Assembly: GCA_905250025.1 (NCBI GenBank)
Contig: CAJNOJ010000205.1
Location: forward strand, 17,730 to 80,291
From: Adineta ricciae
Lineage: Eukaryota
Length of the DNA stretch: 62,562 bases
Direction of reading: 5' to 3'
In this document: positions 1 to 62,562 of the stretch, in pieces
Layout: every line of letters starts with the position of its first letter
How positions within the stretch are numbered: the stretch's first letter is position 1
Made by a program: the position numbers and the translations under genes
The notes under the pieces: model-generated
What the model saw: only the letters and a program-made list of their open reading frames with translations
Database searches by the model: none
Told to the model about the DNA's origin: nothing

Positions 1-278
1 AATAAACAGACCAAAACAATCGATATTCAAGTTCAGTATAGTGGTGGTTGTGCCGAACATGAATTTCAACTCAAAGTTGGCTCTTGTCGAGAAACTTATC
101 CTGTTCAATGTGATGCGAAGTTGATCGACTTAACAGTAAACGATTATTGCGATGCGATCGTCTCTCGTGAAGTTTCGATCAGTACTCAATCGATTGGCTT
201 AGATGATGGTTATTACGCTGGTGCAACTATTCAAATTTATGGGGGCGCGAATACAAAAGCTAAGTTTGTTCTTTCGTA
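1..278 (+). CDS. 3' end of an unidentified protein-coding gene; the 5' part lies outside the window
   Basis: Frame 1 is open from base 1 to the TAA at 276-278 (…YSGGCAEHEFQLKVGSCRETYPVQCDAKLIDLTVNDYCDAIVSREVSISTQSIGLDDGYYAGATIQIYGGANTKAKFVLS*). It has no Met, so it is missing from the supplied ORF track. No recognisable domain. Confidence 0.3.
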
Positions 279-420
279 AACATTTGTACGCCGATTGCAC
301 GTGTTTATTCGTATTGAAATAAAATATGTAATTTCGCAATATCTTTTCGTTGTCTACTTTGAATAATCTATACCGTCATTGATAGCATTATAGTCTTCCA
401 TTCTGAAATACAGAAAGTAT

Positions 421-1530
421 TGATACTAGCGCTTTTTCCTACGGAAATACTTCGTCATATATTCGAATATTTGGCAACTCATGACATCATTTATGCGTAC
501 TAAGGACTCAACAAGCGTATCAACGCGATTGTAAATAAATATGATATCCAGAATATCCATTTGCAGCGCGTATCGAAATCAATATACAACTTCATCTTCC
601 AATCAATTTCTTCGAAACAAATTCGATCGCTGACATTATCTGATGATGAGAATACTATGCCACAAATGCATCTCTTCTTTCGATCGTTCTATATGGAACG
701 ATTTATTCATCTCAAGTCATTAACATTCATTGAAATCGATGAACAAGACTAGATGAAGTTTCCTTCTAAGCTTCATTATTAATCTAATTTGACATCTGTG
801 TCGCTCGTACGTCCCTACGGCATCTTTATGTTCAACATCTTGTGAAAAACTACCGTTTAAATCTTTTACTTTAGGCGAATGTATAGCATGTATATAACAC
901 TGTATGAATAGCTTTCATGCACATCAATGTAAATCAATTTAGAAATTAAATTATATAGTAATACAATGTATAGTGATCTTTCTTCGTATTTACCGCTTAC
1001 TAGTCAAGGGAATACGACTTGATATTTGAAAAATCGAGGACTATATTCTATTTACTAGTATGCAGAAATTAGAAATTCTCACATGTATCACCGAAAATCA
1101 ATTCTGTTTCATTTTGAAAGTTTATCAGAAATGGAAAAACTTTATTGAAAACTGTTCATCACAGCTGAAAGATTTTCGTTTCAAATGTGATATGATAGAT
1201 GGAGAAGATTTTCGCATATACAGTCAGTTTACAACCATTGAAATTCTTCTGACTTCATTCGTTCGTTTCAATTCACGAATTAAAACAAAAGTTTTCGGAC
1301 AACCACTGCGTGCTATTCTATCTTCCAGTGCAATTCAAAAAAATGATATCCAAGTCTTACTACATAATATGGCGATGTTTATGATACGTTCTTCAACGGT
1401 AAATGGAGGAAATATACTGTTGATTCTGAAGGCTTCGTACAATGAGGAAATCGATTCTACTGATATTGAAATAAGCTACCGTGGTTGTAAGGAACACATA
1501 GTTCATCTCACAATGCAGCGCTTGTCATGA
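421..1530 (+). pseudogene. Decayed paralog of the F-box gene at 1970..3625, with an in-frame stop and an internal deletion
   Basis: 421-752 translates to LFPTEILRHIFEYLATHDIIYAY*GLNKRIN…SISSKQIRSLTLSDDENTMPQMHLFFRSFYMERFIHLKSLTFIEIDEQD. This is collinear with the N-terminus of the downstream gene (FPTELFFETFRYLTTYDILHAF…SISPEQIQSLVLSDEDDTVRQIHLFFRLLYIRRFVNLKSLTLIAIDEQD), but a TAA replaces a codon inside the F-box. ORF 1060..1530 (…SSQLKDFRFKCDM…) matches the C-terminal part of the same family (…LEDFRFKIHP…) after about 300 bp instead of about 1 kb. Confidence 0.55.
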
Positions 1531-1969
1531 AAGTTATGTAGCTCAATGCACTGCGAAATTGTTTGATTTAATAAACGAAGAATGTGAAACGTTCTTTCTT
1601 CATCGACCATTATTTAGTCTTGAATCACTTGACTTAAATATCCTTTACCACTCTAGAGCAATCATTCGTATAAAAGGTGGAAATGGCACATCGGCTACTG
1701 TTGTTCTTCCAGAGTTTTCGTAGAATTTTTTTTCGTATGTATTAACGAATGTGTATGCGGAGCGATCGAGACAAGCAAAATAAATATTCTGCATCACACG
1801 TTACGACCTAACTAACCAACTAAGACGCGTGATTGTTAGTGCAAACATTTGGTGAAATATGCCATCTATCGCAGTTTGTTTTCGATTTGCTTATGTGAAA
1901 TGACATATGTAATTACATAACGTTGCCAAAGATGGTTGTAACTCGTTTTCATACTGTCATACATTCGTA

Positions 1970-3625
1970 ATGCCAAGTCCAACGATGTTTGATCGGTTTC
2001 CAACCGAACTATTCTTTGAAACGTTCAGGTATTTAACAACTTACGATATTCTGCACGCATTCAAGGACCTCAATCAACATATTAACATGGTGTTAAGAAA
2101 TTATTACAAATACGATTTGAATTTTCAATCATGGTCAAAAGGCAAATTTGATTTTGTTCGTGAATCCATTTCTCCTGAACAAATTCAATCTTTGGTATTA
2201 TCCGATGAAGACGATACAGTTCGGCAAATTCATCTCTTCTTTCGATTGCTCTACATTCGACGATTTGTAAATCTCAAGTCATTAACACTGATTGCAATCG
2301 ATGAACAAGATTGGAAGAAAATTCAAAGAAAACTTCATTTCTTATCAAATTTAACTTCTCTTTCACTTCGATTGTCACAACATTTATCATCGATCAGCGT
2401 CGAATTACCACTGAAATCTTTAGTATTAAATACATGTACAACGAATGAATTGCATCAATGGCTTGTGCACACACCGATGTTAATCAATTTAGAAGTCGAA
2501 TTGATTGTTGATGTATCCGACAATGATTTTCGTTTGAACCCAATTGGCACGAATATTCGTCGGTTGAAAATCAAACTTCCTGAGAAGTCTCACATAACAT
2601 TTGAGGATCTCGAAGCACTTTTTGTCTGTATGCCGAAAGTGAAGTTCTTGACAATGACCGTCGCCAAAGGATTTCGCTTATTTCACGGTGATCGTTGGGA
2701 AGATCTACTCCGAAGATATTTACCTCATCTAGAAGATTTTCGTTTCAAAATTCATCCCGCTTTAGACAATGTCAATCCTACACAATTAATATCTGCATTT
2801 CAAACACCTTTCTGGTTACACGAACATCAATGGATTGTTCATTGTGATTTTCATGGTGTACACAATCGACATTATCGTAACGTGAATAATATTCACTTCT
2901 ATACATTACCTTATCCTCATGATCAGTTTTATTTAACTACCTCAACAAAGTCATTAACTAACCATTCAAAAGATGCATTTCAAACGGTCAAAGAACTATA
3001 CCTATCAATCGATTCCGACATGTCTACACATCTGCTCGAACATTTTTATTTTCCTGATCTTGACTCATTGATCGTCTGTAACTTACATGAATTGCCATCA
3101 TTGATTGATTTGATTAATCTTTCCCGTATTAAGCATCTAACCATCGAACAAAACAATCCTATCCAGCCTCAAGAATTCTTCTTGCATATTCTAGTATATA
3201 CCATTAATCTCCGATCGTTGAAAATCTCTTGGCATTCGCTGATGGAAATCACTCGGGAGTTCACCAATCAAAATATATGCTCGATATTGGAGAAACAGAT
3301 TAAACATTTACATGTATTCGATTGTGCAACGAAAATCAGTCCAGACAAGGGTAAACAAGTCGAATGTCTGATTAAATTATTTTCGAAAAATCTTGAAAAA
3401 CTCAACGTACATGTTCCATCGCTCGATAATATTGCCATGCTATTAAATGAAATGTTGAAATTAAATAGTATGGCTGCAGAATATGAGTCAAAATCCAACA
3501 AGATGGATAGTGATCGTTTATTGTCATGGTTAACAGAAAATGTTCCGAAATTGAAAAAGTTTACTCATCAAATACGATACACGTCGAAATCTCGAGTTCA
3601 ATTACTTTTTTGGATGAGTCTTTGA
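1970..3625 (+). CDS. F-box domain protein with LRR-like repeats and a C-terminal FWL…W motif (551 aa, single exon)
   Basis: Uninterrupted 551-aa ORF. The N-terminus FDRFPTELFFETFRYLTTYDILHAFKDLNQ fits the F-box consensus. Repeated L-rich segments (LKSLTLIAIDEQD, LTSLSLRL, LKSLVLNTC) follow. The C-terminus is shared with the ORF at 49276..50355 (-). Confidence 0.8.
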   Translation: MPSPTMFDRFPTELFFETFRYLTTYDILHAFKDLNQHINMVLRNYYKYDLNFQSWSKGKFDFVRESISPEQIQSLVLSDEDDTVRQIHLFFRLLYIRRFVNLKSLTLIAIDEQDWKKIQRKLHFLSNLTSLSLRLSQHLSSISVELPLKSLVLNTCTTNELHQWLVHTPMLINLEVELIVDVSDNDFRLNPIGTNIRRLKIKLPEKSHITFEDLEALFVCMPKVKFLTMTVAKGFRLFHGDRWEDLLRRYLPHLEDFRFKIHPALDNVNPTQLISAFQTPFWLHEHQWIVHCDFHGVHNRHYRNVNNIHFYTLPYPHDQFYLTTSTKSLTNHSKDAFQTVKELYLSIDSDMSTHLLEHFYFPDLDSLIVCNLHELPSLIDLINLSRIKHLTIEQNNPIQPQEFFLHILVYTINLRSLKISWHSLMEITREFTNQNICSILEKQIKHLHVFDCATKISPDKGKQVECLIKLFSKNLEKLNVHVPSLDNIAMLLNEMLKLNSMAAEYESKSNKMDSDRLLSWLTENVPKLKKFTHQIRYTSKSRVQLLFWMSL

Positions 3626-3642
3626 GAGTAGTTATTCTCGCT

Positions 3643-4941
3643 TTTAACAATCGAAATAAATCATGATACATTTATTTTGTTTAGCAATGATATCGACTTT
3701 GTTGTCGCCATTTAAGTCACTTGCAGATGATAAGATTTGAGAAACAATTCTATAGGTAATTTTCGATCCAAAGGTGCCATCATCTTGATTGAAAACAACA
3801 CTTATATCCATATTCAGATTTTTAGCAACAACTATATCCGATTTCTTTTGTCATGATTAATGTTGATAATGATAATAGATGTTGGAAATTCACCAACTGA
3901 ATAAGTAGATTCATAGATGAAAAGGTAATATTGCCTGCGTTAAGAAAATCAACGATACTGTCTAACTCAGCATATCCGACAACAATGTTAAGTTCTCCGT
4001 CGTTAGTCATGTTGTTAACACGAATCGGAATTGCACTTGACCCAATGTCGTACCGTATTTCATTTATAAACGTTCCATCACCCCTGTTGAGAAGAATGCA
4101 CACTTTCGTTGCATTCGACTGAGAACCACCGAAGACAAGATCGAGCCTGTCATGATTGTTCATACACATCCATTGGTTGAATAGTGCTCGAATCAGTATC
4201 AACTGTGTAATCGACTTCCTTTGTGAATGTTCTATTTCATGAATTGAGAAAAATGAAAACGTTAAGCGTAGCCCTTACTCCAATAATAATGTTTAAGTCA
4301 ATCACGGCTATTCCATATGATGTGTTTTTCAAGAGATACTTCGTTGCATTCAGAAATGTTTTATTATCAGTCTTGAAAAGAATACCGAAACTACTCGTAG
4401 ACCTGCCATAGTTAACCATAACGATGTTGAGCTTTTCATCGTTGTTGATATCAGCAATCGCTAGTACATTTGTGCCCATAATTGAATAAATGGATGGATC
4501 GGTGAACATACTGCGGCAAACTATGAAATAGAAAGACGATTCGCCTCTTTACCTCCGCTGATGCTATTCGTTCTCAAGAACTCAAAGGAGAACTGTTAAA
4601 ACTTCAACGGTTTGTTATCACTAACCATTTTCTGACAACAGCACTGTTGTTATCGATGTTGTTGCCGAGATAGCAAGTGTAGCTGTTTCCATTGGTGGTG
4701 TTGATGTTGAAACGAGTAGTTGCTCTGCGGAAAAAAAAGATTATCTGTCGTTACATACAACAAGTACTCGTCGTTTTATCATCTATATTGGTAACACGTC
4801 TTAGTAAGATTAAACGAAAATTTACCTGTTGCAGGTATTATTTCTGCAGTTGTACTTCTATTTTTCGTTGTCAGAACAATTGTTAGACTGACTGTTCCGG
4901 TAACCATCAACGTACAGATAATGATAAAACAATTGATCCGC
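3643..4941 (-). CDS. Secreted FG-GAP (integrin-alpha-like beta-propeller) repeat protein, multi-exon
   Basis: Minus-strand ORF pieces 4779..4988, about 4600..4729, 4237..4509, 3822..4202 and a terminal exon ending at the TAA near 3643. The N-terminus MRINCFIIICTLMVTGTVSLT is signal-like. There are several FG-GAP-type motifs (ADINNDEKLNIVMVNYG; VNNMTNDGELNIVVGYAE; FNQDDGTFGS; DLNGDNKVDIIA). An acceptor tttttttccgcag lies upstream of the second exon. Exact exon junctions were not resolved. Confidence 0.5.
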
Positions 4942-5336
4942 ATGGATTTTCTTCCTTGAAGATATCCACATCTAGTAAATAAAATCAAAGATCGTTGTTG
5001 AAATTAAAAAAAAGACGTACATTGAATTCGAATAATTATTCAACATTTATGTTCGATTAGAATTAATTGAATCAGACTATCAGAAATGCATAAATGAAGA
5101 AGTTTGAATCTTATGTTCTCTCAAGATGGTACATTAAATAATCAACTCTTATTTTGTTGGTATTCATAGTTAGAAGAGAACAAAAATAATCCACACTAAG
5201 AAAAGTCAAGCGCAGCATTTCCTGAAGAAAGCAACAACATATCCTGTTCACATACACACGTTTCTACTGAACGAGCTAGAAAAGCTTTGCAACATTCTGC
5301 GAAAAGAAGAAGCAATTTATTTTTTCTTGTTCCTTA

Positions 5337-8300
5337 TCAATTTCTGCAACGAAATGTAGAAAATATTCGCGATCGCTTGAGAACTGCTACGATCTCCTTT
5401 TTGTAGACTTCGGAAGGCCATACAAAAATAACGAATGTTAGCAAAGGTGGTATGTACGAAATAAAATAGCCGAACAAAAATAACCAGGGGTTTCTGGCTG
5501 ATTTCATACATCCAGAGGCGAACGAAATGACCAGACGTGGTACGGCTAGAATAACCAAAATCAGCGGACTAATTATAAGATGCTTTTGTTCACTAAAGCC
5601 TTTGTATAAATGTTCTTTATAAGTCATTGCTCTGTCTGTAGCTGAATGGATGCGAGAAACAGTAACGATGATAATCATGGCTGAAACTAAATTGATAGAG
5701 AACGGCATAATAAAATGAAAAATATTCATAAATGAATCGAATGTTTTCATGATAGAAGTGTAGCGAACAACGCACCAAGTCCGCAGTTCTTCTTTATCAT
5801 CAATCAGTTCACGGTGAATTGGGTCATGTACAAAGCTGACAAGACAACACAATACAGTGCCAATGATGACCCATGGTGCAATCCTTCGACTTTTGTCCTT
5901 ACTATAATGTATTCCTTTTTGCAAGATAGAAGCTCTTTCAATAGCAACGCAAGCATTCAACCAAGTGCTTATAGTAAGAAGAGATTGCAGAGTAAAATCC
6001 ATTACAATGCAGTCTAAGAGAATGAAGGTAGGATTTTTGATCCATGACATCTGGGAGAATAGTAGAAACCAAAATTTTGTCATAAAGACAACAGAGCAGA
6101 TAAGGGATACGATTGATGATACGAAAAGATAGAATCCAGATCCAGTCTGACGAAGAGTTTTTGACTTGAATGTCATAATCGACAAAAGCCCATTGACGAC
6201 ACCAACTAAACACATGAGTGTTGTTATTATAACACTAACTTTGACTGAAGATGGCTGACGTGCAAGGGATAAATGTGGTTGTATTTGGTATCCGAGGATA
6301 ATGTTAAGTGATAAGCCAAAACCTTTCGTCGTGAACTGGCATCTTCCTCCGTAAAAGCAGTCGGTGCAAATACACATGGTTGATTGAGGACACGTAGCAG
6401 GATTCTGAAGACATTGGCCACCATTTTCACACGTACTTCGTCCCTTACACACGTGGGTCTTATTGAAATCAAAGGGGAAACAGTTCGCAAAATTGTCATT
6501 GTTGCACAAGCATACAAATGCCTTCGGATCGTAGAAACAAGAGAAATGAGTATTTTGTCGGCAAACATTATGATAGAATTTTGCCCGGCGCAATATATGA
6601 AAGTCTAGTGTTCGTTTATCAAGTAAGTAATCGACAGCAGGACAATAGTGAAACGAGCTCATCTGGAGTGAGATTCGTCGTGCTAAAGATGAACTGTTCG
6701 TTTGTAGAAAGGCAAGATAATAATCATTATCGATTTGAACGAAAATCAGATTGAAGGGCAGTGCGATATACAATAAGGTGCTGTGTTCGTCGAAACGAAT
6801 CTTCCTAGGTATTGTAGTGATTGAAGGATGACTTTTCACACGTTGTGTAATGACATGAACTAATAGAGCTCGAGGAATATCTACACCGTCAAATGAAATA
6901 TCCACACGCGTATCTCTTATTTCACACATCGAACCAGAGTAGCCATTGATACAAATACATTTGAATGTTACCGCAAATATCTGTTGGTCTTCTATTATAC
7001 ACTGACCGCCGTTTTTGCACGGGTTATTTTGACATATAGAAGTAAGAAAGCAACGTGGCCCAAGCTTTGTATGAGGACACAAACAAATCGACCGATTGTT
7101 GACTTCACCAAGACACTTCGCATCCGACGAGCAATCACAATTATACAGTTGAATAGAACAATCAGTGCCTGACCAACCGGACTCACAGAGACAAAAGTCG
7201 TCTTTTCTATTTGAGTACATCATGCAACGACCATGACTACTGCATGCTAATTTACATGTTTCGATGTGACTTACAGGATGAGACGGTAGAATCAAGTGTG
7301 TAGCAATACGATTGACAGGCAGAAATAGAAACTTGACTGGTAACATCCAACTTGTATAATGAAGAAGATCAAGCTTACTGTAAGCATCAATTCGAACGGT
7401 ATAATTTTTCTCCAAATTCTTTGGTTGAGTCCGAAAAAGCAGGTACACGTTGTATTTTCGATCGCAACTGCTCGTGGAGATGTAGGTGAACTGTTCGTAA
7501 GAATGAATTATGCTACCACTATCGACAAGAGTCACAATGATAGTATAGATTCCTTGACAGTTCGGAGCGCATTCTTTGCTGAATTGCAGAGTTAGACTAA
7601 CTCGTTCGTTCTGAAATTGACAGCGATCTCCGTAATAGCTAGGCGGACAGAGGCATCTTTTAATTCTTTGTTCTCCTTGAAAGAAAAGAATACCGCGATT
7701 GCAGATCCATGCTCGATAGTAGTTTATATCTGCATCGAGTTTTTTGAACGAAGAATCGACACGGTCTGTCTGAGTATTCAAAACTTGAACAGGACTAGAG
7801 TCATCACTTACTGGTAAGTTTGTATACGATCCGTTTGATCCGAAACGACTCATATGACTTAAAATAAAGTACTCCTCGTTACGAGAGTATTTACTACCTA
7901 AGCTACCGTCTAATATAGGACTCTGTAAGATTAAATCTATGTCACTACCGTCTTTGCATATACTCTTATTCAAGTTCTGCTCTTCAAATGGACAAACGTG
8001 AATACCCAAACAACCTCCACTGATACATATTGTACTATTCCAACATCGATAACGCAATCCAGAGTGTTCTGGGTAGAGTTTACGACAGTAATTTCTTTCA
8101 TCGGTTGATCCTAAACAATCTACCTTTCCATCTCCGGCTTTTTCGACCGGTAAACATGTTATTTGAAGGTTGGTAGGCGATACACACAAGTGTTGATTAG
8201 GGTAACATGGAGACATTGAGTTACAGTTAACCTCATCCATGCCGTTCGGACAATCCCATGCGCCATTGCATTGTGTGTATTGATTGCTACATGGCCACTG

Positions 8301-10148
8301 TTCACAATTTGTCTCATCTGTTTCTTCTTGTTTTCCGTTGACTATTAACGATAGTTGAACATATCCATTACAAAGGTTTTGAAAAGAGAATGTTTTGTTG
8401 AAGTCAAATGTTTCATCTTCGCCTCGCAAACAATTCTCTTGCGTGTTGTGAATCAGAACAGGTGAAATACATTTGTCTTCAGATGAACATCGAAAACGGT
8501 GCTTGTCGTCAAGTTTACACGAATCTGAGAAGAATTCATCATCAGGTCCGAAACAATCCATGACTCCATCGACTAGTCTATGCTTCGAGATGCATTTCGT
8601 TGGCTTTGTACAATGAAACATCGATGAATCAAAACAATGCGATTCGTTGCCACTTTCGTCGACTGTCAAACATGTATGAAACATTTCAATTAAAAAACGA
8701 ATATTTGGTAGCTGATAGCTTGAAACATTTGAACATGGCATATGGTCGATCATAAAGTTTTTTTCAAAGACTGGACAGCGTTTTTCATTGAAACAGATAA
8801 AGTCAGGAAGTGGCATTTTGTCGGACTGGTGATATGTAACTAGTGTACTTGTCCAAAAACCGAACTGTCCGTATTCCTGAAGAAAAGGTATCATAGGGAA
8901 AAGTATATAGGTTGGGTGATTGCAAAAAGTATGAATCGGTACAGAACATGGTGGACGCTGATTTTCACATAGCCGAATAAAAGAAATAAACCAAGTGTCG
9001 TATTTCATAATATATTTGATCAGATTTAAACATTCTGAAGTCCAGTTCAATGAACGCAGTTTGTTAAACACAACTGACTGAAATAGTATTTCATCGCGAT
9101 GATTCTCGCATGTTGAATACGCAATCGTGTCAAAGTTCATACGAAAACCAGTCTGCATTTGAATATTTTGTCCGTCACCACACACGAGGCCGCGTAACCC
9201 AGAAAAGGGATCTGACTCTTCACATAGAAACGTTGGATCTTTATAACACTGAACAAATCCCAAAACTCGATTGAGTTTCAAGTCATCGAAGTTATTCTCA
9301 TCAGTCCCATCCAGACAATCTGGATTATATGGATGATCATTAAGAAATTCTTCAGGTACACAAATTCCATTATGACATCGATACTCGCCATGTTCACATT
9401 CATTTAGTTCCAGGTGCAAGCAGTGCTTCTCGTCGAGTCCGTCACCTAGACAATCGATTCGCCCATCACACACTTCACGCCAATCGAGACACATTGGCAG
9501 TGGTCCACGATTGCATTTTATGTGCATGTAACACGTTAAATTAGTGATATCAAGATTGGACGTATAAATCGATTCTGCCCATTTGGGATCTTTTTTAGTA
9601 AATGTTTCTGTCACAATGCTAGAAAATGATGCGTTGGAGTCAAATGTAAATTGACAAAACGTTCCGAACCATGATGATGTACAATTATAAAATCGATTCA
9701 ATACACCTGATGTTTCTAATCTATTTTGAAAGCTTACGTAGTTTTCGACAAGATCGATCGGGGCAGACCAAGAAAGTAGATCTTGTGCACTAACATTCAT
9801 TGCTTTCAAGTCATCCAATGTATAATTTGATAGTATATTATCTCGTGTAATAATTGATTCGTTTCCCTCTTCCTGGGCAAGTGGACGTAAACAGTACGAG
9901 ATAATTTGATAAGGATATTCAAATTTCTCGTGTCTCCATTGAAATTTGATATAGTTATCTACATTGAACTCCAAACAGTCATGATACAAAACATCTTTAC
10001 TTATTGAATCGGTGTAATACAAGTTTAGTTGAGCGTGAATTGGCGTCCACATCGTGATTAGCGTCGTCGTTGTCACAAGGATCATCATGATGGAAATAAT
10101 ATCCATTCTTACTATATTAACTGAATATATGAGTACGTATATAGCCAA
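5337..10148 (-). CDS. Giant single-exon receptor: about 6 LDL-receptor class A modules, at least 3 EGF-like modules and a C-terminal rhodopsin-like 7TM domain (1603 aa)
   Basis: Continuous 1603-aa ORF. LDLa signatures include CLDWREVCDGRIDCLGDGLDEKHC, CEHGEYRCHNGICVPEEF…DCLDGTDE, CTKPTKCISKHRLVDGVMDCFGPDDE, …TQCNGAWDCPNGMDEVNC and CLPVEKAGDGKVDCLGSTDERNYC. EGF-like signatures include CLCPPSYYGDRCQF, CLCESGWSGTDCS and CICINGYSGSMCE. The C-terminal roughly 330 aa has seven hydrophobic helices with an E/DRY-like AIERASIL after TM3 and NPWLFLFGY in TM7. It is paralogous to 58349..62562 (-). Confidence 0.85.
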   Translation of the reverse strand: MAIYVLIYSVNIVRMDIISIMMILVTTTTLITMWTPIHAQLNLYYTDSISKDVLYHDCLEFNVDNYIKFQWRHEKFEYPYQIISYCLRPLAQEEGNESIITRDNILSNYTLDDLKAMNVSAQDLLSWSAPIDLVENYVSFQNRLETSGVLNRFYNCTSSWFGTFCQFTFDSNASFSSIVTETFTKKDPKWAESIYTSNLDITNLTCYMHIKCNRGPLPMCLDWREVCDGRIDCLGDGLDEKHCLHLELNECEHGEYRCHNGICVPEEFLNDHPYNPDCLDGTDENNFDDLKLNRVLGFVQCYKDPTFLCEESDPFSGLRGLVCGDGQNIQMQTGFRMNFDTIAYSTCENHRDEILFQSVVFNKLRSLNWTSECLNLIKYIMKYDTWFISFIRLCENQRPPCSVPIHTFCNHPTYILFPMIPFLQEYGQFGFWTSTLVTYHQSDKMPLPDFICFNEKRCPVFEKNFMIDHMPCSNVSSYQLPNIRFLIEMFHTCLTVDESGNESHCFDSSMFHCTKPTKCISKHRLVDGVMDCFGPDDEFFSDSCKLDDKHRFRCSSEDKCISPVLIHNTQENCLRGEDETFDFNKTFSFQNLCNGYVQLSLIVNGKQEETDETNCEQWPCSNQYTQCNGAWDCPNGMDEVNCNSMSPCYPNQHLCVSPTNLQITCLPVEKAGDGKVDCLGSTDERNYCRKLYPEHSGLRYRCWNSTICISGGCLGIHVCPFEEQNLNKSICKDGSDIDLILQSPILDGSLGSKYSRNEEYFILSHMSRFGSNGSYTNLPVSDDSSPVQVLNTQTDRVDSSFKKLDADINYYRAWICNRGILFFQGEQRIKRCLCPPSYYGDRCQFQNERVSLTLQFSKECAPNCQGIYTIIVTLVDSGSIIHSYEQFTYISTSSCDRKYNVYLLFRTQPKNLEKNYTVRIDAYSKLDLLHYTSWMLPVKFLFLPVNRIATHLILPSHPVSHIETCKLACSSHGRCMMYSNRKDDFCLCESGWSGTDCSIQLYNCDCSSDAKCLGEVNNRSICLCPHTKLGPRCFLTSICQNNPCKNGGQCIIEDQQIFAVTFKCICINGYSGSMCEIRDTRVDISFDGVDIPRALLVHVITQRVKSHPSITTIPRKIRFDEHSTLLYIALPFNLIFVQIDNDYYLAFLQTNSSSLARRISLQMSSFHYCPAVDYLLDKRTLDFHILRRAKFYHNVCRQNTHFSCFYDPKAFVCLCNNDNFANCFPFDFNKTHVCKGRSTCENGGQCLQNPATCPQSTMCICTDCFYGGRCQFTTKGFGLSLNIILGYQIQPHLSLARQPSSVKVSVIITTLMCLVGVVNGLLSIMTFKSKTLRQTGSGFYLFVSSIVSLICSVVFMTKFWFLLFSQMSWIKNPTFILLDCIVMDFTLQSLLTISTWLNACVAIERASILQKGIHYSKDKSRRIAPWVIIGTVLCCLVSFVHDPIHRELIDDKEELRTWCVVRYTSIMKTFDSFMNIFHFIMPFSINLVSAMIIIVTVSRIHSATDRAMTYKEHLYKGFSEQKHLIISPLILVILAVPRLVISFASGCMKSARNPWLFLFGYFISYIPPLLTFVIFVWPSEVYKKEIVAVLKRSRIFSTFRCRN

Positions 10149-10311
10149 AACTTTATACGCGTGTTAATGGAATGTTAAAAAAAACTTCAGTGCCATCAAA
10201 GTCAAATGCTAAATATCATCATTTACTCTATCAATCATGCTGACACGTTTCGTAAGCATTGCCATCGTCATGTTTTTTCATAGTGACATAACGTGCCACC
10301 GAAACATAGGA

Positions 10312-10330
10312 TATATATATATATATAAAG
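10312..10330. repeat. (TA)n microsatellite
   Basis: atatatatatatatatata, read directly, in the intergenic region between the LDLa-7TM gene and the TRPM gene. Confidence 0.9.
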
Positions 10331-10853
10331 AATGTGATTATTACCGCGTATAGGCAAGTGTAGTAAACGGTATATCTACTTGGTGGCTGAAGTGTCCATA
10401 TAACATTTTTATGTATTTACCGTCATATCACAATTTGTTTGATTTTTATGCTATTGATGGACAAATTTTAACAAAACTGCAGAATTTCTCAGTCACCCAT
10501 GACATTGATTTCATACTTAAATGTTATTTTTTTAGTTGTTAAATTCCCATATTCATCATAATTGAATGACGATAAGGTAAGTGTAGCCATATTACTCAAC
10601 TCCTCCCATTAGTTTTTCATTAAGATGTTACATGCAGCAACAATTTCTTTTCTTGTTCTTCCATCGACGCTGCGATATATTTACTTTCTTAAAAATATGT
10701 AAAAAGATGAGAATGTCATGGAGATTGCCATCGCTGCATTCATTTCACTGCCTGTCGTTATGTTCACCACGTGCTTGGTGTCACTACAGTTTCATGCGTT
10801 GTGTAATAACAACACAAACCGAACAAAAACTTGTATAAGAAGAAAATTTTCAA

Positions 10854-13800
10854 TTGTATAAACAAATCCTGAATTTTAACATGGCATTGTCTTCTACATG
10901 GACGGACCGAATAGCTAAACTTAGTGGAAATAAAACTCTGAAATCAAGAACATGTAAAGTGTTCGTGAAACATCCAGAAAGAGATATATGTCAATGTGGT
11001 CGTCTAAAGCCGAGCCATAGTTATGAAACACTTGATATGAAAACTCTAGCTGAACCAACCGATCAAACCAGAGAATGGAATGAATTTCCAGACACAGCCG
11101 CCGTTCCTATCAACGTCTATGGTCAATTATCGTCCAATGGACCGAAATTTGTTCGTTGTGACAATCGAACGAAGCCGGTAGATTTATATAATTTAATTCT
11201 CGACGACTGTAACAATCAAAAACCAAATCTGTTAATAAGTGCCTATGGCGGTGCAAAATTTTTCACCCTAAGTGAACGTATAGAGAAAGATTTTGTTACT
11301 GGTATTATTGATTTAGCAACAAGAGCAGGTAGGGAAGAGTATCATACACAAAAGTCGAGATACGAGCTTTGAGTTTCTCTTTCAAAGATGCATGGATTCT
11401 GACAGCAGGTGTAAATAATGGCGTTGCAAATCTGATTGGTGAAGGTATTTCGCAATATCGAGTACTGAAACAACATCCGAAATCGATTATATGTATTGGT
11501 CTGACGCAATGGGGTAGTCTGACTGAACGGACACGACTAGAATTGAAACAAACGACTCCAGTAAACATTGCGAATTGGTAGTATTTTCTATTAGCTATTT
11601 TATTTACAGAATTACCCTGAACAGCTGACATATATTAGACAAGCTGAGTCAAAGCTGGAAGTTGATAGTGAAGATCTGGAACTAAATCATACACATTACA
11701 TTATATTAGACAACGGTCAGTTGCGTGGTCATCTCAGTGACACGCCGCGCCAAAAATTCGTCAGTCAAGCGACGCAAGATGGCAGCTGTAAGTATTGTAA
11801 AATATATTCTATCATCTATACATGTCGCGTGTTTAGGTTATGGGATCACGATTATCGTGGAAGGAGGTGCTAACACTTTAGAAGTCATTCAAAATGATCT
11901 TGACGCGAAACGGCCTGTTGTTTTAATCCAAGTACGTGTCTAGATGATTTCGTATTGACTGAATTAACGCGAAATATTCGTCTAGAAAAGTGGTCGAATA
12001 TCGGATGTGCTGGCGAGTTTGATACAGTTGACGTCAAGTGCTGATCGGACTAAGTCTAGGTATGATTCTTTCTACATATCTATTCGAAGGTGTATCTGCT
12101 TTGTTTAGAGAACCGATTCAGGCAGAAGTCGAAGAACATCTTGATAAATATTTTACTGCGTTGAAAGGAGATATAGATCGAACGACTCGTATCAAACAGA
12201 TTCTTGAAATTATGAAAACCACGAATCGGTACTTATTACATGTCTATCAGCTCGATGGAGAAAAAAGTATGTCGGAGACTATGTTTCAAGCTATTTTCTC
12301 AGGTACAAAAATGAGTGACTCTGTACTTTCACATACTAATCATCTATTGAATCGCTTTAGCTTATAAAGACAATCCTGACGATGCTAAACGTGAACGCCT
12401 GCTTGATCTATCGATTCGATGGAATTTTCTAGATGGTGCTAAACAATTACTCGAAGTAAATAACACACGGAGAGAAAAAAGTGGCCAAACAAAGGTAGAA
12501 AATGTATAGTTCTCTCGGTCGTATTCCAGCTTTCTGTTATGTAGGATAAACCATTGTTAGGGAAACTGTTCAAACAAGCGTTAGAACAGAATCGACCATC
12601 TTTCGTCGACTATTTTCTTCGCTGTGGTTACGACCCAAGAGATCTACCAAGTGTCATGAGTCAAACGTCCTCGGAAGAGGAATCTGCGTTCATCAATGTA
12701 GATACAGCAAACAAATGTCAAAAATTTGTTCTGAGTTTATACAATCATATAAAAAAACATGCGTACGAAGTAAGCACTGTCCGAGATACTTGAATAATGT
12801 AGTGAACGAATGGTTTGCTGGCTTTAGCATCATAATAAAGAGTCGATTAAGTTATTTTATGGTCCGAGAAACGAGTTGAACGATGTTGAGTCATTAAATC
12901 GAAGACTTAGGCGATGGTTGGGTTCCTATGTCGATGCGGTGTACGTTACTAAGCCAAAAACATTACTACCGATTCCAATGACTCGACAATTATTTATTAA
13001 ATATTTCAATAATCAAGTTGCAGCTGAGAACGGAGATGCAATTGTGCAGTTTCATGATGGAACTTCGAAAATCAGACATAGTATTGACCATATTGCGACA
13101 GTCGGCATCACTCCCGACAACGTTGTAGATAGCAAAACGGATTTGAATTATTCTCAACAAGAGATGCTCAGAGATTTGTTCCTTTGGTCTGTATTTATGG
13201 ATCTTTCATTAATGTCGAAAACAATTCTCATTCATATGCAAGAACGAATTTGTGCTTCATTAATTGCTGCGAAAGTTTTCAAAGCGTACGCCGATGAAAC
13301 ACCAATTACTGATTTGAGAGATCGATTGAATCGACAAGTGGTCGAATTCGAAAATTACTCAGCAAAGTGTGTCGATACATGCTACGAAGTTAGCGAACCA
13401 CTCGCTTGCCAGTTGTTGATGAGAGCCGTTCCAAGCTTTGGCAATGTTACATGCATGCAAGTGAGTACATTCTATTCGACAAACGATTGGACAACGGTAG
13501 GGTAAACATAGGTTGCAATATCCGGTGAAAACGCGAAATTTTTGGAAACAGCATGTTTCGATCATGTTCTCAATCAAATTTGGTATTATAAATTGGCTCT
13601 TTCAACCAAATCTCTCGTATCGAAGGTTCGATTGTTCGGCAGTATACTTACACTTGGTTTGCCTGCACCGTATCTTCTCGAATATCGATCGAAGGAAGAT
13701 TGTTATTCAAGTGTAAGTGACGGAGGATCATTAGGTAATCTGTACTTTCTACTGTCTGCTATAGGAAATATTAACGGAAGAGGAGAAAAATGCAAAGTAA

Positions 13801-15543
13801 ATTGAGAACGAATGATCATTGGATAATCTTGAAGAATCGATTTCGTTTAGATTATCTGAAGATGGCATCATTTACGATATTTATGATGATCAGCCTAGTT
13901 TCCTGCAGAAATTTACTAGTTTCCATCAAACTCCCGTTGTTAAAATGTGCTACCATGTTGTAAGTGCGAAATAGTTTCACAAAATAGCGCTATATCATAT
14001 TTCCCTCATTATTCAGATATCGTACATTCTCTTTCTGCTAATATTCAGCTACATGATGCTTTATCATTTCGATTCACTTGCTGTTACTAATGGAACACTC
14101 CATTGGACTGAATATGCAGTGATTATTGTTGTTACAACTATGTTTTTGGAAGAAATACGACAGGTAGATACATAGAGTCGAAATATATTCTAGTTTGAAG
14201 TGTTGTTTGTATAGATTGTTCATGATTTACATACAAAGATGCTTGAAAAATGGAATACGACCACTCATTTGGTTCTAACCAAGTTAGCCAATCCATTCTA
14301 TGCGCTTCCATTTCTTCTTTTCTACCTGGGAATCTTGTTACGCTATGCATTTGGTAATGCATCGAGTGTATTGTCAGCCGCGCGTATTCTCATGGCATTC
14401 GACTTGGAACTGTGGTATCTTCGTTCACTAAAATTTGTTATTGCACTCAAATTTCTTGGACCAAAACTTTTCATGCTTAGAAATATGGTAAGACAAATAT
14501 GAAATCATTATTGACTGATTTAATCGTTGTTTCAGTTACGAGACTTAGCTGCATTTGTCTACATGATATTCATTGCGATTGCTGCGTATGGTGTTGTTTC
14601 TCGTGCGTTGTTTATGTATAAACAAGTACCATTTACAGGGCGTGGAATATTCGAAAATATATTCTATCCGCCATATTGGTTTATCTATGGGAATCCAAAT
14701 GATACGACAACATTAGATAGTAAGAATATCTTCATAGATTCATCTTTCTCTGTCGTGTATTTGATTTTTAGATATCATACATGATGGAAATAGTTCATTT
14801 ATCGCCGAAGCAACTGCTACACATGTCCTGCTAGCTTTCCATATGTTATTTATTAATATTTTGTTGCTCAATCTGCTCATCGCTGTTTTCACGTGATACA
14901 GAGCTCTGTTTTTCTTTTCGATTTGATGACGAAGATTTCTTCTTTATAGCCGTACGATTGACGAAGTTCAAGAACATACGGAATTCTACTGGCGTTTTCA
15001 ACGTTACTCATTCGTACGTGAATATTTCGAACGTCCATGGTTAGCATATCCGCCATTGATAATTATTCCACATTTGTGGATTGTGGGTCGTGCATTGTGG
15101 AAGAAATGTTGTTCTTCGAAGCACTACGATGCTCGAACGGAACATCATTCTGTTACAACACCGATATTCAGTGAGAAAATCGAATTTAACCATCGAATTC
15201 GAGGGTAATCTGTATTCGAACTTTTAGAAATGATCCCATTAAATCGTAAGATATTCCACGAACGATGGGATAAATTCGAGAATGCCGCAACGTATAGCTA
15301 TGCTCGATCTGTCATCAATTTTGAGAATACGAGCAACTCGAATCAACAGAGAAAATCAGCAGAATCGTTCGTAGAAATACTGTGTGAACGCATTTATGAA
15401 TTCTTCTTCTATTGTTTTTAAGGACAACTACAGTACAAACACACGAAGATATGCAAAGACAAATAAATGAAATTACCATCGCACTCAAGCGTCTTACAGA
15501 ATCATTAGTACGATCGGACGCCAATGCTCAATCAATATCGTGA
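10854..15543 (+). CDS. TRPM (melastatin-type TRP) cation channel, multi-exon with about 45-60 bp introns
   Basis: Exon 1 (10854..about 11330) encodes the TRPM N-terminal homology region (…CQCGRLKPSHSYE…PNLLISAYGGAKFFTLSERIEKDFVTGIIDLATRA). The next exon continues DAWILTAGVNNGVANLIGEGI, matching the conserved TRPM AWIFTGGVNTGV block. Introns 11331-11383 (gtaggg…ttcaaag) and 11579-11624 (gtagta…tttacag) were verified by frame. Later exons encode CYGITIIVEGGANTLEV, the pore/S6 region (HVLLAFHMLFINILLLNLLIAVFT) and a TRP-box region (FYWRFQRYSFVREYFERPWLAYPPLIIIPH). A coiled-coil tail ends at the TGA at 15541-15543. Not all internal exon boundaries were resolved. Confidence 0.75.
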
Positions 15544-15551
15544 ACATAAAA

Positions 15552-17594
15552 TTATTTAGGGAGAAGGTTTTGTAAATACCATTGATATCCATCCTCATAA
15601 TTTTGGTTATAAAAATGTAATAAACAATCAAGAAAATCATCGACGAACATACTATTAGACGATTGATTGCAACTGACCACAGGTAATCTACCTAAGTATG
15701 TGCAAGACCAATTGCTTGTGTATCGAAAGAACGAACACATCAGAGGTATACAACCGGACCCTGACCAACTACATGGCACGCGACCAACAATATGGTTGAG
15801 TTGCAACATATTCTTAGTTTGTTTCACTTGTTTGACTGTGATCGGAATCACTTTTCTAGCGATAGTTTTGATGTAGTTCGATATTGCAGTGCTGTGTGTA
15901 TTGAAATTTTCTTTGACGAGAAACTGATAAACAGCATTGCCTAATGCGTATTGTTCGATGCAGAAAGCTGAACCGGGAAACGATGGATTCGGATCTTGAT
16001 AAACTGAGAAAGGCTGCGGTTCAATCCATTTAATCCATGCTTGTTTCCACAGGGAGAAGAACGAAGAGATGACAGTTGATTTGAATCCCATAAAACAAGC
16101 TTGTGGTATCATTGCTAACGGATGCTGTTCACACCATTTCTTCATGAAATTGGTATCGTACATAACATGGTCAAGAATAAAGTAGAACATTTGTGAAGAT
16201 GAACGAAAATCATGTAAACTGGATGTCATATTATTGTAAATGACCGTATCGGAATCCATCCAGTAGATTTCTTCGAATCCATCATAAGAAAATTTGATAA
16301 TATCAAGTTTATACTGTGTTAAATTCCAGTCTTTTAGAATTGGTGAACTTGAAATTGATTTACATAAAATTCGGTAATGGTATTGTCGACCAATGTTATT
16401 CAAAACTAAGGATTTCGTATCTTCATTCATCACTAACAGTCCAACCATAACATTTGGTGTCGATGCTAAGAAAGAATTTATTGAATTGATTGTCATTGTT
16501 GTATATCGTTCAGTACCATCGGCAAAAAAGCAGACAATCGTTGATGGGACTTTATAAAGTTTCGAACAATTTTCAAAAGCAAATGTGTATAAGCCAGAAA
16601 TCATATATTTCGATAATTCATCATTAAGATTTCCTTTCGGATTTTGCGTCAGGGATTTAACTAGCCAACGTTGTAAAGCCGCATGCAACATTGCTTGATT
16701 TGATATAACAAGACCAGTATGATCGAGAATATCTGTTAGAACATCGAGAGGAAGTTTTAAAAAGTCTGCCTGATGGCAAACATAGAGAAAATATTTCGCC
16801 GCAGCCTCAATGCATTGCTTGCGTATGGTCGCCCAGTTATGGGAGAGATACTTCTCTAAGAATAATAAACGTAAGCAATTATTTGCATCGATATCATTTG
16901 CAAGAGAATTCAGCAAAACTTTGTATAAGGATAGAATTTGATACATGTCAGCAATTTCTAATAGCGATTCTAATTGGTCAAAGGTGAGTTTTGCGACGTC
17001 CATCACGCCAGTGTAAAGATACTTTAAGATATCTGGGAATACTTGAACATCGTTGACTTGTAATGATATAGTTTTGCTGGTAGATTCCGTCATACCACTC
17101 TGAAACATGGCTGCGAAATAATCGGAACCAGCTGCTAGAATCGCTCGATGTGCTTTGTAACGATTCACATCATTGACAATCAATTCCACATCGAACATCA
17201 GATGATCAGTGTAGAGAATCATACCAACGTCATGGTAACGGGTTCGTCCATTTTGTGTAATTGTCTCTTGTGCATCGTATCGGTCGAGAATCAGTTGCAT
17301 GAAATCTTCTCTATCAAGAACATTATTATCTTTATTTTTTCTTTCATTTGGATTCAAACACCAATGTTTGTTATTGATTTTATATTTATATTCGTAGGAA
17401 TCGGGTACGAGTTGTATGACTTCACTGAAAACAGATTCTTCTGCGTTTCTTTGATAAGCATATGTCAGTATTGCAATAGGTTCTGTCCAACTCGTCTTTG
17501 AAAATGAACCGTACAGTTCGATACGATCGGATCTCGATTTTGCACAAAATTGAAATGTAACAGGATACTTTCGTTGTCTCCAACACTGAGCCAT
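15552..17594 (-). CDS. Single-ORF multidomain protein: CBM48/AMPK-beta-like glycogen-binding module + BTB/POZ + BACK + C-terminal GT-A-fold glycosyltransferase-like domain (680 aa)
   Basis: The N-terminus VTFQFCAKSRSDRIELYGSFSKTSWTEPIAIL…EYKYKINNKHWCLNP fits CBM48/AMPK1_CBM. The BTB is YHDVGMILYTDHLMFDVELIVNDVNRYKAHRAILAAGSDYFAAMFQSG…ISLQVNDVQVFPDILKYLYTG, followed by a BACK-like helical region. The C-terminus has a GT-A-like layout with a DxD-like YWMDSDTVIYNNM. The stop lies 9 bp from the TRPM stop on the other strand. Confidence 0.8.
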   Translation of the reverse strand: MAQCWRQRKYPVTFQFCAKSRSDRIELYGSFSKTSWTEPIAILTYAYQRNAEESVFSEVIQLVPDSYEYKYKINNKHWCLNPNERKNKDNNVLDREDFMQLILDRYDAQETITQNGRTRYHDVGMILYTDHLMFDVELIVNDVNRYKAHRAILAAGSDYFAAMFQSGMTESTSKTISLQVNDVQVFPDILKYLYTGVMDVAKLTFDQLESLLEIADMYQILSLYKVLLNSLANDIDANNCLRLLFLEKYLSHNWATIRKQCIEAAAKYFLYVCHQADFLKLPLDVLTDILDHTGLVISNQAMLHAALQRWLVKSLTQNPKGNLNDELSKYMISGLYTFAFENCSKLYKVPSTIVCFFADGTERYTTMTINSINSFLASTPNVMVGLLVMNEDTKSLVLNNIGRQYHYRILCKSISSSPILKDWNLTQYKLDIIKFSYDGFEEIYWMDSDTVIYNNMTSSLHDFRSSSQMFYFILDHVMYDTNFMKKWCEQHPLAMIPQACFMGFKSTVISSFFSLWKQAWIKWIEPQPFSVYQDPNPSFPGSAFCIEQYALGNAVYQFLVKENFNTHSTAISNYIKTIARKVIPITVKQVKQTKNMLQLNHIVGRVPCSWSGSGCIPLMCSFFRYTSNWSCTYLGRLPVVSCNQSSNSMFVDDFLDCLLHFYNQNYEDGYQWYLQNLLPK

Positions 17595-17791
17595 AGTTTG
17601 AATCGAATGAAATGCGCTTTATTATGGAAAAGTATATATTTACTTTACTCCTTTTCTTACTTGTTCTGTCTGTCGAAAGTAACAACGATGAATATCAGTA
17701 GCACATGTAGGAAGAACAAAAAAAAACGAAAAATCGAAAACAGTTGTGTAAATAACAATTTCTTTGACTATAGATAGACATTTGACAAAAC

Positions 17792-18891
17792 CTATTCAGG
17801 TATGATTACACATCGATAGTAAACAGATCCGTGTGATGGTATTGTTTTTGGATCGTCATAGACATAGTTTGATTCCATTGCCATAAATACATGTATCTCA
17901 TCATAGCTCGATTGGAGGAAGGCATCAGCATCACCTCCAGTTGGAACATGTTTATACGAAGAATACCTTAACAGAGCATAGAAGTTGCCCACTGACAAGC
18001 CGCTGACAGTGACAGTTCCGTTCATCTCTCGCGGTTCAAGGAAAAAATATGGTACTGGTTCATCACATGCCGAAACAGATAAATGAACTGGTAATGTTAC
18101 TCCATCCTTATCGATGATCCCCGTGATAGCAATACCATAATCGACCTATAATATCATGTAGACAGGAATAAACTGCATAATGAGAAAATTCTTACATTCA
18201 GTGGTAAACATCCGTCGTCAGCATCTTCTTTATCAGCAATACTTGCTCGTGTTGCTGCAAATTCTTTTTCGTTTAAACCCTTTTCGATTTGTTGAAGTTC
18301 GTATAAATCATAGTAGATGAGTTTATCATGATCCGGATCATGCTCATCTTCATTTTCATATTTTATGCCAACTGCAGGAACAATATGATCATAATCGTCA
18401 CAATCGTCGTCAGGAAGAAAGATGCCAAATACGACCGGATGTCCTTGTAGAATTGATCGTTTCATCCACTGGCAAAATTGACGGAATTGTGGTTGAGGAG
18501 AGTCCTTCCAATTCCATTCGTCATATGTCAGATGAAGTTGTGTCAAAGTTTGCAATGGATTTCGACGATCTCCGGACGATACTGGTTGCAAGAGATATTC
18601 ACCTTTATTAATTTTACGGATCAGACCTTGAGAAATCCAAGCACCGTACTTGAGAGCTAGTGATATATGATAATGCGATAAAAGAAAGAGTAACCTTCAT
18701 TTGTGATATTTACCGATCGATTGAATGGATACTTCGCCACAGAAACCATTTCCATGTTTCCATTGTAAACGTGGTGGAATACTGAGTAAAACAGTTGTTG
18801 TGGACATGTCTGTTTTTGTTTTTACCGTAGTTCGATGTCGATGTGCTCGAATATGCGGCATTATATACAGGTAGAGTTTTACAAATGTCAA
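17792..18891 (-). CDS. Hypothetical protein in at least 3 exons; function unknown
   Basis: Co-oriented minus-strand ORF segments 18697..18891 (MTFVKLY…WKHGNGFCGEVSIQSIGKYHK), 18154..18591 and 17792..18025. The gaps are about 100-130 bp, consistent with the short-intron style seen elsewhere. Acidic stretch DDDCDDYDHIVPAVGIKYENEDEHDPDHD. No confident family assignment. Confidence 0.4.
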
Positions 18892-19368
18892 TAATGCACC
18901 TCCTTACAAGACATCAATTGCGTAAGATATCCTAAAAATGACTTTGATGGATTCTTCCTTTCCGACATAAGTAAGAATATTACCTTGGCATGCACGTTAC
19001 GACATTATGTTTTTCCTTCTTTCTCTCTCTTCCACGCTTAACATCTATCATGGACGACAACATGTTTTTTTCTTTTCGTCTTCATGCAAACATGAAAAAC
19101 ACAAATATACTATTTTGCTTGCCTTATCAATCGTTCGTTCTCTCGTATACCACTCGGTTCTAATTGCACTACTGCTCTCAGTCAAAACTATGCAAATTTC
19201 ATTGCAAACTATAGATAACATGAACTACGCTGTTTACAAACATTGAAGATTAATTGTTCGATACTGACTGACAAGATATAGTCAATTTAATTATCGAGTA
19301 TTCTGAGAGCATGAAGACAACGTTACACAAAGCATACATGAATATCTATCTATAAGTTTATCGTGAGT

Positions 19369-20652
19369 CTATTGTGCTTCATTCCGGCTGTTTGGATTCA
19401 CTCGTCTCATTTTCCATTTTCGTATGCAATATGTCACCAACTTAACTGTCAAAGGTACAGTCAATTTTAACACTGTTGCTAAACCACCAACTAATCCAAT
19501 CAATGTTGTTACTATGTAAATAGGAGCATTTTGCGTCTCATAACTATAAACACATTCTACTGGTTGACATTGCTCATAATAAATTTCATGCATTGTATTG
19601 ATATTCCATTGTTCGATCATCAAGTTTTTCAGAAGATCGTTTACTGTTGAATTTATGCGATAGTTGCTTGATAATGAAATATTCAAAGGTGTTATGTTCG
19701 ATGGACGTTTGTCCGACATGTAGAATTGAATAGTGTCGATACAATTCTGATCATAAAGACACTCTAGTGTTGATTTGAGTAGTGCTTCAACTGTATAGCA
19801 CCCGACATTGAAACCAGGTATCAAAAGCGACGGCAAATTGGTAGAATTATCCCAAATGTAAGTCGATTCTGTACATTGAGCCGAGTGAGCGCAACTGCAA
19901 TTGCCATAGGTACGCTGCGCCGTACTAACTGAAGATCCGTCTGGTCCGGTAAAAAGGTCATGACTTGACAAAGTTCCTGATGTAAGAGAGTTGCTTTGAG
20001 TCGTTTCGCGTATCATCGAAATAGACGACAGAAAATCATTGATTGTGAAGAGTTTAAACTCAGTAATCAATGCTTGAATTTGTAATTGAAACACCTTATA
20101 AAGTGTGACAGATGATCTAATATATTGACTTGAATAAAATTGACTTAGAGCATTCGAAATCGCCTGATTGCTCAACGTGCAGAAGTCATTGAGTGTACGA
20201 AATCTGTATATGAAGCTCATTCGGAAGTCATTTGGATTGATGGATGTCGGATCAGCTTTAGGTATAGAATTAATCCATTGTTCAGATACGAAAATACTTG
20301 TACAGATTTGATGAAATGTGTAATTAACATCAAGAATCGCTTTGTAGCTAATTGAGACTTGTTTACATGGACAGGATAATGTTTGAGAATATGAAGAGTT
20401 GAGACGAGCATACTCTTCATAGGAAGGTACTGGCACGTGGACTGTCTTCGTGATTTTCACAACAGATGTGTAGAGAAGAAGAATGGCCAAAGATAGAATG
20501 AAGAGAATAAGAAATAATCGGGTGGAAATGATTTGATTGCGAAGCTTGTACTGATCCGTTGAAGGTGGAATCGACGGAAACAGATTAAAGTTTTGTAACG
20601 AGTATTTTAACTTTTCATACAACATATTGACTCGTTCACGAGTAGTTAACAC
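19369..20652 (-). CDS. Type-II/bitopic membrane protein with a Cys-rich ectodomain (427 aa), member of a tandem paralog pair
   Basis: 427-aa ORF with N-terminal [22 protein letters not shown] and C-terminal TM YIVTTLIGLVGGLATVLKLTVPLTVKLV. Conserved cysteines (SCPCKQ…, CSCAHSAQC). It is the upstream paralog of 20745..22082. Confidence 0.7.
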   Translation of the reverse strand: MLTTRERVNMLYEKLKYSLQNFNLFPSIPPSTDQYKLRNQIISTRLFLILFILSLAILLLYTSVVKITKTVHVPVPSYEEYARLNSSYSQTLSCPCKQVSISYKAILDVNYTFHQICTSIFVSEQWINSIPKADPTSINPNDFRMSFIYRFRTLNDFCTLSNQAISNALSQFYSSQYIRSSVTLYKVFQLQIQALITEFKLFTINDFLSSISMIRETTQSNSLTSGTLSSHDLFTGPDGSSVSTAQRTYGNCSCAHSAQCTESTYIWDNSTNLPSLLIPGFNVGCYTVEALLKSTLECLYDQNCIDTIQFYMSDKRPSNITPLNISLSSNYRINSTVNDLLKNLMIEQWNINTMHEIYYEQCQPVECVYSYETQNAPIYIVTTLIGLVGGLATVLKLTVPLTVKLVTYCIRKWKMRRVNPNSRNEAQ

Positions 20653-20744
20653 TGCAAACGTAGAAAAAAAAACTATATTGTATTTCTGGAATGTACGTCA
20701 GTGTTTTATGTAACACGGTACAATTGATTCTGTTACTCACCATT

Positions 20745-22082
20745 GGATAAGTTTTGTTGTCGCTTTTTTCGCCTTATTAGCTTCACAACGAATGGTACCA
20801 GGATCCTCAGACCTGTTGATAGACCGCCAATTAACCCAATCAACGTTGTAATGATGTAAAGTAAATCATTTCTTGTCTGATAACTATAAGTGCATTCTGA
20901 AAGGTGACATCGTCGATACTAATCTTCATGCTTGACGAACGAATTCCACTGTTCGATCATTAAGTTTCGGAGAATGTCATTGAAGGTAGTGTTGACTGAG
21001 TAGCTACTGGGAAGTGATGAATTCAGAGCTGTTACTGTGATTGGTGGAGAATATGTCACATACGATATAACTGTGTCGATACAATTTTGATCATAAAAGC
21101 ACTGAAGTGTTGATTGAAGTAATGATTCGATTACGTAGCATCCGATGTAGAAATTCGGTACTGTAAATAGAGGCATAGAGACTGGATAAATGTAAATAGA
21201 AGATTGTCGGACACAAGTACTTGAAGTTGAACAAATGCAACGATTATCAAATCGGGACAAAGATATTACTAAAGAATTTGTAAATCGATCGATATATATT
21301 GAGTAACCGATGAGAAAGTTCGAAAGCAAAGCATTGCCTTGAGTTGTTTCTCGAACCATAGTAAGCGATGACCAAAAGCCATTAATTATTGACAATCGAA
21401 ATTGATCGATTAACGCTTGAACCTGATATTGGAACACATCATAGAGTATGACAGAAGCGGTAACAAATTGATTCGAATAGAATCGATTCAGACTATCCGA
21501 CATTGTCTGATCAATCAAGTTACAGAAGCTTTTGATGGCTTGTAATGCAGAAGGGAGTGTGTTTCGAAAATCATACGCAAAAAGGTCAATGCTTCCAACT
21601 ATTACTGTAGGAGACAAAAATTCAAACCATTCATCCGACAGGAAAAAACTTGTACAAAATTGATGTAATGTATAATTGACATGAAGGATGTCTCTGTAAT
21701 CAATCGAGATATTTTGACATGGACAGGATAATGTTTGAGAATATGAAGAATTGAGACGAGCATACTCTTCATAGGAAGGTACTGGCACGTGGACTGTCTT
21801 CGTGATTTTCACAACGGATGTGTAGAGAAGAAGAATGGCCAAAGATAGAATGAAGAGAACAAGAAATAATCGGGTGGAAATGATTTCATTTCGAAATTGA
21901 TGTGCATCTGTAACGGATTCCATGGACGGGAACAGATTGAGATTTTGTAGATATGTTTTGAGTTTGTCCCATAATCGATGCATCTTGTGGGAAAGTTGGT
22001 AATCAGGCACGCGTATCTGTCCTTTTGAAAAAATGATGGTTATGCAGTAAAAGTTATTTCTCTTCAAGGACGGCATTAACAT
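20745..22082 (-). CDS. Tandem paralog of 19369..20652, with an in-frame TAG near 20916-20918 that makes it a possible pseudogene
   Basis: 387-aa ORF 20919..22082. The same frame continues after one TAG (…[60 protein letters not shown]), reproducing the paralog's C-terminal TM helix. About 180 bp (21720-21900) is about 97% identical to 20400-20580 of the neighbour. Confidence 0.5.
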
Positions 22083-22357
22083 ACGGCTCTCTAATTTTTA
22101 AGATTATTTCTTTTCTTCACATTTTAGTTGAAACGTTAATTACAGTCAATATCCGGGGAAAATAATTTGTCATATTTTATGTATATACTCAAAGCAATAT
22201 CAGTAGTCTTTCTCTTTCCTGTTTCCATAAAAACGAACCGTCTTCGGTATTGCAATTAAAACAAGGAAATCAAGGTTTGAACAAGTCTTTATTGTTTGTT
22301 TGTTACGGATAAAATGCATAGGAGATACATGCAGTCTTTCTTTTTATTTCACAGCGT

Positions 22358-23644
22358 TCAAGAAGAACTAATCAAATCTTCGACTGTGCACCAATATTCA
22401 TCCCATCCAATGCCTTCTTGGACCCAACCCGTACTCTCAGCTGGGAACAATGCATCCATTACCATTTGTGCAATTTTCAAATAAGGCAGTGCATCTTGTG
22501 CAGTGTCGAATTTCTCTGCATACATCAATGCTCTGATTGTCTTCAGCACATGTTCATCTGGATGTGTTAAGCATTTCTCGATCAGAGCTAGCCATGGATT
22601 TATTGCATCTGAATACAGATGCTCGTTTGATACTTGATATTCATTGCATAAATAATCCACATTTAGCTTTGGTCGGCCACGTGCAACGTAGTATAAAAGG
22701 TCTGTTGCGAACTTTGCTTTCATCAATTTCAACTGATTTTGTTTGCTTTGAAGTGAATGAACGATAATATCCAAGAAGAGACCACTCGTAGTTGCATGCA
22801 TGAGAAAAAAATCCAGACGAGGCGGTTTGTTTGGTCGTATAGCAGCTACGTTTACTAGAATACTCGTTCGTCTAGCGTCGTTCAAATCTGGCTTCCACAT
22901 TCGTGCATATTCTTCAATTAACGGACCACCACCTCTTTGTAAAAGTATCGGCGTTTTCGGTCGAGCATCGGTGTAAACGATCATATCATCAAATCGATGA
23001 TCATTTCTGATCAGTTCAATAATTTCCAAAGCTGTTTTATCACCATCTCCACTGGAATTTAAATTTATATGATCAACGACATCTTTAACATTGATTCGAT
23101 CAACCGCTGCCATAGCTAGACCTTCAATGGCCATTCCTTTCGATTGAAACTCAAGAGCATATCCAAGATGAATGAATGGATGATAAGCGCCAGCCAAAAT
23201 AAGACCAAGATATCCTTTGTTAAATGTATAATCTTCGATTAGAGCTTCCATCTTTCCTTGATACTTTTCACTGATTAATTCATTTTTAAAGAATTCCAAA
23301 TAATCATGATAATACTTATCGTCACCTAAGCATTTTTCGGGATCGAAATTCTCTTTTTGATTAAGTGCGGCTAAAGGCTGTTGAATTTTTGTATGTTGTT
23401 CAAAGATGTGCTTCAACGTTTGAGAAGAAGCACCGAATCCTAAAGCAGCTAAAAGATGATGCGCAGTATGATTGTGATAACCACCTGGAATATAGAAAAA
23501 CAGATGATGAGCTTCATGATTCTTTTCGAGGAGATCAGAACATGTTCGAACTGCTTCAGATTGGATACCAGGTAATAAACAGACATCATTTTTCATGCGA
23601 AATTCATTGCATGACAAAGCAAACATGATGCAGTAAGTTAGCAC
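22358..23644 (-). CDS. Questin-oxidase-like / DUF4243 (AflY-type Baeyer-Villiger-like oxidoreductase) family protein, intronless (428 aa)
   Basis: N-terminal family signature HHLFFYIPGGYHNHTAHHLLAALGFGAS, and central YHPFIHLGYALEF, as in fungal/bacterial questin oxidase/AflY-like proteins. Length is typical for the family. It uses the host-like AT-rich codon style. Confidence 0.8.
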   Translation of the reverse strand: MLTYCIMFALSCNEFRMKNDVCLLPGIQSEAVRTCSDLLEKNHEAHHLFFYIPGGYHNHTAHHLLAALGFGASSQTLKHIFEQHTKIQQPLAALNQKENFDPEKCLGDDKYYHDYLEFFKNELISEKYQGKMEALIEDYTFNKGYLGLILAGAYHPFIHLGYALEFQSKGMAIEGLAMAAVDRINVKDVVDHINLNSSGDGDKTALEIIELIRNDHRFDDMIVYTDARPKTPILLQRGGGPLIEEYARMWKPDLNDARRTSILVNVAAIRPNKPPRLDFFLMHATTSGLFLDIIVHSLQSKQNQLKLMKAKFATDLLYYVARGRPKLNVDYLCNEYQVSNEHLYSDAINPWLALIEKCLTHPDEHVLKTIRALMYAEKFDTAQDALPYLKIAQMVMDALFPAESTGWVQEGIGWDEYWCTVEDLISSS

Positions 23645-24001
23645 GAGTGATGTAAGAACAAAAAGTTGATTTAATGTTTATCGACATTCACGTGGCGTGT
23701 ATTTTATATATCTTTTTCTTTCTTTCCTTCAACAATATCGTTCGTCTTCTTTCGTTCTCTTTATGTCGTATGTGTACTTATATACAATCAGTTTTATTCT
23801 GTAGTTGAATTTTCAGTATTTATTCACTGTATCTGTTCGTCGACATGATCCTAAATTTTTCCATTTTGCTTTAAACCCTGGTAAATTCAAACTGGTCAGT
23901 TTCTTCGTCGGACTTTCTCCTGGCTTGTTCGTTTGTAGAGCTTGATATTTTATCCCATGGACACTCACTAAGCTACCACGCAAGTATTTCATCTTCGTAT
24001 T

Positions 24002-24553
24002 TCAAACAGGTGGGCATCTTTGAGGATCATCTTCTAGTTTCATCGATGTTTCACTGCATGAGCCTTTCCAATTGTCGAAATCTGAATTGTAACTGATCTC
24101 TCGTTGACGAAGGAAACATTCAACAGCAGCTTTATCGCATTGGCAAGTTCTATAAGCACATGTTCCTGCCGGATCGACGCATTGAATAGTTCCATTCGAC
24201 ATCTTTTGATGTTTGTAAGCTTTTAATAATGGCCTGCACTTCTCGACAGCGGCTTCCGCACTTCCAAAACAGTTATCATGTACTTGGCAGCAACGATCGG
24301 TTGCATCGACAACCAAATTACCACGTTTACCTTTGCCACACCTGAAGCGAAGGGAAAGATGGTATTTTTTATTGACACATCGAAAATTTTACCAGCATCC
24401 GTAACCATTGTATGCCAGAGGATTGCCAATAGTGTCGAGAATCAAAGTACCGAATTCAACAAAATTCCGATTTTGAATATCGGACACGGCATCTGATAAA
24501 TCATAAATGATATTCACAAAAAAGAAAAGATAAAGAAGGTTAAAGAGGGACAT
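24002..24553 (-). CDS. Secreted phospholipase A2 (group I/II-like), 2 exons with a 51-bp intron
   Basis: Exon 1 (24393..24553) is MSLFNLLYLFFFVNIIYDLSDAVSDIQNRNFVEFGTLILDTIGNPLAYNGYGCW (signal peptide plus start of the Ca-binding loop). The intron 24342..24392 is gtaaaatttt…cgcttcag. Exon 2 (24002..24341) is CGKGKRGNLVVDATDRCCQVHDNCF…CQCDKAAVECF. This gives the canonical YGC(W)CGxGGxG…DRCCxxHDxC…C.CD…C sPLA2 motifs. Confidence 0.8.
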
Positions 24554-25128
24554 AGCATCTAATCAAGTACACTTTGTTTTCGTTTGAGGAAAGTGCGCTT
24601 CTTAAATAGGAGGTATTTTTGTAAATTGAAGATTAGGTGTTTTTATTAATGTCTGGAAAAGTAACGAAGAGTCACGTACAATCAGCTCGAAAACAAATTT
24701 GTTAACGATTTTATTTCTAGACGATGAAATAAGAAAAAAAACACCTGTTTGCAATCAATACTAGTCAGTAGAATGGTTGTCTAATCAATATTTGAATTCA
24801 TCATCGAAAGAATCCAAATGTTTAATATTTGTTGCAATTACTATTGCTGGCTTATTAAAATCCCATTCAACAGTTCGGTAGTCGCATTCTATACGATTAT
24901 TGTCTCGAAAACAAGACTATGATCGATGTAATTTTTTCACTCACTCCTATTGGTCGCATGATTTGTAAGCTAACAATCTGATATTTCGTTTCAAACTGAT
25001 ATCCTCCTTCATCGTATACACTACCATACTGGTTATTTAATCAAGGCATATCGATAATTCGGTTTTGAACGAAACTTAAATGTGCTTGTCTGAATTTATC
25101 AGTAATTTCAATAAATAAATAATCATCA

Positions 25129-25527
25129 TTATGGGAAATTTTTTGTTGCAGAGTAGTAAACATACTGAAGCTCGATGAATTGCTCAATCCAAGATTTATA
25201 TACATTTTGGCTCTCGTCATACACGATCACCTCGAGTTCAGGTTTTAGTCGGTACACAAGAGCTGGATGGGAACAAAAATGGCATATATCTCCCATGATC
25301 TTGAATTGCGGTAGAAAATGTTTATTACATTGGCGTAAACCTGTTGCCTTTTCTTCGGCTGGAATGCCAGTGCAGATGATTACGTTTGCTCCAGATTCTT
25401 TGACATCGAGTTCAATTTGAGCATTCTTGCGAACAGGTTGACAAAACGTACATTTATTTGGTTTACAGGCAGCGAAATAATTGTCATAAGTGCTTTGTGT
25501 TGAGCCACTATTCGAGGAGCGGTTCAT
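25129..25527 (-). CDS. Small hypothetical protein with two Cys clusters (possible Zn-binding; 132 aa)
   Basis: 132-aa ORF. CKPNKCTFC and CHFCSHP are separated by about 55 residues. No confident family. Confidence 0.3.
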   Translation of the reverse strand: MNRSSNSGSTQSTYDNYFAACKPNKCTFCQPVRKNAQIELDVKESGANVIICTGIPAEEKATGLRQCNKHFLPQFKIMGDICHFCSHPALVYRLKPELEVIVYDESQNVYKSWIEQFIELQYVYYSATKNFP

Positions 25528-26694
25528 TGTTTAGAGTAGAAGGTTGGAAGCATGAAGCGATTGAACCATTGATAGGAGTGATAACCGCAGCAGATGTATT
25601 GGACAGAACGAAATCAGATGATAACGATCTATTCATTTGCATGTCATGGGCTAGATGATTGATGATTGAAGCGATGCAATTGAACAGTCCAGTGCTGACA
25701 TGCATAATCTGTCGATAGGATAGCAACTCCCTATGAGTCCAAGTAGAATGAGATCAGGCGGACTAATACAAAGTGATTGCTGGCATGTAGTTTCATGAAT
25801 GTGCGAGGTATACCTCGGATCAGATAATCAGTTGATGAAGCACCGATCTTCACTATCCACTCATTAAAAGCGATTGGTGTTTTGATTGATTTCCCTCGAT
25901 TTCCTCGAAAAAGTTTAGCATTCGCAAAAATCGAAACAAGTACAATCCTCTGTATGTCAAGTTCTTTAGTGGCAGGAAACGATTGTTTCTCTATCCGTGT
26001 CACGCTGTCACTTTTTTACGACAAAAAGCCTGCGAATTCAGTCTTCTACGGGTTTTTCCATTTGACCTTGGAGTATTCTTATAAAATCAGACATAATTGT
26101 GACGATTTTTGATGGAAGAGATGTATGCGCTGATGGAACTACGCTTATTTATTTCTTCCTCATCAATCGCATCGTTCTGATACAAGACACACGTTTATAT
26201 ACTCGTCCACAGAGAAGAGAACACAAGAATATATCATATCGAAGTACATCAAAATGGACTGAGATAAGGACATAATACGGATAATCCATTAGATGAGGAA
26301 AATCGTATCACGCGTACAACGCACGTCAGAGAGATTGTCATAATAATAACAATCAATGTACTGCTAGAATTTGAACAGGATTTAACGTTTTCACAGCCGC
26401 CGCAGAAAAAATCAAAGTTTTGAGTGTTCAGATGCTAGTCATGCTTGCATTTATTTACATGAAAATGAGAGATATATCGACGGTTGAAAATAAAGAACGC
26501 ATCTGTTTCAGCAACTTGTGCAATAACGTCGTCAGTATAAAACTACGAGAAGAATAATGCAAAAAATATATGTCAATCTTTCTTTTTCTTGTTCTCGCCA
26601 TGCACAACGCTTTCGGAGTGGATGAGTCATCTACATCTACACGACATATTTCTACCTGATTATTTGAAAATTTCCTCTAGATTACTTGACTAGA

Positions 26695-29600
26695 ATGTCT
26701 TCGTCGTCCGCATCCACGTTGTATGGTAAAACCATTCTATTAGAACTTGGGTATGAAAAAGGCTTTAAAGCGAAACAAGAATTGATCAATTTCTTGCGAG
26801 AGCAGCACGCACGTGTTTCGTATATTCTTACAGCTAGTGTACGTATGTTTACTTTTGTATTCCAATTTGTAAAAATCTTTTTTTTTCATCAAGACTGATT
26901 ATGTTTTCACAACAAATAATGTCGACAATTCAAAGACGCGTCGTGCTAGACAACTCGGTATTCCACTAATCGATGTCGACTATATACAACAATATCGTTC
27001 CTCATCGTCTGGACGAATATCGACTGACATCAATAAATTTCTCATCAAGTCGTCCGAAGATCAAGAGAATTTTACGAGAACTGGTACTATAAACGTCTCA
27101 GGTAATGTCGGATTCCATGTATGACGACAAACATTCCTAAAATTGTTATAGAGTCTCGACCGAATATGTGTAAAATCAATAAATTCGATGCCAATAAAAT
27201 CAAATTATGGAATTCTACTGATGAAAATCTGCCTTGCTTCGACGAATTAACGCATGGTGCTATTGGAAAATGGGCGATCTTTAAAGTATTCTCACGTTGA
27301 CCTATTCATCACTCTTCTCTTGTGATATTGTAGGAAACCACTGATAATTCCCATGTTTTCTTCGTTCTTGAACTTCAAATAATTCCCGTACAATACTACA
27401 ATCCATCGACAAGTGATTATCGATTGCGATTTCGGTATGAAAAGCAAACTATTACAGAAGGAAAACAGCAAGACAAGAAAATTTCATTTCAATATGCCTT
27501 TGGAAATGATCCTAATGAACAGCAACAATTGTTTGCATTCTATTACAATCGAATATCCACAATGCCACGTATTACACGTATTCGCGACATGTTACCTAAT
27601 CAATTAGGCTCAAAATTATTATTACGAGTGAGTTCTTTGCATGTACGGAAGAAAAGCTTTGATTGAATTCGTCTTCAGTCTTTGTTCATACATCGTCTTG
27701 ATACACAAATACTTGATGAGAATGTATGTCAATTGATTGAATCGATTTGGTTGGAATCAGTTGGTGATGTGAATAAAATCTTGAGTGTCTCGCCTGAATT
27801 CATCACTCTCAAAACGGTATACACGTATAAAAATGACAGATTTATTCTCAAATCTACCGTGTTTAGATAGTTGAAGCTGAAGCTGCACTTCTTGAGTTGA
27901 AAACTACCAATGATTCGGCGGCAGCAACACGCTTTTATTCACTTTTACCACATCAACCATCGTGCCAGATTGACCTCGTCAAAAATCGGCGAGCATTGAT
28001 TGAAAAACTAGATTTATGTCAAGTATGACAAATAGATCTCTTTATCCTTTTTATTGATCATTTTAACTACGAACAGATGCTGAGAGACATGCTAACAGTG
28101 AATGAACTGACGAACTGGAATGTGAAAGCGCCAATTGAAGCTAAATACAGAGCGTTAAAGTGCTACATTGAAGTTCTGTCGAGCTCGACACCTGAATATA
28201 AGAATATTGCGAAGTTGATTCAATCATCATCCGATAGGTTAATCAATTTTCAACATTCGTTTTGAGAATATTGAATGTACAATGTTTTTATTCGTTACAG
28301 TAGTGAACAAGTTCTTATTCATAATATATTCAGCGTAGCAAAACAGAGTGATAGTTTGAATTTTCGTTCTACACTATCTCACCAACGGCAATTATTTCAT
28401 GGATCGAAATATTCGAATTTCCTCGGAATTCTCTCTCGGTAAAACAATTCTTTTCTCATCGAGATTTATCTATGTTGTCAAATTAGTGGTCTGGTTATGC
28501 CGAAAATGGTGGTGGAAGACTTCGGTGTGGTGCGTACTGATATTGGTTGTCTTGGTTATGGAATTTATTTCTCAGATTCAATTTCTACATCTCTCAAATA
28601 TACAACAGCAAGCACCGCACGACCCGGACGTCGATTGTTATGCATATGCCAAGTGGCATTAGGTGAATCGGCGAATTACTACTCATTTGCACCAAATCTT
28701 ACAAAGCCTCCCGATGGCTTCCAGAGTACACATGGAGTCAAACGAACAGAGGATAATCAGTCGATGTTTACTGTAAGTTTTAATTTAAGATGAATATTCT
28801 GTTCATAATTGGTCCTAGGATAACGAATACGCAATCTATCAACTTGATCAACAACTTTTACACTATGTCGTTGAAGTCTCTTGGGCACCAAAGGATGCTT
28901 TAAACATCCAATTGGAACGTTTACCAATTGTTCATCATCAGCAATGTGCACTTGATTGTGTTTCAGTTGATGTTCCAACAACGATCGATGATGAAATCAT
29001 CGAAATAGCGGAGCAAGATTATGGTTTGATATGTCCGGCATCAGGCAAAATCATTCCGCTTCGATCATTTCATCTCCGTGCTCAAGTTGTTGACACAACA
29101 GTTGAAGTAATTCGATTCATTTTTCGATTTGAATGTCTAATTTTATCTTGAACATACAAGGTTGTTCTGTATCAAGTCTATTACAACACGAGTTCGACGC
29201 CCATCGAAGCTAAGTACGTTTTTCCATTGGATGAAAATTCCACGGTATGTGGTTTCGAAGCACATATTAATGACAAAGTGATTAAAGGTGTTGTCAAAGA
29301 AAAAGAACAAGCGAAACAAGAATATCGCGAAGCTATTGCCAAAGGTCATGGTGCTTATCTAATGCATCAAGAAGAAGCTCAGGTTTTCAGTGTAGCAGTT
29401 GGTAATTTACCGGCAAATACCGAAGTGATCATTAAGATAACTTACGTTGCCGAGTTAGAAATTGAAAATGGTGATATTATGTTTCGTCTGCCGGCAAAAA
29501 TGACTTCTTGGCAATCAAAGCAAGCCATAGAAGCACGAGATCAATCGATTCTTCGATCGATCGGTATGATCGACGAGAAAGTGGAATTCACTTTCAGAGC

Positions 29601-31490
29601 ATCCATTCGAATGCCATATAATATCACAAAACTATTCTCGCCAACACATCGTCTTCGTCGAAAAATAACCAATTGTATTGCCATGGTAGAACTCGTTGAT
29701 AATATTCTACTTGATCGAGATTTCATCCTTTCAATCACACTCAATAGTCCGAATTTACCTCGAATATCGATTGAAACCTTGGAAGATTCCAGCTCTCAGG
29801 CATGCATGTTAACATTTTACCCGAAATTTGAAGCACCAGCTCATTCTCGTGAAGAAATCGAGATTATATTTATTGTTGATGTGTCCAATTCAATGGATGG
29901 TACTCATGTACACCAAGCGAAACAATTGGCTCATTTATTCCTCACTAATTTATCAATTAATGATGTGAAGACGTATTTTAACATTATTACTTTTGGATCT
30001 GGTATGATCTATTACGTAATTTATTGTTTGCTAATAGAATTCGATTTAGATAATGATGAATGCTTTCCTATGTCTGTACCAACAACGAAAGAAAATCTTG
30101 ACAAAGCTAAACATTTCGTTCTGGTTTGTTATTTTTCTTGAAATAAATATCCTTCTCTTCTGAATTCATTCTAGCATTCACTGATTCATCGTGGTAATAC
30201 AGATCTATTCTCTGTTCTTCATCGTTACTCACTATTGCCATCCAAATTTTCACGTCAATTTATTCTGCTATCTGATGGACACATTCATGACCTCCAATCG
30301 ATTCTAATTCTACTCAAACACCAATCAACATTCTGTCGTGATCGTTTGTTTACCTGTTCAGTTGGTAATGTTGCAAATAAGCATTGTCTGAAGCAGCTGG
30401 CTAACGAAGCAAGTGGCGGTGGTCTAACGATCATATTCGACTCGAATTACCGATCGAAATGGAAAGCCAAAGTATTGAATCTTCTCGAACATGTTCGACA
30501 GCCATGTGTGACTAGTGTATCGATCAATTGGGATGGTCATATCGATGAACAGGAAAGGTTTCATATGCAAGCACCAAAAACAATTCGTTCTCTATTCAAC
30601 GGAATGCGAATTACTGTTTATCGATTTGTACAGAATTGTCATAAGGCAACGTTGACGGCAATGGTCGACGGACAAGAATTTGTTACCACTGTATTTAGCA
30701 ATCCGATGACAATGACAAGAGGACGTATTCTACACTGTTTAACTGCACGAGCGATCATCGATGATTATGCTAATGGACTATTGGATGCTGATGAAAGTGA
30801 AAATGAATTAATCAAAGTTCAATATAAGCGAGATCTTATCGATCTGAGCATCAAACATTCAGTTGTTAGTGCGTACACAAGTTTTGTTGCTATCGAAGAA
30901 CGTGATACCAAATCGAACGTCGAAAATCATCAGCCAGGTAAGCGAAACGAGCTAGTACACATTGATATTGAAGTTTTCACTACTGGCTGCAGGAGTTCGT
31001 CTGCTTGATATCATGCTGGAAAGTGACACGGATCTACTTCCATACATGGGATGGGATGGTGATGTATCAAATGCGTCCTTAATGAAACAGAAACTTATCG
31101 ATGCATGTACTTTACTCGATAGTACACCGATTCAAAGGAAAAAAGAGGTGATTGTTGATATTGAAAAACTTTGTGAAAGTATTTCCTATCGAGCAAGTGG
31201 AGATGCAAAGTGTGAGATCATGATGAATATCATACGGACGTGTCGTCATTCGTTAAAGGAATATGCTAAAGCGGATGAAATCGAACAGAAAATGCGGCGA
31301 GGTAGATGATTTGCAAGAAAAAGCTATGCATTCCTTCGTTTATTTCGAAAAATATTCAGATATACTGATGGAGATGGTCGGTGCAACAGCAGAAGAACGA
31401 CAGGTATTAGAACAACAGTGCCAAGCGAATAACTTGATATTTACAGATGATGAAATGTATGTAAAATACTTACAAGTATATCAAAATTAG
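26695..31490 (+). CDS. Vault-PARP (PARP4)-like gene: BRCT-like N-terminus, PARP catalytic domain, VIT domain, vWA domain; multi-exon
   Basis: The N-terminal exon MSSSSASTLYGKTILLELGYEKGFKAKQELINFLREQHARVSYILTA is BRCT-like. The catalytic signature at about 28540-28790 is GYGIYFSDSISTSLKYT…RRLLCICQVALGES…KPPDGFQSTHGV. VIT lies in ORF 29227..30141 (…VIIKITYVAELEIENGDIMFRLP…). vWA has an intact MIDAS, IIFIVDVSNSMDGT…ITFGSG. Further exons follow at 30235..31008 and 30962..31490. BRCT+PARP+VIT+vWA is the PARP4 architecture. Exon junctions and the true 3' end were not resolved. Confidence 0.6.
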
Positions 31491-32539
31491 ATTTCTTCGT
31501 TTTGTAGGGCTTTGTTATCTTCGTACGATGGTAAGAAGGCGATTATCCACTCAGACGTCTTGATATTTCTTTGTCATAGAAATCAGTGATCCGTTTGAGG
31601 CGAATTTCAAGAAATTAACACCCATTGACCAAACGAAGAAAATGAGAGAATTAACAACTACGGTATGAATACTGAATACTATTTGAGCTATGACGTTTCT
31701 TTGTAGTTGGAGGAAAAGATAGATTTGGATAACGGATGCTTCTTACCTACTATCTCAACTGGAGAAAACATCCCGCCATCCTTGGTAGTTGAGGAACAGA
31801 ATTTACCGACAGTAGAACAAGATCCATGGGAAAACATATTACAAGAGTTAGCAACGAAAGATGATTGGAGTACGACTGATTTCGGCTTTTTGGATTGCCT
31901 GGACGAAACATCCTATGTGGAAATTAGTAAGTACCTATGAAGACTTAATAGTTATTTTCTACGCGTATTCATCCGCATTCTATTGTGGATAACGACATAT
32001 ATGCTTTTGTTTGTAGCCAGTCGTCTGGATGAAGTACGATCGAGACGAATGCGTATGTTTCAAGATGCCGAAATCGAAGAGAAAGACGGAGATGTTGACG
32101 TGTCCTCATTAGTTAATCTTCCTCTTGGTGGAGAAGATCTTCCAGCAGATTTAAATTTACGCTTAGAATCGAATGTGGGATATGTACCGACACCTAATAA
32201 TGAGAAAGCTATGGAGGAAAACGACGAGATGGATAGTAGGTCTAGATATTTTTCAAACTCCTTTTTATTCTGCCTATTATAAAAACAGCTCGTGCATCAT
32301 CTGTAACGTTGCTTTCAAAACCTGAACATGGCACTGCAACGTCACGTGCAGCGACGCCAGTAGCTAGTACAATTGAATCAGACACCTTGTATCGAAGGAT
32401 ATCATTAGTGGATGCGACTGCATTGAATGCGTCTCGACATCGTAGTGGCTGCATGTCATCTTCGGCTCCATCAGAATCGAAGATTAGTAAGTTACGATGA
32501 CTCGTTTTCGTTTTGATTATTTATTTTAATTAATGCATC

Positions 32540-33500
32540 ATGAACATAGAAACACGTGTACCAGATCAACCTCTTTCTGGAAGGCATGGAGGTCCATCAC
32601 GCGTGATGAACGAACCCGCAAGTCTTCATACTAGAGCAGATGATAAAGCAGTATCCGAACGCTCGCAATTTGTGCTCATAAATCAAGATGAACAACGTCG
32701 AGAGACGCGAAGTCCAATCAAACATATGTCGACAGAGGAGCTAGTACGTAAATTAGAAAAAATATTTCCCCACAAAAAGTCTACGTATTCTCAGAAGCTA
32801 CAAAGTGAGCAAGTCGAATTGTCACGTTTGGTTTCAAACGCAAGATTGAAGAAAGAAAATCGTAAACAGGAGATGCGAGGTGAAAAGAATGTTGTCGAAG
32901 ATATCATAGACATCTCCGCTTTCTATCAAAATCCGATGCCTATGTGCGATTTACTACTTCTCGATGTATGTCCACTTGGACTGGGCATTGGAGATATTCA
33001 CGGTCAAATGCACACATTGATTCGTCGTAATACGACGATTCCAACACGAACTCAGTTTTGGCCAATATTTACCAATGCTTATGCTTATCAAGCAACAGCT
33101 ACCATTCGTATATTTGAAGGTGAACATAAGTTAACAAAATACAATGTACGTTGTAGTCCAATATCATCGACTCTTTCTGAATAATCCTATGTTGATTGTA
33201 GGAATTTTTGGGTGAGTTCGATCTTTCCGGTTTGACGAGTAATTTGACTTCTCGGACACTTCAAATATCTGTTCGTATGGATATTGATGCAAATGGTATA
33301 CTTCGCGTCGATGCTGAAGAAGAACTTTCTGGTGCCAAAGCTACATATACCGTCCACTCGAGTGAAAAAAGTTCGATATTTATTTATTTGTATTTGTAAT
33401 GACGCTCTTGATAATCGTGTAGGATTATCAAGTGATGACATTCAACGGCATCTCATATTCGTAGAAGGTCAAACGAATGCTGCAGCTAAATCTGGTTAGT
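32540..33500 (+). CDS. HSP70-family substrate-binding (SBD-beta) and lid region, with no nucleotide-binding domain upstream; may be a 3' part of the PARP4-like gene or an independent gene
   Basis: LLLDVCPLGLGIGDIHGQMHTLIRRNTTIPTRTQ…IRIFEGEHKLTKYN | EFLGEFDLSGLTSN…[32 protein letters not shown] | RLSSDDIQRHLIFVEGQTNAAAKS. This aligns block by block with the HSP70 SBD-beta and start of lid (LLLDVTPLSLGIET…LIKRNTTIPTK…[45 protein letters not shown]…GRLSKEEIERM). Two introns (33141..33196 gtacgt…ttgtag; about 33379..33429) keep the frame. The upstream about 130 aa are basic/acidic low-complexity with no actin-like ATPase motifs. Confidence 0.55.
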
Positions 33501-34491
33501 CTTAAACTAGTCGAAATATTATTTATGCTTCACTGTTTCCTGTATAGCTTACGATCGTACACTCGATGATCCGTTGTGTCAAGTTTGTACTATAGTATCT
33601 TTTTATGGTTAGATTTTGTGTATTTTCAACTAGCTTGGTGGACAAGTTCAGGTCATGCAGCATAACTTCTCTGGTGAATTTGCTAATACAGACCCACTAG
33701 GTTGGTTATCACCTGTCAGTATATGTCAATACATTTGTGAATCTATAGATCAAACAACTGATATTTCACTGTTGAGAAAGTTGAAAGATGTTTGCTCTAC
33801 ATCTACAATCATCAACGAACTTATGAAACTTCAATTTGAAGTCTGATCACTCTTGGTACATTGTTAAAATATTGCTAAGATTGTTTCATTGGATATAGGA
33901 TGGATCGTTTACTTTGAACAAGCAGCTAGCCGATGTTTTTCATCTAGATTGTGCAGTTTTTCAAAGTCTTGAACATTATTTAGCTGAACATGGTTTCAAA
34001 TCACTCGGTAAGCTTTCGCTATTTGTAAAATATGGAGAAACAGCGATCTGTGGTTGCAGCTTTGAATTTACAAAACGAAATTCTTCGTTTGATCGGTACC
34101 GGTGTCATCCTTCTCTGGCTTGTCCATCAATCTCAAGCATCGCATTCGGATTCGCTTGGATTTTCCTTTAGCATTGAACAAATCAAAGTAGCTCAAGTCG
34201 TTTTCTTTACACATTCGGTAATCTCTTTTTGAATATCCTTCAGATTCATCTTTGCATGGATTATCCTTCTGACATCCACGGACAAATTCTGAAGGCAATA
34301 GAGTTTTATCAACGAGTCAGTCAACAACACGGTATCTATTGTAAACAACTAGAGCTCGAGGGCTCATCGTGGAACATGTTTGTTCAATATCTGTTCTTCG
34401 CTGACGGTTGTCATAAAACAAACAGCATTTAACGATGTGAATGCGGAGAAAAAAAACTTTTATTGAGATTAATTGAGAAAATAAACAAGAT

Positions 34492-35085
34492 TTATTGAGT
34501 AATAATGTCTTTTTCTACTTCGAAAACTGGTATTTTTGGTAGTTTTTCGATGAATATTGGAAGATCTATAACAAAGCAACGCCAGAAATCTGGTTTCACA
34601 ATAAATGTCACACAGAGACCACCGCCTGGACAGCACCAACAACCAATATAGTTCTTGCAAGTTTTATTTGCTATTTCCTTGAACTTTTGCGCATTCGCTG
34701 CCATATATCGACGATAAAGGGCCCAGCAATTCGTTGGTGGTTTGATAATTATATCATAAGGAATTAATTTTAACGCACGATATTGATGTTTATCGATAGG
34801 TTCGACTTCGACGACATTTTTATCACATTCAGCTAACCCTTTGAATAGTTCTTCACTTATTTCAAGTTGACCTGTTTCAGTATCAGTTCTTTCGATGGTA
34901 GCTGCATTGATTTTTGAGCAAAAGAGTATTGTAATAGTTAAGATGAATGCTGATGCTTTGTACATTTTGAATGAAGTTGCACAGGATTCTAATCGATATT
35001 TATACGCAAACGAAATATATGTGTGTGCGTAGAAGAAAATGATGCGTAACAAGTATTTATGTCGATCGGTTTCTATTGACGTCAT
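34492..35085 (-). CDS. Small secreted Cys-containing protein, unknown function (likely start at MYKAS…, 34965)
   Basis: ORF with internal Met followed by signal-like FILTITILFCSKINA. CWCCPGGGLC cluster near the C-terminus. No family assignment. Confidence 0.4.
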   Translation of the reverse strand: MTSIETDRHKYLLRIIFFYAHTYISFAYKYRLESCATSFKMYKASAFILTITILFCSKINAATIERTDTETGQLEISEELFKGLAECDKNVVEVEPIDKHQYRALKLIPYDIIIKPPTNCWALYRRYMAANAQKFKEIANKTCKNYIGCWCCPGGGLCVTFIVKPDFWRCFVIDLPIFIEKLPKIPVFEVEKDIITQ

Positions 35086-35449
35086 TGGTTTTGATCATGA
35101 ATGTATGACTTAGTTCGAAATCGATGAGTGATATTTGCGCGCCAGAATATAAAAATAGAACAGAGGAGAAAGTCAGCAGTCAGACCAAATTGGATTTTGA
35201 TGAATAATAATACGTTTTTCTTTTAATACACCTCGATAATTATAGAGAGAGATGCCAGATTTGCGGATGAATAGATAGATGAATTGTAGAGCTTCATCTT
35301 GAAAAAAAAAAGAATCTGTGAGAATGACGTACACGTCAAAATCAGTTGCATTATAATCTTCTCTCTGACAGCAGAAAGAAATGGCGTGTATGTAAAGTCT
35401 TTCTGAAGAATCTAATATACTTCAGTATTTACGCTTATACTGATTACCA

Positions 35450-36463
35450 ATGTCAGTCGCTTCTGCTTCCAGTCTAACAACTATATTCAACGGCGTCAAT
35501 TGGTCGTTTAACTATGTTATACTACCGATTTGTTTCATATTGGGAAATTTCGGTAATTGTCTGAATTTGCTGATCTTTGCACGACCGTCATCACGATCAA
35601 ACTCATGTTTTCTTTATTTTCTATCTGCATCGGTTATCAACGTAATTATACTGAATTTCGGTCTTGTACTTCGTTTACTGCGTGGCTTGTGGAGTATTGA
35701 TCCTGCGCTAACCTTATTATGGTTTTGCCGTTTACGTACCTATTTGATAGGAGCAAGTTTTTTAATCTATCGATTATCGATCCTGTTCGCCTGTGTTGAT
35801 CGAATGTGTGCGAGTTCCCGCAGTGCATGGATACGAATGGAAAGTCGTCCGAAAGTTGCTCATCGTTTGATCATATTGATATGGATCTTTTGTGTCATCT
35901 ATTTATCACCATCTCTAATATATCAGACGATAGTCTATGGTCAATGTTTGGCACCACCGAACACGATTTATGCAACTTACTCAACTATATCCACTTTGAT
36001 TCAAGGATTGTTCATTCCTTCGAGTATGATTCTGTGTGGTGTCATTACTTTTCTTCATTTGAAGACGATGCAAAAACGAGTTGAACCACAACATCATCTC
36101 ACAGGACAAAATGAGCGTCACGTCCTCGGTCAATACCTTGCGATGTTAGTTGTCCAAGTTATTACCGATTTCTTATGTAATATATTGTACCCGGCTTATT
36201 TAATCTATAATCTTATCTATCCAGCACCAACTCCGACAACTTTATTCATTTTGAATCTGGCATTCACAACACCTTATTTAAACTTCGGCGCCGCATTTTA
36301 TTTGTATACATTATCAAGTCCAAAATTTCGTCGTAAATTAGTTCGTGTTTTGAAACAAATCAAATGGATTCGTGAAAATTCACCGGATGATCGAAGTCAT
36401 GGACACACCGCAACTGTAGCTTCATTGCGTCATCAACCAGTTATATCTGCTTTGTATGCATAG
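35450..36463 (+). CDS. Rhodopsin-like 7TM GPCR (337 aa, intronless)
   Basis: Seven hydrophobic helices. TM1 LPICFILGNFGNCLNLLIFAR. DRM-like CVDRMCASS after TM3. TM7 PYLNFGAAFYLYTLSSPKFRRK with a helix-8-like basic tail. Confidence 0.85.
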   Translation: MSVASASSLTTIFNGVNWSFNYVILPICFILGNFGNCLNLLIFARPSSRSNSCFLYFLSASVINVIILNFGLVLRLLRGLWSIDPALTLLWFCRLRTYLIGASFLIYRLSILFACVDRMCASSRSAWIRMESRPKVAHRLIILIWIFCVIYLSPSLIYQTIVYGQCLAPPNTIYATYSTISTLIQGLFIPSSMILCGVITFLHLKTMQKRVEPQHHLTGQNERHVLGQYLAMLVVQVITDFLCNILYPAYLIYNLIYPAPTPTTLFILNLAFTTPYLNFGAAFYLYTLSSPKFRRKLVRVLKQIKWIRENSPDDRSHGHTATVASLRHQPVISALYA

Positions 36464-37344
36464 TTTTCTCAGTATGCATTTGATATTGTGTGTGGTATCA
36501 CACCTATTTTCTCTTGTCCTTATCTTACAACAAGATAGTATACCATACTGAAGTCACCAGCTCGTTCGTCATTTTAGAGAAAGTACTCTTGAAAATCGAA
36601 TACAGCAAATTTTCAAGAGAATAAAACTTATTATTGCGGCATTAAAGGGTACTGTGACTCGAGTACTATTTTCGATGAGATTTTATATGATCATACATCA
36701 CGTACTTCACTTCGTCCTGTTCATGATTCTATCAAACGTGCTTTGGATGATCTTTGTTCTCGCGGTAGTCTTATCGGATGTATCAAGTCAAGATGTCAAC
36801 GAAGGGCTATATAAGCTCATTTCACCTATGTTAGAATAGTACAATACTGATCACCAGAAGCGAAAAATACTTTCACTTTCATTCTGAATTGATCGTATAG
36901 TGCAATAAAAATAGGAATATTGAAGGAGATGAAAGTACTACCGATGACAAATATGGTTGTCACAATTGAAAAGACAGAAGAAAATGCAGACAAAAATAGG
37001 TCACAAATGACACTTGATGAAACATTCATTTTAGTATGAGCTTTGCCAAATTGAAATATTGTTATTTTTTCATCGGATTTTGTTTTATGATAATATTAAT
37101 CTTCTAAATCGACAGAAATTTGATGAAAATTCTACTTTTGATTCGAGTGGATCGGATTCTTAAAGAAAGGCATCATACCATGTCCTGAAAAGTCAGATAT
37201 CTCAAAACTACGCGCTTGTCAACTGCATCCTTGCCTGAATTTTTTCTAGAAATGACTATTTTTGGCAAGTAGAAGTAGGAGGTTCGTAATTAAATACCAC
37301 GAAAACTTAATGTACTTTCTCATTTACAAACCTATCCGCAACAA

Positions 37345-38070
37345 ATGTCAGTCGCTTCTGCTTCTAGTCTAACAACTATATTCAACGGCGTCAATTGGTT
37401 GTTTAACTATGTTATACTACCCATTTGTTTCATATTAGGAAATTTCGGTAATTGCCTGAATCTGCTGATCTTTGCACGACCGTCATCACGATCAAACTCA
37501 TGTTATCAACGTAATTATACTGAATTTCGGTCTTGTACTCCGTTTACTGCGTGACTTATGGAATATTGATCCTGCTTAACTTCGTCGTGGTTCGGTCGTA
37601 TACAAGTCAAACGAGCTTTTATATCTATCAACCATCAGTTCTGTTTGCTTGTGTTTATCGAATGTGTACAAGTTCTCGAAATATTTGGCTACGAATGGAA
37701 AGTCGCCCAAAAATTGCTTATCGACTCATCATATCGGCACCAATCTTTTGTGTGACTTGTTCATCACCGACGTTGACCTATCGCACAGTGGTCTGTGGTC
37801 AATGTTTAGCACCACCGAACACTATCTATGCGACTTTCTCAACAGTATATGCATTGATTCAAGAATTGCTCATTCCTTCATGTATGGTTTTGTGTGGTTT
37901 CATGAGTTGTCCAAGTTATCACTGATTTCTGATGTAATATATTGTATCCAGCTACTTCAATCTACAGCCTCATGTTTCCAAACACCAACGCAAACAAGTT
38001 TATTCATCTTGAACTTGTCATTTGTCTTACCATACCTGAATTTCGGTGGTACTATTTTATTTATATAATT
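37345..38070 (+). pseudogene. Frameshifted tandem duplicate of the GPCR at 35450..36463
   Basis: The first about 160 nt are nearly identical to 35450-35610 (MSVASASSLTTIFNGVNW[L/S]FNYVILPICFILGNFGNCLNLLIFARPSSRSNSC). A deletion of about 35 bp removes the end of TM1 and shifts the frame. Downstream homology continues in other frames (…CVYRMCTSSRNIWLRMESRPKIAYRLII…; …PYLNFGGTILF) with further stops. Confidence 0.7.
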
Positions 38071-38288
38071 GAACTCATGTTTTGAAACGAGTCAGATAGA
38101 TTCGTCGAAACTCACCAAATGGTCAACACACTCGAAGTTATGGAAATACCCCTACTCTTAGTTACCGTGCGTCTTCGAGAAATAACAGCGTTATATCATT
38201 AGTTGTTTCATTGTCTCAGTGTGAATGGCAACATGTTAAGCGGATAGAATCTTTATTAATTCATCTCTTTTAGAGTTAAATGAACTTA

Positions 38289-39242
38289 TTAACGAGGATT
38301 CATAATAATTGTATGGACGTCATTTGTTGGGACGATTTGAGAATGACGTAAAACGTTACTACGACAGAGATTGATGAATTCAAGTCGGAATGGTTTGGAT
38401 ATTGAAATAAATAAATAGAATGGAACAACACCAGTTAGGTAGATAAGCATCAGAGTGATAAAACTAAAGAAGGCTTCTATTTCTAACCTCTCTATGGTTT
38501 TATTCGTCACATAGTATGTCAATGCACCATAGAGAAGGTTAGTTCCATATGGAACCGATGAGATGATATTAATGACAACTTCAGTAATGACCATATATGC
38601 AAGATGACGATCTAATTTTCTGGCAGAGACTTGACTTGCATTATGACGCTGATACAGATCACGAATCGTTAAAAGACTGAAGACTGCCATTAAGATAGGA
38701 GGTGTAAAAGTAAAAAAAATAATTTGATAAATTGCATACGATAACTTGTACATGCCGAACATTCCACAAGTGCCGGCGCTGTTAATATATATCAATATGG
38801 GCATATGCAGAGGAACTAATGTGCATATAACGCACATAATGCAAACAAGTATTACTGCTGCTTTAATCGAGCTGAATGAGCGAAGACGCACGTTTGCTCG
38901 TGTAGCAAAATATCGATCGATACAAGCAAGAACGACTGCATATCGAAGAAAAAGACTGAATGTATGGCTGCCGTATTGCCGTACTTTACAATAGAAGACG
39001 GATTGAGTTTGAAGATCCGTGTTATTAAGTGCATAAAGCAATGGAGGAAGCGTCCAAAGTAAAAACATGATTGAAAATATTGATAAGGAAAGGAGATAAA
39101 TTGAGCTGGGACTACGTCGATATGCTCGGCGTGTAAATATTAGACAGTTGCAAATACTGCCGACGATACCTAAGATAAGATATAAGCTAACACCATACCG
39201 AATGATTTCTCGTTGAATAGCTGGTAACCATGTTACTGCCAT
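38289..39242 (-). CDS. Rhodopsin-like 7TM GPCR, divergent from the neighbouring pair (317 aa)
   Basis: Seven TM helices. TM1 LYLILGIVGSICNCLIFTRR. DRY-like ACIDRYFATR. Proline-containing TM6/7. Intronless ORF. Confidence 0.85.
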   Translation of the reverse strand: MAVTWLPAIQREIIRYGVSLYLILGIVGSICNCLIFTRRAYRRSPSSIYLLSLSIFSIMFLLWTLPPLLYALNNTDLQTQSVFYCKVRQYGSHTFSLFLRYAVVLACIDRYFATRANVRLRSFSSIKAAVILVCIMCVICTLVPLHMPILIYINSAGTCGMFGMYKLSYAIYQIIFFTFTPPILMAVFSLLTIRDLYQRHNASQVSARKLDRHLAYMVITEVVINIISSVPYGTNLLYGALTYYVTNKTIERLEIEAFFSFITLMLIYLTGVVPFYLFISISKPFRLEFINLCRSNVLRHSQIVPTNDVHTIIMNPR

Positions 39243-39942
39243 CGTTTTCTTTTCTATTTGTGAAGCTTATTTTTCTGAAGATTTATAAGTAGAGCGAAAC
39301 GTTGGAATTTGTATCAAAATCATCAATACCTATTCATATGGTTCTTCCTGTGTTTTCATTTGCAAATTCATTCTTACAAGTTCATTTTATTGTGAATAAT
39401 GACATACTGTTTATTAGATGTCAACAGAGCAAATACAACACAGGATGAGAAGGTATCTTGTCATTTACAACTTTAAATAAAAGATAAATGTTATAATGTT
39501 ATCAAAGCCATATAGATTCAAATTGCCACATTTCACATATCCATTAATATTCCTTTGTTGTATAGACTGTATTGACTAATCTTCTCGTATTCATCCAAAC
39601 ACACATGCATACATCTAATTCACATGTATGACAGTTACTCACAAATCTATGAGTAAGTCACCTGAAGATATATACGCGGCAGGCATGTTATGTTTCTCCT
39701 GTCACCTTTCTTTTCTCTCGTTCTGTTGCAATACTCTCCCTTTCTCCGGTGTATAATATCGTTTTTCAATGAATCACCGCGAAGAATTTACATTCTCTGC
39801 TTATTCTTATCAATGTATATATATATTTATATAATCTCAACACGATTCATTTTCATATTTTCGTTTCATGATACACAACTACCTAGTAGCATATATTTTA
39901 CAAAGCGGAAAATAATTGCTCTTTAATATTCTCTGTAATTGA

Positions 39943-39955
39943 TGCATATATATAA
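39943..39955 (+). promoter_or_regulatory. TATA-like element upstream of the TMEM63/OSCA gene
   Basis: tatatatataata lies about 45-55 bp upstream of the probable initiator (MASNTT… at 40000) in an AT-rich leader. The call rests on position alone. Confidence 0.15.
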
Positions 39956-39969
39956 TATTCCAGTTTTAT

Positions 39970-42522
39970 TTGCTGACGCGAGTTCATATTAATTTCAGAA
40001 TGGCAAGTAATACGACATTAGCTGCTCAAAGTATGCAGGGTTATTCACTCTCGCAATTTTTTACCACGCTCACCGTTTCTGCAATCATTGCTAGTATTGA
40101 AGTTGTTTTATTTATTATTATCAGGACGATATTTAAACGTATCTATGAGCCAAAAACATATCTTGGAGACGAAAAACAACGTGTTAAACCGTTACCTCGC
40201 ACACCATACGGATGGTTACCTGCTCTATTAAAAATGCCGACAGAAGATCTCATTCGTACATCTGGCCTTGACGCTTATTTATTTGCACGTTATCTCTACA
40301 TTCATGCTTTGTTTTTCTTGAGTTCCTTTCTTCTCCTAGGAGTTATTCTATTTCCGATCTACACAGTTAATGGTAAAGGTGCGACTTTGGGTAAGACTGG
40401 ACTGGATATTCTAACATTCGGAAACATTACACCACGTCATTCGCTACGATATATAGCTCCGTTGATACTAGCATATGTTTTCATCGGTGCATATCTTCTT
40501 CTTCTGTACGTCGAAATGAAGGTTTTCGTTGGGAAGCGTCAAGCGCTATTACGAAATGCAGCATATCAATCTCGTGCTAGTGCAACAACGATTCTTGTCA
40601 CTGCTATACCAAAACCCTATTTACATGTCGATGTTCTCCACCGAATTTTCGATCAATTTCCCGGTGGAGTGAAATATATTTGGCTCAATCGAAATCTCGA
40701 AGATCTTCCGGATAAGGCAGAACAACGTATGGAGTTAGTTGAAAAACTCGAAACAGTCCTGTCCAAATTGATGAAAACCGTATTGAAAAACAAGGCGAAG
40801 TCGAAAACGAACCTGAAGGTTCATACTACAATCGAAGAAGAAGGTATGATTAATCATTACATCCCACAAAAGAAACGTCCAACAATGCGAGTTGGATCCA
40901 TACCAGTACTGTCATCATTGTGTTGTGGCAAAAAAGTCGATGCTATCACACATTGTAAAGCGACAATTTCGAAGTTGAATACGGAAATCGAGGGAGCACA
41001 ATCAAATTTAAAAGATTATAAGCCAATCAATTCTGCATTTATTCAGTTTAATTCGCAAATAGCCGCACATATGGCTGTACAGAGTGTTGCGGCGTCCATC
41101 CCGCTCGCCATGACGCCGCGATATATCGACATCAGACCATTGAATATAGTCTGGTCGAATCTAAGGTTAACCTACTACGAACTGAAAGTCAGAAAACTCA
41201 TCATGGTTGCAGCAACAGCAGCACTCATTGTCTTCTGGACTATTCCCGTCACATTCGTCGGTATTCTTTCTAACATTACATATCTTACGGATAAAATCAC
41301 CTTCCTAAAAGTCATTTATAAACTACCGACAGCATTTCTCGGTCTCGTCACTGGCCTCCTACCAACAGTTCTATTGGCTATTTTGATGGCATTGTTACCT
41401 ATTGTTTTGAAATTATTAGCAAATCTGTCCGGTAAACCTACAACGGATGCTATTGATCGTTATGTTCAAGGTTCTTACTTTGTTTTTCAAGTGATACATG
41501 CATTTTTATTTGTGACCATTTCGAGCAGTGTCTCGAGTGTAGCTGTTGAGATTATTCAAAACCCGCCACTAGCTGCAACTATTCTCGCTGCGAATATTCC
41601 AACTGCCAGTAATTTCTTCTTTAGTTTTATCGCACTGCAGGGATTAAGCGTAGCTTGTGGTGTTCTTTTACAAGTTTTCACCTTAATTTCTTTTTATCTC
41701 CTTGGTAAATTGTTCGATAATACGCCACGAAAGATCTGGAGACGATATTTCACGCTTTCAAGTCTCAGCTGGGGCACGATCTTTCCTGTGTTTACAAATT
41801 TCGCTGTTATCACTTTAGTTTATTCGATAATCGCCCCCCTAATCCTGATCATATCCGGTTTGGCGTTTGTTTTGTTTTACATTGCTTATGCATATACGAT
41901 GTTTTATGTGAACGATTTTCCCAACGATTCTGGCGGTCTTGCTTTCCCAAGAGCAATTTACCAGTCATTTACCGGTGTCTATTTAATGGAAATTATGCTT
42001 GCAGCTCTGTTTTTTCTCGTACAGAATGAGCGCGGCGCACAAGCTGCTGTTCCTCAAGGTGCTCTGATGTGTGTCTTAATCATCATTACAATTGCTGTCC
42101 ACATGACGATACAATCGAGTTTCGATCCACTGACATATTATCTACCGGTTGATGCGGAAGAATACGCACAATTAGAAAATCCAGGCGTACGAAGATTCCC
42201 AATAGCGAGAACGGCCATTCATATGATCAATCAGTGTCGAACGACGAATATGAATAATGTTGTCGTAGACTTCTACGATAACACAATGGAAAATGCATAC
42301 ATGCATCCAGCACTACGAGATCCTACGCCAATTGTATGGATTCCAGAGGACAATTTAGGCATTGCAGCGGATGAGATTCAACGAACTAAAGAATCACATC
42401 CAAATGTTTTGATGTCAACGAAAGGCGCGACATTCAATGAGAAGATCAAAATTGTGGTTAAATCTCATCCACCTGATTATTTCAAAGCACAAGGCGAAGA
42501 TATTATTCAAGCACGATTTTGA
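39970..42522 (+). CDS. TMEM63/OSCA/CSC1-family mechanosensitive, calcium-permeable cation channel (850 aa, single exon)
   Basis: N-terminus YEPKTYLGDEKQRVKPLPRTPYGWLPALLKMPTEDLIRTSGLDAYLFARYL is the RSN1_TM/late-exocytosis signature. A cytosolic PHM7-like domain follows, then a C-terminal multi-helix RSN1_7TM region (…FFFSFIALQGLSVACGVLLQVFTLI…). Confidence 0.85.
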   Translation: MLTRVHINFRMASNTTLAAQSMQGYSLSQFFTTLTVSAIIASIEVVLFIIIRTIFKRIYEPKTYLGDEKQRVKPLPRTPYGWLPALLKMPTEDLIRTSGLDAYLFARYLYIHALFFLSSFLLLGVILFPIYTVNGKGATLGKTGLDILTFGNITPRHSLRYIAPLILAYVFIGAYLLLLYVEMKVFVGKRQALLRNAAYQSRASATTILVTAIPKPYLHVDVLHRIFDQFPGGVKYIWLNRNLEDLPDKAEQRMELVEKLETVLSKLMKTVLKNKAKSKTNLKVHTTIEEEGMINHYIPQKKRPTMRVGSIPVLSSLCCGKKVDAITHCKATISKLNTEIEGAQSNLKDYKPINSAFIQFNSQIAAHMAVQSVAASIPLAMTPRYIDIRPLNIVWSNLRLTYYELKVRKLIMVAATAALIVFWTIPVTFVGILSNITYLTDKITFLKVIYKLPTAFLGLVTGLLPTVLLAILMALLPIVLKLLANLSGKPTTDAIDRYVQGSYFVFQVIHAFLFVTISSSVSSVAVEIIQNPPLAATILAANIPTASNFFFSFIALQGLSVACGVLLQVFTLISFYLLGKLFDNTPRKIWRRYFTLSSLSWGTIFPVFTNFAVITLVYSIIAPLILIISGLAFVLFYIAYAYTMFYVNDFPNDSGGLAFPRAIYQSFTGVYLMEIMLAALFFLVQNERGAQAAVPQGALMCVLIIITIAVHMTIQSSFDPLTYYLPVDAEEYAQLENPGVRRFPIARTAIHMINQCRTTNMNNVVVDFYDNTMENAYMHPALRDPTPIVWIPEDNLGIAADEIQRTKESHPNVLMSTKGATFNEKIKIVVKSHPPDYFKAQGEDIIQARF

Positions 42523-42762
42523 GATTTTCATTTGTAATCATAAATTACGAGCAGTATGTAAATTTCATAAAAATCATATCGTTAGACAAGTCAAAAGTCA
42601 AATCTGAATGGATGAGAATGGAATTTAAAATCTTTTCGATCAACTTATAAATAAAAAAAAGATATTTGAAAAAAAGATAGTCTAATTTATTTGAACAAGA
42701 TAAGAAGACAAGTAATCTGCAAGAATTCACAAAAGAATCACACCCATATTCAATACATGTCA

Positions 42763-45306
42763 TTAAATTATTGTTTGTAACATTTGACGGCCCCATTCAA
42801 CGATTATTTGAACATCGGGTGTCAAATCAATAATCGTACCGTTATCTACTCCGTATGACTGCCATTGTTTGAAACTAAGCTTTGTACTGGTACCATTGAT
42901 ATTGCATGGAAATATTGCTTCAGTACCATTTGGAATGTATATTTTATTGTTTGCTAAATAGGGTACAAATAAATCAGCAGTATCACAGTTTCCGATAACA
43001 TAAGGCACTGGAATTTTATAAAGTATGCAAGTATTGTTCATCCAAACTTCATTCCATCCGCTAAAACCTCGTCGAGGTGCATAAAAGCCCAAACATGTAT
43101 TACTACCGAAATCACCTCGATTCATATCTGCGTAGACGTAGATTTGATGATGATCTTTCTTTGAGTGACCTAGAAAATTCTTTTTACCACCATAGACATG
43201 AAAATTATAACTGTCTTCGTAGAAACAACTGCCATCATCATGATCGATAGGCCACAGAGCATTATAATTGTTAAAAATCGTGTTATGGTGAATATAACTG
43301 TAATGTTGCCAGAGTGAAGGCACGCCAGGTTGAGTCGCATCACTCAAAAACGGTTGCCGATCCCATGTATTGATAGGTCCATGATCACTCGTTTCCCGAA
43401 CTGTGTTGAACATTACATTCCAACTGAGTGTATGATTCCCATAATAACCGTCATTGATATTGATTGCCGCGCGTGGTACATTAAACATTAGATTACCAAT
43501 GACAGATACACTGCGACTAACAGCGATTAGCACAGGCGAAGATTGTTTATTGTAAATACCGGTTTCATGCATTAAATTCGATTGTATCAGTGTATTTGCC
43601 GGTTGACTTCGCACACTAAACCCATCGATTCCATTCGTACTACCGACGAGAATGATCGCTGAGTCTGCTAACCATACAAATTCATTCATAACAATCGAAG
43701 TTGCATCGTTATAATCGATTAGTGCGATACCATTGCTGCCTAGTTGTGTAAATAAATTTCGTGATATACTAACATCTTTCGTATTCATTAGATATAGAGT
43801 ACCGCCTCGATGAACAGCCCAATCGCCGCCACCTGGTACCATATATTCCCGCATGTATGTACTCGTCGTTTCTGATAGTATTAAACCTTCGAATCGTACA
43901 TTATAGATTGGATCATCAATACTAATACCACGCAAAGAAATAAGACAAGGAACTTGACTGGCAACGAAAGCGTTCGGCATCGTTTCATTAGGCATAAAGT
44001 AGAGAGTACGGCTATCTTTATCTAGAAACCATTCGTTGGGTGAATCGAGTTCTTCGAAAATATTAGCGACATAAAATGCGCCACCCCAACTTAAACCTCG
44101 TGCTTCTTGAAATCCCCCTCGGCCAAACATAATGGTGTATTCTGTACTATTGACCGACCCTATCTGAAATATCCAGCTGCCCCAATATTCACCTTGAAAT
44201 GTATGCACCAAACCAGCGGTAGACTTAGTCCAATTGCTCATATGTGGTAATGTATCTTTATTCACAGTAATACCGCGAGTAGTTACGTAATTGTCACCAG
44301 CAGGTGGTGCCGCTGTGCTCCAAAAGTTCGTAGGCGGATCAAAAACGTATGCACCACCGCCCACACCAAGTTGAAAATTCGTAAACACCGTACCATTGCG
44401 AAACGGCACTTGTACATGTACTTCTAGACTTCTATTCGGAGTAGGTCCCCACCACTTTTGCCACTCAAAACAAAATCCTGGGTTTTTAGCATATAAGCCT
44501 TGAGTCGATGGATCACCATTCGGATACTTGGCAAGAATCGCACGTTTACCATCAATATATAATTCATTAAATTGATCTAAGTCAATATAGGATGGTATTT
44601 TCGCTTTCATGATGGTACGGTTAGTTGTTGTTTTTGCATGGACAGACCATTGTAATGATAATAACGTACCACCACTTAATATGACACGTTCATCTAGATA
44701 ATTCTGTATCACAAGATTACTATCAGCACTTGTTAACTGAATCGCACCCATTCGACTACTCGATGTAGTTGCATTTGCACCGAGATAGTACGTCCCTTCA
44801 CGTATAACAATGCACATCGTATTGTTACTACCGTATGCGATACGAAACATCCGCGTTAATAATACAGCTGCCTGAATAGTTTTCAAGGGCATTTCAAATG
44901 TTCCATTCCATCGATCGTCACCCGTTTTCCCGTTGACAAATACTGTGCGATAACAGTTATCTGCTTTCGTTTTTTCTCTATTTGCGAACAGTGAAGGACT
45001 ATTGGGTGATCGGTAAGTACGATAGATTGTTTCATTACATTCATCCATTTGAAATGCACTTTCACTGAGTGTTGTCCAGTCACTTTTCCAAAACGGAGGC
45101 GCGATGTACCCAGCCATTTCGATAGTGAAAGCTCTTAGTGCACAGTCGTCCTTGAGAGCAACATTTGGATTTCTGACTCGACCATATCGCGGATCAATCT
45201 TCGTTGAATTCTTCGTTGTACGATGTTCAAGTGAACAGCTCACCATACTGTGTGAGCTATAAATCACAATGAGTAATATAAGTGACATACCAGTGAATAA
45301 TAGCAT
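42763..45306 (-). CDS. Secreted right-handed parallel beta-helix (pectin-lyase-fold, PbH1 repeats) protein (847 aa, intronless)
   Basis: Signal peptide MLLFTGMSLILLIVIYSSHSMVSCS. Repeated PbH1-like turns (VSISRNLFTQLGSNGIALIDYNDATSIVMNEF…; IQSNLMHETGIYNK…SVIGNLMFNVPRAAININDG). Many N-glycosylation sequons. Confidence 0.75.
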   Translation of the reverse strand: MLLFTGMSLILLIVIYSSHSMVSCSLEHRTTKNSTKIDPRYGRVRNPNVALKDDCALRAFTIEMAGYIAPPFWKSDWTTLSESAFQMDECNETIYRTYRSPNSPSLFANREKTKADNCYRTVFVNGKTGDDRWNGTFEMPLKTIQAAVLLTRMFRIAYGSNNTMCIVIREGTYYLGANATTSSSRMGAIQLTSADSNLVIQNYLDERVILSGGTLLSLQWSVHAKTTTNRTIMKAKIPSYIDLDQFNELYIDGKRAILAKYPNGDPSTQGLYAKNPGFCFEWQKWWGPTPNRSLEVHVQVPFRNGTVFTNFQLGVGGGAYVFDPPTNFWSTAAPPAGDNYVTTRGITVNKDTLPHMSNWTKSTAGLVHTFQGEYWGSWIFQIGSVNSTEYTIMFGRGGFQEARGLSWGGAFYVANIFEELDSPNEWFLDKDSRTLYFMPNETMPNAFVASQVPCLISLRGISIDDPIYNVRFEGLILSETTSTYMREYMVPGGGDWAVHRGGTLYLMNTKDVSISRNLFTQLGSNGIALIDYNDATSIVMNEFVWLADSAIILVGSTNGIDGFSVRSQPANTLIQSNLMHETGIYNKQSSPVLIAVSRSVSVIGNLMFNVPRAAININDGYYGNHTLSWNVMFNTVRETSDHGPINTWDRQPFLSDATQPGVPSLWQHYSYIHHNTIFNNYNALWPIDHDDGSCFYEDSYNFHVYGGKKNFLGHSKKDHHQIYVYADMNRGDFGSNTCLGFYAPRRGFSGWNEVWMNNTCILYKIPVPYVIGNCDTADLFVPYLANNKIYIPNGTEAIFPCNINGTSTKLSFKQWQSYGVDNGTIIDLTPDVQIIVEWGRQMLQTII

Positions 45307-46089
45307 TCCTGCAGAATTTCTTTTGTACTATAGAAAAAGACAACGGAACTGTATGCGTATATTCTGTTTGATATTTCAATATAGAAGACCTTGTGTCAAG
45401 TTACATAAGATAACACAGTGATAAGAATGTTTAAAAACAGTTGGATTGGGTCGTATTTACCTTAACTTCTGTTTGATAGATGGAACAATACTGTTGTAAT
45501 AGAATTGAATTTTCTTGTGAATTATAAGCATACATTGATTTGTCTTGGATCATCTGATCGTCAACACTGAATATAAAAATAAAATAATATTTTATACGAT
45601 CGCATGGTTTCTTTGCATGTACCATTGAAAATTCAATCAATGGTATAAAAATGAAGCCAATTACATGACAGTCACTATAGAAGTCGCTCTTTGTTTATTC
45701 TCTCAAGAACACAACGAGGATAGCAAATTCATATGCCTACACAAATTGTTACAAATAATCATTCAGACGTCGTTTGAAATGGAAAAAGCTTTTGCCGGCT
45801 AAAATGCTTTCAAAGTATAACAAGGAAGAAAAAAAGAAAAGCAAAAACTATTTTATGGAGATTCGATGATTGACAGGCAACACATGTTGCTGTTGCTGTC
45901 GACATGTTCCTCAGCTTCATTCGTGTCATTCTCGTGAAAGTGTTGGAATTTTCCTCTTCAACAGTAAGAATGATGTCAGCATTGGGAAAATAAGTTCGAA
46001 ATTATTATAAGTAATAAGATGCAAAATAGAATCGGAATAGATCCATATTCATTTGAGAAAAATTTTCATATCGAATATAATCAACAATT

Positions 46090-46665
46090 ATGGAATTATG
46101 TTTATCACAAGTTCTATCCAACTGGGATGAAGTCGAAGTTCGTACTGTTCCAAATGTCATGTATCAAGTGGTTTGTCCAACGAACAATACTGGTGAAGAC
46201 ATTGAATATCGCTTTCATTGGTTTCTTGATTGTTCTGAGACATATATTCATAACCACCGGTATGCCTTTGACACGTACTGTTTACAAGGTGAATATGAAG
46301 AGCGCTTGTGGGAAATAAGTGATGGGCATTCCGGGACTCTCTCGTATAAGTTTCCGAGAACTTCGGGAAACAAATTCGGTACGCACATTCCAGTACCAGG
46401 AGTGCTACGGAGTGTTAAGCAGAACCACCATTTTCCAGGCAACACATTACATGTCGAACCCAATCAGTATCATTCGATCGTTCCGATTGGCGGAGCAAAT
46501 AGCAACGTATTAACATTCGATGCTAGACGACTTTGCTCAACAGCTACAGAACCGACATTCGTACTAAGCGCATCAGATAGTATTCAAGCACCGACCGACG
46601 AGATTCGACCAGCAACGGCACAAGAGCGGCAACTGGTTCATGAGAAGCTTATAAGTTTGTCATAG
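46090..46665 (+). CDS. Hypothetical 191-aa protein with His-rich motifs, possibly a cupin or YcgG-like fold
   Basis: ORF containing HNHRYAFDTYCLQGEYEE and HHFPGNTLHVEPNQYH. An upstream ORF (46019..) in another frame overlaps its start, so the true N-terminus is uncertain. Confidence 0.35.
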   Translation: MELCLSQVLSNWDEVEVRTVPNVMYQVVCPTNNTGEDIEYRFHWFLDCSETYIHNHRYAFDTYCLQGEYEERLWEISDGHSGTLSYKFPRTSGNKFGTHIPVPGVLRSVKQNHHFPGNTLHVEPNQYHSIVPIGGANSNVLTFDARRLCSTATEPTFVLSASDSIQAPTDEIRPATAQERQLVHEKLISLS

Positions 46666-47982
46666 ACGACACTTACATTTTCTAAGATTGTAAATATTTT
46701 TGTTGAAAATTCATGTTCTAAAAAGAAATAAAATTGTCAATACATTTCACACTTTCATTAGATGTTTTTCTCTGAACATACAACCTGCACTGTTATTTTC
46801 AGTACTCCGCCCATTACGAAAGATTCACCGCCACTACAAATACGAAGTAAGTTTTTCGAGCGGAATGCAAAATTTAGCCCAAGATGAACAAATCGCCGTT
46901 GTATAATTGACTGGTTTATATGACGAAATACTTCTGATGATTTGCGGTTGCTTAGATTCAATATAGGGCATCATAGCGTTTTATCGATGTAATCAGCGTT
47001 TATCTGCTTGCGAATGTGAACATGATCAAAACGTTAAATTGATGCACTATCCGCATTTTTACCTCTTCATGTTTGCTGAACAATGGTATGGTAGTCAGCA
47101 ATGAAAATATACCGCCCAAGATCACTAATTTTTTTAATTTAAGCAGTACACCGAACAAAGTTCGTTTTTATGAGTTGCGTTCAGAACTATTTCGACGATA
47201 ACCATCAAAATGAGAAGCATTAAGTATGATACCAAGTTCATCAGTTCGAAGCTATTGGCGACCTAATCATAGAACTGTTTAGGATGAAAATTAGAGTTGT
47301 TTATTTAAACGTCATTCGTCTCCACACCCTCTCCCTGCTTTTCTGAAAGTAATTCGTACTTTATTCAATTGAAGAAGACATGCATATATTTATCACGTAT
47401 ACATTAATTGCGTGCTCTTTCACTCCAGAAGAGACACTGCACAAAGTAGGTCTTAGGCAAACTGATGTGAAAACGTAACCCGACAATATTTTCAAAATTA
47501 TGTGTCTTTTTACCCCCATCGACTCTACATATGTCGCTTTTTCTTTGCATTAGTGTATGCATGGATGAAATTAATTCTCTTATTTAATGTTAATAGATTT
47601 TTTCTCTGTCCACAAATTGAGTTCTACCTACAAGATTATCGCGAGTAAACGAATGGAGACACACTAAATGATTCTTTAATGTATTTTTTTTTCAGCACAA
47701 AAAGAACACTTGATCGTGCATTTCGCTTATACATGAAAGCAAGAAAAATTTAGAAAAGAAATATTCTTTTGTATACACAAGTGACTGTCTTGTTTTGTTT
47801 TCTCTTCCGCCCTTTATTCATGTAACTAAAAGCGTAAATTTTTCCCATGTAAAATAAATTCATACGTTTGCTATTTAAAATGATTAAACCTCCAGAATCC
47901 AATTTGGAACAATCGAAGATTGTATATCGCTCACAACAGAATATCAAATCGAAGTTTGTCTTTCTTAGTCTCATTTTAGGAT

Positions 47983-48647
47983 TTATGTTTGCTCTTTTTG
48001 TTTTAGTCAAAGGTCTCAATGCTCAGTTTCACGACTGATTTGTATTCAATTATTAATTTTATTAGCACTTCTTGTCTTAGCAGCGATTACCATTCCAATT
48101 GTAGTTCTTATACTTGGTAAATTTCAAAGAAAAAAAAATGTCTAGTTATTCCATTTCAAAGTATTTTTCTTTTAGATAATCGTTCATCACGTAAATATTT
48201 CATTAAACTATTTTTTCTTTTGAATATAAGTTCTTTTTCTAAGCATGTTCATCAACTTATTCGGATACTTTTACCAATGGTGTGACACCAACAGCAGCTC
48301 AATGTGCAAATTGGCAACAATTTAAAACAAGTTTAACTTGTTCATCGTATTCCAAAATGCGCTTTTATGGTTCAAAAGATCTTGTTGGTGTTACTGTATC
48401 TGATCCATCTGCTGTCATTGCACTGGTAGTTGCTTTAAAGTATAACACAACAGTGACTGCACTATCAAATGGGGTTTACTGGAGAGTTGGCATATGTGGA
48501 AGTGGTTTTGAGATATCTGCAAATGGATTTTGTGCTTGTGCAGCAAATTATGCATTGAGACCATGTCACAGTAATTCAGATTGGGGAGGAATGGGCAGTC
48601 CAACATGTAGTTCGGCAACACAAACATTATCACTTTATTTTGAATAA
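47983..48647 (+). CDS. Possible small secreted Cys-containing protein (a signal-peptide exon plus the 121-aa ORF)
   Basis: MFALFVLVKGLNAQ… at about 47983 is signal-like. Downstream ORF 48282..48647 has spaced cysteines (…GICGSGFEISANGFCACAANYALRPCHS…). Exon linkage was not verified. Confidence 0.2.
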
Positions 48648-49275
48648 AAGATTCTGAAATGTCTTGAGGGTGAGTGTGAAGATGGATCTGTTTGTGCATG
48701 GAACTGGATGTATTGTTGACGATAGGATATTCATACTGGCACTCTCTTTGAGAAAAACGTTTGTTTATTTAATAAAATAAGAAAGGTGATATATGAATAT
48801 TTGATTATAAGGAAATGTGAATTTTTTGTACTTTAATCATTTTTCTTGTTGTCGACAATAAGAAAACATTCTTTTCAGCACAGAAAAATGTTTATTTAAA
48901 CTCTTGCATTCAATCAGCCCATCGTTATCAATACGAACAATGAAATGTATATTATATTAATTGAATAGAGAATGAGACTTTACTATGGAATGACAACAAG
49001 TAATGCTCGTCGAGATAGATACGTTGAGACCTTGACGGAGCAACTAGTACTAAAAAATGTTTTCTGTCAGCGAAATCATTCACAATAACTTAAGTTGTAC
49101 TACTGCATACGCGTGTTATAATTCTGATTTTCTCTTAAACCTTTATAATAAACTGTATAAATAATACTCGTCGAACATGAATCGTATAACTTCTCACCGT
49201 CACCTACACGCACATGTGTGAAATGTTACTTTTCTGCAACTCCTCATCTTCATGACTTGTTTTTGTAAGATAAAA

Positions 49276-50355
49276 TTATTGTTGTTCAGAAGTAATCAAA
49301 TTCGAACAAACGATTCTATCAAAATGATGATTATCAGGAGAGTGATAGGTCGATGGATTGGATGAGGTAAAAACAGTAAAACTGGATGTCCAATCGTCAC
49401 GAAATTGACACGTGACGAACCAACGTTTTTCTTCCAGCCAAAATGGATTTCGAAAAGCAGTGATCATCCTATCAAAATGATTCCAATCGCAGCAATAGCA
49501 GAAGATGCAGAATTCTAAATGAGCAAGTCGTGGTAATTTCAGCCGGAGAAAGTATTCCCATCGAGATAGACGATGTATAAATTCGAATGGCTTGCCCGAA
49601 CTCGTAAGATCCAAATGAGTTAGCGAAGGCAACAGCGAAAGACAGTATTCCAGTTTATCCATTGTCATTTTGAGATCGTTTAGTGTAAGGGAATGTAATT
49701 GCGAATAGGATTTTGTGAGAAACGATTCGTTGATTTCGATTTTCCAGCAATTGTTCATGATGAGAGAATGTAAATCAGGCGAGTGGTCTAGAATGGAGCG
49801 AAATTGCTCGAACGTGCATGTTCCAATCGAAAGACTTGTAACTCGACACGGAAACGGCCATAGAAATCGTTCGACATTGTTCAAATTAAAGTTCAAAATG
49901 CACTGGCGAAGACTGGATTGTAAGATAATCTTGGATATTAAATTCAATAAATCATCCACATCCTCTAAGGGATTTACATCGAGAGAGAATGTAACTAAGT
50001 TACAATTCTTTATCACATGCCGTAAAATCAATTTGACTTCATTGATGTCCACACGATGAAGAACTAATGTTTCAAGCCGTTGGAATCTATGAATGTCGAT
50101 AATTACACTGTTGTTATCGTCGATTTCTAATAGTAAAATATTTTCCGATGGAATAATCCGACAGATGTTTTTCATCGCAATCGAGTTAACATGAATCTTA
50201 TACCGATTGTAACTTTCTGTAACAGCAAATAGTTGCGTACAAACATGTCGAATCGATCGAACGATTGTTTTTGTATCCAGAAAATCGCAAATTCGATATA
50301 GAAGCTCCGTTGGTAAGTCGAGAAGACTAACTTTATTTTCTTTTCGAGTCGTCAT
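49276..50355 (-). CDS. F-box domain protein, paralog of 1970..3625 (359 aa)
   Basis: F-box LLDLPTELLYRICDFLDTKTIVRSIRHVC. The C-terminal FRNPFWLEEKRWFVTCQF aligns to FQTPFWLHEHQWIVHCDF of the gene at 1970..3625. Confidence 0.8.
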   Translation of the reverse strand: MTTRKENKVSLLDLPTELLYRICDFLDTKTIVRSIRHVCTQLFAVTESYNRYKIHVNSIAMKNICRIIPSENILLLEIDDNNSVIIDIHRFQRLETLVLHRVDINEVKLILRHVIKNCNLVTFSLDVNPLEDVDDLLNLISKIILQSSLRQCILNFNLNNVERFLWPFPCRVTSLSIGTCTFEQFRSILDHSPDLHSLIMNNCWKIEINESFLTKSYSQLHSLTLNDLKMTMDKLEYCLSLLPSLTHLDLTSSGKPFEFIHRLSRWEYFLRLKLPRLAHLEFCIFCYCCDWNHFDRMITAFRNPFWLEEKRWFVTCQFRDDWTSSFTVFTSSNPSTYHSPDNHHFDRIVCSNLITSEQQ

Positions 50356-50520
50356 TGTTTTTCAAGAAAATTCTTAAACATATGACATACCCAATCGACT
50401 GTTTCTCCGTTCTGTCGAACGTTCAACTGAGATGTTGATTAAGTTTACGGATCGGCGACATCTATTCCATTTTTATTTTCTATGGAAAAAGAAAACAAAT
50501 ACAAAAAATTCTTTTTATAT

Positions 50521-51591
50521 CTATCTCCAATATGTTTTGGCAACGCTACGAGTCGTCTCCCATGCTTCATCCAAGACTTGAACGACTTCATCGGGCAATG
50601 GTTCTTTCTGTAAATCTTTTAAATTCGATTCTAATTGCTGTATACTACTTGCTCCGATGACAATTCCATCGCCATCGAATACATTTAACTTTGAATGATG
50701 TAAAAGCCACCGAAATGCTGCTTCTATAAGCGTAAGATCATACTTTTCCAAGGTGGGCGTTATATGATCAACAGCGCTGAGATAAGCATCATGAAAATAT
50801 CGATCGCGATACATTTTCGCGGCAGTATTACCTTCGACATCAGCAAATCGACCTTCTTCGGGGGCTGTCAATGTTGACTTATATCGTCCAGAAAGAATAC
50901 CACCAGCTAATGGATTATAAGCAAGTATATTGATTCCAAAGTGTCGACAACAAGGTACAAGTTCTTCTTCCAGAGCACGTGTTAACACATTGTACATAGC
51001 TTGATAAACTGTTGGTCGAACCCATTGATTACAAATGCAAATCTGTGCAATTTTCGCCACTTCCCAAGCGGCATAATTACTCAATCCAAAGATTTTGAAT
51101 TTACCTTCTTGATGAAACTTATTCACTTCTTCAAGAGTCTCTTCGAATGGTACACTTCGATCAGGTGCATGAAGATAGAATATTTCCACCGACTCTTGTC
51201 CTAATTCTTGTAGACTTGTTTCGAATAACTCCCGTAGTTTCGCTGGTTTATGCATACCCGCTTCTGTTGGATATACTTTTGTTGCGATGGTAAATCCACC
51301 TTCATCAAGCACACCTGTTTCTCGTGTAAAAGCTTCTTGTTTACCATTGTTATATAATCGTGCAGTGTCGAGTTCTGTATAACCATACGATTGAAACATC
51401 TTGAACATCGCTCGTATCTCGTCTACAGTCGTAACTCTCGCAAGATTCGTACCAGCTGGGCCCATTGTTGCACATCCCAAAACGATGCGTGCACGCTTTT
51501 TGTCCGTCATTGTGTGAGAATGATAATGCAAGCAATGTTTCTTTTCTTTCTTATCTTTCAAAGATTCAACATGAGAAAGATGACGGAACAT
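50521..51591 (-). CDS. Aldo-keto reductase, AKR7 (aflatoxin-aldehyde-reductase)-like; the true start may be the internal Met (MTDKK…)
   Basis: RIVLGCATMGPAG…DTARLYNNGKQE…IATKVYP…FYLHAPD…LSNYAAWE… matches the AKR catalytic tetrad environment and AKR7 family spacing. The 26 residues before MTDKK may be a presequence or 5'UTR. Confidence 0.8.
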   Translation of the reverse strand: MFRHLSHVESLKDKKEKKHCLHYHSHTMTDKKRARIVLGCATMGPAGTNLARVTTVDEIRAMFKMFQSYGYTELDTARLYNNGKQEAFTRETGVLDEGGFTIATKVYPTEAGMHKPAKLRELFETSLQELGQESVEIFYLHAPDRSVPFEETLEEVNKFHQEGKFKIFGLSNYAAWEVAKIAQICICNQWVRPTVYQAMYNVLTRALEEELVPCCRHFGINILAYNPLAGGILSGRYKSTLTAPEEGRFADVEGNTAAKMYRDRYFHDAYLSAVDHITPTLEKYDLTLIEAAFRWLLHHSKLNVFDGDGIVIGASSIQQLESNLKDLQKEPLPDEVVQVLDEAWETTRSVAKTYWR

Positions 51592-52029
51592 ATTTCATGA
51601 TTGCTGCAGCATATCACTGATTTTTTCTTATTGGTGATCGAACTAACAAACTGGAAGTATAGAGTTATCCTTATTCTTTCTATAGATGACGTTCATTTCA
51701 TTTGTACTACATTCCAGTTGTGTCTCATCTGCTAGAGCATCGTCTTTTATAGACAACAGAACGGAGAACAGATACACTGATAGTATCTTCAACAGTGTGT
51801 TTGTTGTCATAGAATCAAAACATAATAATATAAAAGGATGAATTCTACCGCATTCTCATCACTTCTTATTTGTCTCTACAAAGAATCTGTTCAGACAGAA
51901 TTCTCTTTTATCAAACGAACTCTTTTACAATTAGTCAAGAATTTTGCCACTTCTGAAATGAAAAGAAAACGACGTATATATGTGAAGGTGATTCTTTGTA
52001 TTTCTTTATAGTAAAAATACAATAATTAT

Positions 52030-55000
52030 CTAAATCTTATTTCGGTTCGGGTACTGACGTCGGAATTTTGTCGAAAATTTTTCATGTACGTTTTCTATAG
52101 TTCGATATAACGGCTTAATCATCGTTAAATCTTCATTGTCATGTTCCTTGAGGTCATGATTTAAAATAACTTCTAATGACGTTTTGACCGATGCCAAAAT
52201 CATTTTAAAATCTAACAGAAGATTGTATGTATCCCCAGCATTTAACCAGTTTTCCATAATCAATAATTTTTCGGAGCCATGCTTATAGAAGTCAAATGCG
52301 TAACTATTTAGGTGGTAAGCTGTATTTGTGTGATCACAGCAATCTATATCAATGAATGGCACCACTTTCGACGATAAATCGATATCATAAATAAGATCCC
52401 ATGAGCCAATAATTGGATTATACCTCGACATGTATTTCTCATGAGTAAGACCTGAGAGAGCAGCAAACGGAGAAATGGACGTAGGATTTTGCATCTGTTG
52501 GGAATAATGATGATGAAGTCGATACTCAAATGTTCCATTATCATAATCCATAGTTTGAGCAAACGAAATACTCGAAAATGGTAAAACTTCCTCTTGTTTA
52601 TTAGAACTAGTCGAACGACGAAGATGTTGTATGATCGTTTGTATATAACATCCATAAACTTCCTTAACAATCGAGTTGTAACTATCAACACGTTGTCGAA
52701 ATTTTTTTGAAATCGGTGCCAGAAATAATTTCGAATTCAACTTTTCTTCTTTTCGGTGTTGCACTAGATCATCATATCCGCGAGGAGTGATCAACCTACA
52801 TAAAAAGAAACTAATCAACATTTTCCACACGACAGGTTTATTTACCATGGCATATTCGTAAAAAGGTATGCAAAAATCGTAATAATTTCGAATTGATCTC
52901 GAACTTCATGAAATAATCGCGTGTCCATCAAGTAGATAAGTAAAATATTTGCCGGTTCGAAATAGTGCAGATGACTTAGAAGACCAGCTAAACCAACTAA
53001 TCCTCCTTGTCGATCAATTAAGTTCAGTCGGTAAAGAAAATCTAATGTAAATAAACAATGAAAACGTGTTTGAACGTCGATCAATTGACTCTTCAAAGGT
53101 GATTGTGACATCAATGAGCACTGTAATGCAATCAACGATCGATTGATCGCATCATCGACATCTTTGGCATTTGCGCATAAGTGTAACAAACGTAGAAGAA
53201 ACGTGACACTGGTAGGAAAATGTGCATGTATATTTGGAATAGCTGACATGAATAAATGACTAATTTTTGCTAGAGGTATATCAATAAATATCACATGACC
53301 TTGTATATCGAAACCACGGCGACCAGCGCGACCCGATGCTTGTCGATATTGCAATGCATCTAGATAAATTGAATCTTGTATGAATGCAACACTTTTTGTT
53401 GGCATATGAATACCCAATGCTACATACAAATGATACAGGTTATTTTTACGAGATTATCTACAAGTACGTACCGAGTGTTGCTGTAGAGAAAACAACTTGA
53501 ATATATCGATTACGAAACAGAGCTTCTACAGCAACACGACCTTTGTTGTTCAAACCGGAATGGTGGTAAGCGACTCCTCGTTTCATATACGAGACTAGGC
53601 GAGGATTTTCTACATGAGCTCGTTCCAATAAAGCGTCGACCAAGGCTCGATCGCATCTTTGTCGGCTAGCTAACGTTCCTTCATCTAAAATACCGTTTAA
53701 TAGTTGTTCTTCGTGTCCAGAAAGCAAGATCTGCTTGTTTTCTTCTTCGACCATTTTTATTTCTTCGACATCATCTTCAGCATGACGACGTCCGCGCGAC
53801 GATTTCAAACTTTTCTTTGGTTTGGACTTCTGTCGATTCTGTTCTGCTAATTCCAAACGATTTCGTAATTCTTGTAGTTGAATTTTATATTTTGTTTCTC
53901 GCAACTGCTTTTCCTTTGTGTACAGATGCGTCGCAACACTGTGAGCCATATGCTCACACAAAGCTCGATTATCTGTGAAAACGATACATGGAAGAAGGTT
54001 CTTTTCTTTGAGTGTGAGAATAAAATCCACGATTAATGAAGGTGTAGGCTTCGGTTCAGGATATCGAAAATTCACTGATGTCATTGGCTGTAACGATGTA
54101 ATAATTGAGTCGATAACATGTATATCTTTTCGATCAATCAACTGATTGAACTGATCATGAACTAATTTGGAATATTCATTGCATAAACTTCGCTCGATAA
54201 TCCAACTCGATGAAAAGTATTCAGCTAGGGGTGGTGTAGATGCCCATTTTTCGTCAGTTTGTCTACATATAGACAGACAAAGTCAAGCTATCATGTGCTA
54301 TATTAAATGAATGAATATATTTACTTTGTCTTGATTAAATCTTCAAGTTGTAAAGTCTCGCGTGGGGATAGTGAAAGATCTTTAGGAATACCTTTTGTCA
54401 CTAATTGCTTCGCATTCATGATTCCAATTGGATGAATAGGATGTAATTCTCGGTTTGAATACAAATATTTGTTCAAGTCAGCTGCACGTTCATGATGAAC
54501 AATCAAGCATACCTGACGCGGTGTCGATATTCCAAATAGTTCCGCTCGTTGTCGTTCGACATTCGTAATCCATTGACGCAATTCATCGCTGTTATTCACT
54601 GTTGCCGATAGACCAATCATTGGGCAATTGATGAGCAGCATGGTCTTCTCCCAAACATCCGCACCGATTTCGCCCGACATGCAATGAATTTCATCGAATA
54701 TGGCATATTTGATCCGTTGACACCATTGCTGATGTGTTGGAGACAGAAGTAAAATTTCCATACATTGTGGAACAGTAACCAATATTCGGCACGAATCCAT
54801 GTTTACGCGGTAATCTCGTGTAAATATTCCAAATACCGGACCGAATTTCGAATGAATTGTCGCTAAAATAGATCATCAACAAAGAAATAAAAGAGCGGCA
54901 ATCTTACCTGCGACCTGATTGACCAATGCTTTCGTCGGCGCGATGTACACACACAGACCGTGCTGATCTTTCTCGTCCTTCAATACCTTGTTCATTGCAT

Positions 55001-58000
55001 AGTATGATGCATACGTTTTACCCGAGGCAGTAGGCGCGACGATAATGATCGATTGACGTTTGTCCACAGCATCAAGAAATTTCACTTGCCAGTCGTCGGG
55101 AATGAAATCTATGACACGTTGGTCTGGTTTGTTATTTTCGCGTCTCGGTAGTCGACTATTGATTTGGTTCATTTGAAATCGATACCATTCTTCCCGGTCC
55201 AAAGGTGTTTGATCGATCAGTTCTTCTAAATACTTCGTCTTTTTCTCGAATACATCATCGATATGCTCTATGTTGGCCATTTCACTGATGGTTGCAAAGT
55301 AATTCACTTGAAGAAGCTCCAAACTGGCGTTTTCTTCGTTAGTTAGAACACTTTTCTTCCGGAGCGATTGTAAATATTTTCGTTGAAATCGAAACTTCCG
55401 TTTCAATAATTCCAAACGATGAGACGAGATTTTAAAGTTTAGTAAAGCAGCATCGAGAATGTCAATCGCTCGAGCATAATTATCTATTGGAACCTCATCT
55501 AATAACTTTAGAACTGCAATTAATTGATCAGCTTCATCCTCGTTGCGGTCCGCCATCTTCTTCTGTTGATTTTTCTCGCGAAGGAGATCAATTTTTTTCG
55601 GAGGTTTTTCTTTCTTCTTAGACTCCGATTGTACCACTGACGGCGAAACCGTCGGGAGGACAATCTGCAAATGACTATCTCGAACATCGCGACTAGTCAA
55701 TGAATTGCCGTACAAAGTGAAATAAGTATAACTAAACGAGAAAAAAAGAACAAATTTTAAAAAGTGGAACGATGCAAACATTACAATCGTTGTTTTTGTT
55801 GGGTCCGATAACGATATTTGGTAGAATTTTGATAGGTTTCATCATTATTTCGTACACGGCTGATTTCATCACCAACCTAGAATATCGTATATCGGAAGAA
55901 ATGACGAGAATAAGAAGTCTCATACCTCTTTGTATACGTGCCAATGATATTTGCCTTCGTATCGAGATAAACGAACATCTTGAGGATCGACGAAATTGAA
56001 TGTCGTATTATTGATGTTAGAAATAATCGGCTGTAGGCAAGTATCAATAAATCGATTGGATATACGAGTGATTTGTTGTGACTTAGTAACAGCAGTACTC
56101 TGTCTTGCAAGTGATGGTGAAAATGTTAAGTGCTCAGCTTCAACTAGCTTATTTGTTGTTTCATGAAATAGGTTTTGGTCGGTTGAAAATTCTAAGAATA
56201 ATAGTCCATCGCTGAAAATACACATTGTGTCCGAATGGAAGGATACATTAGATAATAACTGATAGAGCGTAAATGCGAAAAGACGTCCGTCGTATAAATC
56301 AGCTATTTTTGAGCAAGATCGAGTTGATGAAGATGCAACTGCTACTGATATGGCCAGTTGCTGTTGAAACTCAATGATCAATTGAGCAAGCTGGGAACTG
56401 AACGTGATCGACGGTAAATCTTCGGGGAGATGACGATCGACTAGCGAAAGACGAATGAGAAGAGCCATATGAAGAATAAGTAATGGACTAAGAAGTCTTA
56501 GTAGATTCTCTTCTTCAAACTGATCCTAAAGCATCAGACATACAAAATGAGTGAGTTGACATCAAAAATAGATACTTTTTTCATTTCCATCAAATCTTTG
56601 ATTGTTTTAATATAAAGAGCTAATCGTAAATCCATTTGATCAGTGATTTGTCTTTCGAATTGAATCCATTGGTCTTTTTCAGCATTTGTAACATGTCGAT
56701 AGGTTGAACGGATCTGGAGTGCTTTGTGTATTCGAGATTCCGAGCAATTTCTATGAAAATTCACTTGAAAACATTTGATATAAGTATCAGTCAATGCCAA
56801 TTTATTCATTAGATACGCATGGCAATTCAATGAATACTGATGATAAATACCAAATAGCCGATAGATATAAAGAAGACGTGTAAGAGACTGTTTACATAAG
56901 AGATGATCGAGTTTGAAATCGAAGCTTGACATATCATGATAAAAGACGAAATGAGGTTTTTCTTTCTGAACAAATGCTTTATAATCCTCATCGAACCACG
57001 ATGAAAATTGTTGTACTTTCGAGGATTGGTATTGATTAATATTCTTTGAAAGATGTGCGATAAGACAGGATCGAATAAGACTCAAGATAGGTTTTTCTTG
57101 CTGGTAGAATTGATGATGGCAATCAAAGAAGAGTAAGGAATAATTACATTGACGCGTTTGATTGAAAAGCGTCAAAAGAATACGTTCAATTAAATAAATC
57201 ACATGAAGAGTATTGCCAAAGTAAGAAAGAAGATCAACATTAATATGGTGAGCAATGGAGAGAAGGAAGGAATCACCGTCGATAAAGTAATGTGCGCTAT
57301 CACGAAATTCACGTTGTAAATCAAAAAATCGAGCACGGTATGGATATAAGGTATCTAGATCGTCTGGTGATATGATGGTTGTTTCGCTTGTCGAAAGTAA
57401 ATTTTGAATTGTCGCACAAATCGGTTTGTGTATTTTCGAAACAGTCGCCAACGAATTTTTACTTGGAATACATTCGATCAAACGCTGACGTTGCTTTTCG
57501 TTCGTGACACCATCGGAGAGATGTCGAGCGATTTGTTGTAAGGCAACAGTATTGATTTTTTCGTTGGAACATTTGATGGTATGATTAAGAGTATGAAAAT
57601 AGAGATCGACAAAGTGGGGATAACGTTGTTGACAATGATATAAGAATTGAAGAAGACGTTCGCATTGACCAATAGGATCGATTGGAATTTCAATTTGCCG
57701 AAGGTCAACATGTACTTTCGGAGTAGGTTTTGATGTTGTTGACCGGTTGATTTCATCTTCTGGTGAGGACTCGTCTTCACTCTCAGATTCTTTTTCAGAA
57801 AGTTCCTTTTCAGTGATTATGTCGATTGTCTCGTTTTCATCAAAATCTTTCCATTGTTGTAGTTTCTGGTTGATAAGTTTTTTATAACTTGAACTGTACT
57901 GTGATTGATAAAAATTCTCTTTCTCTAAAATCGTTTTGTTGTATGCTACTGCCGTTGTTGAAACAGTATCGAGCAAATAATCAACAAATCTCGTGATTTC

Positions 58001-58036
58001 TTCATCGTAGGATCGATTTAGACTCACAGAAGTCAT
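52030..58036 (-). CDS. Large DExH-box helicase, DDX60-like; at least 7 exons totalling about 1800 aa
   Basis: Co-linear minus-strand ORFs 56534..58036 (N-terminal region), 55920..56468, 54876..55781 (Walker A VAPTASGKTYASYY…YIAPTKALVNQV), 54321..54800 (DEIH: FDEIHCMSGE; SAT: GLSATV), 53458..54141, 52842..53429 (motif VI QASGRAGRRGFD) and 52030..52848. They are joined by gaps of about 50-180 bp. Confidence 0.55.
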
Positions 58037-58348
58037 TGTCTGGATAGTAGAAAATACGTTTAAACGTACAATAAACGTCGATAACTACAACACACGTTCT
58101 TCTATATGTATAGACAGTCGACGATGTTGTACTTCGCTATTGCAGAACGAAGCAGAATAGTAATCAAAGCAAAAATATAGTTTTATTTACGAAGCAGATA
58201 AAAAATGTTTTCTATCATCGTGCGAACACTGCTTTTTTCTCGGTCGAGTTTTTTTTCTCTTTCTATATCGTCATAGACGCGTCAAAAATACCCAGTTGTT
58301 CTTTTTTGCGATTGGTGGAGAATGGAGAAAAGAGAAACTTTCAGATGT

Positions 58349-61300
58349 TTATATGAAAATGCGTCTTCGTTGAGACGTCACTTGCTGAAGTAGTTTCCAA
58401 TGGATCTTCATAGAGTTTTTGAATTCTGTTTTGTATAATTTCGAAGGTAAAACGAAAACAATAAAAAGAAGAATCGATGGTAAAAACGAAATAAAATATC
58501 CGAGTAGATATATAATAACTGATTCATAAGCTGACTTCAGGCATTCGAGATAAAACGCGAGAATAATGCGCGGTAGGCCTAGAATAACTAGTACAATAGG
58601 ACTAATAATTAGATACTTGTGTCGACGAAGTAGACGCTGAACGTGCTGGTTCATTGTGACAGTTTTTTTAAGATTCGATTGGTGCCTAGCGACAATGATG
58701 ATGATTCCGAAAGCCGATAGCAGATTGACTACAAATGGACTAATAAAGTGAATAACAGTCGTAACAGATGTAAATGTAATGAGAAGATTTGAGTAGGAAT
58801 CTGGATAACGTACAACACACCAAGTTCTTCCTTCATCTTCGTCGGTAATCAGAGTTCGATAAAGAGGCTCTTGGACCGAAGTGCCAATAACAATCAGACA
58901 GATAAGAAATACAATCCATTTAGCTACTGTTCGACTAGATTTACTTTTGAAACGAACACCTTTAGCAACGGACACGATACGTTCAATGGCAACGCATGCA
59001 TATAACCAATCCCCAATTTGTAAGCATATCTTCAGCATAAAATCAATCAATATACACTGACACAGTAGATAGCCGCGATTGGTAATCCATTGGGACTGCG
59101 TGGCGAACAACAAAAAATATTTCAAAACAAATATGACCATAGTGAAAATCGAGAGAACTGCAGCAGTCAAAAGATAAGTACCACAACCAACTTCGCGTGA
59201 GTTATTCCGTACGAAGGTGACCGTAGAGAGGATGCCATTGATAAGACCGAATATAAACATCATAACAGTAACTACTGCGCTCAATTGGACTGACAAAGAG
59301 TGATGAAAAAAAGAGCGGTCAGGTAGAATCTGATAGCCGAGTATGACATCTAACGGAAGGCCAAAGCCTTTGGTTGATAGTTGACATCGAGTACCTAGAT
59401 AGCATTTGGGGCAAGCACATCTGGCAGCTGTCGGACATTTGGCAGAATTCTGAAAGCATTGTCCACCATTTTCGCAATAATTTAACTGTGAACAATCATA
59501 TTTCATGCGATGGTCAAATGTAAAACAGTTTGCTCGATGATCGTATGTGCATAAACACATGAACTGATCTTCATCGTGAAAACATTCGAGATCCGGTTGT
59601 TGTTGACATGGAATATGATAGTATTTAACACGTCGAAGAAGTGGAAAACTGAAGATCGTACGATTTAGTAATTTTCGGATGGACGGGCATCGTCGATCAG
59701 GTTTCAATGTAAGTTGATAATGAGCTGATGGTGTGTATTTGAGCTGAGTTAAGAGTAAATATATGTTATGGTCATATTCAACAAAAAGAAGATGAAACGG
59801 ATTTTGCCAATAGATGGTAACTATATCACTATAGAGTGCAATTCGTTTGAATGTAGTTGCACGTTCATGTGCATTCCACTTTTTTGTTGGAATGTATGGA
59901 GACGAAGAGACCTTGAAATTATCAGTGACAAAATGAACTAAAAGCGATTCTTTCTTATTTGACATTTGAATTGATATATCAATTCGTGTTTCATTGTATT
60001 GACAGTTGTCACCATGAAATCCATCTCGGCATGCACATACCGTAGGTTTATCAACAGTGATTCGATGATCTCGTGGAATACATATACCTCCATTTTGACA
60101 TTTTCTAGTACTGGTTTGTTCGCATATATTACTTCTTAGATAACATCGTTCTCCAAACTTATGAATAGGACAGACACAAATGGACCGATTTTTCCAAATA
60201 CCAAGACAAATTGAATCTGGAGAACAATTGCATTTATGTGGAATTGTACATGATGGACCAGTCCAACCTGATTGACAACGACAAAATGATTTACCTGTAT
60301 TTACAAATGATACACATTGACCGTGTTTCGAATGACAATCAACTGGGCAATTGCTTCTTGGCGACATAGTAACCGGTGGCACTACTAACAGAATTGGTAA
60401 ACGATGAACAGGCAAAAATGAGAATAATAGAGGAAATGTCCAGCTTGCACGATATTTGAGTGTTCCCATTTCGAAGACATGAATACGAATCGAATAAGTT
60501 GTCGTGGTGGATTTGGGGAGAGAAGAATAGAGTAAATGAAAGTTGAATTTAGTGTTGCAGTCTCGAATGGACAGATATCTTATTTGGTAATATGAATTGA
60601 CAATCTCATCTTTATCATCAAGAAGATAGATAACTAAATTAAATGGAGTTTGCCATTCAGGAGCTCCGATTTGAAGAGTGACACTCACACGTTGTCTTTG
60701 ATATTCACATTTGGAACCATAGAGATGTGGTGGACAAAGACAGTTAACTGTATGCTGAAAATAAACTGGTATACCGCCGTGACACTGTAGTTGAGCTAGT
60801 GGCGTTTGTGGTTGGTTACCAGTCTGGGGAAAGAACAGCTGATCAAGAATGTTTTCCAGAAGTGATAAGGGTGAAGAACCCACAGATTGCTTATTTATGA
60901 AAGGTGACGTGAAAACAATACTATGATTATTGAGTGAAAATCGTGTTGGCATATCGAATTTTGAAGCAGATTTTTTTATAAACCCATCTAAGCCGCACAT
61001 TAAGTTGTTACTGCTTACTCGTCGATCGGACACCACAAAATGACCACATAAAGTTTCAAAATTGGAACTTACACTATGTTTGCATAAAAAAGGATCTTCG
61101 TCGTCCCCTAACAAGCAATCACGATTTCCATCACATAAGTGTGCACGACTAATACACGCTTTTTCTCTATTGAATAAAATATTTTCTGTGAGAAAATCAC
61201 AGATATATTAAAAACTTACTTGAGCATCCCCTGTGTTTTGTTAGTACCATTTGCTCGGCATAGATACAGTGGGTTATCTACCAAGCTTTTGCATGAATGG

Positions 61301-62562
61301 CGTTCATCTGTCGCACCGAAACAATCGACAATTCCATCATTCGCATGTTCAACTGGAAGACAAACGAATTTCGTAGTATTTATTAGAAAACAAGGGTGTC
61401 CTTCTTTCCCTTTGCATACAGGATTAAAACATTTCGCTTCATCTGCTCCGTTGTCACACTCCCATACCCCATCACACCTTGTATACTGATTGTCACATTG
61501 CCATTCTTCACAGTTCGTTTCATCCGTCTCCTTTTGTTTACCGATTACTTCTTCATATTCCATGTTTTTATCACATAGATTAGGAAAACGCGGAAGTTTT
61601 ATTTTGGCATTGCATTCATTCAGTCTTCCTTGTCGTATACGCGTTCGTGGTTGACAGTAGGTCCTCTCAATTCCTGTGAAATTGGAGTAGCATGTTAACC
61701 TGTGCCTGTGCATCAAGGAACAACTTTCATTGGATTGTTCGTCAATGTTCTCTGGACAATCGGCAAGATCATCGAGCAGACGATGTTTGGAAATACATTT
61801 ATTACCACATCGAAACTGATTAGTTTCCAAACAAACACTTTCTTGTTCGTTTGCTATCAACGAACACCGCTGGTATATATATCTTTGTATGAATGGAATC
61901 TGCGCAGACCAATCAATCGGAAAGTCACTAATATTTTGATGCTGACAAGAAAGAATGATCGACGGTTGACTTAGTTTTTCAAAGTTAATATTTGATTCAG
62001 ATGTGCCGCAATGCCTTTCATCATAGCAGATATAGTTGGGCCGACCTGGAAGTATATTAGACCGATTCCATGAATATAAGAAGTGCAGTTGATATCCACT
62101 AATAGACATAGCTGGGAATTCGAACAGCGGTGGACAATACTGTTCTAGTCTTGGAGCGCAGGGAATACTAGGTTCTCGACATACATTGTTACAACTGCCA
62201 TTGAACAAATAACTATATGATGGGTTGTCCTAAGGAAAAGCAGTAAAAGTATGCTTAAAATTAGGCAAAATTTAGATTAGTTTGTTTCTATTTACAAACG
62301 AAATGACTCCACTATTTATTCGAAGAAGGCAAATCATAGTAGCCCAGCATTCTTCTTGGATATGTTTATTGACGGTTAATGAGAGAAGATCACGTGGAAA
62401 TTGTCGGACGCGTTCATCACGATAGTAACTGGAGTCGCAGTGTCTATTACTAGCAAGGCCCAGAGAAACAGACCAATGCAAACATTTTATATCTGTACAG
62501 TAGAACGATGGGTCACCGCCTGTCCAACAAAGTTTTTGAAAGCTCAGATCTGCAGACCATTG
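58349..62562 (-). CDS. Second LDLa + EGF + 7TM giant receptor (paralog of 5337..10148); at least 3 exons, 5' end beyond the window
   Basis: Exon C (58349..about 61125) is the 921-aa ORF with EGF-like modules and 7TM (CVAIERIVSV; hydrophobic helices). Intron 61126..61216 has the donor CAA|GTAAGTTTT on the minus strand. Exon B (61217..62211) has LDLa modules (CGNKCISKHRLLDDLADCPENIDE; …CDGVWECDNGADEAKC; CLPVEHANDGIVDCFGATDE). Intron about 62212..62277 (TTT|GTAAAT…ttttccttag). Exon A (62278..beyond 62562) …QWSADLSFQKLCWTGGD… is homologous to …LSWSAPIDL… of the first paralog. Segment-by-segment alignment to 5337..10148 holds throughout. Confidence 0.8.

Follow-up and report, generated by a model that had tools for sequence, protein, structure and literature searches.

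Few class A GPCRs are known to carry large modular ectodomains, and these few, the relaxin and glycoprotein-hormone receptors, are mechanistically informative. Activation of RXFP1 is driven by its large ectodomain and not by a free pocket ligand. RXFP1, RXFP2 and the invertebrate type C LGRs (e.g. Lymnaea GRL101) carry one or more LDL-receptor class A (LDLa) modules before a class A seven-transmembrane (7TM) domain, together with an LRR horseshoe and a hinge. A long modular EGF ectodomain precedes the seven helices in the EGF-TM7 adhesion GPCRs (ADGRE/CD97/EMR), and likewise in amphioxus adhesion GPCRs with LDLa/EGF N-termini (PMC2246102). Adhesion GPCRs, however, belong to class B2 and possess a GAIN/GPS autoproteolysis domain and a 7tm_2 membrane part. 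Clusters of LDLa modules with acidic calcium-cage residues are combined with EGF modules in the LDL receptor/LRP family, which has a YWTD beta-propeller, a single transmembrane helix and an NPxY tail, and arrays of EGF modules occur in Notch and Delta.

The window analysed here is a stretch of 62,562 nucleotides from contig CAJNOJ010000205.1 of the bdelloid rotifer Adineta ricciae. On its reverse strand it contains a gene (copy 1) in which known kinds of parts (LDLa, EGF, class A 7TM) occur in a combination that has no description in the searched literature. The ORF list gives for this gene exactly the single frame claimed by an earlier, sequence-only reading, that is 5337..10148 (-), 1603 uninterrupted codons from a TTG start. 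The first ATG (MDIISIMMILV...) is situated at 10106, and the resulting coding sequence (5337..10106 (-), stop TGA at 5339..5337) encodes 1589 aa without any intron; residues are numbered from this ATG throughout. Given the base composition of the window, the probability of 1603 codons without a stop is about 1e-49. A possible TATA box (TATAAA, 10152..10157 (-), approximately 46-51 nt upstream of the ATG) and a possible polyadenylation signal (AATAAA, 5316..5321 (-), 16 nt past the stop) are consensus matches only. Full-length homologues are 35-66% identical to copy 1. The same architecture of 1450-1630 aa is shared with more than 100 homologues, many of which are single uninterrupted ORFs called on metagenome contigs, in agreement with the ectodomain and the membrane part being one gene. 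Logan contigs of 5.3-5.5 kb also bear full-length homologues; the one contig inspected has no poly(A) end and extends about 230 nt beyond an AATAAA, so that it is uninformative on mRNA structure. As judged from its sequence, copy 1 is a real, intact, single-exon gene of a bdelloid rotifer.

The ectodomain of copy 1, approximately 1250 Cys-rich residues long, is modular and disulfide-rich. From the N-terminus, the protein consists of a signal-like segment, six to eight LDLa-like modules, six to seven EGF-like modules with two beta-sandwich domains, a stalk and seven transmembrane helices. Within the ectodomain, a variable N-terminal region is followed by LDLa modules in two clusters, one EGF module, beta-sandwich 1, three EGF modules, beta domain 2 and two further EGF modules. 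The hydrophobic N-terminus (residues 1-26, MDIISIMMILVTTTTLITMWTPIHAQ; 10029..10106 (-)) forms a hydropathy peak and is a putative signal peptide. In the N-terminal region (residues 27-190; 9537..10028 (-)), the first 100 aa are variable and give way to a conserved block that ends in a half-EGF motif, NCTSSWFGTFCQF; neither Pfam nor PDB-profile searches matched this region, and hhalign aligned its EGF tail only.

LDLa-like modules 1-2 (residues 195-272; 9291..9524 (-)) were recovered with Pfam Ldl_recept_a, with the family profile and with a home-made LDLa HMM, a small one made from human LDLR repeats. Their pairs D225-E226 and D269-E270 are invariant. In LDLa-like modules 3-7 (residues 491-674; 8085..8636 (-)), some of which are shortened, the D-E pairs 523/524, 597/598, 624/625 and 669/670 are invariant or nearly so. 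The two clusters are separated by a poorly conserved Cys-rich region (residues 273-490; 8637..9290 (-); top-residue frequency 0.36), for which no known domain was found in Pfam and PDB-profile searches. The claim of about six LDLa modules agrees with the six stretches matched by Ldl_recept_a within the N-terminal 760 aa (E 7.4e-15). The home-made HMM located modules at residues 195-229, 237-272, 491-530, 530-567, 595-628 and 634-674, and a further vestigial one at about 688-723. Residues 675-800 (7707..8084 (-)) comprise a degenerate eighth LDLa-like module and the most variable linker of the protein (top-residue frequency 0.28); this module has a weak match at 713-723 to the same HMM, and CxxxDDExxC is kept in the family consensus. 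Among PDB entries, the family profile matched LRP2 (9.4e-28), LDLR and VLDLR.

EGF-like module a (residues 801-833, CLCPPSYYGDRCQF; 7608..7706 (-)) is recognized by invariant Cys and Gly residues and by the AF2 model, and leads into beta-sandwich domain 1 with its seven strands (residues 834-942; 7281..7607 (-)). The tandem modules b-d (residues 951-1062; 6921..7256 (-)) match Pfam EGF_Teneurin/EGF; the family profile aligns them with Notch2 EGF11-13 (6.6e-15), and according to Foldseek they resemble Notch EGF11-13 at 25-30% identity, which bears out the several EGF-like modules noticed earlier. Here, however, the EGF modules are broken up by beta-sandwich domains, a context wholly unlike Notch/Delta. 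Beta domain 2 (residues 1063-1186; 6549..6920 (-)) is modelled by AF2 as strands with short helices and corresponds to no known domain, and two membrane-proximal Cys-rich/EGF-like modules e-f (residues 1187-1258; 6333..6548 (-)) are delimited by their conserved Cys pattern and the AF2 model. The ectodomain model, which shows two beta-sandwiches, is a confident one (pLDDT 87.4, pTM 0.77). The beta-sandwich domains, which the sequence-only reading did not include, have no detectable family. We also considered them as duplicates of each other, but no homology between them is detectable past the first strand: the hhalign alignment covers 25 columns, made up of the first strand and the EGF tail in front of it.

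The stalk (residues 1260-1285, TKGFGLSLNIILGYQIQP...; 6252..6329 (-)) contains a short helix just before TM1, predicted at pLDDT 87-95 (residues 20-27 of the 7TM model). Among its 26 residues, L, S, D, I, L, Y and I are near-invariant. The stalk motif LDxILGY superficially resembles EDIMGY, the hinge of glycoprotein-hormone receptors, and LDLa modules lie N-terminal to a class A 7TM domain in both copy 1 and the relaxin-type (type C) LGRs. Copy 1 might accordingly be viewed as a derived LGR of this type with its LRR domain replaced by EGF and beta-sandwich modules. However, no LRR family matched in Pfam at E<=1, the stalk+TM1 profile retrieved no LGR chain from the PDB (only spurious CCCH zinc-finger matches to CxYGxxCQF), and there was no LGR or RXFP chain in the best 60 of the 84 PDB matches to the 7TM profile. 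Thus, copy 1 differs from LGRs in having neither horseshoe nor hinge (as judged by Pfam and the stalk profile), in its 6-8 LDLa modules, 6-7 EGF modules and two beta-sandwich domains, and in a 7TM domain whose nearest solved structures are receptors other than LGRs. An LGR origin of this kind is therefore highly improbable.

Hydropathy analysis revealed exactly seven hydrophobic segments at the C-terminus, behind the Cys-rich ectodomain, in line with the seven-helix topology proposed before and with an extracellular N-terminus. The 7TM domain (residues 1286-1563; 5418..6251 (-)) was assigned a class A (rhodopsin-like) fold from hydropathy, profiles and the AF2 model, and is followed by helix 8 (PSEVYKKE...; AF2 helix 319-341) and a short cytoplasmic tail (residues 1564-1589; 5340..5417 (-)); helix 8 aligns with that of the melatonin receptor (FRKEY). 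With the Pfam 7tm_1 HMM, which had been named in advance as a test of the class-A-like claim, copy 1 alone gave no match at E<=10, whereas 30 of 36 aligned relatives matched (best 2.3e-17), as did copy 2 (E 5.8e-12; 46.1 bits, the cutoff being 30.5). By itself, the 7TM domain of copy 1 matched histamine H1 alone among PDB entries, and did so weakly (E 0.085). When the family profile was used, 84 PDB sequences were matched, and the best 60 of these 84 were all class A GPCRs. The best match was MT1 (8.4e-11, spanning TM1 to helix 8), and the best-matching group consisted of melatonin, 5-HT2B, GPR68/GPR4 and AT1R receptors. The AF2 model (pLDDT 87.9, pTM 0.87) contains seven helices, helix 8 and an ECL2 beta-hairpin, and its top 50 Foldseek matches were all class A, with target-normalised TM-scores of 0.63-0.83. 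Thus, at the level of profiles and the predicted model, the membrane part of copy 1 is of the rhodopsin (class A) fold: the claim does not stand on copy 1 taken singly, and it is rescued by the family-level profile, copy 2 and the fold.

That copy 1 finds no match in the 7tm_1 search is the one point that would speak for an artefact, such as read-through from one gene into its neighbour, a pseudogene, or a class B2 (adhesion) receptor taken for class A. Against this, the stop-free frame is continuous, the junction of the last EGF module, stalk and TM1 is among the best conserved parts, and the architecture recurs in hundreds of proteins. Pfam searches yielded no GPS, GAIN or 7tm_2 match, and the structures matched, among the best listed, were class A only. 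Unlike in adhesion GPCRs, the membrane-proximal ectodomain of copy 1 is modelled as EGF and beta-sandwich modules. We regard an artefact as scarcely credible.

The fold, the TM3-ECL2 disulfide, the ECL2 beta-hairpin and helix 8 are common to copy 1 and to GPR4/GPR68, CCR7, SSTR2, AT1R and MT1, from which copy 1 is set apart by its added 1250-aa ectodomain and by the replacement of D2.50, Y5.58, CWxP and NPxxY. The cysteines of this disulfide (C3.25 and its ECL2 partner) are invariant whether 36 or 87 sequences are compared, and R3.50, P5.50, P6.50 and a Cys in ECL3 are invariant in the family alignment. Identity of the 7TM domain to solved peptide, chemokine and proton-sensing class A GPCRs amounts to only 10-17%. 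The ERA motif described after TM3 is present as AIERAS; in the family, E-R of E/DRY is kept, with R invariant; in place of Y, the third position has A or varies. The NPxxxxxxY-like motif described in TM7 could not be upheld: RNPWLFLFGY marks the outer boundary of ECL3 and TM7, differs in copy 2 and is not aligned with NPxxY of solved receptors. The family consensus lacks D2.50, Y5.58, W6.48 (CWxP) and N7.49-P7.50-Y7.53 (NPxxY). As read by eye, it has Ser at 2.50 and Ala at 5.58; TM6 retains only P6.50, and in the alignment with MT1 the consensus 'TFvvF' stands over NAIIY, with PP four residues upstream. D2.50, Y5.58, W6.48 and NPxxY are the microswitches of canonical class A receptors for G-protein activation. 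Since they are not kept, the case for G-protein coupling is weaker than the sequence-only reading implied.

The loss of these positions, together with the failure of copy 1 in 7tm_1, would also fit a scavenger or endocytic receptor, in which LDLa and EGF modules capture cargo and a degenerate 7TM domain serves mainly as an anchor or trafficking module with no G-protein signalling; LDLa clusters with intact calcium-cage D-E pairs typify the endocytic LDLR/LRP receptors. However, no part of the protein is better conserved than TM6 and TM7 (top-residue frequencies 0.76 and 0.70), and R3.50, P5.50 and P6.50 are invariant among paralogues of 35-55% identity, which would be unneeded in a passive anchor. 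Furthermore, in contrast to the LDL receptor/LRP family, copy 1 has seven transmembrane helices, the YWTD propeller found no match in Pfam (Ldl_recept_b), and inspection of the short tail and the loops by eye showed neither NPxY nor a similar sorting motif. We consider such a role unlikely.

Copy 2 (58349..62562 (-)) is a genuine second member of the family, located 48 kb from copy 1, and tblastn of the window detected no further copy. As it crosses the window end, its first ~275-300 residues are missing. The partial first visible exon (62296..62562 (-)), which continues past the window end, was placed by frame-0 translation and splice sites. It is followed by a phase-0 intron of 66 nt (62230..62295 (-), GTAAAT...TTAG) with two in-frame stops inside, an exon with the LDLa cluster (61220..62229 (-); tblastn 32% identity to copy 1 residues 393-691, and spliced model), a phase-2 intron of 53 nt (61167..61219 (-), GTAAGT...ATAG), whose removal restores an LDLa-like module over the junction, and a last exon (58349..61166 (-); tblastn 39% identity) encoding EGF modules, beta-sandwich, 7TM domain and stop. 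Both introns are of the GT-AG type, so that the two short introns attributed to this copy are as described. The spliced frame is free of internal stops over its 1364 aa and shares 34.6% identity with residues 379-1577 of copy 1; the 7TM domain (approximately 58349..59380) is 42% identical to that of copy 1. The window also contains two short ORFs with a 7TM domain (35450..36463 and 38289..39242); these were considered as stand-alone ancestors of the fused 7TM domain and rejected, the similarity being generic to class A (hhalign probability 57-58%, 15-16% identity).

The suggestion that the family is diversifying is borne out by these two diverged paralogues and by at least 534 clusters at 50% identity (E<=1e-30). 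All named members among the matches listed are bdelloid (Adineta, Rotaria, Didymodactylos). So far, and among these matches, the family is thus very large and lineage-specific, being found in bdelloid rotifers only. Its members are already present in public databases as "uncharacterized protein" entries. A full-text literature search found no description of this LDLa–EGF–class A family, and rotifers are not mentioned in a 2025 study of lophotrochozoan class A GPCRs. By eye, no synteny was seen between the window and the contig with P0002, a homologue of 51% identity.

Such a very large lineage-specific expansion, along with occasional weak Srx-type matches, would also be expected of a chemoreceptor family that binds small ligands in the 7TM pocket (odorant- or nematode-chemoreceptor-like), with the ectodomain as an accessory. 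However, the stalk, ECL2 and ECL3 have top-residue frequencies of 0.63-0.64, i.e. at the level of the TM helices, and variation is concentrated in distal segments of the ectodomain (0.28-0.36). A conserved ectodomain of 1250 aa would, moreover, be costly if merely accessory. We find a chemoreceptor function improbable.

The best explanation, to which we assign a probability of about 0.6, is a cell-surface receptor type new to the searched literature, in which the ectodomain drives a class A 7TM domain, probably with G-protein output. The proposed mechanism is based on the stalk and extracellular loops being conserved like the TM helices while the distal segments vary, on the confidently modelled stalk helix and on the conserved Cys columns. 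According to this model, the distal ectodomain would bind macromolecular ligands, with the LDLa modules keeping their calcium-cage Asp-Glu pairs, and specificity would be set by the segments most divergent among paralogues (residues 1-100, 273-490 and 675-800). From there, the signal would reach the helix bundle by way of the membrane-proximal EGF and beta-sandwich modules, which are conserved, and of the stalk, the hairpin of ECL2 and ECL3, which are conserved to an equal degree. Activation would be similar to that of relaxin and glycoprotein-hormone receptors, RXFP1 included, where the ectodomain is the driver, and unlike that of pocket-binding chemoreceptors. The invariant ECL3 Cys (residue 1533) and the odd number of conserved ectodomain Cys columns (85) suggest a putative disulfide stapling the ectodomain to the bundle, a candidate partner being a lone ectodomain Cys such as residue 881 in beta-sandwich 1; in chemokine receptors, ECL3 is joined by a disulfide to the N-terminal part, and copy 1 possibly shares this arrangement. 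The receptor would probably act inside the cell through a heterotrimeric G protein, given that E-R3.50, P5.50, P6.50 and helix 8 are retained. Of all steps in the model this one is the least secure, since D2.50, Y5.58, CWxP and NPxxY are replaced. The shortness of the cytoplasmic tail also counts against this explanation.

Bdelloid rotifers are known to be asexual, to tolerate desiccation and to be exposed to fungal pathogens. A more specific proposal, which we regard as distinctly unlikely, is that the family forms a bdelloid-specific GPCR-based pattern-recognition repertoire with variable LDLa/Cys-rich distal modules, a tethered stalk/ECL activator and non-canonical switching. The targets would be many and varied, macromolecular or particulate, with food, microbial or fungal-pathogen surfaces, or non-self as candidates, and the conserved, disulfide-stapled stalk/ECL interface would activate a 7TM domain that dispenses with the usual switches at NPxxY, CWxP and the sodium site.

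Compared with the relaxin and glycoprotein-hormone receptors, one animal lineage has taken a different ectodomain solution, consisting of many LDLa modules, EGF modules and two orphan beta-sandwich domains with no LRR or GAIN domain, and expanded it into hundreds of paralogues. If the family signals, it would show an attached ectodomain switching a 7TM bundle without NPxxY, CWxP and D2.50, and would suggest that bdelloid rotifers possess an extensive sensory or immune-like repertoire yet to be explored. If it does not, the family would exemplify a GPCR fold that has come to anchor scavenger-type ectodomains. In both cases, a large set of "uncharacterized protein" entries gains a defined architecture.

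Copy 1 of the giant receptor forms one open frame (5337..10148, minus strand) of 1603 codons counted from a TTG, just as the sequence-only reading had it. The first ATG, at 10106, gives a protein of 1589 aa with the N-terminus MDIISIMMILVTTTTLITMWTPIHAQ, and residue numbers of copy 1 start there. With a GC content of 0.34-0.40, the window is AT-rich; stops are expected about every 15 codons at this composition, and the probability of 1603 codons without one is about 1e-49. Consensus matches only were found for TATAAA (46-51 nt 5' of the ATG) and AATAAA (16 nt past the TGA), both on the minus strand. A short (TA)n run lies at about 10311..10330 (minus strand), ~200 nt 5' of the start codon.

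A search with copy 1 returned 235 homologues. The best 120 of them, mostly proteins of 1450-1630 aa, matched at E <= 1e-290 with 35-66% identity, and those named by organism all belong to Adineta (vaga, ricciae, steineri) or Rotaria. With 66% as the best identity, the window was placed in a bdelloid rotifer whose own proteins the searched collection lacks. They are labelled 'unnamed protein product', 'Uncharacterized protein', 'EGF-like domain-containing protein' or 'G-protein coupled receptors family 1 profile domain-containing protein'. When a profile of the 7TM alignment was run against 1.84 billion cluster representatives, matches numbered 1804 with E<=1e-3, 1062 with E<=1e-10 and 534 with E<=1e-30. 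Among the 150 listed, the longest are proteins of ~1500 aa whose C-terminal end carries the 7TM. Three named, more divergent full-length members belong to another bdelloid, Didymodactylos carnosus. No description of the family was found in the full-text literature searched, in which its domain architecture is unreported for class A GPCRs. The family is real, visible in databases yet uncharacterised, and, judged by the named members among the matches listed, apparently lineage-specific.

The only other copy that tblastn with the copy 1 protein detected in the window is copy 2, at the far end (58349..62562, minus strand). The two short introns claimed for it are GT-AG introns, one of 66 nt in phase 0 with two in-frame stops inside (62295..62230) and one of 53 nt in phase 2 (61219..61167). 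Splicing rebuilds an LDLa-like module over the second junction and yields 1364 aa without a stop, which match residues 379-1577 of copy 1 at 34.6% identity; since the gene crosses the window end, ~275-300 N-terminal residues are missing. The intron-free state is common in the family, as metagenome gene callers returned many of the homologues as uninterrupted single ORFs. Nor is it special to copy 1, because further long genes of the window also lack introns. One homologue, P0002 (51% identity), consists of one uninterrupted ORF of 4707 nt; it lies on a 1.46-Mb contig (L001; ENA ERZ26165376, ctg355581), with F-box, FAD_binding_3, ankyrin and DENN genes as neighbours. The record of another family member, P0254, gives a contig of equal length from the same source, which suggests that paralogues are loosely clustered there, like the copies in the window.

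The assignment of the 7TM domain to class A holds at the level of the family. The 7tm_1 HMM, which the sequence-only reading had named as its own refuting test, went against copy 1, which had no match at E<=10 when taken alone; in PDB, its 7TM alone matched nothing but the histamine H1 receptor, and that weakly (E 0.085). However, the 7TM of copy 2, 42% identical to that of copy 1, scored 46.1 bits, above the gathering score of 30.5, and 30 of the 36 aligned members matched 7tm_1 (best 2.3e-17). The 36-sequence profile matched 84 PDB sequences, and the best 60 of these were all class A GPCRs, none of them LGR or relaxin-receptor chains. Melatonin MT1 came first (8.4e-11, TM1 through helix 8), followed by 5-HT2B, GPR68/GPR4, AT1R and ACKR3. 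Finally, the AlphaFold2 model was confident (pLDDT 87.9, pTM 0.87) and contained an ECL2 beta-hairpin, and its top 50 Foldseek hits were all class A receptors (target-normalised TM-score 0.63-0.83).

Motifs were read from family alignments, including one to MT1. C3.25 and the ECL2 Cys, R3.50, P5.50 and P6.50 are invariant, N1.50 is kept in most members, W4.50 is kept, and helix 8 YKKEF aligns with MT1 FRKEY. As for the ERA motif noticed past TM3, its E-R3.50 is kept, but Ala stands for the Tyr of E/DRY in copy 1. Position 2.50 is Ser rather than D, 5.58 is Ala rather than Y, only the Pro of CWxP remains, and TFxxF replaces NPxxY, with Pro-Pro four residues upstream. The NPxxxxxxY motif assigned to TM7 proved to be RNPWLFLFGY at the outer ECL3/TM7 boundary, away from the NPxxY position and missing in copy 2.

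In the ectodomain, Pfam gave weak EGF_Teneurin, EGF and LDLa matches on the whole copy 1 protein and six Ldl_recept_a stretches (E 7.4e-15) on its N-terminal 760 aa, in agreement with the roughly six LDLa modules and the EGF modules first proposed. A small HMM from the seven human LDLR repeats placed the LDLa modules at residues 195-229, 237-272, 491-530, 530-567, 595-628 and 634-674, with a vestigial one at ~713-723. Their closing acidic D-E pairs (225/226, 269/270, 523/524, 597/598, 624/625, 669/670) are invariant or nearly so among 87 sequences, which argues for functional calcium-binding modules. Against PDB, the family profile matched LRP2/LDLR/VLDLR at positions 192-282 and 566-698, Notch/Delta EGF repeats at 918-1043 (further bearing out the EGF modules) and class A GPCRs at 1249-1548. 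By hydropathy, the N-terminus has a single hydrophobic stretch and the C-terminal part exactly seven. A confident model of residues 796-1262 (30 aligned sequences; pLDDT 87.4, pTM 0.77) predicts an EGF-like module followed by a beta-sandwich of seven strands (834-942), then three EGF modules (951-1062), another beta domain that includes short helices (1063-1186) and, last, two Cys-rich/EGF modules; homology between the two beta domains was not detectable.

Pfam found no LRR, GPS/GAIN, 7tm_2 or YWTD anywhere in the protein. LDLa and EGF modules also occur in LDLR/LRP, whose propeller and single-pass TM the family lacks. Its ectodomain style resembles that of EGF-TM7 and amphioxus adhesion GPCRs (PMC2246102), from which it differs by a class A bundle and the lack of GAIN/GPS.

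Two stand-alone 7TM ORFs, of 337 aa (35450..36463, plus strand; 7tm_1 E 6.3e-6, under cutoff) and 317 aa (38289..39242, minus strand; 1.3e-14), bring the class-A-like receptor genes of the window to four; by sequence comparison (hhalign probability 57-58%, 15-16% identity) they are only generically related to the giant-family 7TM. TRPM-type channel exons (10854..13505, plus strand; SLOG in TRPM 3.1e-7, TRPM2-like domain 3.3e-17) stand head-to-head with copy 1, ~700 bp from its start. Directly downstream of copy 2 are DDX60-like helicase pieces (54876..58036, minus strand), at 56534..58036 (PIN-like_DDX60, 1e-16) and 54876..55781 (DEAD, 8.8e-12), probably one multi-exon gene that may also take in ORFs at 52030..54800. 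Horizontally acquired genes are common in bdelloids, and a 428-aa ORF (22358..23644, minus strand) with a full-length Questin_oxidase-like match (6.7e-72) is a candidate, as such enzymes are typical of fungi and bacteria. An intron-free 847-aa ORF (42763..45306, minus strand; weak GH141 insertion-domain match, 1.2e-4, under cutoff) is possibly a bacterial-type glycoside hydrolase or other foreign gene. The window also carries an apparently intronless OSCA/TMEM63-type channel of 850 aa (39970..42522, plus strand; RSN1_7TM 2e-85, RSN1_TM, PHM7_cyt, PHM7_ext), an inter-alpha-trypsin-inhibitor-like VIT+VWA gene (29227..30141) and an HSP70 fragment (32540..33184) on the plus strand, and BTB/BACK (15552..17594), F-box (49276..50355) and aldo/keto reductase (50521..51591; 4.6e-49) genes on the minus strand.

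The main clue to mechanism is per-region conservation, expressed as top-residue frequency across 87 paralogues. It is low at residues 1-100 (0.32), 273-490 (0.36) and 675-800 (0.28), intermediate in ICL1 (0.43) and ICL3 (0.49), and high in ECL2 and ECL3 (both 0.64) and the stalk between the last EGF-like module and TM1 (residues 1260-1285; 0.63); TM helices range over 0.49-0.76. The pattern is opposite to that of pocket-binding chemoreceptor families and fits ectodomain-driven activation, with which the predicted short stalk helix (pLDDT 87-95) is also consistent. The chief alternative, a scavenger or endocytic receptor in which the 7TM serves as an anchor, is opposed by the conservation of TM6 and TM7, the highest in the whole protein. 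The odd number of conserved ectodomain Cys columns (85), together with an invariant ECL3 Cys without partner in the 7TM part, suggests a disulfide joining ectodomain to ECL3; residue 881, the lone conserved Cys of the first beta-sandwich, is a candidate partner (residues 881, 1155, 1182 and 1533, noted for cysteines, lie at about 7464..7466, 6642..6644, 6561..6563 and 5508..5510). Retention of E-R3.50, P5.50, P6.50 and helix 8 makes G-protein output plausible, although the absent microswitches weaken the case. The closest systems in working are the relaxin and glycoprotein-hormone receptors, with LDLa modules and an ectodomain that drives the class A bundle of the same protein, a mechanism that we infer for the family too; it nevertheless falls outside their group, because it has no LRR and no LGR-hinge similarity and its 7TM is not closest to LGRs. 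Under ectodomain-driven activation, the variable distal modules would bind ligands, and the conserved interface of proximal ectodomain, stalk and extracellular loops would pass the change on to the 7TM bundle.

Follow-up and report, generated by a model that had tools for sequence, protein, structure and literature searches.

A questin-oxidase-family gene of the bdelloid rotifer Adineta ricciae, probably acquired in the distant past from a microbial eukaryote

How does a gene whose relatives are found in fungi and other microbial eukaryotes come to lie among animal genes in the genome of a bdelloid rotifer, and what might its product do there? The question is raised by an open reading frame (ORF) in a 62,562-nucleotide stretch of Adineta ricciae DNA (assembly GCA_905250025.1, contig CAJNOJ010000205.1, forward-strand positions 17,730 to 80,291), called the window below and numbered from its first letter. 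An initial annotation, made from the letters alone, had read this ORF as a candidate horizontal acquisition. We assign a probability of roughly 0.85 to a more specific reading, in which one ancient horizontal transfer from a microbial-eukaryote donor (a fungus or an amoebozoan-like organism) gave rise to a functional, nuclear, host-adapted bdelloid gene. On this reading the transfer took place before Adineta, Rotaria and Didymodactylos diverged, and later duplications produced several paralogous lineages.

The ORF occupies positions 22358 to 23644 of the minus strand and comprises 428 codons when counted from the GTG at 23644, which was taken as the start because the ORF list was compiled under bacterial start rules. 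Since the host genome is eukaryotic, the true start is instead the ATG at 23626, and the Adineta vaga orthologue begins at the equivalent position. The ORF that had been described exists, and both of the signatures cited from it (HHLFF...GYHNHTAHHLLAALGFGAS and HPFIHLGYALEF) lie within it, but its 5ʹ boundary required correction (Table 1). The resulting 422-residue product is 100% identical to an annotated A. ricciae protein (P0001, ‘unnamed protein product’) that is encoded by one exon on contig CAJNOR010004472.1. The reading frame is continuous, and gene span equals coding-sequence length in every bdelloid copy inspected, which agrees with the earlier description of the gene as intronless. 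A candidate poly(A) signal and a candidate TATA box were also recorded. Motifs of both kinds are uninformative in AT-rich DNA, where AATAAA is common (147 matches in the window versus about 108 expected).

Table 1. Positions of the gene, its predicted active-site motifs, candidate flanking signals and synteny anchors in the window
Feature	Position	Strand	Basis or remark
Predicted DUF4243/BTG13-type non-haem iron dioxygenase, CDS	22358..23626	-	Single exon, 422 aa plus stop
Six in-frame codons from GTG, probably 5ʹ UTR	23627..23644	-	Annotated protein starts at ATG 23626
AATAAA hexamer, candidate poly(A) signal	22343..22348	-	10 nt past stop codon; weak evidence
TATATAAAA, candidate TATA box	23702..23710	-	76-84 nt upstream of ATG; read from sequence
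H51-N52-H53-T-A-H56 motif	23459..23476	-	HMMER alignments to 7y3w and 8z4q; codon coordinates
H149, predicted Fe ligand 2 (PaD H166), within AYHPFIHLGYALEF	23180..23182	-	Aligned to PaD and BTG13
F273...H277-A-T-T280 (DFFLMHATT)	22787..22810	-	Alignment to BTG13 and PaD
H359-V-L-K362	22541..22552	-	H359, predicted Fe ligand 4; K362, lysine expected to be carboxylated
Secretory phospholipase A2, last exon	24002..24316	-	Pfam PF00068, 6.7e-15; upstream neighbour, metazoan-type, has introns
TRPM channel gene, multi-exon	10854..15471	+	Pfam LSDAT_euk and TRPM2; synteny anchor on the other side from PLA2
PARP4-like VIT/VWA(/HSP70) gene	28981..33184	+	Pfam VIT, VWA and HSP70; synteny anchor beyond PLA2

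The protein matches Pfam family PF14027 (Questin_oxidase) over profile positions 1-340 of 340, with an E value of 6.7e-72 and a score of 243.4 bits against a cut-off of 27. This match is far beyond chance and bears out the original assignment to the questin oxidases (DUF4243/AflY-like). Its relatives in the PDB, as found by sequence, are BTG13 (E = 3.4e-32), AflY (E = 1.1e-29) and PaD (E = 5.5e-27). An AlphaFold (AF2) model of the rotifer protein (pLDDT 95.7, pTM 0.94) was used for a Foldseek search of the PDB, which recovered only BTG13 (7y3w), PaD (8z4q) and AflY (8yxs) at TM-scores of 0.80-0.82; the next match had an E value of only 0.78. As modelled, the protein appears to adopt the all-alpha fold common to these three enzymes, and at 422 aa it is a compact, wholly helical representative of the BTG13/GedK/AflY/PaD (DUF4243, PF14027) family. 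In crystal structures, BTG13, PaD and AflY are non-haem Fe(II) dioxygenases whose metal sits in a 4-His-1-carboxylysine centre (PMC12173810, PMC11371914), and the family has ceased to be counted as ‘Baeyer-Villiger-type’, the label that the gene had been given. Characterised enzymes share only 21-25% identity with the rotifer protein, so that the substrate cannot be read from the sequence.

Residue roles have been described for BTG13 and PaD (PMC12173810, PMC11371914), with those of the second shell and the substrate-contacting histidine taken from PMC12173810. Alignment to these enzymes places a candidate rotifer residue at each position of the metal centre. Residues H63, H166, H317 and H394 of PaD correspond to H53, H149, H277 and H359 of the rotifer protein, which are the four predicted iron ligands (H53 also aligns with BTG13 H55), and K362, the lysine expected to be carboxylated, aligns with PaD K397 and BTG13 K377. 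The full set of four histidines and one lysine that would coordinate the metal is present. Second-shell residues are present as well: H56 matches BTG13 H58, a hydrogen-bond partner of the carboxylysine, and T280 matches BTG13 T299, which stabilises the carboxylysine, the register at T280 being fixed by the row for the T299V mutant (7y3y). On the substrate side, H51 would be the equivalent of BTG13 H53, the substrate-contacting histidine, and F273 that of the substrate-contacting F292. Of the 26 sequences in the bdelloid clade, 25 keep the H51-N52-H53-T-A-H56 motif and the remaining one is gapped in these columns, H149 is invariant among aligned family members (141/141), and H359 and K362 each occur in 24 of the 26, with the exceptions falling among three incomplete sequences. 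Every bdelloid copy that is complete at the relevant positions retains all ten residues (H51, N52, H53, H56, H149, F273, H277, T280, H359 and K362).

Comparison with the characterised enzymes helps to place the protein within its family. BTG13, a chrysophanol-hydroquinone dioxygenase of Cercospora (7Y3W), and the questin oxidases GedK and MdpL belong to the same Pfam family. Relative to BTG13 (25% identity, TM 0.81), the rotifer protein is shorter (422 versus 444 aa), with reduced loops and C-terminal region, but it keeps the residues of the 4-His-1-Lys site and the equivalents of H58, T299, H53 and F292. Like BTG13, it lacks the lid insertions of PaD, a monocyclic hydroquinone dioxygenase of Aspergillus westerdijkiae (8Z4Q) that has the same fold (TM 0.80) and 21-22% identity. 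Gaps lie opposite PaD lid motif 1 (K56-F60; 4 residues) and motif 2 (K246-A258; about 10 residues), and the alignment stops short of motif 3 (T444-D448), the rotifer protein being 51 residues shorter. The missing lid motifs place it outside the PaD branch. AflY (also HypA), which acts in the aflatoxin pathway (8YXS), has the same family membership and fold, with 24% identity and a TM-score of 0.80. Many database relatives are automatically named ‘Oxidoreductase AflY’ or ‘HypA-like’.

The gene is surrounded by animal genes that contain introns. Pfam matches and annotation identify metazoan-type neighbours, namely secretory phospholipase A2 (PLA2), BTB/BACK, TRPM, VIT/VWA PARP4-like, rhodopsin-type GPCR and DDX60 genes, as expected from the earlier remark that the ORF sits between ordinary metazoan genes. 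A 20-Mb A. vaga chromosome (CP075492.1) repeats the order PARP4-like, PLA2, dioxygenase gene, 314-aa gene and TRPM, with flanks that are 75-78% identical in nucleotide sequence. In blastn comparisons with this A. vaga locus (L003), the TRPM gene is 75-77% identical to its counterpart, and the PARP4-like gene is 78% identical to positions 4143-6609. The PLA2 gene, also the neighbour in A. vaga, encodes 212 aa over 1526 bp at locus L001 (assembly GCA_905250095.1). L001 is 100% identical to the window over 12.3 kb, a confirmation of linkage that counts for little and may reflect the same underlying data. A paralogue resides in a second conserved animal locus, which comprises M13 peptidase, RhoGEF, MTHFD, the PF14027 gene and DUF4471. 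The gene has a GC of 0.381, and its GC3 of 0.293 falls inside the GC3 range of neighbouring ORFs (0.285-0.417), as its reported local AT-rich character implied. Codon usage is host-typical when compared with the neighbours, and no other ORF fits the pooled usage as well.

An intronless gene from an otherwise non-metazoan family could also have entered the assembly as contamination or through chimeric joining, its true owner being a fungus or an amoeba that was sequenced along with the rotifer. However, metazoan genes with introns flank it on both sides in the 62.5-kb window, the longest contig that carries the P0001 protein extends to 189,886 bp, and the identical 12.3-kb stretch recurs in a second assembly. 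Orthologues and paralogues are present in at least seven bdelloid species, whereas identity to the closest protein from outside the bdelloids reaches only 42%. Contamination was rejected on the strength of cross-species synteny with the chromosome-level A. vaga assembly, where position and flanks are conserved, and of the host-typical codon usage and GC3; we regard its probability as close to negligible. The same two lines of evidence sustain the initial argument for integration and amelioration.

The distribution of the family bears on where the gene came from. PF14027 proteins were seen in fungi from chytrids to Dikarya, in Amoebozoa (Luapelamoeba, Planoprotostelium) and in Heterolobosea (Acrasis). 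The only animal homologues found belong to bdelloids (Adineta, Rotaria and Didymodactylos). In three large searches, where most hits were unnamed and monogonont, seisonid and acanthocephalan genomes were not directly covered, none of the hits that carried a name came from any further animal or from another holozoan. The claim that the family is essentially absent from metazoa thus holds for named hits outside the bdelloids but not within these rotifers. The best non-bdelloid hits are from Luapelamoeba (3.8e-74) and Saitoella (1.2e-67). In distance-based neighbour-joining (NJ) trees, the only kind constructed, the bdelloid sequences form a clade with 100% bootstrap support on a long stem, which groups with Saitoella, Luapelamoeba and the metagenome protein P0031 at 74-90%, with the immediate sister changing from one replicate to another. 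Together with the restriction of animal homologues to bdelloids, this grouping favours the horizontal acquisition originally proposed. A monophyletic clade of animal orthologues had been named as evidence against such an origin, and one does exist. However, it is confined to bdelloids, which places the transfer before the divergence of Adineta, Rotaria and Didymodactylos rather than refuting it.

Among the best 30 representative hits, the 20 named proteins comprise 17 from fungi, two from Amoebozoa and one from a heterolobosean, with none from bacteria or animals. The ‘fungal/bacterial-type’ label first applied to the gene is accordingly apt for its fungal part, although amoebozoan and heterolobosean kin must be added, and not for its bacterial part. 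A bacterial donor might be entertained given that PF14027 has bacterial members and that some short metagenome hits (P0047-P0054; about 316 aa, 37% query cover) may be bacterial. Yet every one of these 20 named proteins is eukaryotic, as are all named non-bdelloid hits of the profile search, and the protein gives no match in NCBIfam, which consists of prokaryotic annotation models. A bacterial donor is thus extremely improbable.

Vertical inheritance from an ancestor of animals, fungi and Amoebozoa, with loss in all animals except bdelloids, is a further alternative. The occurrence of the family in fungi, Amoebozoa and Heterolobosea indicates that it is old in eukaryotes, and the long stem to the bdelloid clade would also fit such a history. 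Against this, the named hits include no other animal or holozoan, and the trees contradict the species tree by uniting bdelloids with one ascomycete yeast-like fungus and an amoebozoan, apart from other fungi (74-90%). Many independent metazoan losses would also have to be assumed, and this for a lineage in which high-confidence horizontal gene transfer (HGT) candidates already make up about 11.5% of genes, as reported for A. ricciae (PMC11258130). Vertical inheritance is therefore already disfavoured, and we consider it very unlikely.

The acquired gene is under purifying selection. Estimates of dN/dS are 0.16-0.17 against A. vaga and Rotaria copies and 0.16-0.28 across Adineta and Rotaria comparisons, values that are approximate because dS is about 1 and near saturation. 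One observation is suggestive of a decaying relic, a foreign insertion that lacks any function or role today: in the syntenic A. vaga copy, a 1-bp frameshift in a run of T residues cuts the annotated product to 321 aa. However, the frame stays open and conserved for about 110 codons past the frameshift, and this, along with its location in the T-run, is typical of a homopolymer sequencing error. An assembly error is thus the likely explanation, although the frameshift could be real. The ORF is intact in the window and in every copy but this one, different genera have kept several paralogous lineages, and the low dN/dS values and the ten catalytic and second-shell residues kept across the clade also speak against decay, which makes a relic highly improbable.

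The closest relatives of the rotifer protein are uncharacterised. By sequence (34-42% identity) and by tree, these are stand-alone DUF4243 proteins from Saitoella, Luapelamoeba, Actinomortierella, Neolecta and Mucorales, which are similar in length to the rotifer protein. At the two Mucoromycota loci inspected, the DUF4243 gene has a non-cluster, housekeeping-type context; the fungal genes inspected contain introns, whereas the bdelloid copies are all single-exon. AflY, by contrast, works as part of an extensive polyketide cluster. No such cluster lies around the rotifer gene, which also differs from the BTG13, GedK, MdpL and AflY cluster genes in being animal-encoded and without an adjacent PKS or anthraquinone reductase. 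No PKS, NRPS or reductase partner is adjacent among the 29 window ORFs of at least 150 aa, at six other bdelloid loci or at two fungal loci, and a biosynthetic-cluster hypothesis was rejected on these grounds. An aldo-keto reductase ORF (50521-51591) lies 27 kb away.

Because the gene stands alone outside any polyketide cluster, as do its closest counterparts in polyketide-poor fungi, its product would most likely serve to break down or detoxify hydroquinone-type aromatics from the diet or the environment rather than to tailor endogenous polyketides. Some PaD-like proteins are promiscuous enzymes that degrade small hydroquinones (PMC11371914), a role of the same kind. By analogy with the characterised enzymes, Fe(II) would be held by H53, H149, H277 and H359 together with a CO2-carboxylated K362, and the carboxylysine would be stabilised by H56 and T280. 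The iron is then expected to bind O2, and the resulting Fe(III)-superoxo species could abstract hydrogen from a substrate of the hydroquinone or anthrone type that H51 and F273 hold in place. Oxidative cleavage of an aromatic or quinol C-C bond would follow.

In its main traits the gene resembles bdelloid HGT candidates in general, being non-metazoan in origin, integrated among metazoan genes, ameliorated and common to distant genera; about 94% of pathogen-induced HGT candidates show the same traits (PMC11258130). It is a real and ancient, but ordinary, bdelloid acquisition, and in a bdelloid host with so large a share of HGT candidates it is less surprising than the initial annotation implied. 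The dioxygenase family nevertheless falls outside the NRPS/PKS, RNA-ligase and glucanase classes that the bdelloid HGT literature has highlighted. A literature search returned no paper that connects questin oxidase, DUF4243 or PF14027 with rotifers, bdelloid or otherwise, and the family goes unmentioned in the text and the searched supplements of the A. ricciae and A. vaga infection transcriptome study (PMC11258130).

As far as the searchable literature shows, the present gene extends the 4-His-1-carboxylysine dioxygenase family, itself defined only recently, into animals, and it adds a well-supported case to the catalogue of ancient eukaryote-to-bdelloid transfers. Thousands of horizontally acquired genes have already been recognised in bdelloids, so the general picture of their gene acquisition is unchanged. 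A more far-reaching idea, which we consider unlikely, is that bdelloids have retained and expanded carboxylysine-iron ring-cleaving dioxygenases as part of a horizontally acquired chemical arsenal, either to destroy hydroquinone or anthraquinone toxins of the fungi that attack them or to tailor the products of their own acquired PKS and NRPS enzymes. If true, these would be the first animal-encoded enzymes of the class with a defined ecological role. If the proteins degrade hydroquinone-type aromatics, they may take part in diet, detoxification or anti-fungal defence of bdelloids, and they would offer compact new candidates for ring-cleaving biocatalysts.

On the reverse strand, an uninterrupted open reading frame (ORF), 428 codons long if a GTG is taken as the start, matches the whole of the Pfam model PF14027 (Questin_oxidase, formerly DUF4243; profile positions 1-340 of 340) with an E value of 6.7e-72 and a score of 243 bits, where the cut-off is 27 bits. 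The frame and both peptide strings quoted by the initial annotation are present, and a match so far above chance confirms its observation, except that the proper eukaryotic start is an ATG, which yields a product of 422 amino acids. This product is 100% identical to an annotated Adineta ricciae protein ('unnamed protein product'), and A. ricciae contig CAJNOR010004472.1, on which the gene is publicly annotated as a single exon, is 100% identical to part of the window. Because of these two identities, the window can be assigned to a bdelloid rotifer.

Locations of the gene, its neighbours and related loci (L003, syntenic A. vaga locus; L008 and L009, metagenome contigs; L010 and L011, Mucoromycota)
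Feature	Sequence	Position (strand)	Product
PF14027 ORF from GTG	window	22358-23644 (-)	
Start codon (ATG)	window	23626 (-)	
Match to CAJNOR010004472.1	window	17095-29396	
First tandem ORF	window	19369-20652 (-)	427 aa
Second tandem ORF	window	20919-22082 (-)	387 aa
PARP4-like gene	window	28981-33184 (+)	
PARP4-like gene	L003	1659-9012	1868 aa
RSN1/PHM7 ORF	window	39970-42522 (+)	850 aa
GH141-like ORF	window	42763-45306 (-)	847 aa
Aldo-keto reductase ORF	window	50521-51591 (-)	356 aa
Frameshifted T-run	L003	10928-10945	
Second locus	L008	1-21251	
Second locus	L009	1-12133	
Fungal relative	L010	8001-9631	
Fungal relative	L011	1389-2908	

A search of PDB sequences identified BTG13 (7Y3W; E = 3.4e-32, nearly full length), AflY (8YXS; 1.1e-29) and PaD (8Z4Q; 5.5e-27). 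Structures of these proteins define the family as non-haem Fe(II) dioxygenases rather than flavin-type Baeyer-Villiger oxidases (PMC12173810, PMC11371914), and thus the initial family assignment stands but its Baeyer-Villiger-type class does not. The iron ligands are four histidines and a CO2-carboxylated lysine (H63, H166, H317, H394 and K397 in PaD); in BTG13 the carboxylysine is K377, stabilised by H58 and T299, and the substrate is contacted by H53, A51 and F292 (PMC12173810, PMC11371914). For the rotifer protein, HMMER alignments predict five ligands (H53, H149, H277, H359 and K362), two second-shell residues (H56 and T280) and two substrate contacts (H51 and F273), all of which are also kept in each bdelloid copy complete at those positions. 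An AlphaFold2 model (141-sequence alignment; mean pLDDT 95.7, pTM 0.94) retrieved only BTG13, PaD and AflY from the PDB with Foldseek (TM 0.80-0.82, 21-25% identity), the next match having an E value of 0.78. At 422 residues the rotifer protein is the most compact, all characterised members being longer. PaD possesses lid motifs 1-3, whereas the rotifer protein lacks motifs 1 and 2 and ends ahead of motif 3, and therefore it is not a PaD-branch enzyme.

In a word-indexed search of 5.8 billion proteins, close homologues (58-73% identity) came only from unnamed metagenome contigs and from bdelloids, namely A. ricciae (three 90%-identity clusters), A. vaga (two), A. steineri, Rotaria sp. Silwood1 and Silwood2, R. 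sordida and Didymodactylos carnosus; past these, identity does not exceed 37%. When 1.84 billion cluster representatives were searched exhaustively with phmmer, 909 matched, the best outside bdelloids being Luapelamoeba hula (Amoebozoa, 42% identity) and Saitoella (Taphrinomycotina, 41%), followed by Actinomortierella, Neolecta and Fennellomyces (34-36%). Among the best 30 of these 909 representatives, 20 are named: 17 fungi (chytrid, Kickxellomycotina, Mucorales, Mortierellomycota, Pezizomycetes, Taphrinomycotina and Agaricomycetes), two Amoebozoa and one heterolobosean. None of the 20 is bacterial or animal. The matches listed from a profile search (120 proteins) likewise comprise only bdelloids, fungi and Luapelamoeba.

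Neighbour-joining trees (alignments of 141 or 137 sequences, trimmed to 405 or 368 columns) place all bdelloid sequences in one clade with 100% bootstrap support, which groups with Saitoella, Luapelamoeba and a metagenome protein (P0031) at 74-90%. A monophyletic animal clade had initially been regarded as evidence against transfer; such a clade is found, but its only animals are bdelloids, and its meaning is corrected accordingly. Vertical descent, with the gene lost in all other animals, retains a slight likelihood, since it requires many losses and is at odds with the tree. Horizontal acquisition, as initially proposed, is supported by the phyletic pattern, the tree and the integration of the gene. 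The immediate sister of the bdelloids alternates between the amoebozoan pair and this trio as a whole, and therefore the putative donor, which these sequence comparisons support as a microbial eukaryote and not, as the initial label 'fungal/bacterial-type' allowed, a bacterium, can be placed no more finely. The clade takes in a sequence from the distant bdelloid genus Didymodactylos, and one subclade unites a Rotaria sequence with the syntenic A. ricciae and A. vaga copies, so the duplication is older than the Adineta/Rotaria split. On the simplest reading, the gene would have been acquired once, before the sampled bdelloid genera diverged, and then duplicated.

On an A. vaga chromosome (CP075492.1; 20 Mb, chromosome-level), the genes are ordered PARP4-like, PLA2-like, Questin_oxidase, a 314-aa gene and TRPM, and the flanks match those of the window in order and at 75-78% nucleotide identity. 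A paralogous lineage occupies a second locus (M13 peptidase, RhoGEF, MTHFD, Questin_oxidase, DUF4470/4471) found on both of two independent environmental contigs (820 kb and 18.7 kb), whose gene content is animal-type and which presumably come from uncultured bdelloids in metagenomes. The A. vaga synteny and this second animal-type locus rule out contamination or chimerism for practical purposes, as the initial annotation had maintained. GC content is flat across the window (0.33-0.40); the gene (GC 0.381, GC3 0.293) lies within the GC3 range of its neighbours (0.285-0.417) and, of all ORFs, comes closest in synonymous codon choice to the pooled usage of the others, which agrees with the amelioration initially proposed.

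Each inspected copy is an intact single exon, apart from a 1-bp shift in a T-run that cuts the syntenic A. vaga copy to an annotated 321 aa. Past the shift, an open and conserved frame runs on through the H-x-x-K motif (His/Lys ligands) to the normal C-terminus. The shift is probably a homopolymer assembly error, and otherwise a very recent inactivation. Nei-Gojobori dN/dS values, approximate at a dS of ~1, are 0.16 in the comparison with Rotaria sp. Silwood2, 0.17 with the syntenic A. vaga copy after correction of its frameshift, and 0.28 with an A. vaga paralogue. In the two inspected Mucoromycota relatives the gene span exceeds the coding sequence, and therefore both contain introns; the single-exon state of all bdelloid copies is compatible with an intron-poor donor, processed-transcript transfer or later intron loss.

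One flank of the gene is an intron-bearing PLA2 gene (212 aa over 1.5 kb); the other holds two tandem genes, then BTB and TRPM. Metazoan-typical domains occur in ORFs along the window: EGF/LDLa, TRPM (LSDAT_euk, TRPM2), BTB/BACK, secretory phospholipase A2, VIT/VWA/HSP70 (PARP4-like), F-box and DDX60 helicase, with several rhodopsin-type GPCRs. The tandem ORFs, directly downstream of the dioxygenase gene, are paralogous (a common 277-nt stretch is 88.8% identical) and have no family match in Pfam or NCBIfam; because the syntenic A. vaga locus has no counterpart, they appear to stem from an insertion or duplication specific to the lineage. The PARP4-like gene is annotated in A. vaga with PARP, VIT, VWA and an HSP70-like segment, an unusual combination that may be an annotation merge. 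Among uninterrupted ORFs, one has a weak but specific likeness to bacterial GH141/parallel beta-helix glycoside hydrolases (E = 2.9e-08 to Bacteroides BT_1002, 5mqp; Pfam GH141_M match under the model cut-off) and probably represents another horizontal acquisition, of bacterial type. Two other long intronless ORFs encode an OSCA/TMEM63-like channel with a PHM7_ext tail domain and an aldo-keto reductase. The window contains 147 AATAAA motifs, where shuffles predict 108 +/- 11 and none reached 147; this excess fits a compact genome with dense, short intergenic regions bearing poly(A) signals.

From homology with its relatives, we propose with moderate to good confidence that the Fe(II)/carboxylysine centre of the rotifer protein would activate O2 and abstract hydrogen from a hydroquinone or anthrone tautomer, the reaction ending in C-C bond cleavage. 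At none of the bdelloid loci examined does a PKS, NRPS or partner reductase adjoin the family gene, and both inspected Mucoromycota relatives are stand-alone genes with unrelated neighbours (e.g. a BCDHK-type kinase, an ABC-F protein and Bud13). We therefore favour, by inference only, a role in breaking down or detoxifying exogenous hydroquinone-type aromatics, rather than in polyketide tailoring.

Among animals, bdelloid rotifers are the best-known example of massive horizontal gene transfer. High-confidence candidates come to about 11.5% of genes in A. ricciae and A. vaga, and the majority of those studied also occur in Rotaria or Didymodactylos (PMC11258130; see also PMC4632278), a pattern that the present gene matches exactly. 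A literature search found no mention of the PF14027 family in rotifers or other animals, and a family review (section 4) gives only fungi and plants as holders (PMC12173810). The gene is a well-supported further case of the gene acquisition known in bdelloids, and as such will not surprise a specialist.
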